Made by a program: the position numbers and the translations under genes. A DNA stretch of 64,000 nt, taken from the human T2T-CHM13v2.0 reference genome, Homo sapiens. Each line of letters begins with the position of its first letter. Within the stretch, counting starts at the first letter, position 1. The DNA lies in assembly GCF_009914755.1 (NCBI RefSeq), contig NC_060929.1. One strand, written 5' to 3'. This document shows, piece by piece, positions 1-64,000 of the stretch. Under the pieces are notes generated by a model, which saw only the letters and a program-made list of their open reading frames with translations, was not told the DNA's origin and did not search any database.

Positions 1-343
1 GAGCACAAAAATGTGAATTTGCAAACATTAAATACTCCCTTGGTATGGTTCCATTGTAGCATACTAAGCAGACATCTTCAATCAATCACAACATGACTTT
101 CATCCCATGAGACTCAGATTGGACTTCATAGTCCTATCCCAACACAATCCTCCAGGCAACCACTACCAGCTGACCAGGACAGATGCTCTGACATGCCATA
201 TGACATTTTTTAAACCACTTAGGTCCTTTATTTTTGAGCTTCAGTCACCTTTATGGCTAAAAAAAAAAAAAAAAAAAAATACATTAGATGAGATACTCTC
301 CAGACCTTTTTCTGAAATTCTGTGATTTTATTATCTTTTATAG

Positions 344-661
344 CAGAGATCAACAAACCAAGGCCTGCTGATCAAATCTATGCTGCCATCAGTTTTTGTA
401 TAGCCTTGGAGCTAAAAATGAATTTTACATTTTTAAAACATTGGAAAAATCCAAAGAATACTATTTCATGACATAGAAATATAAAGTTAAAATTTGAGTG
501 TCCATAAATAATACTTTATTGGAAAACAGTCATGCTCATTTACTTTCATATTCTCTATGGCTATTTTCCCACTATAATGGCAGAGTTAAGTAGTTGTATC
601 AGACACCATATGTCCCGGAAACCTAAAATATTTACTAATTGATTCTTTACAGAAAAAGTTG
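344..661 (+). mobile_element. MER58B-like hAT-Charlie DNA transposon fossil
   Basis: Begins CAGAGATCAACAAAC and contains GTGTCCATAAATAA..TTTATTGGAA and CCTAAAATATTTACT..TTTACAGAAAAAGTT, matching the MER58B consensus as I recall it. Confidence 0.7.
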
Positions 662-3600
662 AAACCAGAGTATGGTGAGAAAATTGTGGATTGAATGCCA
701 GGTCAAAAGAAATGTTGTTTAACACAGAGGTTTAAGGATTATGAGGCAAAAGCAAGTGAAATAACATGAATATTTGTCAAAAAGTCATCCAATGGTACCC
801 TTCTAAAATGTGAATTTCATTATAACATTTTTATTATTTTGTTATAAAATGTTTTATAAGAAAGAAGTTCCAAACATAAAAATAAAAAGGAACCAGGCCT
901 TTACGGGGGACCATAAAGATAATCTGACATAAATGTTACAGGTTTCATGTTAGAGCTACTGTGAAATGTAAATTCAACATGAAATTTGTCAGTATTTCAT
1001 AACCCAGTTAAGATGTAAATTCAACAAATACTCTGCTTGGGAAAGATGCATTGTGTTCTATTTTTCAAATTGTTCAGTTTACTGATTAAAGTATTTTTAC
1101 ATTTACAAAAACAACTAACGTAACTTCCATACTCTTCTATTTCATAAGCTGAAATAAGTCCCTGCTTCCCTCACAGGGATGGTAGAAAGAATCTTTAGGA
1201 AAAATGCTCTAAGTCAAAGTATAATTTTTGATATTTATGTTTAATATTAGGATAATAATTCTTTTTTAAATAGCTTAATCATATGCTTACTCATGCTTTT
1301 ACAAGTCTTTGATTCAACAAATAATGCAAACTTAATCACTGTGCTTCTGATTAAGTCTGATATATGCAAAATGGAAATTGCTTATTTAATATCAACTGTC
1401 AATATGAGTTCACATTTAACTAGGTTGGAACCTATTTACATTCTAAAACCTTTTCAAACCTTTTCTTGTGTTCGAAAGTTTTGGAGCTGTTAATAACTCC
1501 ATATATATAAAGAAACATAGTTATCATTAGTTGATACATAATTTGCAATTTCTCTAACTCTCATTAATATTTGGGTAACTTTCAGTTCCTATTACTGGAA
1601 AAAAACAACTAAGCGAGAAGAAAACAACAATTGAGCAGGAGAATAAACATATTAAGTGTTTAGAAAGGAGAAAATATTAAAATCACATAATTAATTAAGA
1701 TAAACAATGTCTTCTGCAGAAAAGTTCATCTAACTTTCTATGGTTGGAAGAAAGATGGCTTTCAATAATGATAGAAGTTGGAAATAGACCACATTTACAG
1801 AATGCCTAAAACACAAATAAAAATAGGAAAATCGAGTTAATAATTCAGACATTTTTCAAACTCCTAATTAGTTGCATATGGATAGCTTGGATGGTGAAAG
1901 TCACATAAAAACGTCTATTATAGAATCTAGATTACCAATGTGTTGCATAATTTAAATAAGGCCACAAGTGGTAAACTTGCCTGAGTTAATTAGATCTACT
2001 CTAATATACAATAGAGCATCCAAAACAATTCAAAAATAGAGAAATTTCTGGAATAATTCTAATATAACATACCCTAATGGTGTCAGATTAACCCAGGTTT
2101 CAGTATGGTCCTCAATACCATCTCCTACGTTTCTTAATCGTACAATTTAACCTTGGTGAACTCTACATTCTGCATTAGTATATGGGATAAATTATTTACT
2201 TCATAGGTTTCTGTGCGGATTAAATTCACATAGTAGACAAGCAATAAATATTTGTAATAGTCCCATAATTTTGTAGTTTTGTTTAGAGACTGCAAAAGAA
2301 TGTCAATGCATATTAATTATGAAAAAAGTAAGATCTGCATACTTTTTATACTTAAAAATAAGTTATAAATTTTCTAATATACTGGATGTAAATAGACACA
2401 TATTGTAGTTCATATTATTTAAAATCGTAGTTTCATATGTACACTCTGTTAAATGCTGTGCCTTCATTGACATGTTCTTTCTTGTTGCCTGGACTATCCA
2501 GATCCATGGAAATTTTATAACTGTCATTGTGTTTTTATTTTAGCGATAAAGACGCATCTTTGTTTAACAAGAACTGGAAGTAAAACTTTGTCCCAAAAAG
2601 CAGGTACTTTCAAAGTTGGGGAAAAATACAGCAATAAGTAAAGCACTTGTTTCATATCTGTTGAAGAAATGATCCGATTATTGTGTATGGGAAGAAAGTC
2701 AGGAATTGAAAGCAAAATGCCAGACATCTAAGTGTATGTTCACCTGAAATCTTTAGGACCATAAGCAGTACTCATATTCCAATAAACTAGAAATGTTAGC
2801 TGTTTGAACCATAGAAGTAACCATTTGCACGGGAAAAACAGGGACTCTGATTTAGGGGCACCACAGTTCAAATGCCAGTTTAGATTTGTTAACTTCAATA
2901 AATTACAATTTACCTGAGTCTCAGTTTTATTACCTTTAAAGTATGGACAATAATAGCTACCTGGAATTACAGCTGTTTCAGGATTCAGTTAGTACATGTA
3001 AAGTGTTTTTTAAAGAAATGAATTTATTATTACTACACAACCATTCCCTTTCATCAGTGGAGAAAGTTTCAAATGGATTACAAATGCTATATTCTTGTCA
3101 CTAAGCATTCCTCAACTATCAGTGCAACGGCAAATTTAACAAAACAAACCAGCCAACTGTTTTCAAGTATAAGGAAAGGAAAGGGGAAACCATCCCAACA
3201 ACTTGAGCATAACATGTCCAGGTAGGAAAATGCAGGTCCCTTCAAAATAATCTCCCCTATGTTCCAGATATTCAACAGTTGATCTAAGAAACACAAAGTC
3301 TTACTATTCTGTGTCCCAGTTCTTTAAGACTTTGAGAAACAAAAGAACCCCAAAGAAGTTTAAGAAATCAGTAAATGGTTGTGTCCAAAATATAGATAAC
3401 ACATCAGATGTTGTAGTAGGGGACTAGCAATCCAGGTTTTCCCAGACTGAAAAGTCCGCATCTTGATAACTCTCTCAATCTCTCAATCTTGGGCAAACCA
3501 AGACAGTCACCTTGAGCATAGGTCATAAGATATGTTCCATGGTCATAGAATAGCAGCACTAGAAGGGTCTGGGGAAACTACAGAGTCTAGCTTTATTTTA

Positions 3601-4498
3601 CAGATGGAAAGTCAGATTCTAGGTATGAGCTAATGACATCCCCACAGGTGCAGTGCTTACCATGAGGATCATTTCAGGCGACACATGAACTCCACTCTTC
3701 TAATTCCAGATTTCAAAATGTCATACAGGATGAAGAATGTTGTAGTAGAAAAAAAGCCTGGCTGTTATACCAGATTACTTGGGCTTCTGTTCTGTGACTC
3801 TGGACAAGTGATCTGACCTTTAAGCTCCAGTATTTTTCACTGAATATTGGTATTATTAGCATTGAATGACAGGGAGCAAATAAAGTGTTGAGCTCTGTGC
3901 CTAGCACATAAAAAAGATGAAATAAATATTTGTTATTATTATTGATAGTTTTCATCTATTTCTCCTCTTTAGTTTCCTCATTATTAATATAATCCTTATT
4001 ATTATTATTTGCTACTTACAGCAAGGTGGCACAACCTAGCATAATAAGACCCTTCCTTGGATTTTCACTAAAATCATGTGGACTTTAAGAACATCAAAGA
4101 ATGGTGTTTCACACTTGGAATTTTCTTAAAATAAGTCATTGAAATTGTGTCACTCTGAGCTGAATAATTTACAGACCCATTTTGAAAAGAAGTCTCTTTG
4201 ACTATGAAAAATGCATGCAAATTTCTTTAGTAATTCAGCTTCAGCGTACTCCACTAGGTTCTTCTAAACGGCTCTTTTCAAAATGCTCGATCTTTACTAC
4301 TCTCTACATCTTGAGCCATTTTCTATAGAGGCCTAACTATTAAGAACACTCACCAAAGGATGGCCATCCTGAAATAAAGAGGAAGTATATTTGAGATGAT
4401 TACATATTCAAATGATACAGCAACAGGGTTTGCAGAACAAAGTTTAGATTGAGAAGTAATACTTCATAAATATACCCAGTATTCAGAAGATTAGGGCG

Positions 4499-4993
<495 letters not shown>

Positions 4994-5795
4994 TAGTTCA
5001 ATATTTTCATTTGTTAAAAATGTAAGTCACTTTCATACTCAGGAATGTACAAAATGATAAGTTCAACAGAATTTTAGAAAACAAAAACAGTACAAGTACC
5101 TCTGAAGACTAACAGCACTCTTTCTTGGATGTGCATCAAATAGAGATGTGATTTGTGGAGCAAAGTACAGCATTTTACCCTTAATTTCATGGATACTTTC
5201 CTAGTTTGACTTATACCCTAGATTGTTTCATATTTGCCTTTTCTAAGCTTCTCAATGAAATGGCCTCCAAAAGTAGAAAAACTCACAGCTCTGGAGAAAA
5301 TATCTACTTAAAGCATGGATAGACCAGACTGAGAAACAGTTTGTGTGTAAGCAGGGTAATTTTTAAAGGGAAAAATTACTATTCCTAGAACTTCCTAACT
5401 TTAGAAACAAGATTTCAGAGTAATACACACCAAATGAAACTTAATCTTCACCCTACACCTGAAAAATGTATATTTATATATTTATGGATTTTAAAATATG
5501 TCTCTAGGTAACTTTTAAAAAGAAACATAATGTAATCAGATGCATTGTCCATTGTCAGAGCACAATCCTTGTCGTTCTATTAATTTCTGGGTCATGCGTG
5601 AGGCCAGCACATTGCAAAGACATCCTTATTATAAAAAAAAAAAGGAAAAGAAAAAAGAAGGAAGGTGAAAATGGTAGACTGAGTGCCATTTAGTTTGTTA
5701 TCTAGGTAAATATCAAGTTCACTGCCTGTTCCCCTTCATGCTCCTGAGTCTCAATATAGATATATATGTATATGCTGGGGTTATGACTCTGTAGG

Positions 5796-5798
<3 letters not shown>

Positions 5799-5829
<31 letters not shown>

Positions 5830-5836
5830 ATGTGTG
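5799..5836. repeat. (TG)n microsatellite
   Basis: Direct reading. Confidence 0.95.
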
Positions 5837-7346
5837 TTGGGAGAGAAGGGCTAGGAAGGGAACCAGAGACCTAAGGAGTCAAATTAATTTGTTTATAGGT
5901 AAATAAGATCGCTTCCCCTTCACTTTCTATATCACAACATTATCTGATCTCTCATAAGAATGAAGTAAACTGGATTGCTGGCAAGGTGGCCGAATAGGAC
6001 CAACTCCGGCCTGCAGCTCCCAGTGAAATTGTTGCAGAAGGTAGGTGATTTCTGCATTTCCAACTGAGGTACCCAGTTCATCTCACTGGGACTTGTTGGA
6101 CTGTGGGTACAGCCCACGGAGGGCAAGCCAAAGCAGGGTGGGGGATATCATCTCATCTGGGAAGCACAGGGGGTCATGGAATTTTCTCCCCTACTCAAGG
6201 GAAGTCATAAGGGACTGAGCCTGAGAAACCATGCACTTCAGCTCAGATACTGCGCTTTTCCCATGGTCTTTGCAACCTGCAGACCAGGAAATTCCCTCCG
6301 GTGCCTACCCCACCAGGGCCCTGGGTTTCAAGCACAAAACTCAGCAGCTGTTTGGGCAGACACCGAACTAGCTGCAGGAGTTTTTTTGTTTTGGTTTGGT
6401 TTTTTTGTTTGTTTGTTTGTTTGTTTTGTTTTGTTTTGTTTTTTCCATACCCCAGTTGTGTCTGGAATGCCAGGGAGACAGAATGGTTCACTCCCCTGGA
6501 AAGGGGGCTGAAGCCAGGGAGCCAAGTGGTCTGGCTTGGTGGGTCCCACCCCCACTGAGCCCAGCAAACTAAGATCCACTGGCTTGAAATTCTCGCTGCT
6601 AGCACAGCAGCAGTCTAAGAGTGACCTGGGACACTGGAGCTTGGTGGGAGGAGGGGCATCCACCATTGCTGAGGCTTCAGTATGCGGTTTTATCCTCACA
6701 GCGTAAACAAGGCTGCCAGGAAGCTCAAACTGGGTGGAGCCCACTGCAACTCAGCAATGCCACTGTGATCAGACTGCCAGATTTCTACTCTCTGGGCAAG
6801 GTATCTCTGAAAAAAAGGCAGCAGCCCCAGTCAGGGACTTAGAGATAAAACCCCCATCTCCCTGGGACAGAGTACCTCGTGGAAGGGGCAGCTGTGGGTG
6901 TAGCTTCAGCAGACTTAAACGTCCCTTCCTGACGGCTCTGAAGAGAGTAGCAGACCTCCCAGCACAGCTTTCGAGCTCTGCTAATGGTCAGATTGCCTCC
7001 TCAAGTGGGTCCCTGACCCCCGTGTATCCTGACTGCGAGACGCCTCCCACTAGGTGCAGACAGACACCTCATACAGGAGAGCTCTGGCTGGCATCTGGCT
7101 GGTGCCCCTCTGGGATGCAGCTTCCAAAGGGAAGATCAGGCATCAATCTTTGCTGTCCGGCAGCTTTTGCTGGTGATACGCAGGCAAACAGGGTCTGGAG
7201 TGGACCTCCAGCAAACTCCAGCAGACCTGCAGCAGAGGGGCCTGAGTGTTAGAAGGAAAACTAACAAACAGGAATAGCATGTCCACTCAGAGACCCCATC
7301 TGATGGTCACAAACATCAAAAACCAAAGGTAGATAAATCCACAGAG

Positions 7347-8376
7347 ATGGGGAGAAGCCAGCGCAAAAATGCTGAAAATTCCAAAAACCAGAATGCGTCT
7401 TCTCCTTCAAAGGATCACAACTCCTCACCAGCAAGGAAACAAAACTGGACAGAGGGTGAGTTTGACAAATTGACAGAAGTAGGCTTCAGAAGGTGGGTAA
7501 TAACAAATTCCTCCGAGCTAAAAGAGCATGTTCTAAACCAATGCAAGGAAGCTAATAATCTTGAAAAAAGGTTAGACAAATTGCTAACTAGGATAACCAG
7601 TTTAGAGAAGAACATAAATGATCGGATGGAGCTGAAAAACACAGCACGAGAACTTCGTGAAGCATACACAAATATCAATAGCTGAATCAATCAAGTGGAA
7701 GAAAGGATATCAGAGATTGAAGATCAACTTAATAAATAAATAAACCGAGAAGACGAAATTAGAGAAAAAAAGAATAAAAAGGAACGAACAAAGCCTCCAA
7801 GAAATATGGGACTATGTGAAAAGACCAAATCTACATCTGATTGGTGTACTGAAAGTGATGGGGAGAATGGAACCCAGTTGGAAAACACTCTTCAGTATGA
7901 TATCCAGGAGAAATTCCCCAACCTAGCAAGACAGGCCAACATTCAAATTCAGGAAATACAGAGAACACCACAAAGATACTCTTCAAGAAGAGCAATCCCA
8001 AGACATATAATCCTCAGATTCACCAAGTTTGAAATGAAGGGAAAAAATGTTAAGGGCAGCCAGAAAGAAAGGCTGGATTACCCACAAAGAGAAGACCATC
8101 AGACTAACAGCAGATCTCTCTGCAGAAACCCTACAAGCCAGAAGAGAGTGGGGGCCAATATTCAACATTCTTAAAGAAAATAATTTTCAACCCAGAATTT
8201 CATATCCAGCCAAACTAAGCTTCATAAGTGAAGGAGAAATAAAATCCGTGACAGACAAGCAAATGCTGAGAGATTTTGTCACCACCAGGCCTGCCTTACA
8301 AGAGTTCCTGAAGGAAGCACTAAACATGGAAAGCAACAACCGGTACCAGCCACTGCAAAAACATGCCAAATTGTAA
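7347..8376 (+). pseudogene. L1 ORF1p remnant (stops and frameshifts)
   Basis: MGRSQRKNAENSKNQ..., ARQANIQIQEIQRTPQRY, YPAKLSFISEGEIK split over several frames. Confidence 0.9.
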
Positions 8377-8439
8377 AGACCATCGACACTAAGAAGAAAC
8401 TGTATCAACTAATGGGCAAAATAACCAGCTAGCATCATA

Positions 8440-10212
8440 ATGATAGGATCAAATTCATACATAACAATATTAAACTTCAATGTAAATGGGTTAAATGCCC
8501 CAATTAAAAGACACAGACTGGCAAATTGGATAAAGACTCAAGATGCATCAGTGTGCTGTATTCAGGAGACCCATTTCATGGGCAAAGACACAATAGGCTC
8601 AAAATAAAGGGATGGAGGAATATTTACTAAGCAATTGGAAAGCAAAAAGAAAAGCAGGAATTACAATCCTAATGTCTGATAAAACAGAGTTTAAACCAAT
8701 AAAGATCAAAAGAGACAAAGAAGGGCATTACATAATGGTAAAGGGATCAATGCAACAAGAAGAGCTAACTATCCTAAATGTATATACAACCAATATAGGA
8801 GTGCCCAGATTCATAAAGCAAGTTCTCAGAGACCTAAAAAGAGACTTAGACTCCCACACAATAATAGTGGGAGACTTTAACACCCCACTGTCAATATTAG
8901 GTAGAATGACGAGACAGAAAATTAACGAGGATACTCAGGACTTGAACTCAGCTCTGGACCAAGCAGTCCTAATAGACATCTACAGAACTCTCCACCCCAA
9001 ATCAACAGAATATACATTCTTCTCAGTACCTCACTGCACTCATTCTAAAATTGACCACATAATCGGAAGTAAAACACTCCTTAGCAAATGTAAAAGAACG
9101 AAAATCTTAAAAAAACAGTCTCTCAGACCACAGTGCAATCAAATTAGAACTCGGGATAAAGAAACTCACTCAAAACCGCAAAACTACATGGAAATTGAAC
9201 AACCTGCTCCTGAATGACTACGGGGTAAATAACAAAATGAAGGCAGAAATAAAGATGTTCTTTGAAACCAATGAGAACAAAGACACAACGTACCAGAATC
9301 TCTGGGACACGTTTAAAGTAGTGAGTAGAGGGAAATTTATAGCACTAAATGCCCACAAGAGAAAGCAGGAAAGATCTAAAATTGACCCCCTAACATCACA
9401 ATTAAAAGAACTAGAGAAGCAAGAGCAACTAAAGCCAAAATTGACAAATGGGATCTTATTAAACTAAAGAGCTTCTGCACAGCAGAAGAAACTATCATCA
9501 GAGTGAACAGGCAACCTATAGAATGGGGGAAAACTTTTGTAATCTATCACCCATCTGACAAAGGACTAATATCTAGAATCTATGAAGTTAAACAAATTTA
9601 CAAGAAAAAAACAAACAACTTCATCAAAAAGTGGGCAAAGTCTGTGAACAGACACTTCTCAAAAGAAGACATTTATGCAGCCAACAAACATGAAAAAATG
9701 CTCATCATCACTGGTCATTAGAGAAATGCAAATCAAAACCACAATGAGATGTCATATTACAGCCAGTTAGAATGGTGATCATTAAAAAGTCAGGAAACAA
9801 CAGATGCTGGAGAGGATGTGGAGAAATAGGAATGCTTTTACACTGTTGGTGGGAGGGTAAATTAGTTCAACCATTGTGGGAGACAGTGTGGCGATTCCTC
9901 AGTAATCTAGAACTAGAAATACCATTTGACCCAGCAATCCCATTACTGAGTATATACCCAAAGGATGATAAATCATTCTACTATAAAGACACATGTACAC
10001 GTATATTTATTGCAGCGCTATTCACAGTAGCAAAGACTTGGAACCCACCCAAATGTCCATCAGTGATAGATTGGATAAAGAAAATGTGGCACATATACAT
10101 CATGGAATACTATGCAGCCATAAAAAAGAATGAGTTTATGTCCTTTGCAGGGACATGGATGAAGCTGGAAACCATCATTCTCAGCAAACTAGCACAGGAA
10201 GAGAAAACCTAA
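8440..10212 (+). pseudogene. L1 ORF2p remnant: endonuclease and C-terminal Cys-rich region, RT domain missing
   Basis: ATG at 8440; EN motifs IIVGDFNTPLS and SKIDHIIG; C-terminal [18 protein letters not shown]; junction at ~9428. Confidence 0.88.
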
Positions 10213-10496
10213 CACCACATGTTCTCGCCGATAAGTGGGAGTTGAACATTGAGAACTCATGGACACAGGGAGGGAAACATCACACACCGGTGCCTGTCGG
10301 GGGGTGGGGGGCTAGGAGAGGGATAGCATTAGGAGAAATACCTAATGTAGATGATGGGTTGATGGGTGCAGCAAACCAACATGGCACGTGTATACCTATG
10401 TAATGAAACTGCACGTTCTGCACATGTACCCCAGAACTTAAAGTATAATTTAAAAAAGAAAAGGAAATAAAAAATAGATAAATAAATAAAATAAAA

Positions 10497-11047
10497 TTAC
10501 CATATAATCCAGCAATTCCACTTTGGGTGTATATACCCAAATGAACTGAAAGCAGGAACCTGAAGAGATATTTGTAAGTAATGCTCATAGAAGCATTCTT
10601 CTCAATAGCCAAACGTTACAAGTAATCCAACTGTATATTAATGAATAAATGAATAAACAAAATATGATGTGTACATGCAATGAAATAGCACTCAGTCTTT
10701 AAAAAGGAAGGAAATTCTGGCACATGCAACAACATGAGTGAACTGTGAAAACACTATGATAAATGAAATTAGTAAGTCACAAAGTACAAATACTGTATGA
10801 TTCCACTTATATGAGGTATCTAGAGTAGTCAAATTCATAGAGATAGCAAGTAAAATAGAGGTTTCCAGGGGTTGGGAGGAGGAGGGAATGGGAAATTATT
10901 TTTTAGTAGGTACAGAGTTTCAGTTTTGCAAGATGAAGAGTTCTATGAGTGGATGGTCATGGTGGTAACACAAGGATATGAATGTACTTAGTGCCACCAA
11001 ACTGTACACTTAAAAATGGTTAAGATAATAAATGTTACGTTATATGT
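10497..11047 (+). mobile_element. Old L1MB-type 3' fragment lying inside the L1PA7 target-site duplication
   Basis: TACTGTATGATTCCACTTATATGAGGTATCTAGAGTAGTCAAATTCATAG and CTGTACACTTAAAAATGGTTAAG are L1MB 3'UTR hallmarks. Confidence 0.75.
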
Positions 11048-14000
11048 AAAACAGAAAAAGAATGAGGTAAACTAAAAATGTGGAAAACAAAATCAAGATG
11101 TGAGTGTCTGATTTCTTTCTTTATAATATAGAATTTGTTTAAGAATTAAACCATTTATATATTTTGAGCTATCATTTATAGAACATTTGGTGGAATACTC
11201 TGAATAACTGAGATAAGATAGACAAGGTTGATATGTCCTGTTTTAAAACAACTTCATGGAAATGTTATCTTTTTAAGACTGTATTTTTAAATCTTATATT
11301 TATGATATAGAAAAATGGATTAAAATTATATTACGACATACATATACAAGCACACACCACACACATGTCATACAGAGTCGAAGCTTATAGTATAGTGAAA
11401 CTGATATTGGCTTTGCAGTAAACCAGACCTGGAAGTTTGGAAACTTACCTAAACCATTTATTTCTATTTTCTGTCCTGAAAACAGAAGAAAGCAACACAC
11501 GATTTATGGGTTTCCCATGCATATTTTATAAAGAGACACGATTGAACATGGCCTCTATCACATCTAGGATACTGCAATGGCTGTTTTCTGTGCATATAGT
11601 GCCTGCCTCCTTCATAACCTGTCTACACTGAAACTCTTTGGTTTTCTTGAACATACCTAACTTTGTCTTGCCTACACAGCTTTCCCTCTGGCTGTTCATG
11701 CAGTTCCCTTTGGCTGGAAGACTCTCATCCCCTTCTCTTTGCACAACTAACTTGTACTCTATTTTTAAGACCAAGTTTGAATACTTTTTTTGGTGACACC
11801 TTTGCTGACATCCCTATACTAGAGTGGCTACTTCATTTATGTGCTCACAAAGCACCCTCACTTCTGCTATCATGACCTTGTTACCCCCTATTAAAATTGT
11901 CAGGTTTTTAGTTGATGATAATCTCCTTAAAATAAGAATCCACATTGTTTAATGTCATAGGTATGACTTTCAGCAATGATCTTTCAAAATAGTCAGTGCT
12001 GATGAGGGTGCAGTGAGATAAACACTTCCACACTTTTTGTACAAAAGATAGGCATCTGGTAATAACATTAATAAACTTATTGGGTACCCATACTGCTCAA
12101 GGCATTACACTAAGTGCTTTCTTGCATTATCTCACTTAATCAACACAATGCTTTTCAGGAGTATGTACTCTACCAGTATCTGTATATTATACAGTTTAAG
12201 AAACAAAAACTCTCAGGGTCTAAATGACTTGCACCAGCTTATGAAGCTCTAGGTGGTGAATAAGGAAATAAACTTGGGTCAATTTGATGCTAACGCTATT
12301 TTTGCTCAACAACAATGCTCTACTATGCAAGTTTTCTGGGGAGCAATTAAACTATTCACACCTCAATGCAGTTGAATAAATGAGTACACACACACACGCA
12401 CACATATTAGAAACCATAACTCATATCCACTTTCCTTCTCCTTCTCAGGTAATAATATTTTTCTAATAATCATGTAATAGGGAATATTTTAATACTATCT
12501 CTAGCTTTTCTTTGCAGCCCTAGAAATAAAATGTCCCCATTACTTCCTAGGGTTGTTTCCCTCTCTCTCTGTCAATTAAATTATGTCAAACTCACAGGGG
12601 TGACTAGTAGTGAAGGCAGCATGATATGTACTGTGAGCTCACTAGAGTGCTTGCTCCTCAAGAGCAAAGACTGGTTTATTTATCTTTGTATCTCCAGTTC
12701 CCAGCATGGTGTTTTCCCCACTGTAGACAAATGATCAAAACTGTGGGAATGGGTTATTAAACAGATAATGAACTTGAGGTTACAGAATTTGTAACGGCTG
12801 TTTAGAAACTGTAAACTCCAATCACTCAATGAAATTGGAAAATAAAATGGATGATCTCTGTCAAGATAATATCTAAAGAAAAATCTTCTGTAGGAGGTTA
12901 TTGTATGTACTCTCTGAATGTGATGGTATTTGTAGAAGTGAGCAAAGCAGGTAAAACTGAACATTGAGTTGGATTCAACAATTAATAGATAATTTCCTAA
13001 ATATGAGACATTGTGCTAGGACCTGATTATTTTCTTATAATTAAGGAGAATTTTCTTTTTGTTATGATAACTCATCTTTTTAGTAAAGTAATTTGCATAT
13101 CCAGCCAGCAGAAAATAAGGCTTTGTCATGTGTAAAGAGGGCAGAGTAATCTTACTAAAACTCAACTCTAATGAGGTCTATTTTCCTGCTAACACATCTA
13201 AAAGGCTTCCTATTGCTGCGATGGTTTAAACTGTAAACTTTTTCACAGAAGACTTGGTTTTCCAAGATCTTTCCCTCATCACTACACTCCCTACACTACA
13301 ATCACACTAAACTTCTAATAACTCTCCCCAGATATTATGCTTTTTATGCCTCCATTCTCCAAACCTCGAATGCCCTCCTCTCTGTCTAGTGACACTCTAT
13401 TCATCTTTCAAGACACAGATCAAATGTTACTGAGGCTTCTGGCTCTTTGAGGCAGAGATAGCTGATCTGGTCAGTGCTTTGCGAGGGCTCCCAGCCAGGC
13501 ACCTGTCAATCTCAGGCTGTGGTTTCTGCCTCTATCCAAACCACAAAATCCTCAGGTCCAGTAACAGTTTCCAACTTTTCTTTGTTCCCTTTAAACATAG
13601 CACTGTAAAAGGTCTGTTTACTTCACCAGTGAATGGTTACTGCTTTGCAGTACAAGGTGTCTTCTTCATATTTTCCTCCTAAATTACTCAATGGAAAGAA
13701 TGATGGAAATAATAAACATGTAATTATGTTAGCAATTTATTTAATGTGCCAAATACTGGATTCAGTCCTGTATATATAATGGTGGACAAGAGAGATGTTC
13801 TTATCCTCATGGAAGCTGCACTCAATGAGGAGAAACACAGCAAAGTTGTTACACAAGCAAAATAATGATAGCTCATGATGAGTGACATGATGGAAGGAAT
13901 TAGGGTGTACAGTGGAGAATGGAGGAAGTGGTGAGGAAACAACATCAGAAGAGTTGAGGGGAGGTCTTCCTGAGCAGGAGAAATATGAGCAGACAGCTGA

Positions 14001-15199
14001 ATGAGGAAAAGTCTAGAACTGCATTCATGCATAAGTAAGAGCCACTCAAATGTCCTGGGGTGGGGACAAGCTCAGTGTGATCTGCAAAGAGCAGAAGGGC
14101 TGATGGGCTGGAGTGGAGTGAACAGATCATAGATAAAGGTGGACAGAGTGACCGGGATTGGACAGTATCAGGCCCTGTCTAAATGCAGTGGAACCCAGCA
14201 TACAGTTTTAAGCCACCAGTGATATAGTTGAAACCGCATGGTATTCAAATTTGTGTTGTAAGCCATTATTTACTTTTTTAATTGTAAAAAATTTTGTGTA
14301 TCTATCTGGACAAGACTTTCTCACTGGCTTAGTCTTTACTTCATTCCCCTCTCCACTGGGGGGCTCCAGAGATTGTTTCAAGAATGCAGTCTAGTCTCCC
14401 AAGCACCCTTCTTGTGGCAGTCTCTGAATTTCCCCAAAAGCTAGCTATGTTTAAGATGGGAACACCAACAAGAGAGCATGAACAACTGAATAAATAAAAG
14501 ATAAAAACACAATCAGCTCTGTGAAACAGTTCTGCATTTGACAGCATGAATATGAGGCAAAATAAGCATCACTATTTTTCTATAGAACCTATGGTATGCC
14601 GTGCCTTTACATGAACAAATACATTATGACTGGCTAGTTTTATTTTAAGTCAAAGTGACTATTCCAACAGAAGAAAGATTTAGACAACAGACATGAGAGG
14701 TATTTGGGCATAACCTGGTGGCCTGCTAATTAAAATGACCTTAACAGTTGTCAGTTTCTGAGTGTTTACTCTGTGCTGCCTAGCACTGTTTTAAGTGCAA
14801 TATATATATAAAATCTCATTTAATCCTTCATTAATCCTGATATTAATCTCAAAAGCTGATAGAGATGACCATTGGTTCCTTTACTGAAAATGGAAAACTG
14901 AGGTTTAGGGCCTTTAAGTGACTTGTCCAACATCTCAGATATATTATTGGTGGAGCTGGCATTTGGATGAAAGAGTGCTTGACTCCAAAGCCCTCCATGC
15001 CAACCAGAACACCAAATTAAAGAGTTTTCCATAGACTTCAGTTCAAGTCTCAGATCACTTTCTTGCAGTTTCAATTTCCTTGATTGTTATTTCCCCAGGG
15101 GAAAAAAAGAGACTTACAGACCCAACAAATTTGTAGTGCATCTCCAATGCCATGAAGATAATCAAAATGTTTTGTGAAGTCCCCAGTGTTATACAAAGG

Positions 15200-15200
<1 letters not shown>

Positions 15201-15248
<48 letters not shown>
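15201..15248. repeat. (TA)n followed by poly-T
   Basis: Direct reading. Confidence 0.95.
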
Positions 15249-15879
15249 GCCAGGTGCCTGATTTTTGCCTAAAAAGAAAATTCTCTCGCAAAAATGAATT
15301 CCTTAAAAACTCTATTTTTTTCCTAAACTTGGTTGTGTTTAGCCCTCTTTTGCAACTTGCCCCTAATTGAACACCAAATGTTCATTCATAGTATCTAATC
15401 CTCTCTCAGGTTTTTCATAAGGCGTTGGCAACAACAGAAGGTGATAGGGCAATAGCACGGGGGGTACGTTTTTACCCAGCTCTGCCACCATCACATTGTG
15501 CAGCTTAGGGCAAAACTCTTCATCCGGACCCCAAATTTAAAGTAAACAAGTGAGTTAGTGAGAGTTAAAGATTATTCCAAGTTTTAACATACTAGGGTAG
15601 TGTGTAGCCCATGACGGGAATGAAAGAAAGAAGAGGAAAAGGGCTAGATGACAATAGTGTTATCTTGTAATATTCTTTTAATTGAATCCATTATGGGGCT
15701 CTTGACCATAAGGCGACCACTAGCACTCCAACAAGTTCAGCGGATATTTCAGGTGTATCAGGCACTATCCTAGGATCTGGTCCCAAAAATGTTAAACAAA
15801 ACCAATATGATTCCTTCACTCTGTGGAACTTTACATCTCCATAGATCAAACAATGGAAATCTGAAACAGATATGTCAGC

Positions 15880-16176
15880 CACAGACACACTTTGTTTTAC
15901 CACCTTTTGTTTCACATTTAAAAATTCTGTCCATGTTTAAAAATAAGGAAGATTTAATACAAAAGTTCTCGTTTCCAGCTTCTCTTGAAAAATCTGAATA
16001 TTTAGCAGTGCTGAGCTGGCATTCCCACATGGCAGGGAAAGGTGGAGCTGAAAAGAAGTTGTCCTCACCCCACACCTAGAATAGACCCACACTCTCCATT
16101 GACCCCGCCCACCGTCACCATGACAGAGGCAACCTATGTGCCCAATCTGCGTAGGCTTAGGTGTGTGTGATTCTTG
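15880..16176 (+). mobile_element. MER102-like DNA transposon fossil
   Basis: CAGCTTCTCTTGAAAAATC...CATTCCCACATGGCA...GGAGCTGA resembles MER102; boundaries approximate. Confidence 0.55.
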
Positions 16177-16709
16177 GGTTAGAGATGGAAACAATAAGAA
16201 ACTATTTCAATCGTGTTGATTATTACAAAGAGCTGTATGGAGAGCTGCCATGGACAAGAACAGAGAAACCGCCAGCACTTCGGTCTTCATCTCTGCCCCG
16301 TCCGGCCCCCACTTCCACCCACAGAGAGCAAGGGCAACAAAGGTGCCTGGGAAATTTGGAGGCTGGGAGCCAGGCGACCTGGGCCTACCAAAGGTTCTCT
16401 CCACTAACTGTTATGCTACACTGGGCAAGTATTTTCTGTCTTTGTGCCTCAATTCCCTGTGCAATAAAACGGAAAGAAAGAAAAAAAAATCTACCAGACC
16501 ACAGTCCTTTAAGGATCTTTCCTGTTAGGATCCTGTAAAATTCTCACCACTGTCTTGGTCTCCCGTCATAACCCCAAGGGAAGTCTTAATGGCAATCTCG
16601 CCTTTCCCTTTCTAAGATCAGCAGGCTCCGACCCGCCACCCCCATGCCCACCACCATGGCGACGCAGGACGTGTCTCTTCAGGGGAATCCGAGCCCGGGC
16701 CGGGAAGTT

Positions 16710-17340
16710 GGGGAGGCACCCCCATGCGATATGGAAAGTAATAGCACCCCCACTTCCCTCCCTGGATATTACGATACACATCACAGGGGGTGAAGCACCC
16801 CCCTGGGAAATAAGGAGTAATAGCACCCCACCCTCCTCCACGCCTGGCTACATGGCGGGGGGGTGAGCCACACCCCTGCGATAGGGGGAGTAATAGCAAC
16901 CCCCTCTCCAACCCCTGGCTATTATGATCCACATCGCAGGTCCATCAGGCACACCCCTGCGATTCGGGGAGTAATAGCATCCCCCTCGCCCGCCCCGGCT
17001 ATTACGATCCACTGCACAATGGGGTGAGGCACCCCCTTGCGATATGGGGAGTAATAGGACACCCTCTCCCCCACTGGCTATTACGATCCACATCGCAGGG
17101 GGCTGAGGCAACCCCCGGCGATATGGGGGGTTACAGCACCCCCTCTGCCCCCAACCCCCCGGCTATTACGATCCATATGGCAAGGGGGTGAGACACCCCT
17201 CTGCCTTACGGGGAGTAATAGTCCCCCCTACCCCCCTGGCTATTACGATCCACATCGCAGGGTGGTGAGCCACCCCCCGCCATATGGGGAGTAATAACCC
17301 CTTCCTCTCCCCGACCCCACACCCCGCTATTACAATCCAC
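16710..17340 (+). repeat. SATR-like satellite, GC-rich monomer variant (~8 copies of ~79 bp), left cap
   Basis: Unit ~GCGATATGGGGAGTAATAGCACCCCCTCTCCCCCCTGGCTATTACGATCCACATCGCAGGGGGTGAGGCACCCCC. Confidence 0.85.
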
Positions 17341-19837
17341 GGTAGACTCACAGCCTGTTTACGATGCTGTGAGTAATATCATCTCCCCCTCTGGAAATTA
17401 CCAACTATTTCACACACGGGTGTACACCCTCTGCAGTATTGGGAGTAATATCATCCTCTTCCCCTCTGAATATTATAAACAATATCACAGGAGTGTTTAT
17501 ACTCCCTGTGATATTGGGTGTCATATCATTGTCTTCCACGTTAAAATTAGAAACAATATCCCTGGACGCGTGTACCACTTCTGTGATATTTAAGGTATTA
17601 CCCTCTTCTCTCCTGGATCATAGGAACAATATCCCTGGGGGGTGTACACTTTCTGCGATATTGGTAGTTAATAGCATCCCCTCCGCCTTTGAATATTAAA
17701 GACAATCTCACGCGGGGTGTACAACCCCTGCGATATTGGCAATATTATTATCCTTTCTCCCTGCATATTAGGAAAAATATCAGTATGAGTGTATACCTCC
17801 TGCGATATGGGGATTAATACCCTCTTCTCCTCTTATGGATATTAGGAACAATATCACAGGGGTTTTACATTTTCTTCGATATCTGGAGTAATGTCATCCT
17901 CTCTTTGTTTGAATGGTAAGAACAGTATCACAGGGGGGATGTACACCCCCTGCGATATTTTGAGTAATATTACGCTCTCCCCCGTTCCCTTGATATTAGG
18001 AACAGAATCCCAGGGTGGGTGTACTCCTCCTGCTATATGGAAAGTAACATCCTCTCCCTTCCTGGATTTTAGGAACAATATCACAGGGTGGGGGTACACA
18101 GCCTGCGATATTCAAAGTAATATCATCTTTCTTTCCGGACATTAAGAACACTATCACAGAAGGGTTGTACACTCTCTGCGATATTGGGAGTCATATCATT
18201 TTCGCCTTCCCTGAATATTAGGAGCAATATCCCCGGGTGGAGGTACACCCACTGTGATATTGGGATTAATGTCATCCTCTAACCCCTGAATATGAGGAGC
18301 AATATGACAAAGTGGTTGTACACCCACGGCGATATTGGGGGTAATATCATGCTCTCCCTTCCTGGATATTAGGAACAATGTCACAGGTGGGTGTACACCC
18401 CCTGCAGTATAAAGAATCATATTATCTTCTCTTCCTTTAGCTTTTAAGAACAATATCACATGGGGGGTGTACACCCCCTGCTCTATTGGGAGTAATATCG
18501 TTCTCTCGTATTCTGGATAGTAGAAATCATATCACAGGCGGGGTGTGCAACTCCTGTGATATTGAGAGTAATATCATCCTCTCCCAACGTGCATATTAGA
18601 AATAATATCACAGGGGGCGTATACACTTCTTCGATATTGGTAGTAATATCATCCTCTCCCCGCTGGATATAAGAAACAATATGACAGGCGGGGTGAACAC
18701 CCCCCGCGGTATGGGGAGTCATGTCCCGCCCTGGTTATTAGGATCCACGGTGGACACACCACATGTTTACGATATTGTGAGGAATATCTCCCTCTCTAGA
18801 AATTACGAACAATACCAAAGGCGGGTGTACACCCTCTGCAATATAGGGAGTCATATCATCCTTTCCACCCCTTGGATATTAGGAACAATGTCAAAGGAGT
18901 GTTTATAACCCCTGCGATATTGGGAGGAATATCATCCTCTACCACGTTGAAATGAGGAAGAGTATCCCTGGAGGTGTCTACACCCCTGCGATATTGAAGG
19001 GAATATCATCCTCTTCCCTGCTGAATCATGGGAACATTATCACTGGGGGGTGTACTCTCTCTGCGATATTGGGAGTAATATCATCCTCTCCACTTTGGAA
19101 TATTAAGGACAATGTCACCGGGAGGGGGGAGTGTACACTTGCTGCGGTATTGGGAATACTATTATCATCTCCCCACCTGCATATTAGGAAATATATCAGA
19201 GTGGGTGTACACCTCCTCCGATATGGGGAGTAATATCATCTTCTACCCTTCTGGATATCAGAAACAATATCACACGGGGGTGTGGACTTTCTGCGATATT
19301 GGGAATAATATCAACCTCTTGGCCTTTGAATATTAAGAACAATATCACAGGGTGGATGTACACCCCATGCGATGTTGGGAGTAATATCAGCCTCTGCCCT
19401 CTATGGCTATTAGGAACAATATCCCAGGCTGGGTGTACACCTCCTGCTATATGGGGAGTAATGTCATCCTCTTCCTGCCAGGATATTAATAACAATATCA
19501 CAGGGTGGGTGAACACAGCCTGCGATACTGGAAGTATGATCATCCTCTCCCCCTCCGGATACTAGGAACAATATCACAGAAGAGGTGTTCACTCCCTGCG
19601 ATACTGGGAGTCATATCATACACTTCCTCCGTGAATATTAGGAGCAATATCACCAGGCGGATGTACACCCACTGCTATGCTGGGAGTCATATCATACTCT
19701 ATCCCCTGGATATTAGGATCAGTGTCGCAGGATGAGTGTACACCTACTTCGATATTAAAACTAATATCATGCTCTCCATCCCTGGATGCTAGGAACAATA
19801 TCACAGGTGGGTGTACACCCCTTGAGGTATGAGGAGT
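17341..19837 (+). repeat. SATR1/SATR2-like satellite, left arm (~33 copies of ~75 bp)
   Basis: Unit ~GCGATATTGGGAGTAATATCATCCTCTCCCCCTGGATATTAGGAACAATATCACAGGGGGTGTACACCCCCT; family name from recall. Confidence 0.85.
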
Positions 19838-20190
19838 GATATTATTATAATTAGTAATCAGGAATTATTAATATTAATATTAATTACTAGTACAATATTA
19901 TGTAATAATAATTATTTTAATTTTACGATTATGTAGGAGTATAACTAATTGTTATTAATGTTATTTATCAATATTATTAATCTTAATATAAATTATTTTA
20001 TCATCATTTTATGATGGATTTAATTAACAGTTATTACTGATATGAGTATTTCATTATTAATAATGATATTACTATGAATTATTAATCATGTGCATTATGA
20101 TTAAGTCATTAATTTTGTCCTCATTATTATTATTATCAATGATTACTCTTAATTATTATTATATGTATTAATATTAATAATCAATAGTAT
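19838..20190. repeat. AT-rich core between the satellite arms
   Basis: About 84% A+T by hand count over 19861-20160; ATTA/TAAT-rich. Confidence 0.9.
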
Positions 20191-23100
20191 TTTTCCTGAT
20201 ATCCAGTGGGGAGAGGGTGATATTATTCCCAATATCATAGAAGGTGTACACCCCCCTATGACGTTATTTTTAACAGCCAGGGGCTAGAGGATGACATTAC
20301 TCCAAATATTGCAGTGGGTGTACATCCCTTCTGTGATCTTGTTTCTAATATCCTGGGTGGGAGAGGATGATATTACTCCCAATATCGCAAGGGGCGTAGA
20401 CCTCCACCGTGACATTGTCTCTAATATCCAAAGGTGGAGAGGATATTTCTTCCAATTTCGCACGGATGTACACCACCCCTGTGATACAGTTCCTAATATC
20501 TAGGCGGCGACAGGATGATATTAGTCTCAATATCGCTGGAGGTGTACACTCCCTAGTGATGTTGTTCCTAATATCCAGGGACGGAGAGGATGCTATCACT
20601 CCCAATATAACAGGGGGTGTACACCCCTTCTGTGACATTGTTCCTAATAGCCAGCGGGGGAGAGGAAGATATTACTCTCAATATCGCAGGGGGTATACAC
20701 CCCCTTGTGATATTGTTTCTTAGATCCCGGGAGGGAGACGATGATACTAGTGGCAATATCGCAGGGGCTGTACACACCTCCTGCGATATTGTTCTTATCC
20801 CTAAGGGGAGAGCATAATATGACTCTCAATATCGCAGGGGGTGGACACCTCCTTTGTAATATTGTTCTTAATATCCATGATGGGAGAGGATATTACTCCC
20901 TGTATCGCAAGAAGTGCACAGCCTCCTGTGATATAGTTCCTAATATCTAGGTGCAGAGAGGATGATATTACTCCCAATATCTCACGAGTTGTAAAACGCC
21001 TTCGATATTTTGCCTACAATCCCGGGGGTGAGAGGATGACATTACTCCCAATATCAAAGGTTTACATCCCCCCTTGACGACATTCTTCCTAATATCCACA
21101 TTGGGAGACGATGATATTACGCCCAATACCACAGGTGCGGTACACCCGTCCTGTGATATTGTTCGTAATATCCCAGGGAAGAGAGGATGATATGACACCC
21201 AATATCGCAGGCGGTGTACACCCTCCCAGTGATATTGTTCTCAATGTCCAAGAAGGGAAATGATGTTATTACCGCAGATATCGAAGAGCTTGTACTCCCT
21301 CTCCCTTCCAGGATATTGCTCCTAATATCCAGGGGAAGAGAGGATAACATTATGTCCGATATCGCAGGGGGTTGTACACCCCACCCCCGTGATATTGGTC
21401 CTAATATCCAAAGGTAGAGACGATAAAATTACTCCCAATATCGCAGGGGGTGTACACCCCTCTTGTGATACTGTTCTTAATATTTAGGCGGGGAGACAAT
21501 GATATTACTGTCCATATCGCAGGGGTGGACAACATCCCTGTGATGTGGTTTTTAATATTCAGTGGGGGAGAGGATGCTATTAATTCCAATATCACAAGGG
21601 ACACACCTCCTGTGACATTGTTCCTAATATCCAGGGGAAGAGAAATGATATGACTCACAATTTGGCAAGGGGTGTACACCCCCTCCATAATATTGTCCCT
21701 AATATCCAGGGGGGATCAAAATGATATTACTCCCCCTATCACAGGGGGTGTACAGTACCCCAGTGATATTGTTCCTTATATCCAGGGAGAGGGAGGATAT
21801 TACCCCCAATATCGTAGGGGTGTACACACCCCCTGTGATATTGTTCCTAATATTTAGGTGGGGAGAGGATGATATCCCAATATCGCAGGCAGTATAAACC
21901 CCTCTGTTATTTTGTTGCTAATATCTAGGTTGGGAGAGGATGATATTACTGCCAATATCGCAGGAGTTGTACACCCCACCTGTGATATTATTCCCAATAT
22001 CCAGGGGAAGAGAGAATGATATTACTTTCAATAGCGCTGGAGGTGTACACGCCCATGTGATATTGTTCCTAATATCCAGTGGGGGAGACTATGATATTAC
22101 TGGCCATATCGCGGGGGTTGTGCACTCCCTCTGTGATGTTGTTTTTAATATCCAGGGGGTAGAGGATGACATGACTCTCAATATTGCAGTGGGTGTACAC
22201 CAACTCTGTGGTATTGTTCTTAATATCCAGGGAGGGAGAGGATGATATTACTGTCAATATGGCAAGGGGTGGACACCCCTTCTTTGATATTGTTCCTAAT
22301 ATCCAGGGGGGAAGAGTATGATATTAAGCCCAATATCGCTGGGAGTATGCACTCTTTTTTGATATTGTTCCTTATATCCCGGGGGAGAGTCTAGGTTATT
22401 ACTGGCCATATCACAGGGTGTGTACACCACCACTGTTATATTGTTTTTTATTTCCAGCAATGAAGAAATTGATTATACTCCCAAAATGGAATGGGCTGTA
22501 CATCCCCCATGAGATATGGTTCCTAATATTCAGAAGGGAAAGGATGATATTACTCCCAATGTTGCAGCGGGTGTATAATCCTCCTGTGATATTGCTCCTA
22601 ATATCTAGGGGGGGTGAGGATGATATTACTCGCAGTAACGCAGAGGATGTACACCACCTCTGTGATATTGTTCTCAATATCCATGGGGATAGAACATTAT
22701 ATTACTCCCAGTATCGCAGGTGGTGTACATCCATGCCCCATGATATTTTTTCTGATACCCAGGTGAGGGGAGGATGATGTTACTCCCAATATCGCAAGTG
22801 GTGTACAAACATTCTTTGATATTTTTCCTGCTCTTTACGGGTTGAGAGGATGGTATTACTCCCAGTATCGAAGAAAGTGTACACGCCCCCTGTGATACTG
22901 TTCCTTATATCTAAGTTAAAAAAGAATGATATTACCTTCAGTATCGCAGGGGGTGGGGTGTACACTCCGCCTGTGATATTATTTCTAATATCAAGGGGAA
23001 GAGAGAATAATGTTACTCCCAACAGCGCAAGGGATGTACACAAATGGTGATATTGTTCCTAATATCCAGGGAAGGAGATGATGATATTACTGGCCATATC

Positions 23101-24312
23101 GCAGGAAGTGTACACCCTTCTGTAATATTGTTTCTAACATTCAGTGGGGGAGAGAATAAAATTGATCCCAATATCGCAGGTGTACAGACCCCTTTGATAG
23201 AGTTTTTAATGTACAGGGAAAAAGAATAATATTATGCCCAATGTCGCAGGGGTTGTAACCCCCCCGCCCCCCACTGTATATTCTTCCTAATAGGCAGCAT
23301 AGTAGAGGCTTATATTACTACCAATATCGCAGAAGGTGCACACACACCTGTGATATACTTCCTAATATCCAGCGGGAAAGAGGCTGCTATTACTTTCAAT
23401 ATCGCAGTGGGTGTACATCCCCCCTGTGGTTTTGCTCCTAATATCCAGGGGGGAAGAGATGATATTACTGACAATATCACAGGGGGTGTACACCTCTTCT
23501 GTGATATGGTTCCTGATATAAAGGGGGAAAGTGGATGATATTACTCTTAATAACGTAGGAAGTGTACACCCACCCTGTGATTTTGTCCCTAATAACCGCA
23601 TGGGGAGAGGTGATATTACTCCCAATATTGCAAGGGGTGGACACCCCACAAGTCATATTGTTTCTTAAATCCAGGAAGGGAAAAGATGGTATTACTACCA
23701 ATATTGAAAGGATGTACAGAACGCATTTCTTATTGTTCTTAATATCCAGGTCGAAAGGAGATAACATTACTTTTAATATAATAAGGGTGGTACACCCTGC
23801 CTGTGATATGATTCCTAAAATCTAGAAGAAGAGAGAATGATATTACTTCCAATAATACACTGGGTGTGCAACCCCCTTTGATATTGTTCCTAATATCTAA
23901 AGAAAGAGATGATGATATTACTCCCAATACTGTAGAAGGTATACACCGTCCTGTGATATTGTTCCTAATAACTAGTGGGTGAGGGCATGATATTATTTCA
24001 AATATCGCAGTGGCTTTACACCCCTTCCGTGATATTTCTCCTAATTTCCAGGGGGTGGAGTACGAAGTTACTCCCAATATAGTAGTGGGTGTACACCCAC
24101 GCTGTCACATTTCTACGAATATTCAGGGAAACACAGCACGATAGAACTCCAAGTCTCGCAAAGAGTGTACACCATTTTGTGATATTGTTCCTAATAACCG
24201 GAGGTGGATAGGATGCTGTTAGTTTCAATATCGCAGGCTGTGTACACACACACTGTGAAATTGTTTCTAATATCCAAGAGGGGAGAGAATGCTATTAATT
24301 CCCATATAGCAA
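20191..24312 (-). repeat. SATR1/SATR2-like satellite, right arm in inverted orientation (~55 copies of ~75 bp)
   Basis: Unit is the reverse complement of the left arm (GATATTGTTCCTAATATCCAGGGGGAGAGGATGATATTACTCCCAATATCGC); TGTACA-equivalent positions 20245, 20319, 20395, 20467, 20543, 20618. Confidence 0.88.
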
Positions 24313-24682
24313 GAGGGTGAGGCACACCCCGCCATATGGGGAGTAATAGGACCCCCCCTCCCTCCCTGGCTACTACGAGCCACATCGCTGGGGTGTGAGG
24401 CACCCTCCTGCCATATGGGGATTAATAGCGTCCCCCTTTCCCCCCCGACTATTACGATCCACATCGCAGGGGAGTGAGGCTTCCCCCGCGATATGAGGAG
24501 TAATAGCACCGCCCTCTCCCCCTCAACCCCCCGGCTTTTAGGATCCACATCGCAGGGGGGTGAGGCACCCCCGGCGATATGGAGAGTAATAGCACCCCCC
24601 TTCTCCCCCCCCCCCCCCGGCTATTACGATCCACATCGCAGGGGGGTGAGGCAGTTCCCGTGATATGGGGCGTAATAGTACC
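24313..24682 (+). repeat. SATR-like satellite, GC-rich monomer variant (~5 copies), right cap, same orientation as left cap
   Basis: GGCTATTACGATCCACATCGCAGGGGGGTGAGGCACCCCC units as at 16710-17340. Confidence 0.85.
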
Positions 24683-25060
24683 CGCTGTGCGTCCTGGTGG
24701 CTCCGGACCCGGCCCAAGCGCGGCGGGACCTCCATCCGTAGCCCTCTCCCCCAACGTCGCCCTCCCGGGGTCCTTGTCTAGTCTCAGCAGGCGGCAAACG
24801 GACCCCAGGCGTCTGGCGCTCACCCAGGAGACTGCCCAGCGGTTTCTGGAGAGAGCGCTAAGCGGAGACGCCCGCTGGCAAGCAGATCCCGCCTCCTTCC
24901 CTGGCCAAGGAGCCGCCCCTCCGGGGTAGCTGTGCGCTGGGCGGCGCTCGGACCCCTTGGCAGCCGCAGGTGCCTCCCCAGCCCAGCCCAGCTCAGTCCA
25001 GCGCAGCCCAGCCCAGCCCAGCCCGGCGCTCGCAGCCTCCGCCGCTTCCGGGCAGATAGG
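24683..25060. promoter_or_regulatory. STK32A: CpG-island promoter of STK32A
   Basis: Dense CpG, GC box CCGCCCC near 24913, (CCCAG)n at ~24977-25024, directly upstream of a strong splice donor. Confidence 0.8.
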
Positions 25061-25168
25061 TGCCTTTTCTTGCTCCTTGCTCTTGGAGTTCTTCTCTTAG
25101 TCCCTGTTCCCTGGATGAAAGCATCGCTCCGAGCCTCATGGGAGGAATGAAGGAAGAATCGAGACTAG
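24930..25168 (+). other. STK32A: STK32A non-coding exon 1 (start approximate)
   Basis: Ends at consensus donor TAG|GTGAGT (GT 25169-25170) at the 3' edge of the CpG island; TSS cannot be fixed from sequence. Confidence 0.7.
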
Positions 25169-26999
25169 GTGAGTGGTGGTCTAGATTTAACGAATAATAA
25201 CAATAAACCTGCATACTAAGGGTACTGTTGGGAAGCTAGGAAGTGCAAGGAGAAGAGAAGACAAAGGCTGCTGATCAAGATAACTCACAAAACTAAATGC
25301 AGGCTAGGGCCAATTCCAGCTATTTTGCACTCCATCCAGGTTCCCCTGCCTGGCACTGACTCATGTGCAGACCCAGACAGACTTCAATAAATATTTGCTG
25401 GGTTGAGACAAGTGAGTGGAGGTGTTTCTGCTTGTTCTCCAGCATCTAAACAAGCAAAACCTAGCTGCCTTTGATGATTGCTTCATCTCCACAAGGACTT
25501 TTTCCCCCAGGACTTAAAAAATAAAATGTGGTGTATTCACACAACGGACTGCTATGCAGCACTTAAAAAGCTAAAATCAGAGCTGTAGGGATCAGCATGC
25601 CTGTACCTAGATTTCAGAAGTATGATGGCAGATAGACACAGCAAGATGCAAAATATATCCACTCTATCATGCCATTTAGGTGACTTATTTTAAGACACTT
25701 GTCATGTTTGTAAAATCATAGAAGGGGGACTGTAAAATGTTTATCACATCCGTGATTGTGGCTGTCTTTGGAAAGTGTGAAAGGGAAATCAATTGGACTT
25801 TAGGATTAAGGTGGAAATAATATTTCCCTAAAATGCTTTAAAAATAAAAATGATGATATAAAGATGACCAAATATAAACAATTGTTAACTGAGAGTGTTA
25901 TTAACTTGGGCATTTTTCATGTTTTTGCCCCCTATTTTTAAAATATTTCTTAAACTAAGAAGTTCTGTTTTTCAAATGCAAACAAAATAAGTTGTGTCTA
26001 TGCACATTCTGTGACAATGAAACCTAAAATGTTTAATCAAAAGTTGCAACTTTCTTGCATCACCTCCTATGTTTTCCAATCCTAGAAGACCACACCTCTT
26101 TATCTAGGGAGGCTTGGTGGTTAGAGAAGCTTACCTGTTGACAACCCCCAAATTACAGGCCAAAGATGAAAGGTTGGTATTAGGGAACTAGTTCCCAGTT
26201 AATAATCTGATAATCGGCCAGGTCAGGGTAGACTCTGAAAACTCCCTGTGTCCCTGCAAGACAAATTTCTCCTCCTTTTACATTTCATATGCTTTGGATT
26301 TTCATTTTCATGGATGGTAGCTGTCCTCTTCACATCTCAAAATGATGCTTAGGTAACACTGCAGACCTAGTGCCTGGAGATCAGGAAGGGCTGGGGGGTT
26401 GGTAAAAGAGAGTCCTACAGCTCTACTGGGCTCTTCAGCAGAATGGAAAGGACATGTCTCCATTTTCCTGCGAGAGAAAGGTAGATTTCTTTCTGAATAT
26501 GAAAAAAAAAATCTAATTTGGTTATCCACATGGGAGAGAAAATGAAAAATAATTTTAAACTGGATTGTGTATGTTAGGTGCAATGAAGAAGATACTAAAC
26601 GACCACCCAGTGGTTCCATCTGCTTCCCCCTTCCACAGACACACACAAAAATGGTTCCCTGTTTGCATATTATCTTCCCACTAAAAATCACTTGGTCCGT
26701 GGTGAACAAAATTGTGTGCACATCAGAATGAAATTCTGAAACATGGAAAATTGCGATAATATTCCTTCCTCTTTCTCTTTCTGATTCGACAACTTGCAAG
26801 GTCAGTGCTTGGTATATCTTATGTTGCAGGATGACAGGCTACTTGAGAAAAACCTGAGGTGTGAAGAAAGATATAAGAATGACAGGACTGGGGTGCATTG
26901 TGAAAACTACATGTACTCAGGTTTTAAGCACAAAATAAAAGACAATGTAGCCTCTGCCTGCAGTTAACAACTGCAAATCCTTAAAATTAATGTTCTCCC

Positions 27000-27325
<326 letters not shown>

Positions 27326-28594
27326 CTAGTGCCATCAGTGGTTCAGTCCTTACACTATCCCTCATTTGGATTTTAAATGCAATAATAAAGCACAAAGACC
27401 ACCCCATTTGCTTCTCCCTAACTCACAATAAAACACTCACAATAAAAAGTGCATCCCACTTACTTCTTAACTCCCTTGTCTGCTGGAGTTAAACTCTTTT
27501 TGATTTTTTATCCTGGAGAAATGGTTGAGTTCTATCTTCCTGGGTCTCAATAATTCCACTGAGCTTCCATCAGCCACCTGTGACCACCTACCCCTACTCA
27601 CTCCCTCTCTCATACCATTTAATTGGTTGCTTCCTAATTAATGACTCTCTTTGCTCTCTATTTAATGATTCTTGCTAAAGTCCATAAGGCACTTTGCCAG
27701 CAGTTGGTTTTTAGTATGAAAAGTAGCATTTCCTTAATGAGTCTGAGTCTGCCTTCCAAATGAAGGGTTTACTTACATTTTCCTAATGGGAAAACGAGCT
27801 TTTCTTCTACACTTCCTTAGGGGTTTCATAAGTTCTTTTTCAATAACTCATCCTTAACACTTTCTCCAATTCTGCCTGTAATCAATATTCCCTTCACATG
27901 TAAAGAGCTCAGGAGGAAATCAACTATTTTTTAAAAAATACGCAATAAGGAAATTCTGCTACTCTTAGAAATAGCAGGAGCTAACATTCATTCTTTGCAT
28001 ATCATGTGCTAGGCATTGTGCCAATTACCTTATATACATTGTCTCATTATATGTATCCATGACCATATATGTGCTAAGCATGAAATTTTCTTAAGCCAGA
28101 TAGCTGAGTAGAATTTTAAAATATTATTTTGTACAAAATCTAGACCTTTACCCCATTTGGGGGATAGATCTGAAGATCTGGGCTCATGTTTCCATGTGGT
28201 GACAATCTGTTTGATCTGAGCACAATTACTTTATTTGGATGGAGCCATTGCCACCATTGTCTGCCCAATGCACTAATGTTAAATGCCCAGTCTGGCTCAC
28301 TCATTTGCATCATCTGCCTGGCTCCTATAGGGATCCCAGCTTGTCACTCCTGAGGTAGACACTGTCATTTCCCCCATTCTAGAGGTGAGAGGTTACATAA
28401 CTGGGCCAAAGGCATTATCAGTGTCAGTTTTAGGACTGGAACACAGGATGCTGCCTCTCTTTACCATTATGTTTTAAAGTGGAACAAAGCCGTAGTTTTC
28501 AGGATCTTTTCTTGTTCACACATATCATTTAATTTGAGCCTCAGAGCGGCTAACAGTTTTGAGCACTTATGCTATGAAAATGTTTTGTGTATTC

Positions 28595-28945
28595 AGTTAA
28601 ATGTATGCATATCATACATTTATGTAACTCAATACATATATATAAATGTGATATAACATACGTATGATATAACAGAGTTATATATATGTGTATTATTTAA
28701 CTTAATATATAATGAGTTAAGTGTATGCATAACATAGATTTATGTAACTCAATATATAAAGAGTTATATAATACAAGAGTTGATATATATATAAATGTTG
28801 TATATAAACATAATATATATGTTAATATATATTAACAAAGAGTTGTATAATACAACACAGAGTTAATAATATATAAATACAACACAAAGAGTTATATATG
28901 TGTGTATTATACATTTAACTTAATATATAATGAGTTAAATGTATG
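28595..28945. repeat. AT-rich patchwork repeat with local inverted repeats
   Basis: Recurrent GAGTTA/TAACTC and TTTAACTTAATATATAATGAGTTAA blocks. Confidence 0.8.
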
Positions 28946-29505
28946 TCTGTCCCATTCAACTCTCCATTGAGGAAAGTACCATTATCTTCCCCAAGTTCAG
29001 AAGAAGAAAACAGAGAAATATATTGAAATTCAGCAATTTGCTGGTGTGGTCAAGTCCAACCCAGAACTTGCTTCTTTTACATTGTAGTACCCTCCAGGGT
29101 ATGCAGAAACAGATAGCTAGTGCATCTTTATGACTAAAAAAGAAAATTTTTGTTGTTGATTACCCAGTAACAACAAGACAGTATAAAATCAGCATATTTT
29201 CTCAACAATATTTTCATTTTATAGTTGTTGAATAAAGTATTGCTGACTTCATTTTAAACTTTTCTACATACTTTGAAAAATATGTTGCTTTCCTCCCATT
29301 TTGTAAGTCTAGGTCTGCTATTGATGAGCCATGCAGTGTTTTCTCCTGTTGCTTGATGTTTTTATTCTGAAATCATGGTTGGTTTTCAAACACAAAAGTT
29401 TTCACTACAGTGATACAGATGAGGTTTATGTTTCCGCCACAGTCTATACTCAGGGTGCCTAGAGTATAGCATATTATTAGGGTACTATTTCTTTTCCTAT
29501 CCTAG

Positions 29506-29601
29506 ATATCCAACTAAGGCTTCGGGACATGTTTTGAGCGAAGATGGGTGTTTCTGCCCGGATAGTATAAATCGAGGATCCAGGTCTGGGCAGATTCAAC
29601 C
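29506..29601 (+). other. STK32A: STK32A exon 2, 5'UTR part (96 nt)
   Basis: Polypyrimidine tract TTTCTTTTCCTATCCTAG acceptor at 29504-29505. Confidence 0.85.
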
Positions 29602-29653
29602 ATGGGAGCCAACACTTCAAGAAAACCACCAGTGTTTGATGAAAATGAAGATG
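29602..29653 (+). CDS. STK32A: Serine/threonine kinase 32A (YANK1), first coding exon: MGANTSRKPPVFDENED + 1 nt
   Basis: Strong Kozak CAACCATGG; peptide matches the known STK32A N-terminus; phase-1 donor G|GTAAGA at 29654. Confidence 0.95.
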
Positions 29654-30644
29654 GTAAGAAATATGGGATAGTGGCATATAAAAAATAGAATTTTGCAAAA
29701 TTCAAGTATATGCTTCTAGTTTCATAAGTTAAGCATAAGCATGGTCTGTAGGGCCTTGAAGGAAAAAGGCAAAGCTGCATGAGTGAGTCTGAGGACTTTG
29801 TAGGCTCATAGCTAGGTTTTACCTTCCACTTTCCATGGGACCTTTGGCAGCTTTCCTAATCTCCACTATACCAATGTCCTTTGTCCAAAGGGAGCTGCAG
29901 TTGGGCATGTGGTGGATAGTTAAATGATTTGTTTGTCCTCTGTGCTGTTCCTTGGCAGTTGAAGTTACCCCCATTGCTCATTGTTACAGAAAATACATTA
30001 TCAACATGTACATGAATGATAACCAGTGCTCATAATATTATAGAATGAAGCTGTGCCTTCTGAATTTCCAACTGCCAAGCTTTTGTGTACTAGACAAATC
30101 CCATAATGCTACGTCATAGAAAAAAGAATCAGTTGTATTGGAGAAAAGGGAAACTTTCCAGGCCAGACTCAGCAAGACAAGAATAAAGGCATGAGTCCTC
30201 CTGATTCTCCCATCAGTGAGGCATGCTGGAACTGGGCAATGCCTCCTCATGTCCCTCTTCCTTCCTATATGTTAAGTCTGAACAGCATTGGCGTATGCAG
30301 GTGGCAGCTGTTTATAGGTTGTCTGGGGGAAAAAAATGCCCCAAGCCCCAGGTAGTAAGTTGTCCAGACCTCTGAGAGGGAGCTCTTCCGAGTAATTCCC
30401 AGAGAGCTCTGCTAATTGGAACAGGGAGGAAAAGAATGGACTGAAATTCAGGAAATCTGACACCAGTCCTACTACCAGTTACTTGTTAGGCCCAAGCAGC
30501 TTATTTACTGACTCTATCTTCAATTTTGTTATCAATAAAGTGAGGAGATAGGTTCCTTCCCACTCAAGAAGTTTATCATTTTGAGATCCTAAAGCAACTT
30601 TGTGAATTCTGAAGAAGCTTCTAAATCATCAAGGAAAGTTTATT

Positions 30645-31010
30645 GGGTTAGAATGCAAGTTTGATTGCTGAAATGAAAACTACAAATAACAGTGGCTTAA
30701 GCCAAATGGAAATGTTTATCTTTCTCATGTGACAATCTAGGCATAAGTAATCCAGGTGATGTGTGGTTCCAGCAGCTTAGGGACTCTGACGCCAACTACT
30801 TGCCTTTTTCCCTCTCTTCCCATTTCTAGAGTGGTACCCTCAGAGTGGCTAACCAACACAACAAATTCCAGCCAGTGAGAAAGGTGGAAAGTAGGAGAGG
30901 TTATGCCCACTTATTTATAGGATTTGCTCTGGCTTGTCACTTTCGTTCACTTCCACTTACCTAGATACAAGAAAGACTGGGAAATTCAGTTTGTTATCTT
31001 GGGTGGCCAT
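30645..31010. mobile_element. MLT1-like (MaLR) LTR fossil
   Basis: AAATAACAGTGGCTTAA..TTTATCTTTCTCATGTGA and GACTGGGAAAT..AGTTT motifs; strongly diverged. Confidence 0.45.
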
Positions 31011-31163
31011 GAACCTTCTAAAAATAAGGAGTTCTGTTTTATTACAAAAGAAAAGAAGAATTAGGAGTTTGTCATGATTGGGGACAACTACGTCTGCTGT
31101 AGTTGGGGCAAACAATCTTAGTTTTGAATCTTGGGATGGAAATACTTTTAAAAACAAAATATG

Positions 31164-31544
<381 letters not shown>

Positions 31545-33030
31545 TTACTATTTCTACAGAATAGTTCATAGGAACTTTGAAATTATATAGCTGGAAAGGG
31601 GTCTTAAGAAAACTTTTTTTTCATGGCTATTGTGATTGCCTTGCTTTAACTTATCAAATAGTAAAAGCAAAGATCTAGAGACTAGTGATATTACTTAATT
31701 TTTCTGTCTCTAAAATGGAAAGACAAATAGGCTTGCTTTTCATTTAGTTGGTTTCCTCTGCTTCCTCTGGACTCAGAGCTAATGTTGTACATGAGGCTGG
31801 TCGTCAGAGAATAGGGTGGAAAAGAGAGGCCAGCTGCATACTTTTAACTTGCTGGGCTACATTTGAAGGTAGTAGAATAGCATTATGATGAGAAAACACA
31901 GAAATGCCTAACTCTTCCTTGATTCAGCCAGGCTTTGTTCTTGTGGGATGCCCAAGAAAGCTACATAACCAAAGAATTGTGACAATTGGGAAATAAGATA
32001 CCCCTTTTTAGTTACTTTAAAGGACTCTAGAAAAACTAGGTTGAAGGAGAGTTAGGCTTAGGGACCAGACAGGTCTTTCTTAACACCCTCTAGGTCACCA
32101 CCTTTTCTGTTGTCTGGCTTCTCAGCCCAATGAGATGAACCCACTGCAGCACCCATAAAGGAAAGATCTGAGCATAGCAACAAGTCTGTGCCTCCCAGAG
32201 GTGCTAGGCTCTCTGTCTGTTTATGCAGACAGTTGCAAGGCAAAGGAAGCAGGAGGGCAAGTCCACCTACTATAAACCTGTCACTCTCTAGACATGAAGA
32301 ATAGAGGAGGAAACAAGTTGGTCCTTGCTCTGTCATTGTGAACCCCATGTTCTGATGATGGAAGGCTGACAATAAAAAGGTAAATAATACATAAATCAGA
32401 TAATTTCACAGTGCCTTAAAGTGCCACCAAGGAAATGACTCCTAGTGATCTTACAGACAGTGACAGTGATGGTGAGGAGGCCACTTTAGATAGGGTGGCT
32501 GCGGTTGTCTTTCTAAGGAGGTGACATTTGGGCTGAAGCCTGAAAGATGAGAAGAAGCCAGCTATGAAATGACATGAAAAGAATAGTTCAAGAACAGGAA
32601 AAACAAGTCCAAAATCCAAATAATGACAAAATCAGAATTGAATAGTTGCCTATATCTTAACGTTCTCTCATGAGCACTAGTTTGCCAAAGAGACTGCATT
32701 TATTGCCATGTTAACTTATTTCTTTAAAAGATGATTGATTTGAGGAGAAAAAGTATGCCATTCTAGGGAATTTACTTTGCTTTAAAATTCAGTACATTTT
32801 GTAAAGTTCATTTGACTCTTCACATAAATCTGGATTGAGCACAAGGTAAAATTGTATCTGATTGCTGTGAAGCTCCTGACCAAGAAAAAGCAACCAAAAA
32901 GCACTGATTAACCAAACAACATTAATGCCTATGTCATTTTTGATATCCATATTTTTATATACATAATCATAATGTATAATCAAACTGGGCCAGTATCAAG
33001 GGCACTAAAATGAGCCAACTTAATTATTTA

Positions 33031-33327
<297 letters not shown>

Positions 33328-33407
33328 TTAGATCTCAAATTATACTATTGTTTTGTTTTGCAGTTTTAGCTTTTATGTTTTAGGGCAAATCTTAAGTCCT
33401 AATTACT

Positions 33408-34010
33408 TTTTTTTATTATTGTGGTAAAATGTATATAACAAAATGTACCATTTAATCATTTTAGAATATACGGTTTATGACATTAAGCACATTCACGTTA
33501 TCATGCAACCATCACCACTACCCATCCTCAGAACATTTCTCTTCTCGAATTGAAACTTGGTACCTCTGAAACAATAACATCCACATTCCATCCCCTCCCC
33601 AGTCCCTGTTAAACAACCATTTGACTTTATGTCTCTATGAATTTAACTACTCTATGTACCTCATATAAATGGAACATATAAGATTTGTTCTTTTGCATCT
33701 GGTTTATTTCATTTAGCATATATTTTTAAGGTTCATCCATGTTGCAGCATGTGTCAAGATTCTCTTTCTTTTTAAGTCTGAGTCGTATTCCATTGTATGG
33801 ATATACCACATTTTGTTTATCTTTTCATTAGTTGACATTGATTGTCCTCACCTTTTGATTTTTGTGAATAAGGCTGCTATAAACATTGGTGTGCAAATAT
33901 CTGTTCAAGTCCCTGTTTTCAATTCTTCAGGGTATATACCTAGAAGTGGAAGCACTGGATCATATAATTCCTTGTTTGACTCTCTGAGGAACCATCATAC
34001 TGTCTTCTAC
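33408..34010 (-). mobile_element. Old L1MB-type 3' fragment
   Basis: GTACCTCATATAAATGGAA..., GGTTCATCCATGTTGCAGCATGTG, GGTATATACCTAGAAGTGGA. Confidence 0.75.
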
Positions 34011-37000
34011 CTAATTATGCTTTGTGTTTTAGTAATGGGACACAGCCTGGCATGATGGGCTAGAGTATTGGAAAGGCATGCACAGGTTCAAGTCTCAGCT
34101 GTGCCACGTGCCAGTAATCTACATGTTTCTATGAGAAGAGTCAAAGAGGATATAGCCTGGTCAACCATTATCAGACACTGGAGTCAGTTTGACTAATTAT
34201 ATGGTGTTCTAAGGAAACTTGAGGTACCACAAGAAAAGTCTCCAAATCTAAATAATTACTAATGAATTAATTGAGGGGGAAACTTATTTAACCTTTGTAA
34301 GCCTCAGTTTCTTTGTATGTAAAATGCAGGTAATAATTGGGCATACTTCATTAGGTCTTTGTGAGGATTGAATAAATAATGCAAGTAAAACACTTAGCAA
34401 AGTATTTCCCATAAAGTAACCACTCAATTAATGCTAATTAAGTGTTATTTACTAACATCAGAGTTTCCTAGTGTGAACTCTTCGAAGTACTTTAAGTTCT
34501 GAGAAAAACAAAATTGATTAAATGCAACTCTGTCGATTCCACAGTTAATTAGACCTATTCATGTTTCTATTGACTGGATTAACAGAACGGCAGATTTTAT
34601 GGATTCTGTTAAAACCTATATAAAAACACTTTAAAAGAAGCCAAGTTATTGACTGCACAAAAACATAATCTCATCTGATATCTTTTTTATCCCCCTGAGG
34701 TTATTGTGTTTTTGTTTAAGGCAAAATCAAGAACTAATTGGGATGAAAATAACTAAAGTTTACTTTGTCTGATTTAAGTCCCAAACTGACTAATAAGTAA
34801 TCCCATTTGATCAACAGATTCAGTGAAAACTGTCCCCCATTCTCAACTACCATATGGATATTCTGAGAAATAATTAATGATGCAGAAAAACATTTTTTGT
34901 TTTCTGAAATAAAAGAATAGACGTGCAAGTGACACTTCTTTTTAATGCTTACAACCTTTTTTTAAAAATCTACTTTATTTTCTCTATCTGAATGCACTAG
35001 ATTTTGTTTGTTTGTTTTTGTGGTTGGTTGGTATGGTTTTGCTTATTGAGGTTTTCAGGCTGATTTAGAAAAAAGAAATTTTTACAGGAGAGAGTGGACT
35101 TGTTTACAATTCAGAGTTGAGGCAACAAAAAAAAATCTTGCAGTCATTATGAGTAATATGTGTATCCAAGTTTATACAAAGAATGTAAAGGTGATAAAGT
35201 TGGCTTAGTTAAATCAAGAGACAGCCTTCTTCTAGAATATTATAGCTAAGAAAATTTGGACTTAAGTTTAAAAAGCTGCTCTAAAGAGTTCATCAATGCC
35301 CTGAGTTTGCAGAGAGTTCAATTATTGCATTATTCTTTGGACTTGCTGAAAACTCAGTGTTCTACTTTTATTTGGCAACACCATCTCCTAGGATATGTGG
35401 CTGTTTCCAGTTTTCCAGCATCTTCAGTGACAGAGGCAATGGGATCCTTTAAAATGTTGGGCCAAGAAAATTGGCCACAGATTTGCAATCCAAAAGAAAT
35501 AGGAGGTTGCTAAATTGATTCCAGCTATGAAGGACATCGAAAATTTCTTTTGTTATTTGACTGTCTATCATGGTCTATTTGCACTCAATTTAATAGGCAA
35601 ATGAATTTCCGACTTTCCCTTAGCAGCCTTGAGTAATGCTGTCTCGTATTTATTATTTTGCATTAGAATGGTTGGAAAAGTTAAAGGAAAATTTCCCTAG
35701 CAAGAATTGGCTTCTTAAAAAAATAAGTCATCTTGGACAACCTAACATTTAGTAAAGGCATTTGTCATAAATAACCTCAAGTCCAATTTATGGCAAGGGT
35801 TTTAATTTGTAAGGGCTTTATTTCTCCATACAAAGGGATTGGAGAAACAAACTAGAAAGCCAGAAAACAGACCACAAACACTGAGCTAGTGGTTCCAACT
35901 GGAGTGTTCCCTGAGCAGTGACTTATGAATACTTGTTTAGAAGAATCAACTCAAACAAATTTAGGAAAGTCACATCCTGCCTTTAGAGCTTCCAGTGTTT
36001 GTTAGCATATTAAAGTCTCTGAAATGACCTACAATATTGAAATCTCAGTCTTCTGCTATTTTTAATATTTATTTCAAAATGAAATAATTTTTGTGAAAAA
36101 CATTTTAATGTCTGTGGCTCATAATATTCTGTGGATCTCAGTTTGGGAAATGAAAGATTATAATCGTATCTACTCTTTATCTGTTGGAAACATCTTTCCA
36201 TTTATTTTTCCTGCTGGTTTAATGGCAACAAATTTTTACATTTGAAATATTTGTAATGTGATTTATATGAAAAAATGTAATTTTCTTATTACACGATCAA
36301 AAGTGGTTATGCTCCTCTGTAAGTTTTTCCTTACAAGTTTTTATGTTGCATAATTTATATCTATTTGGTTTAATGAGTACAACACAAGATAGCTCAGTTT
36401 AATTCTGGGATGTTGGATGTTTCTAGTTAAAGTACAAGTTGGATTTGATGAAAATTCATTGCTTCTTTATGATTTTTTAAAACTCAAGAACATGTTAGTT
36501 AAAGAGTGTCTTCTGAACAAATTCTTGTGAAGTAGTTGCTGATTATTAAGTAACACTCATGCTACCGTAACTTTTTATACTATCCAAAGCTATAGACATT
36601 TTTAATTTTCAACTTGCAACTACCTAGGTTGAAAAATTAAATCTGCAGGCCAGTTTCATTATTCAGACAATTTGGTTATCACTTCAAGCCTACTATCTTC
36701 AAAGAAAATGGGAGTGCAGGCCTTCATGGGAGCTGACTTCTGCTGTATGGCCTTGCAAATGTCAACTCGATTAGAGTGACCAGTGTTAGCCCTCAATTCA
36801 CAAACTCAGGTCCCATGAAATATACACGGATTTCTACTATGCATTACTATGTGACCATTCATGGAAGTTTCGTTTGGAAACACAGACATTAAAAAGCCAG
36901 TCATGGAATAACATTCTTGTTAAAACAGGACATTGGCAAAAAGGACTAGAAAACTTCTGGCTATAGATTTTGAATCCAATAGCCTTGCATAGGCTTTTCT

Positions 37001-37124
37001 GTTTCCTCCTAAACTATGTCTTCTGTCCTTTCTGGAGGCATATTTATAGTAAAATAAACAAAATTAACCTTGTTTTACACTTGAGTAACCTATACCTTTG
37101 GTTATTTACGAGAATTACTTAAAG

Positions 37125-37774
<650 letters not shown>

Positions 37775-39175
37775 CTCTAAGCATCTTGCAGACATTTCTT
37801 CATATGCCCTAGGAGATTTCTGATATCCCCTCATAATACCCTGGCCTTACACCAAGACTACAATCTGTTCTTTGCAGATGCTTAATAAATTCATTCTTCC
37901 CTGTCATTCAGTTGATCTGTGTGAGCCAGTGGAAATACTTGGGCCAATAAATCTAGTGTGTTTGAGGGTAAAATATGCTATTTTTGTAAGATATATTATT
38001 TAATGGCCACACAACCTAAATTCAATTAAATGGTTACAACCTGTAACGCATTTAAAATATGACTAGGCAGAATTTGCTTCCTACTAAAGACATTTATTCG
38101 ATTGAGGAGCATCCAACAGTTGATGTTGATCCCCCCATCCTGCCCCACTGTTCTACTTTGCAATTTGTTTGAAAGAAATTGTCAATATATTTCTGACTTC
38201 TGAGCAAATCCATGAATCGGGATCCAGCAACAGGAAAAGAAGCTGTTGCTGCCCATTGCTTGGTTTTGGCACCAGGAATGGATAAATCCCAGACTTCCTG
38301 GGGCACGTGTTTTATAAAAGGGAAGTGCTGACAGTGCAAACAGCTGCCATCAATTGGCCTTGGAGACTACTTCCCTGGAGAAGCTCCAATTATATTCTTA
38401 AAGGACCCACCAAGCTCTTCAAGTGTTAGTGGCAACCATTTGCTGCCAACCATTTGAAATGATGAAGTAATTTTTTTTTATTAGTGGATCCTAAGTGATA
38501 GGCTCTAGAACTGATCTTCAACCTTAACTAATATCATGGCATCAGAGGGCTACAGATTAAATCAGTGGTTCCCAGTCACTCTCTGTGGACAAGTAGCAAC
38601 TACGACAAAGCTTTTCTTAGTCTATGGTGGAAGAGAAAAATTAGGACAATGTAATAAGCATCCCATAAACTTATTAAACCTATTAAAATTTAATTTTAAG
38701 ATTATGTCATTTTTTGTATGTGTGTATGCTTAGTATTTATGGATTGTGGAAATAGAATTTTTTTTTTATAGTGAGAACCTAGGTAAGTGACTTACCTCTC
38801 TGATCCCCCATTTTCTCATATGTAGAAGGGGGCTAATAATAGTATCTGTCTCATAGTTTTTGTGAGAATAAAAAAATTGTCCAGGTAAAATGCTTAGCTG
38901 GTGACTGGCACACAGTAATTGCTCAATAAATGTCAGCTATTATTGCTATCATTATATAATCATCATGGTTTCCAATGCCTTTACTTGGCAAATAAAAGAA
39001 CAAAAGTCACCCGATATTGATCTCCCTTTTCTTCCCTAGTTTTCTGGGGGGTGGGAGGCAGAGACCGAATTTTCTGATCTGTGAAATCTGAATTTATCAT
39101 TGTAATTTTCCATAAGTGCTATGTAGAGAACTCATTTAAGTTGCTGGGATGAAAAAAAATCAAAAGTGGCCTATT

Positions 39176-39482
39176 GTGCTGGGTGCAGTGGTTCACGCCT
39201 GCAATCCCAGCACTTTGGGAGGCTGAGGGGGGTGGATCGCCTGAGGTCAGGAGTTCAAGACCAGCCTGGCCAACATGGTGAAACCTTGACTCTACTAAAA
39301 ATACAAAAATTAGCCTGGCATGGTGGTGGGCACCTGTAATCCCAGCTACTCAGGAGGCTGAGGCAGGAGAATCCCTTGAACCCAGGAGGTGGAGGATTCA
39401 GTGAGCCGAGATCTACTGCACTCCAGCCTGGGCAACAGAGTAAGCCTCTGTCTCAAAAAAAAAAAAAAAAAAAAAAAAAAAA
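39176..39482 (+). mobile_element. AluSx-type SINE
   Basis: Full Alu with poly-A; TSD AAAAGTGGCCT. Confidence 0.88.
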
Positions 39483-40209
39483 GTGGCCTCATCTTCATTT
39501 CAGTGAAAGATGATAGTATCTGGACTCACAGTGTGGCAGTGCAGACGGAAAGCTGAGAGTTTATTCCACATTTATTTTCAATATAAAATAATTAGGTGTT
39601 ACTGATGGCTTGAATGTGGGGTAAGATGGAAAGAACAAAATCAAGGATAAATCCTAGGTTTTTGCTTGAGTAGTTATGTGGATGACTGTGACATTTTACT
39701 AAGATGGAGATGCGTGGGAAAGGAGGGGTTTGGGACCCTGCTCACATACAGTCTAGAGTTCACTTTTGGAGGCATACAGTGATTATGGGACAGCTAAATG
39801 ATGGTGCCAAGTAGGAGCTGGAGTAGAGTATCCAGCAATGAGTGGAAACATCTGGGATGGAGACAGAAAGACATGGGTATTAATTCTACGGGGATGGCTA
39901 AGTCTGCTCTGAGAGACAGTGTGGAGACCAAGGAGAAGAGGAATCCTAATATTTAGAAACAAGGCAGTGGATAGCAATCTAGCTATGGAAAGTGGAAGGA
40001 AAGAGATAGTTGATCATCCAGTTCAACACTACTCTTGTTGTAGTTCACTTATGTTGAATGCTTCTGTGTGACTAAGTAGGTGAGAAAAATCTATGGGAGT
40101 AGGCAACATGGAGGATGTTGGTATTCACAAAAGCAGTTTAGTGGAGTGTGGAGGCCTGAGCCAGACTAGAATGAGTTAGGAGTAGATGGAAGATAAGAAT
40201 GCAGATATG

Positions 40210-40598
<389 letters not shown>

Positions 40599-41464
40599 TC
40601 AGCTAAATGTAATATAATGGATTTTTTTAAGATGAGGTACTAGAGCATGTAATATAAATATATTAAATTGGGTGGCCAGGAACCAGGACTGGCTCATCAG
40701 CATGGACCAGGCTAGACGCACAGGGCCTTATATCCAGAAGGACATCACCTTTGGGTTTTAATGCTCTGCAGTTGCTGTCTCCAAATTCTAACTGTCTCTT
40801 AGGCTCTCATCAACACCCACCTCCATATCCAGATATTGAGTACCTCAGGGAGTTCAATTTGGAAGCAAATGATGTGAAAATGTACTTTACTATCCAGTAA
40901 CATTCTTGTTAGGGAGTGTTGGCAGAGATTGTCGAACAACCATAATGCATTTTATCATTCGATCAGTCTACAATTTAAACATAGCAGGACTGGACAGAGG
41001 CACAGGAAGATTAAGCCACTGACCTTAAGTCAGACAGTCACATGGGTAGATCCGGAATCTTGATCTAAAATGAATACCATTTTTTCAGTTATAGCTATCT
41101 TCCCAGGTTGGCCAACCAGAATGCATATATAAAATTTCAAAAACAAACATTGGGAATTGCTCTTCAGCAAGAATACATCAAACACCCATTATGTGCCTAA
41201 CTCTAAATCTTACTTTCAGAGAGCTAAAAACAATTTCATTTCACAGTGACATTCATCTTCACTTCTGCTGTAACTCACATGCATATGCCTTAGACCACAT
41301 TATTAATGAAGTATTGGGGGTTCCATCTAGAGCACCTTTTCTTCCCTGGAGTTAATCATCCAGTTCAGCACCACTCTTGAGCTTTGCTTAGCTTCTTCTA
41401 CCCATTTGGATTTTAAGGACAACAATTCCAATGGCCTTTATCCATGTATTTAACAATTCATTAT

Positions 41465-41706
41465 GAGCCAGGTGAAGTGGATCACACCTCTAATCCCAAC
41501 ACTTTGGGAGGCTGAGGCAGGTGGATCGCTGGAGCCCAGGAGTTCACAACCAGCCTGGGCAACATGGTGAGACTCCATCTCTACCATTTTTTTTTTTAAT
41601 TAGTTGGGTATGGTGGCAGGAGATCAAGGCTACGGTGAGCTGTAATTGCACCACTGCACACTAGCCTGGGCAACAGAGCAAGACCCTGTCTCACCAAAAA
41701 CAAAAA
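41465..41706 (+). mobile_element. AluJ-type SINE with T-run linker and right-arm deletion
   Basis: GAGCCCAGGAGTTCA..CCAGCCTGGGCAACATGG; right arm jumps from GGTGGC to AGGAGATCAAGGCT. Confidence 0.75.
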
Positions 41707-42734
41707 CAATTTATTTCATCATCATTGTCATCATCATTGTCACTGCTCACTCTTCAACATTTTTTAGGTCAACTTAATTAATATGATACCTTGTGGGATA
41801 ATTTTTATTTATTTTTATAAAATATTGAAGTTTTTGCCACTTTGATAACTTCTTCATTTTCTGTCCAGAGTATAACATACCAGGGAAAAGGCTCTAAAAT
41901 AAGGCTTGAGGTATTAAAAAGATCTTCTGTTTAAGTCTTATGTTCCTAATCAATAACTAGAATTGGCCTGATTGCTTTCCTCAGTGGGTTTTCTGGTAGT
42001 CCTGACATGATATCGAGGCTGTCATATAGTCCTGAAATATCCTATCATTAACATTTGTGGTGGTATCTGATATAAAGGTAGATGAACTTCATTGCAGCTA
42101 TTCTTAGGAAATGCGTATTTAAATACATAGTTAAAAGCAAGATTTACAATTATAGAAGGAATGCAAATGAGTTGTAGAAAGCTCATAAAATAAAAATCAA
42201 GAAGAAAGAATTACCCATCATGCCTCAGCCCAGTGATAACCACTGCTAATATTTTTGGCTGTTTTCATTTGCAACCCCATCTCCATTCTAGCAGCCCTCA
42301 TCCCTCCTACCCACTATGTTTTTCACTATATTTCTTGTTTAAATTTACTTAATTATTTGTTAATTATGTTTTTCCTCTCACTAGAAAGTGAACTCCATGA
42401 GGGCCAGGGATTTTTGCTATTTTGTTCACTTTTGTATCCTTAGCACCTACTTTGTTGATTAAGTGACTGCATTAATGATCTATTTTTAATCTGTGCATGT
42501 GTATAAAAGGCACTTGATATATCTGGGATGATATTCAATATACTTTTGTATCCTCATTTTCACCATAGGTAGTTTATGTCAATTCCTTGAAATTTGTTGA
42601 TTTTCTTGAATAATTTAGCAGTTGTACAATTCTAAAACATAAATATAATTTACTTAAATATACATACCATTTTAAACATATTTAAATGTGAAAATACAGT
42701 TGAGTTCTCTTAGATTGCAATTTTGTAACTTTTG

Positions 42735-42900
42735 ATAATCCTTTGATCCTGAAAAAAATTTTTTGGCATGAGGGAAGAGATGAATATTTCTTTTGGAGTA
42801 TTTAAATCATCTCTGCAATAATCCCTTGATCCTGAAAAAAAATTTGTGGCATGAGGGAAGAGAAGAATATTTCTTTTGGAGTGTTTAAATCATCTCTACA
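42735..42900. repeat. 83-bp tandem duplication (2 copies)
   Basis: ATAATCC.TTGATCCTGAAAAAAA...AAATCATCTCT.CA starts at 42735 and 42818. Confidence 0.92.
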
Positions 42901-43047
42901 ATTAATAATATCTAAAGCAGTTTGGTTGGTTTATTTAGGTAGGATTAATTTTCAGTATGAATATTATTTAAAAAACAAATATAGTCAGTTGAATTGCTGT
43001 GGAGGTTTCTGTACGATTTACTCAAAGCTGGCTCTTTTTCTGTACGC

Positions 43048-43217
<170 letters not shown>

Positions 43218-43604
43218 TGATGGTGAAAAATAATGTTTGTACTTCCTTCAGAATAATTTCAAGAAGGATCCCTGGAGTCAGCTAATGATTAGAGTCAGGA
43301 CTGTGCCTTAGTTGATGGCCCATATAGCACTACTGAACATGCCAGAGCTTTTGCTTATCCATACTGGAGGAGGGAGTGCTTAGAAGGCAAACGTATATCA
43401 TTTTATTTTCATTCAAAATGTACTGATAGCAAAGAATTTCAATGGCTGGCAGATTCAGTTAAGGACAAAAATAATTCACAGCAGAAACTTTTTCTTGGTC
43501 TCCCTCCTCCAAGTGCTAAGCATGGCACAAGTAGATATCATGGAATTCTAGAACCCTCTCTTCATAGATCTTAAAAACTACTCTCTTTCCCTGCTTGAGT
43601 ACTT

Positions 43605-43800
43605 TCTCAAATCTGTGTCTGTGTGCAAATTTTCCTTCTAAGGACACCAGCCATACCGGATTCAGGGCCCACTCTACTCCATTTTGATACTGTACCATCT
43701 TAACCGAACATGTTATATCTGCAACAACCCCATTCTCAAATAAATTTCACAGTCTGACATACTAGGGGTTAGGACTTCAACCTATCTTTTTGGGAGACAC
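43605..43800 (-). mobile_element. MLT1 (MaLR) LTR fragment
   Basis: AAGGACACCAGCCAT..GGATT.AGGGCCCAC and GGGGTTAGGACTTCAAC.TATCTTTTTGGG. Confidence 0.65.
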
Positions 43801-43992
43801 CTTTGGTTTGACTGCTTCTTCAACTCTTACCAGCTCTATGAGCTTGAGCAGGTTACATACTCTTTTCAAGTCTTAGTGCTTCACTTGTATTTTGGGGCTA
43901 ATAAGGATTATACGAAATAATGCAGGTTAAATGCCTAGCACTTTGCTTTACATACTAAGGGTTCCCAAGTGCTTTATTATTAGGTTTCTGAA

Positions 43993-44769
43993 TGTTATAT
44001 ATAAAGTTTCAGTGCTGCAAAAGGAATAGCACTCGAATATAACATTTTCTTTTTAATTCTCAGCAAGGCAACGTACTTCTATATAGAAGGGTGCACCCTT
44101 ACAGATAGAATAATGGTGAGCGCACACTTGGACAAGGGAGGAGAAGGGGTTCTTATCCCCCACGCACGTGGCCCCTGCTCCTGTGTCATTCCCCTATTGG
44201 CTAGGGTTAGACCACACAGGCTAACCTAATTCTGATTGGCTAATTTAAAGAGAATGACGGGGTGAGGGCTTTGGCAGAGTCAGGGCAGAGCAGATAGCAG
44301 GTAATCGGACTGAGTTAGGGTGGAGCAGGTGATCTGAATGAGTCAGGGTGGAGCAATCAAAAAGGTTGCTTTATGAGGAAGTTAAGTTTAAAAGTAGAAG
44401 GCAGGCTGGGCTCGGTGGCTCACGCCTGTAATCCCAGCACTTTGGGAGGCAGAGGTGGGCGGATCACGAGGTCAGGAGATCCAGACCATCCTGGCTAACA
44501 CGGTGAAACCCCGTCTCTACTAAAAATACAAAAAAATTAGCTGGGCGTGGTGGCAGGCACCTGTAGTCCCAGCTACTCAGGAGGCTGAGGCGGGAGAATG
44601 GCATGAACCCAGGAGGCGGAGCTTGCAGTGAGGCGAGATCCTGCCATTGCACGCCAGCCTGGGCGACAGAGACTCCACCTCAAAAACAAAACAAAAAAGT
44701 AGACGGCAAAGAATTGAACATACTGACATATTAAGTCTTTGAAAAGAAATTTAGAACTCATATCTAACA
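43993..44769 (-). mobile_element. 3' LTR (LTR10F/LTR10A-like) containing an AluY
   Basis: Minus strand starts TGTTAGATATGAGTTCTAAATTTCTTTTCAAAG; homologous to 51021-51498. Confidence 0.88.
44404..44694 (+). mobile_element. AluY-type SINE in the 3' LTR
   Basis: TSD AAAAGTAGA(A/C)GGCA at 44390-44403 and 44695-44708. Confidence 0.9.
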
Positions 44770-44799
44770 ATCCCTCCCCTTGTATTTCCTTACAGCTTT

Positions 44800-47090
<2,291 letters not shown>

Positions 47091-47701
47091 TTTCTTAGCT
47101 TTAGTTTGGCAGGGCTTTCCCCTGGGGCTGTGGCCCACGACTCTGGAGGGGGCGGCGCTTTCTTGACTCGGGTGTGATGAGTCCATTCCTTTTTCACTGT
47201 AGAAACAGCAGTCTTGGTGGTGAGCAGCACAAGGTAGGGTCCTTCCCAGGCTGGCTCGAGTTTTCCTTCTTTCCACCCTTTGATAAGAACGTGATCTTCA
47301 GGCTGGTGTTGGTTTACCGGAAATTCTAGGGGTGGTACCTGTGCTAAAAGACTTTTAGTTTTGAGGGAAAGGAAAATGGAAGATAAACCAAGTATATAAT
47401 TTCTAAGAAATGGACCTTTTGTTTTAAATGTGGGGACATCAGCAGTGGACTTTATAGTCCTTGGTGCCTTTTTACTGAGAAATTTCCTTTAGCACCTATT
47501 TTTATTAGATTTTAGACCAAAGAAGGCCAAACACCATTTTATATTTAACAGTGCTTCCTGTATGATTCTTATACCAGATAAGCTAAGTTTCACCTTTATA
47601 TTAGCAAGTTGTTAAACTTAATTTTAATAAAACTTTGTAGACATATTTATCCAATTTTTAATGTCTGACCATAATGTACGATTCTTATAGACTCTTTTTA
47701 A

Positions 47702-47995
<294 letters not shown>

Positions 47996-49382
47996 AACCT
48001 TTTATAATTTTTGTTAAAGAGCAGGTTAGTGCTTTAAGAAATACCTGTTGTGCTTTTATTTTAATGTCCAGTTCACAGAAAAACTGTGTGATACCCCTTA
48101 AACTTTAGCCAATATGTTTACACACAGAATTTCCTTTATAATTAACATTTCAAAACTTGCTTAAACCTTTAAAACAAAATATTTGTTTATTTTTAAACTT
48201 TTAATGTAGGTAAAAATCCACATTCTTATGGCTCCTTATAATCCTTTTACCAAAGGCATATTTTACTTTCCTTATACACCTTGCACATAAACTGTTTCTT
48301 CAATAGCTTTACATTCAGGAGGCTTAATTACTTTTAAATTATACAACATTTCTTACATAAATTCCCTTTTAAAACTTTTTTTTCCTTCACAACTTTCACA
48401 GACAATTCTTTGACATGCCTCAACTTTCTGACTTGTTGTAAACATCCCTTTCTTTAAACAACTAGTTAATTTATTTTAGGACAAGAATTTACTATATAAC
48501 ATTCTTTTTACATAAATTCTCCCTCTCCTTTTTTTTTTTAAGATAATCATTCTTCTCCAAAGCCAACTTCCTTTATGTCTGTGGACAAGACTGTCTAAGG
48601 CCACAAGATTTGAAGTTAGGATAATACATGTTACACTGTTAACTTTTAGCTAAATTTACTTTTGTTGAAAACCTTCTAAGTTTGGGATTTCAATTATTCT
48701 TTGCTATTAATAAGACCTTGTTTAGTCAAAATTAACTCAGAATTGGTATAGATGGCTTTTTTTTATTATTATTATTATTCTGTAAGTACTTTAAGGCTTG
48801 GCTGAGTGCAAACAGCTCTCACGTTTGAACAGACCAATTATTAGGCAGTTTTCCTAACTCTGCTTCTACAAGTGTTTCCTTATCACTTCCTGAATACTCA
48901 TTGTGTCTTTTTCCCTCAATCACCCGGGAGGAACCTGTCCTGAAGGGATTTAGATCCCCTGTTAGGAAACCTGCTGGGTTAAGGGAATTTTCAGTGGTTA
49001 ATGTTAAATCATCTTTTTCTAACAGAATAGCCCCATACTTTAAGATTTTTCAGTTAGTAAGCTACATTTTCACTTTTTATATATTTTTTGACTTAGGGTA
49101 GTTCTGAACTGGTGAGGTGTGCTCACAATGAGGTTTCCTCTAAAAGTTACTTTTCTACTTCCTTCTGTTAGCAAAGCAGTTGCGGCTACAGATTGAATGT
49201 ATTCGGGCCATCCGCGGGTTACTGGGTTAAGGATTTTTGATAGGAAGGCTACTGGTTGTCAGTGGCCTCAGTGCTTTCAGGCTATGCCCTTGTTTATACT
49301 TACAACAAGGTGGTACTGGAGTGTTATAGGGTCACCGAGAAGACCTTCGATTATCAGTTATAGGTTTTAAATTTACCCTGGC

Positions 49383-49489
49383 TTTTTTTTTTTATTATTA
49401 TACTTTAAGTCCTAGGGTACATGTGCACAACGTGCAGGTTTGTTACATATTTATACATGTGCCACGTTGGTGTGCTGCACCCATTAACT
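49383..49489 (-). mobile_element. ~105-bp L1PA 3' end
   Basis: TTATTATACTTTAAGT..TAGGGTACATGTGCACAACGTGCAGGTTTGTTACATAT. Confidence 0.88.
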
Positions 49490-49519
49490 AAGGAATAGGG
49501 TACACTGTTTTTTCTTTAC

Positions 49520-50177
49520 TACTTCTATCTCTTTCTTTCCCTCTCTGACTTTCTGTCTCTTTCTTTCTGACTCCCTCTTTGTAGCTCTGCCTCTCTTTCT
49601 CTCTCTCTGCCTCTCTCCTCTCTGTCTCTCTCTTCTCTGTCTCTGTCCTGTTTCTCTCTCTCTCTTGTTTCTCTCTCCTCTGTCTCTCTCCTCTCTCCCT
49701 CTCTTCTGTCTCTCTCTCCTGTCTCTCTCTTTCTCTCTCCTCTCTCTCTCTCCCCTCTTGTCTCTCACTCCTGGCTGTCTCTCTCTCTCTCCTCTCTGTC
49801 TCTCTCTCTCCTCTCTGTGTCTCTTTGTCCTCTCTCTCTTTCTCTCTCCTCTGTCTCTTTGTCCTCTCTCTTTCTCTCTCCTGTCTCTCCTCTCTCTCTC
49901 TCCCCTCTCTCCTGTCTCTCGCTCTCCTCTGTCTCTGTCTCTGTCTCCTCTCTGTCCCTCTCTCTCTCTTCTCTGTCTCTCTCTCCTGTCTCTCTCCTCT
50001 CTGTCTCTCTCTCTCCTCTCTCTCTCCTCTCTCTCTCCTCTCTCTCTCTCTCCTCTCTGTCTCTGTCTCTCTCTCTCTCCTCTCTCTCCCTCTCCCCTCT
50101 CTGTCTCTCTCTCTCGCCTGTCTCTCTCTCTCTCTCTCTCTCTTCTCTGTCTCTATCTGTCTCACTCTCTCTCTCTG
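49520..50177. repeat. Long degenerate (TC)n/(GA)n tract
   Basis: ~650 bp almost purely pyrimidine with scattered G on the + strand. Confidence 0.95.
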
Positions 50178-51000
50178 CTGGTCTTTCCTTGCCTCTGCCA
50201 GCTGCTTATGCTGCTGTTCTCCCCTCTCCTTCCTCTTTCCCTAAGGGAGCGACCGGTGGGAGTAGAGCTACTCTTTCTTCCCCCAAGAAGAAAGGGGGGG
50301 TTTATGTGAGGTTCAACTCTTGAAATTAGCGGAAGTTTCAACCCCTCAAACCAGGGATGTCTCGCCTTGCCTGTCCTCGAAGGCTCAACTCCTCAAACCA
50401 AGGGGTGTCTTCCCTGTCCTGGAAGGCTCAACCCCTCAAACCAGGGGATGGCTTGCCTTGCTGGTCCCGGGAGGTTGACCTGTTTCCCCCACTCTGATGG
50501 TCCTTTACACACTTCCCACTCGTTCTGTCCTCTCTGGCCGCTCCCCTAAGGCAGAATCAGGCCCCTCTTAGTGTTGGCAGGCCCATGGCGGGATACGCCC
50601 TAAGCCATATGAGGCAGCTAGGGAACCGCAGAGAGGACCCACTCACTCCGTCCAGCAGTAGGATGTCACCATCCACACAAACAACACTGCAAGCAGGTCG
50701 TTTGTGATCATTCATGCACACACACACATTTAACCCTCCAGAATTTGACCACCAAGGAAGCACTTTACCGGCTGCCGCGGCTTCTCCTTCCTTGGTCTGT
50801 GCGCAGAGTCGTTGCCGCAGTATGTGAGGATCCTTTAAGCTAGGTTGCTGGCCACTTTCTTTTTTTCCCGCCTTGCTGAGAGCTTGGGTTATTCCTCGCA
50901 CTGGGTGGGTCTTGATTTCTCACCCCTGAGGCTGCCACAAGGGGACGGGGTGCACCTCCTCAGGAGAGACAACCAGAGACCACCCCCAGAGGGGAATGCA

Positions 51001-51018
51001 ATCCCAGAAGAGCCCCCA
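51001..51018 (-). other. Primer binding site (tRNA-Pro-like)
   Basis: Minus strand TGGGGGCTCTTCTGGGAT next to the 5' LTR, versus PBS-Pro TGGGGGCTCGTCCGGGAT. Confidence 0.8.
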
Positions 51019-51020
51019 AT

Positions 51021-51498
51021 TGTTATATATAAAGTTTTAGTGCCACAAAAGGAATAGCACTCGAATATAAAATTTTCTTTTTAATTCTCTGCCCAGCAAG
51101 GTACTTCTATATAGAAGGGTGCGCCCTTACAGATGGAACAATGGTAAGCGCACACTTGGACAAGGGAGGGGAAGGGGTTCTTATCTCTGATGCATGTGGC
51201 CCTTGCTGCTGTGTTGTCTCCCTGTTGGCTAGGGTTAGACCGCACAAACTAAACTAATTCTGATTGGCTAATTTAAAGAGAATGATGGGGTGAGTGCTTT
51301 GGCAGGAGTCAGGGCAGAGCAGGTAGCAGGTAATCAGACTGACTTAGAGTGGAGTAGGTGATCAGAATGAGTCAGGGTGGAGTAGGTAATCAAAAAAGGT
51401 TGCTTTACGAGGAAGTTAAATTTAAAAGTAGAAGGCAAAGAATTGAACATACTGACATATTAATTCTTTGAAAAGAAATTTATAACTGATATCTAACA
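51021..51498 (-). mobile_element. 5' LTR (LTR10F/LTR10A-like), 478 bp
   Basis: Homologous to 43993-44769 without the Alu; AP-1 site TGAGTCA 51368-51374, CCAAT and TATA-like motifs. Confidence 0.88.
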
Positions 51499-52449
51499 CT
51501 GAAGGAGGCTTATGCTTAGGGTTTTATGTTAGGAGTTTGGTTTAGAGCATAGCATCTTTTATTTAGAAGAAATCTAATTCTTAATATGGAATTCACAAGT
51601 AGGATTATGAGGAACCCTGAAAATTATATACAAAGTTTATTTTGTGTATTTGAATTATTTTTTCTCTTTGGAAAAGGCATGTATTCACCAAAGGAGTCCA
51701 TGCTATCCCCCCCAAGCTAAGACTGCTTCTGCTCATCCTCAGCGATTCATAGTTGCCTTAGGATACATTTATAGGGGACCCTCAATTTTAAAAACTTAGC
51801 ACTGAATCAGAGAGAAAACTTGAGAGGCATTTGCGAGGTTAAATGAGAGTGACCGATGCTGTACAAGAGTAGGTCTCGAAATGTGGTACTTTTCTTGGGT
51901 TATCTCGTCTTATTCTCATCACAAATGGTGAAGAAATGGTCAGCCACATTAAAGAGCAGATACTGAGATTCAGCAAGTGAGAAAACCTGTCCTGGTTCAC
52001 ACAGCCAGGAAGAGGCAGAGGCAGAATCCTCACCCCACTTCTGTTTGCCTCCAAAGCTCAAGGAGAGTGAGCTTTACCCTTCATATTTACTCATCCTCTT
52101 ACTAATTTGACTCTTAAGATAATCCTGAGATTTAAACCAGAAAACTATTATGATCCCCTTATTTGAATGAGAATATATGTCTAAAAATGATTTTTAAAAA
52201 CACTATTAAAGGTCACAAAGCCAGTGAATGATAAAGGGATTGGTACCTCTGGCTCCTATAGTTAGTTCATCCTTCAAAGAACAAAAATAGCCCCCATTTA
52301 TTGAGTGCCTACTAAACTCTAGATATGTTTTTAATATATGCTATCTCATTTAATACCTACCACATTCCTGTAAGGTAGGTATCATTCATTATACCTATTT
52401 TACAGATCAGGAAAAAACAAAACAAAACAAAAAAAAACAAGACTTCTAG

Positions 52450-54810
52450 GGAAAGATGCTGAATAGAACACATTCTTCTACATCCATTCCTTTCTGAAGA
52501 TCTTCCTAATATGACAGGTAGGGATTTGTCTTAAGATTTAAACCCACAAGGATGAAGAGACAGGCAGAAGAGCTTCACTATCAACGTTGCAGAAACTGGA
52601 AAGGAGACAGAGAACTAGAAGCAACATAACTGAGTCCTAAGCTTCTAGAAGGGGAAGGTGAGAAATAACCAGACCCATGCCGTAGAACCCTCCAAAGACT
52701 CGGGAATTGGCACTGTCATGTGCCTCTAGAGCTAGAGGTGAAGGGGAAGAGCTAAAGTAAATGACATTGTTTGGATATCTATTTAAAAACTAGTCATGTC
52801 CCTTCTACCAACTTGGAAAAAGACAAAAAAAAATTCTCCACTCCATACTATGGTTTATCCTCTGAAGAAGAAGTTTTCTTAGTGGGGAAGTTGAGTGCAG
52901 AAGATGCCTTGCTGAAAATGGAGGGATCGGGTAGATAAATGCATACTGGATACTGGGGCACCCAGCCTCCTCTTCCCACTTGGCTCTGATAATACTGGCA
53001 GCCAAGGACTCACCCTCCAGTAAAGAGAACGACAGAATATTTTCTGGAGATTTTGACCAATCCAAGAAGGAAGATTTAAAATTATCAACATTGGAGATTT
53101 TCTAATTCAACATCCAGGCCGCAGCTAGAAGCAACACTATAGAAGTTTATTGCTGGCAAGAGCCACATACTCAGAATGTCCAAACAGGGGTTTAGGTCTC
53201 CACACTTAAATATGAGCAGACAACCAAGGATTCTCAGGCTTTTGGGGAAGCCCTCTAATATGACTGATAGAGACTAAAACAAATGAACAGGGAAAAAGTT
53301 AGCAAAAAGTATAAGAAAGGTAAGAGAAAGCTATGAAAACCAAAAAACAAATAACCAGACAAAAAACAAACAAACAAAATAGATACCAAGAAAATAGCTT
53401 TCGGAGAGCAAAAATTTGCTTTGGGAAAAAAATTACAGCATGAATGGAAAAATCCAAAGAAGATTTAGAAGATATATTTAAAGAAAATTTCCAGAATAAT
53501 GAGCAAACAAAGATATAAAATAAGGGTAAATATAAGAACATTTAATGGCCAGGTGAGAAGTTCTAGTTTCTAAATAATAGGTATAGAAAGAGAGAAAGAG
53601 AAAATGGAAGGGGGCAATAATTATTACATATTTTAAGAAAAAGAGTCCAGAATTGAAGAACATAAGTTTTCAGATTAAAGGAGCCTATTAAATGCCCAGC
53701 ACAATGAATAAATCATAACATATCAAAACATTCAACACAAGTATATGAGACTAGAAGTTTCTAGAGAAGAAAACTGTTACATCAAAAGAATCAGGCATCA
53801 AAGTAGCTCTAGACTTCTCAACAGCAATGTGTGGAAAGGTAGAAGATAAGAGCAAAGCCTTCAAATTCTGAAGGAAACAATTTCCAACCTAGAATTCAAT
53901 AGTCAGCCAAACTATTAGTCAAGTGTGAATACAATAAAAATATTTTTCATGGATATATAATATTTCAAAAAATATATCTCCCATGCAATCCTTCTTACAA
54001 AGCTGTTTTAAAATGTGCTTCAGTAAAACAAGAAAGAAGGGGGCACTGCATGCAAGAGCCAGGAATCTATCCTTAAAGAGGCATGAAGGAAAACCCCAGG
54101 GTGATGGTGAAGGGAATCCCAGGAAGACAGCTGTGCAGGAATAGAGATAAATAGTCCAGACTGGATTATGTCTGAGGAGAGACATTTTCAGGAAGATGAC
54201 AATGTGCCTGATGCACCTGAGCATTATGAAAGGGAACTAGACAACTGGAGAAGGGTTTGGGATTGGATTGGGAAGGAGATGTAGAAAAGTCAACATGTGT
54301 AAACAAGACTGTTACTAATTCCAGGGAAAGCCAAAAATTGTGCAAGAAAAGAAAACTAATCATAGTTTACTACAACTCAATTGAGCCTACCATTTCTGTA
54401 TTCATAATAATGGAAATACCGAATATTGATCTAATTAAAATTATTATGCCAGATGTATTAGAAAGATGGAGGCATGTTGGGATAAAACCAAAGGAGCAAG
54501 AACATGAGCTAAATCCCCATCTACCACCTTGAATATTCAATAACTAATGCCTAAAATGAAAAAGAAAGGACAATAAAATTATACTCTTTAGGGACATGGT
54601 GGAGATCACCCAATGCATATCTAAAGAGAGGTAAAAGTGGTTGCTCCTTGGCTGGGAGAGATTAGAAGGGGGGTAAGTAGATCATAGGACTGCCATTTTC
54701 TCCTTTTTAAAAAATAACAAATCTTTTAGAACTATTTGATTATTTAAGCTATATAAAGATATAGATAGTTATGGACACAAAACTTGAAAAAATGAAAACA
54801 TTAAAAAGAC
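52450..54810 (+). mobile_element. Ancient HAL1/L1M-type element (ORF1-like region plus 3' end)
   Basis: AGACTTCTCAACAGCAA..GCCTTCAAATTCTGAAGGAAA..TTCCAACCTAGAATT..CAGCCAAACTA is L1 ORF1-like; no ORF2 seen; boundaries approximate. Confidence 0.55.
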
Positions 54811-56565
54811 TGAAATAGAGCAAAATATGAATCGTGGTTATCTTTAGATGGTTTTGTTTTTCTTCTTTATACTTTGCTGTATTTTTTATACTGATAGCAT
54901 ATTCGTTTTATATATATGTGTGGATATATATATCTTACAATTATATATACAATTTTATATATTTTTATATATATTTATATATATACTCTTCATTGTAAAC
55001 AAGAAATTGAAGCTCAGAAAAGTCAGATAAATTTCCTAATTTCAAATATCTTGTAAATGGTACAGCTAGGATTCCACTGCAAGTCTGTCTGATGTGAACC
55101 ATTTTTATCTTTCATCAAAGCATTCAATCTTCGTTAAAATCCGAGAGGCAAAATTGTCATGCCTCACCATTCTCTCCCATCTCTGAAGGTCCATAGTGCC
55201 TCTTTTGTACACCATACAAAATAACACTTGATTGGTTTCATTATTTGTTTACTTATTTGTCTATCTATACATTTATTCATATTCATCTAATTTTAGAAAG
55301 ATGAGAGAATGGATTCCAAAGGTACATAGATTATAGCAAAATAAAATAAAGTTACAAAAATGAAACAAGGGACATTTGATTATTCAGGTTTTGTTTTGTC
55401 AGACTGCTAAATGAGGCACACTCAGTTTTCCTTCTCTGCTTGGGGAGGGTAAGTGTCCTGGGACTGAGTCCCAAGCTTCTTATGTTTTTCCATCAGTGCC
55501 TAGGAAAGTCCTGGGTACACAGATACTCAATGAATGTTTGTTGGTTTGACTTGCCAGCAAAGCCGTGGCTCCTAGGGAAGTGACTTCAGCTTCTTTATCT
55601 TCTTGGTGTGACTATCTTAAAAGGGAGTAAGTGAGCCTTTCTTTGTAACTGACTGTATTTGAGAATGCAGCATGACAGACAAAACATTCATCTCATTCAT
55701 GGAGAATTGTAAAATCCAGCAGAAGAGCTCTCTTTTTAACCAGTGCTTACAATTTGTCCTTTTTCACCCTTCCTTGGCAAATCACGCAATATTCCTTCTT
55801 AAAAATGGGTAAAGTGCCAGCCGAACTTAGAAGAGGGACTGATTCTATCTCTATTCTGACCAGGTATACGGTAGACTGTAATTTAATGTCAGCACCTTTC
55901 TGTTGCCATAATGAGGTATATTTATTTCTGTTCAAAGATCATGCAGCCCTGACAAAGCAAATACCCTCTGACTCCCACTGTTAATTATCCTTCAGTTGCT
56001 ACAGGGTTTTCATCCATGTCCTCACTTAGGAGAGTTGGCGGTTGTGAAGCGGATGGAGTCCACAATCTCAGTGGCAGTTCTTAATGCTTTGAGCTCAAAG
56101 AGTGAGTAAGTCGATGAGTGAGGCTTTTAAGATGTAAATCCAATATCTGCAGAGAAATCTGAAGCTGTAATATTAGAACAACATTCAAATGAGGACTTCA
56201 TTGACTAGCTCATTAAGAAGTCCTTTGATAATAGCATGTTGGTAAGACTTTTCTTAGAAGGTACATATTATAAATGATGATGTGCTAAGAAATCAACATA
56301 AAGGAAAATAGAAAAATTTTCCCCAAATCCATCCTTTTTCTGTAGAACTTTAATGATGATACCTCATTCCTTTGTAACTTAATTTTAAAAAGTTAATTAT
56401 GCACCTACTATGATACGTCCAAAATGTTTTTAGGTGATGTGGATATAGCGAAGAACAAGACACACCCAGTGTCTTCCTTCATGGAGTCTATATTCTTGGC
56501 ACTGTTGGTCCTGTGTGAAGTCCTAACATTATTTTGCTTAATGTTTTGGCAAGAGAGGCAACATT

Positions 56566-56867
<302 letters not shown>

Positions 56868-57784
56868 CCAACAGGCAACATTCTGGGCTGAAACAAAGGT
56901 AATTCATCTGGTAACAATAGCAATAACATAAATAGCAGTAATAATTATATATTATTGAGTTCCTATTCTCTGCCAAAAATGGTTGATAAGCACCTTTGAT
57001 ATGGCTTATTTTACCTAGTCCTCATTATAACCTTAGAAGGTATATTGTATCTGGTCAAAATTGAAAGAAGAAATTGAAACTCACAGAGGGTAAATAATTA
57101 AAGTTCATAGCTAGTAAGTAGTACAGACAAACCCAAAAGCAGAGTTTCATGCTCATAGTCACCATAATGTATTCAGAAACTTTTAGGACTCATCACAATA
57201 TTAAAATCATGGAACTTGGAGCCACAAAAAGTCAGATTTAAGTCCAAACCCTGACCCTGGGTAATTTAACTTTTCTGGGTTTATGTAACATATCTATAAA
57301 GTAGCAATAATAATATTACCACCTCATGCTGTTTTGGTAAAAAGTAAATAAGATAATGTATATTAAGGTATTTGGATAGTGCCTATAGATGTATATATGC
57401 TACTTAATAGACAGTAATGTAATTATTAACTATGACCTAAGATGTGGCACAGTGCAGGTAGCAGAAGTTCTATCATTAATCATTTACAGATACTTATTAA
57501 ATTGCTTCAAACCCATAAGGATAGAGGCAAGATGGAGGGGGAAGTCTAAGAAATTGATTGAGTCAACATTTATATAAATACTTATCTACTGAGAGCTTCT
57601 TCACCTCAGGGTTTGGGTCACTTTAAATGCATCCTCCCTGACCTCCTCTGCCTGGCTACCTTTGGAACTCCAACCCATTCTGCAAGACCCAGTTAAAATG
57701 CTGCCCATTCCTGAAGCTTTCTTATTTTCTAAAGTAGGAAGAGATTTCTCCCACCTTAGCACTCCTATAAACATCTGCAGACTA

Positions 57785-57941
57785 GTTCTAGGCAGCCTTT
57801 AACAAAATCCTCATGGGATCTTTGAAAATACAGATTCCCAGGTCCAGCCTCCAGAGAATCTGATTCAGATAAGGCCAATGAATCTGAATTTAAAAACATG
57901 TATTTGTGTGATTTTGATGGGTGGACACACTTGAGAATCAC
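57785..57941. mobile_element. MER5A-like fossil
   Basis: AAAATACAGATTCCCAGG.CC..CC.CCAGAGA.TCTGATTCAG...TTGAGAATCAC. Confidence 0.6.
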
Positions 57942-60049
57942 GTCAGGACCATTTATGTGGCTCTCAATTACATATACACTACTTTATATTGCAGTTGTTT
58001 ATTTATGTTATATTGCAGTTATTTATTTATGTTTCATCTCTTTTCCTGAGAAATTACCTTCCTGATAATCCAATGCAGAGATAAATTAAGAAAATCTGTA
58101 GGAAAGAATAGATCATCAAGTCCCTTGCAACATTCTTCTGAGGTTGTAATAATCTCCTCTAGGATGCTTTGCAGGATTTCCCTGGACTAGGTTGGCTTTT
58201 CCTGCTACTTTCTCCCATTACAGGTCTCCCTATGGCAGCACTGCTTATATCACTTGGAACTTGAATCTATTTTGGTAAAAAAAAAGTTAAAAATTAAATT
58301 ATCAGAAGGATATTGGGGATGCCTGCAGAGTAATCAAAATAGGATCTATATTGTTATAGAGCCAGGCACATTAATGCCATCAGCTTTAGCCCTTTATGTT
58401 GTGATTTTACTTTATTCCAAATGTCAGCTTTATCCTGTTGGATGTGCTGATCTTTTTTCTCTACATTCAGCCAGTTCCATTCTCATGTTCTGGAAGCCTG
58501 TGACAGAGGGGGAATATGCATTTCAAGATCAGAAGATCCAGAGTGAAAATGATTGGAATGGCCTGAGTCACAGTTCCAATCCTAGACCAAGGCATCTGGC
58601 TAGGGATGTGAGAGATGATGAGTGACAGATACAGTGACAGCAAGTGGTTGATGGGATCTGAGTTGTGAGAGAGGGTCTGTGAAAAATGAAAGACCTGCAT
58701 AAGAAGAGGAGAAGCAGAAATATGAACATTGTTGTGAGTCAGGTCTTTACCCAACTCTGTGCTGCTTATTCTACTTTTTTGTGCAAGATTGATTATGTGT
58801 GTTTAATAGAATGCAGTAAAGAACAGTGTTGGAGGGCAGCTGTGGAGTCCACTTGAGTGGGACTCTACCACTCTGCCACTTACCTACTTTGTGGCCTTGA
58901 GAAAGGTACTTAATTTCCCTGGGTTGCAGTTTGTTCACCTAAAAACGTGGCAATAATAGTAATACTGTTTCAGAGTTGGCGCAAAATTAGGATAATATAT
59001 GTAACATATTTAGAATAATGATGGGTATTCCTTATATAAATGTTAGATGTTAGCTACTATGAATTTTTCTGTTGTTCCACTAGACTGTAGGACCCCTGAA
59101 GGCAGGCAACCTTGGGCTTCTTTCTCCCAGCACCTAGCACAATGGCTGTTACTTAGTAAGCAGTCAGTAATGGTGTGTTGTTGTCAGTGAACACAGACTG
59201 AGTTCAGTGAGCAATGTCTTGGAAAGCCTCTACTGCACCTAGGACTTTCAGCTATACTGAGACAGAAAAATGAAATCCTCTCTGGACTGGAAAGCAGAAG
59301 CCAGACGTGTGGGCAACCAAACTGTAACTGTTTCCATGTCGAATTGACTTTGCCTTTAGCGAATCATAGCACTGAGGAGAGTCACGTTTAAGCAGCAAAT
59401 TTGTATAGCAAATTAACATGCCAAAAAAGGCATGCAAGACTTTTACTTGATTTTTTTTCCCTCCTCTCTGGGGAATTTATCTTATTTGGGTCTTATCTTG
59501 GAATTTATCTTATCTTGAACTTATTCAGACTGCATTGGTTTAATTTGCTATCAACTGGGGCTATATAGTGCACTGGAATTTAATGTGCTGTATATGTGAA
59601 ATATTTACCAAATAACCACATAACCAAGATATGGAGGACCTACTTTAAGAGGAGATTCTTGCAAAGCACCTTAAAAGCATACACTCAATAATCACTATGG
59701 CGTGACTGCATACAGGGAGATAATCAGTTGTTTTAACTTTTAATTTAAGCAGTAGCAGAATGACTTTTTGGGAACTTAGGAATTTGGAAACCTTTTTATT
59801 CTATGTATTGAATATCAATTATGTAATTTAGTCTAAGGTTATATGCTAGAAACATTTCAAAAACGAAAGCAGCAGCAATGACAGCAAAAATGTGTGTCAA
59901 AAGCAATTGGTTTTAAATAGAAATACATCATTTTAACAATCTTGAAGTTTAAAAGATCCTATAAAAATCACAAACCCAGAAGGACAAACAAGAAAAGATT
60001 GATACATTTAACTACATAAAATTTAAAACTACATTACTGAAAAAAAATC

Positions 60050-60336
60050 TGAGACAGGGTCTCTGTCACCCAGGCTGGGGTGCAGTGGTGCGATCACAGC
60101 TTACTGCAGCCTTGACTTCCCAGGCTTAAGGGCTCATGTAATCCTCCCATCTTAGCCTCCCAAGTAGATGGGACCACAGGCATGCATCACCACACTCGAC
60201 TAATGTTTAATTTTTTTGTTGTTGAGACAGTCTCCCTATGTTGCTCAGGCTGGTCTCTAACTCCTGGGCTCAAGTGATTCTCCTGCCTCAGCCTCTCAAA
60301 GTGCTAGAATTACAGGTATGAACCACTGAGCCTGGC
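60050..60336 (-). mobile_element. AluJ-type SINE
   Basis: GAGACAGGGTCTC...CTCCTGGGCTCAAGTGAT. Confidence 0.8.
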
Positions 60337-60824
60337 TTTAAAAGTTTTTAAAATCAAAAGCCAAATGGACAACCTAGAAAAAATACTCCTGAGATATGTT
60401 AAACAGAGTTAATTTACTTACCATTTTTAAGTGTGCTTACATATCAAAAAATCTAATAACTCATTAAAGATATGTAAAATATATACAAAAGCAGTTTGCT
60501 GAAAAAATACACATATAAATATATGCAGCTTCACTCAGCATTAAAGAAATAAAGTAAATCAATAATTCAATCTTTTTCACTTGTCAGATGAAGAACAGTT
60601 AATGTAGTAGTGTTGGCAAGGTGGTGGACAAAAAGTTATTTTTATATGTTTTTGGTATCAAGAATATTTGATGCAACATCTTTGAAGAGCCAGTTAATAA
60701 TATCTGTAAAATTAGAAAATTAACATATTCTTTGCCCAGCATTTCTACTTTTATCAACTTTGCTTGTAAACAGACACAGAAGCCCATCAAGAATGCTCAA
60801 AGTAGTTTTGGTAATCATAGATAA

Positions 60825-62237
<1,413 letters not shown>

Positions 62238-64000
62238 TAAGTTAAATATTTTATGGTACATTTACACAATAAAATACAAATTAGCTACTTAAAAATAATG
62301 AGATCTATATGTGATGGTATGAATGGACAGAGGCAATGTGTTATACAGAAAGGGTTTAACAATGTATGCTCCTATTGGAATGATAGTATGTTACTATTGC
62401 TGTTAGGAAGGAGTACATATATGCAGAGAGAATCTCTTAAAGGGTACACAAGGATTTGTTAATGGTTGCTTCATGGAACTGGAACTGCAAACTTGGAAGA
62501 GGAAGATAGCTTAGTTTTCACTGAATAATTGTTGTACTTAAAAAAATTTGTAATTTTTAGTTTTCAGTGGACCAGATATTTTGCTTCTGGTTTATAATGT
62601 CTCATCTTCAAAGTCAGCTGAGTTAGGTTTAATTAGCTCCATTTTACAGACACAGACATTGTTATTTGAAAGATTGAGTAACTAGTCTAAGGTTACACAG
62701 CTGGTGTCCTCGTTGCCTGTTCAGTAGAAAGGTTTACATAAACAGCAAGGTGTGCTGTTCTCAATAGACTCACTTATGTTCATGATTTGGTACTTGCTCA
62801 AGCTGGAATCAATTTTTAGAAAAAATAAAATCTTTTGCAAAGATTTTTACCTCAAAAATAGAAAAAAAGGGCATTCCTGCCTTACCTTCTACAAGGGTCT
62901 TCTCTGAAATTCCAAGCATCAGGGTGTTATAACAGACTCTAAAAAGGGTTTCCTTTTTTCTTTCCTTTAACATTGCTTATTGCACAGCATGTTGAGACAG
63001 AGAAGATGGTAAGTGAAATAAAACAAAGGAAATAAAAAGTATCATCACTGGGTTTCAGAATCAGCATGGTTTATGCTAAGGGAAAGACTTGGAAACCTTG
63101 ATTCAACATATAATTCTAAAAAGAGACAGGAAGAAATCCCACCTTGTTTCCTCTGATTCTACCTTTGGGATGGGTAGGTATGTTATACAATAAGAATAAC
63201 ATTAAGATGACTGCTATAAAAATAGTGGTTAAGAGCCTGGGTCCAGAATGAGAAAGGTGGATATTGAATTTACCTGAGTGCAACTAGGCAGACTCAAGTG
63301 AGTTGATTTTACCCACTCCTCCACTCAAATACTGGGTATGGCTTTGCAAAAACATTCAACCAGTTATCCACATAGTTGGTCTTAACTTTCCATGTGACTA
63401 TAATGAATATAAACTTGCTAATGAGCAGAGTGTGATTTTAGTGTTTAAACTATTTTTTCCCGAATAATAGTTCCTAGATGCAGTTAATGAGCCTTATTGG
63501 GTACCCACACAAAGGAGATAGAATTGTCTGTTGGACTTTTTGAAAAACTTTCTTGGTTTTAAAAAAGGTACATTTCTAAAGGATTTTTATGTGTAGTTTT
63601 GACTAAACAAGTCTTTGCCTTACTTTCTGTTTTTAAAATCTAACCTCAACATTAATATGTCACTATACTGGTTATAACCATAACAAATTATTTCATCTCT
63701 CTGAGCCTGAGTACCCTCAACTGTATACACTATAAGGATGTGAAGATAGAAAGTGACATAAAAATGAAACATGTACTGACCACCCTCATAAACAGATCCC
63801 TCATACATATAGAATGTCTGTGCCTGGTTGATTAGTGAAGGAATGTGTACTCACCCAAAAGAAAAACTCTGAAATAAGTACTTTTAGATATTTACTTTTT
63901 CAATATTCCAAGTAATTATCACAACATTAAGGTGCATTCAGCTTTGTGTGTTAACGTGGTATACCTCCAGGCAACTTTTAGGATACTGTACAGATACAAT

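What the first reader, a model, noticed from the sequence alone, without database searches (positions are those of the whole stretch)
16710..24682. Organised 8-kb fold-back satellite cassette at the STK32A promoter
Seen: five ordered parts. These are a GC-variant cap (+, 16710-17340), a left arm (+, to 19837), an AT-rich core (to 20190), a right arm (-, to 24312) and a GC-variant cap (+, to 24682). This is not a plain tandem array: inverted arms built of tandem repeats around a spacer recall Foldback-type elements, and the two direct-orientation caps look like an integration or recombination footprint. No SINE, LINE or LTR insertion is visible in the 8 kb, although the rest of the window is TE-dense. 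Known: the monomer resembles the catalogued SATR1/SATR2 satellites. Inference: the cap-arm-core-arm-cap unit may be a discrete non-coding element that spreads or amplifies as a whole. I see no TSD and no transposase.
Basis: partly seen in the sequence, partly recalled or inferred. Interest (0 to 1): 0.85.

Follow-up and report, generated by a model that had tools for sequence, protein, structure and literature searches.

The report
Solo SATR satellite unit beside STK32A
The 8-kb block just upstream of the STK32A gene is one old, complete copy of a multi-kilobase composite satellite unit (SATR family) that has been copied as a whole block to many human chromosomes, so it is a real and tidy structure but belongs to an already catalogued repeat family.

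Summary
The five-part layout is real. It runs GC-rich cap (+), 76-bp-monomer arm (+), 345-bp AT core, arm (-), cap (+).

It is not unique to this site. At all 17 loci examined, every AT core (21 of 21) lies between a + arm and a - arm. The cap strand equals the core strand in 16 of 16 loci where both were called.

The chr5 unit aligns collinearly with units on chr11, chr9, chr2, chr22 and chr13, at 73-84% identity over 2.7-7.0 kb. Monomers within the chr5 array are only about 63% alike. The chr5 flanks are single-copy. So the multi-kb unit, not the monomer, is what was copied.

The caps are part of the unit, not an integration footprint. The two arms are not mirror copies of each other. I found no TSD, no conserved termini and no long ORF.

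The family is known in outline:
- SATR1/SATR2 flank the Xiao/DA duplicons (PMC2700803).
- A macaque preprint describes a GC-rich / inverted / AT-rich / forward core unit.

Verdict: an old solo member of a known composite satellite. How it disperses is unresolved.

The parts
16600..16712 (.). Left flank next to the cassette. It is a 113-bp CpG-island-like fragment and is context, not part of the repeat.
   Evidence: GC 0.655 and CpG o/e 0.67, against 0.21-0.51 further left. The 1.2 kb to the left is single-copy in the genome apart from 55-115-bp pieces.
16713..17329 (+). Left cap: 7-8 GC-rich variant monomers of about 79 bp.
   Evidence: TRF period 79, 7.6 copies. GC 0.60 and CpG o/e 0.46. Cap monomers resemble right-cap monomers (0.66) more than arm monomers (0.48).
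17330..17370 (+). Conserved non-monomer linker between cap and + arm.
   Evidence: The chr5 linker query gave 24 matches in the fetched loci: 20 at cap-to-arm(+) junctions (the chr5 self-match among them) and 4 inside long + arms.
17371..19842 (+). Left arm: 33 monomers of about 76 bp, with the polypyrimidine tract on the top strand. A second, decayed linker copy lies at about 18722-18783.
   Evidence: The lag-19 duplication shows identity 0.75 against 0.60-0.67 at other lags. Monomer AL19 matches no other monomer above 0.37. Interior linker copies lie at the same relative place in chr11, chr22, chr2 and chr9 units.
19843..20187 (+). AT-rich core, 345 bp, 15% GC: the switch point from + to - orientation.
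   Evidence: A core-only query found 33 matches including itself, at 68-76% identity, on 11 chromosomes. It is not detectably derived from the monomer.
20188..24319 (-). Right arm: 55 monomers of about 76 bp in reverse orientation.
24298..24340 (.). Switch from - to + orientation, lying within the monomer's own palindrome.
   Evidence: This stretch is a gap in monomer hits. I read the sequence. The monomer palindrome is shown.
24320..24683 (+). Right cap: 4.4 GC-rich variant monomers of about 86 bp, the beginning of a next unit.
   Evidence: TRF. GC 0.62 and CpG o/e 0.56. Caps occupy the same place in multi-unit arrays elsewhere.
24682..24900 (-). STK32A-AS1 exon 1. The GT of its splice donor lies inside the last cap monomer, so intron 1 holds the whole cassette.
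   Evidence: Exon coordinates come from the hub's annotation. The plus strand reads AC at 24680-24681.
24684..25168 (+). CpG island holding the bidirectional STK32A / STK32A-AS1 promoter and STK32A exon 1 (24995-25168). Context, not repeat.
   Evidence: GC 0.70-0.72 and CpG o/e 0.60-0.78. Single-copy apart from a (CCCAG)n run.

Best explanation
The block is one complete, old copy of the higher-order unit of the SATR composite satellite.

The unit is: GC-rich cap, a 40-bp linker, a run of 76-bp monomers in + orientation, a unique AT-rich core of about 345 bp, then a run of the same monomers in - orientation. At STK32A there is one such unit plus the cap of a next unit.

Each monomer is itself a 38-bp near-palindrome next to an asymmetric polypyrimidine tract. 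'Orientation' therefore mostly means which strand carries that tract, and the switch from - to + lies in the monomer's own palindrome.

Shown:
- The multi-kb unit, not the monomer, is what has been copied between chromosomes.
- The copy at STK32A carries no flanking sequence from anywhere else.

Inferred:
- Copies arose by DNA-level copying of pieces of pre-existing SATR arrays, through replication template switching, break repair or circular intermediates, not through a transposase. Ends differ between loci and lack TSDs.
- The chr5 copy landed in, or grew up beside, the STK32A CpG island tens of millions of years ago. It has no shown function there, apart from supplying the splice donor of STK32A-AS1 exon 1.
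- As single-stranded DNA, the region around the core can fold back on itself.
For: 1. Layout. The parts and strands are shown.

2. Recurrence.
- The 801-bp arm-core-arm query gave 36 near-full-length matches at 74-81% on 10 other chromosomes. Only 40 of 426 candidates were scored.
- The core alone gave 33 matches, with 40 of 42 candidates scored.
- At the 17 loci I mapped, 21 of 21 cores lie between a + arm and a - arm.
- The cap strand equals the core strand in 16 of 16 loci where both were called.
- 13 of 15 internal switches from - to + carry a called cap.
- The chr5 linker query matched 20 cap-to-arm junctions, the chr5 self-match among them.

3. Unit-level copying. The longest collinear alignments of the chr5 unit are:
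- chr11 unit a: 80.0% over 5052 bp
- chr9 unit b: 84.1% over 3743 bp
- chr9 unit a: 80.2% over 4551 bp
- chr2:82.5 Mb: 82.4% over 2976 bp
- chr22 unit a: 81.1% over 2694 bp
- chr13:92.3 Mb: 72.8% over 7020 bp
Within chr5, out-of-register self-alignments reach only 69-71% and monomers average 0.63. The best-matching monomer at the other locus is the collinear one in 32 of 41, 28 of 32, 34 of 56, 28 of 52, 21 of 32 and 32 of 81 cases.

4. No shared flanks.
- The chr5 flanks are single-copy.
- Among fetched loci, only the Xiao/DA group shares flanks at about 90-96%.
- chr13:53.5 Mb and chr2:193.1 Mb share the cassette only.

5. Palindromic monomer.

6. Fold-back potential. The core-centred 951 nt folds at -164.9 kcal/mol, against -83.4 for shuffles (z -13.3). 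An arm interior gives z -6.0 and the arm/cap junction z -8.7.

7. Literature.
- SATR1/SATR2 form the SATR-HERVE-SATR flanks of Xiao/DA. The locus table in that paper matches my short-arm group (PMC2700803, passages).
- The macaque SATR1-SATR1v core unit is described as GC-rich array, inverted SATR1, AT-rich repeat, forward SATR1 and a further repeat (10.1101/2025.08.04.668424, section 7 part 1).
Against: - I could not run RepeatMasker or Dfam. The names SATR1, SATR1v and SATR2 for individual parts rest on homology to loci that papers label so, not on a direct match to the consensus.
- Macaque SATR1v is reported at 81% GC.
- No orthologous empty site could be examined, because no other primate genome is available here. 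That the cassette is an insertion at STK32A is therefore inferred, not shown.
- The copying mechanism is not established. PMC2700803 reports TSDs of 4-9 bp for Xiao/DA insertions, whose ends carry SATR blocks. That keeps a transposition-like process open.
- Multi-unit loci are mosaics. chr22 units a and c are 97% alike, but unit b is only 85-86% like them and about 92% like the Xiao group. chr9 units a and b are 88.5% alike. A simple one-circle rolling-circle origin does not predict this.
Confidence: 0.72

Rival explanations
1. The cassette is a non-autonomous mobile element. It would be either a foldback-like transposon or the mobile end-piece of the Xiao/DA composite elements, moved in trans by an unknown enzyme and inserted at STK32A.
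For: - Inverted arms built of tandem repeats surround a spacer.
- The same cassette lies at 8 or more groups of loci without shared flanks.
- Cassette-only copies at chr13:53.5 Mb, chr2:193.1 Mb and chr22 unit b are 90.3-92.9% like the Xiao-group units, that is, of similar age to the Xiao wave.
- PMC2700803 (passages) reports TSDs of 4-9 bp and pre-insertion sites for Xiao/DA, and suggests they may be TEs.
Against: - The arms are not mirror copies.
- The outer caps are direct, not inverted.
- Left and right ends fall in different parts of the unit and at different monomer phases. No TSD was seen at any of the 13 left and 10 right ends inspected.
- No ORF above 149 aa lies inside the cassette.
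- Many loci hold 1.3 to more than 3 units in tandem, which looks more like an array than an element.
Confidence: 0.15
2. The inverted structure formed in place at STK32A. A local fold-back or breakage-fusion event would have duplicated a plain SATR array in inverted orientation around an AT-rich loop.
For: The geometry is palindrome-like. Predicted single-strand fold-back across the core is strong, z -13.3.
Against: - The same junctions, core and linker are present and collinear at unlinked loci. The inversion therefore predates the chr5 copy.
- There is no mirror similarity between the arms.
Confidence: 0.02
3. It is part of an ordinary segmental duplication that carried unique flanking sequence.
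For: Many SATR blocks do lie in the Xiao/DA duplicons, whose flanks are shared at about 90-96% (PMC5088589, passages).
Against: - 1.2 kb on each side of the chr5 cassette has no other copy in the assembly, apart from 55-115-bp pieces and a (CCCAG)n run.
- The nearest relatives of the chr5 unit are only 84.5-86.4% alike over the central 1.85 kb.
Confidence: 0.02
4. The cassette is kept at the STK32A promoter because it does something there, for instance as a KZFP-bound heterochromatin block or boundary that shapes the bidirectional promoter. This does not exclude the best explanation.
For: - It abuts the CpG island and supplies the STK32A-AS1 exon 1 splice donor.
- CpG o/e in arms and caps is 0.41-0.56, against 0.08 in the intron to the right.
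- ZNF141 is reported as enriched over SATR1 (10.1101/2023.02.27.530095, one passage). ZBTB24 ChIP reads are reported to match SATR1 and SATR2 (10.1101/2023.08.31.555516, one passage).
Against: - Only chr5, 1 of the 8 loci whose outer 300 bp I measured, sits beside CpG-island-like DNA.
- No expression, methylation or population data were available here.
- The AT core is less conserved between loci (0.67-0.78) than the arms beside it (0.80-0.89), and nothing points to constraint.
Confidence: 0.08

Closest known systems
SATR1-SATR1v 'core unit' of macaque subtelomeric and interstitial arrays (10.1101/2025.08.04.668424; section 7 part 1 and passages read)
   Same: The order of parts matches: a GC-rich variant array, an inverted SATR1 array, an AT-rich uncharacterised repeat, a forward SATR1 array and a further short uncharacterised repeat. 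The paper also reports interstitial solo-core loci without spacers or composite flanks.
   Different: - The macaque arms are short and fixed (589 and 191 bp). Here they are 2.5 and 4.1 kb.
- Macaque SATR1v is 81% GC.
- The paper gives no comparison of units between human loci and does not mention STK32A.
- Whether the macaque chr6 solo core is the orthologue of this locus is unknown.
SES (SATR-HERVE-SATR) flanks of the Xiao and DA composite duplicons (PMC2700803, PMC5088589; passages read)
   Same: The same cassette, in a short-arm form with arms of about 850 and 675 bp, lies at 2p-71, 3p-75, 4p-9, 7p/q, 9q, 13q-40 and 13q-67. These match the paper's locus table. Those units are 81-83% like chr5 over the central 1.85 kb, except 13q-40 at 72.6%.
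   Different: Those copies share flanks at about 90-96%, carry a HERV-E insertion and date to 25-7 Myr ago. The chr5 copy has unique flanks, no HERV-E and long arms, and it is more diverged. 5q does not appear in the Table 1 text and footnotes I read.
Foldback (FB) transposons of Drosophila and similar elements (properties recalled, not from a call)
   Same: Long inverted arms built from tandem sub-repeats surround a middle segment, and the copies are dispersed and non-coding.
   Different: The arms here are not copies of each other. The outer ends are direct repeats (the caps). There are no conserved termini and no TSD, and copies often form tandem multi-unit arrays.
Palindromic AT-rich repeats (PATRRs) at translocation breakpoints (recalled)
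   Same: An AT-rich centre is flanked by inverted sequence, with strong predicted single-strand fold-back. SATR blocks are reported at rearrangement breakpoints in 8p23.1 (PMC5088589).
   Different: The core itself is not a palindrome: its reverse-strand self-matches are 62%, the same as low-complexity noise. The arms are only about 64-71% complementary, not near-perfect.

Membership tests
SATR composite satellite unit | Arms made of the SATR1 monomer (match to the Repbase/Dfam consensus) | not testable with these tools
   No RepeatMasker or Dfam library is available here. Indirect support: the arms are homologous to blocks at loci that papers label SATR1/SATR2.
SATR composite satellite unit | Ordered parts: GC-rich variant array, monomer array in one orientation, AT-rich spacer, monomer array in the other orientation | tested here: met
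   Shown at chr5. The same order holds at all 17 loci mapped.
SATR composite satellite unit | A second short non-monomer piece in the unit (macaque 'rnd155') | tested here: inconclusive
   A conserved linker of about 40 bp lies at cap-to-arm junctions (20 matches). I cannot tell whether it equals rnd155, because I have no sequence of that repeat.
SATR composite satellite unit | Position-specific homology of the whole unit with other members | tested here: met
   Collinear alignments reach 73-84% over 2.7-7.0 kb. The collinear monomer is the best match in 21-34 cases per locus pair.
Foldback-type transposon | Long inverted arms built of tandem sub-repeats | tested here: met
   33 monomers lie in + and 55 in - orientation around the core.
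Foldback-type transposon | Arms are inverted copies of each other, ending in inverted termini | tested here: not met
   The mirror test gives 0.642 at shift 0 against 0.629-0.651 at other shifts. The two outer caps are in direct orientation.
Foldback-type transposon | Target-site duplication and the same termini at independent insertions | tested here: not met
   13 left and 10 right ends were inspected. They lie in cap, arm or core and at different monomer phases, with no flanking direct repeat. Empty sites could not be examined.
Foldback-type transposon | Dispersed copies in unrelated flanking DNA | tested here: met
Foldback-type transposon | Some copies carry a transposase gene | tested here: not met
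   Tested for the chr5 copy only. No stop-to-stop frame above 149 aa lies inside the cassette. Other loci were not scanned.
Segmental duplication | Unique flanking sequence shared with another locus | tested here: not met
   The chr5 flanks of 1.2 kb on each side have no second copy.
PATRR-type palindrome | AT-rich sequence that is itself a near-perfect palindrome | tested here: not met
   The core's reverse-strand self-matches are about 62%, like its out-of-register same-strand matches. A 150-nt piece of the core folds no better than shuffles, z -0.73. The strong fold comes from the arms.

The most novel reading that the evidence does not exclude
The SATR cassette is a non-coding, self-contained mobile DNA. 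In this reading a palindrome-rich satellite unit leaves arrays, for instance as a unit-length circle or hairpin-ended fragment, and re-enters the genome at new sites. STK32A would be one old landing site. The same unit would later have become the end-piece that let the Xiao/DA duplicons move and seed the 8p23.1 and 4p16 rearrangement hotspots.
Probability: 0.2. Interest if true: 0.75.

Novelty: new member of a known kind. Interest (0 to 1): 0.42.

Why it matters
The result shows that for this satellite family the thing that evolves and spreads is a structured block of 2.5-8 kb with fixed landmarks: cap, linker, + arm, AT core and - arm. The 76-bp monomer is not that unit.

Such blocks have reached at least eight unrelated genomic contexts without carrying flanking DNA. 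This gives a concrete, testable system for asking how satellites seed new loci.

The same block marks the ends of the Xiao/DA duplicons, which are reported at rearrangement breakpoints in 8p23.1.

For STK32A itself the practical points are modest:
- An 8-kb, palindrome-rich, CpG-retaining repeat lies 311 bp upstream of the transcription start.
- The whole repeat fills intron 1 of STK32A-AS1.
- The repeat provides that exon's splice donor.

Short-read mapping, methylation calls and promoter assays at this gene should take this into account.

Tried and rejected
- **Core as decayed monomers.** I aligned the core to a tandem arm consensus in the four-letter and the purine/pyrimidine alphabet. Scores were no better than dinucleotide shuffles: 8-11 against 9.1 +/- 1.2, and 65.5-70 against 74.4 +/- 6.3. 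There is no 76-bp periodicity. Rejected.
- **Arms as mirror copies.** Rejected.
- **CpG-island targeting as a general property.** Only chr5, 1 of the 8 loci whose outer 300 bp I measured, has CpG-rich DNA at its ends. Rejected.
- **Virtual empty site at chr13:53.5 Mb.** Both flanks hold copies of one interspersed repeat; the LTR12 name is recalled. The left flank matches a late part of the copy on the right, so it is not one element split by the cassette. Nothing could be inferred.
- **Rfam scan of 16000-25500.** Three matches, all far below their gathering scores.
- **nhmmer with the single core sequence.** It missed several cores that BLAST with the low-complexity filter off found.
- **Fuzzy regex for the linker.** It timed out and was replaced by blastn-short.
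- **Second batch of 20 genome stretches.** A smaller request passed. About 12 of 29 loci were therefore not mapped.
- **Literature searches that found nothing relevant:**
  - STK32A with SATR: one unrelated paper.
  - STK32A with 'satellite repeat': 0 papers.
  - SATR1 with eccDNA: 0 papers.
  - SATR1v: only the macaque paper.

Full report
**1. The observation**

TRF finds four tandem arrays between 16713 and 24683:
- a 79-bp-period GC-rich array at 16713-17339;
- a 76-bp array of 33 copies at 17371-19842;
- a 76-bp array of 55 copies at 20188-24319;
- an 86-bp GC-rich array at 24317-24683.

A monomer query hits the + strand over 16717-19845 and 24323-24677, and the - strand over 20188-24319. 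It hits nothing else in the 64-kb window above noise. The stretch between the arms, 19843-20187, is 15% GC.

Monomer hits cover the cassette except for the core and three short gaps: 17127-17154 (28 bp), 17288-17370 (83 bp) and 24298-24340 (43 bp). No transposon-sized insertion is present. No stop-to-stop frame longer than 149 aa lies inside it.

**2. Anatomy of the chr5 copy**

The monomers are old. Mean pairwise identity is 0.63 within the left arm, 0.64 within the right arm and 0.63 between the arms. It is 0.48-0.49 between arms and caps.

The arms are not mirror images. Pairing the k-th monomer from the core on each side gives 0.642. Shifts of -5 to +5 give 0.629-0.651.

The left arm holds an old tandem duplication of about 19 monomers: identity at lag 19 is 0.75, against 0.60-0.67 at other lags.

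Each monomer is itself a 38-bp near-palindrome, centred on TGTACA in the arms and TGAGGCA in the caps. It sits next to an asymmetric polypyrimidine tract. This explains the weak reverse-strand hits. It also means that 'orientation' is largely a matter of which strand carries the C-rich tract. The switch from the - arm to the right cap lies in this palindrome.

A non-monomer linker of about 40 bp sits between the left cap and the left arm. The AT core shows no sign of being decayed monomers.

**3. The same unit elsewhere**

The assembly holding the window can be searched. An 801-bp query covering arm, core and arm (window 19600-20400) gave 36 matches covering at least 98% of the query at 74-81% identity. 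They lie on chromosomes 2, 3, 4, 7, 9, 11, 12, 13, 14 and 22. Only 40 of 426 candidate places were scored, so this is a lower bound. The core alone gave 33 matches including itself. Together these amount to about 29 places on 11 chromosomes.

I fetched 16 of them. With chr5 included, 17 loci were mapped with profiles for arm and cap and with BLAST for the core:
- All 21 cores lie between a + arm on the left and a - arm on the right. Twenty passed the threshold; one at chr11 was just under it.
- In the 16 loci where both a cap and a core were called, the cap has the strand of the core.
- Of 15 internal switches from - to + orientation, 13 carry a called cap. The other two are gaps of 138 bp or less that contain the linker.
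- The chr5 linker query gave 24 matches. Twenty are at cap-to-arm(+) junctions, the chr5 self-match among them. Four are inside long + arms, at the place of the lag-19 duplication.

Several loci hold tandem runs of the unit: chr22:36.15 Mb has three cores, and chr9:117.99 Mb and chr11:43.3 Mb have two each. The true repeating unit is therefore cap, linker, + arm, core, - arm. The chr5 block is one unit plus the cap of a next one. The caps are part of the unit, not a footprint of integration.

**4. The unit is what was copied**

The longest collinear alignments of the chr5 unit are:

| Partner | Identity | Length |
|---|---|---|
| chr11 unit a | 80.0% | 5052 bp |
| chr9 unit b | 84.1% | 3743 bp |
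| chr9 unit a | 80.2% | 4551 bp |
| chr2:82.5 Mb | 82.4% | 2976 bp |
| chr22 unit a | 81.1% | 2694 bp |
| chr13:92.3 Mb | 72.8% | 7020 bp |

Out-of-register alignments inside chr5 reach only 69-71%.

Monomer by monomer, the best match at the other locus is the collinear monomer in 32 of 41 (chr9 b), 28 of 32 (chr2:82.5), 34 of 56 (chr11 a), 28 of 52 (chr9 a), 21 of 32 (chr22 a) and 32 of 81 (chr13:92.3) cases. Mean identity is 0.75-0.86 for collinear monomers and 0.70-0.72 for all others.

Over the central 1.85 kb the nearest relatives of chr5 are 84.5-86.4% alike.

**5. Flanks**

The 1.2 kb on each side of the chr5 cassette has no other copy in the assembly. The exceptions are 55-115-bp pieces on the left and a (CCCAG)n run on the right.

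Among the fetched loci, only one group shares flanks at about 90-96%: chr2:71, chr7:99, chr9:102.4 and 102.9, chr13:40.6 and 67.1, and the two chr4 loci. chr3:75.7 has units of the same type, but its flanks were not fetched. This group has short fixed arms of about 850 and 675 bp. Its units are 90-95% alike, except that the chr13:40.6 unit aligns at 82-85%.

The places of this group match the table of Xiao and DA loci in PMC2700803: 2p-71, 3p-75, 4p-9, 7p/q-6.6/97, 9q-92a/b, 13q-40 and 13q-67 (Table 1 text). The coordinate offsets between assemblies are my inference. That paper calls the conserved flank 'SATR-HERVE-SATR' and dates Xiao to 25-18 Myr ago and DA to 14-7 Myr ago.

The remaining loci are chr5, chr9:118.0, chr11:43.3, chr22:36.15, chr2:82.5, chr2:193.1, chr13:53.5 and chr13:92.3. 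They share only interspersed-repeat-sized matches at 66-86%. For chr13:53.5 and chr2:193.1 the homology to other loci starts and stops inside the cassette, and their right flanks hit only common repeats elsewhere.

**6. Ends**

I looked at 13 left and 10 right ends. Arrays begin in a cap, in a - arm or next to core-like AT-rich DNA. They end in a cap or in a - arm, at differing monomer phases. I saw no flanking direct repeats. This fits pieces cut from arrays better than an element with defined termini. Without empty sites it is not decisive.

**7. Fold-back potential**

As single-stranded DNA, the 951 nt centred on the core fold into one long imperfect hairpin of -164.9 kcal/mol. Shuffles give -83.4 +/- 6.1 (z -13.3). 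A 951-nt stretch from inside the right arm gives z -6.0 with only local hairpins. The arm/cap junction gives z -8.7. The name 'fold-back' is therefore fair as a description of potential structure. Whether it forms in cells is not known.

**8. Age (inference)**

I take the Xiao/DA group (90-95% alike, published age 25-7 Myr) as a yardstick. The 84.5-86.4% between chr5 and its nearest relatives is then 1.5-3 times more divergence, roughly 30-70 Myr.

The macaque preprint reports an interstitial solo SATR1 core on macaque chr6. Macaque chr6 is the homologue of human chr5 by my recollection.

**9. Setting at STK32A**

The right cap ends at 24683. STK32A-AS1 exon 1 spans 24682-24900 on the minus strand, and the GT of its donor is the AC at 24680-24681, inside the last cap monomer. 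The STK32A start at 24995 is 311 bp from the cassette.

The 113 bp just left of the cassette are CpG-island-like (GC 0.655, o/e 0.67), unlike the DNA further left. This would fit a CpG island split by the cassette, but that is inference only.

Among the 8 loci whose outer 300 bp I measured, only chr5 sits next to CpG-rich DNA. Promoter proximity is therefore not a property of the family.

**10. What is known**

- SATR1 and SATR2 are catalogued satellites.
- A SATR1 variant was added in the T2T repeat annotation (10.1101/2021.07.12.451456, one passage).
- SATR1/SATR2 mark the Xiao element and duplication breakpoints in 8p23.1 (PMC5088589, passages).
- The macaque preprint describes a core unit of GC-rich SATR1v, inverted SATR1, an AT-rich repeat, forward SATR1 and another repeat, and speaks of palindromic configurations (section 7 part 1).
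- ZNF141 is reported as enriched over SATR1. ZBTB24 ChIP reads are reported to match SATR1 and SATR2.
- hsa-mir-3683 is listed as SATR1-derived (PMC3059204, one passage).

My searches found no paper on a satellite at STK32A, none on the unit-level homology between human SATR loci, and none on SATR and eccDNA.

**11. Verdict**

It is an old solo member of a known composite satellite family, not a Foldback transposon by the features I could test. How such units reach new sites remains open and is the interesting part.

Noticed in passing
window 24977-25024: A (CCCAG)n run of 9.6 copies lies at the STK32A start (annotated exon 1 begins at 24995). Similar runs form long arrays on chr14 around 99.8-100.1 Mb and at a few other places.
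   Followed up: partly
window 24680-24682 (minus strand): The splice donor of STK32A-AS1 exon 1 is supplied by the last monomer of the right cap. Intron 1 of the lncRNA therefore begins inside the satellite and contains all of it.
   Followed up: yes
L015+L016 (chr22:36,145,001-36,165,000), units at about 6072-10060, 9900-12160 and 12030-16100 of the joined 20 kb: The three tandem units form a mosaic. The outer two are 97% alike and of the long-arm type. The middle one is only 85-86% like them and about 92% like the Xiao/DA short-arm type. Either two kinds of unit were copied together or one entered an existing array.
   Followed up: partly
L033 (chr2:82,524,001-82,533,000), 4117-4716: The AT core here is about 600 bp, made of two overlapping copies of the 345-bp core.
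   Followed up: no
L011 (chr9:117,985,001-117,995,000), 2957-4209: A 1.25-kb insertion interrupts a + arm. It is 92.5% like sequence in the right flank of the chr13:67.1 Mb locus and 85% like a 451-bp piece left of the chr5 cassette. It is probably an interspersed repeat, which shows that these arrays do tolerate insertions.
   Followed up: no
window 16713-24683: CpG observed/expected is 0.41-0.56 throughout arms and caps, against 0.08 in the STK32A intron just to the right. That is high for DNA that is presumably old and methylated.
   Followed up: no
chr7:6.97 Mb (match, not fetched): PMC3059204 lists hsa-mir-3683 as SATR1-derived. By recollection that miRNA lies on 7p, near this SATR locus. 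The palindromic monomer would readily give a hairpin precursor.
   Followed up: no
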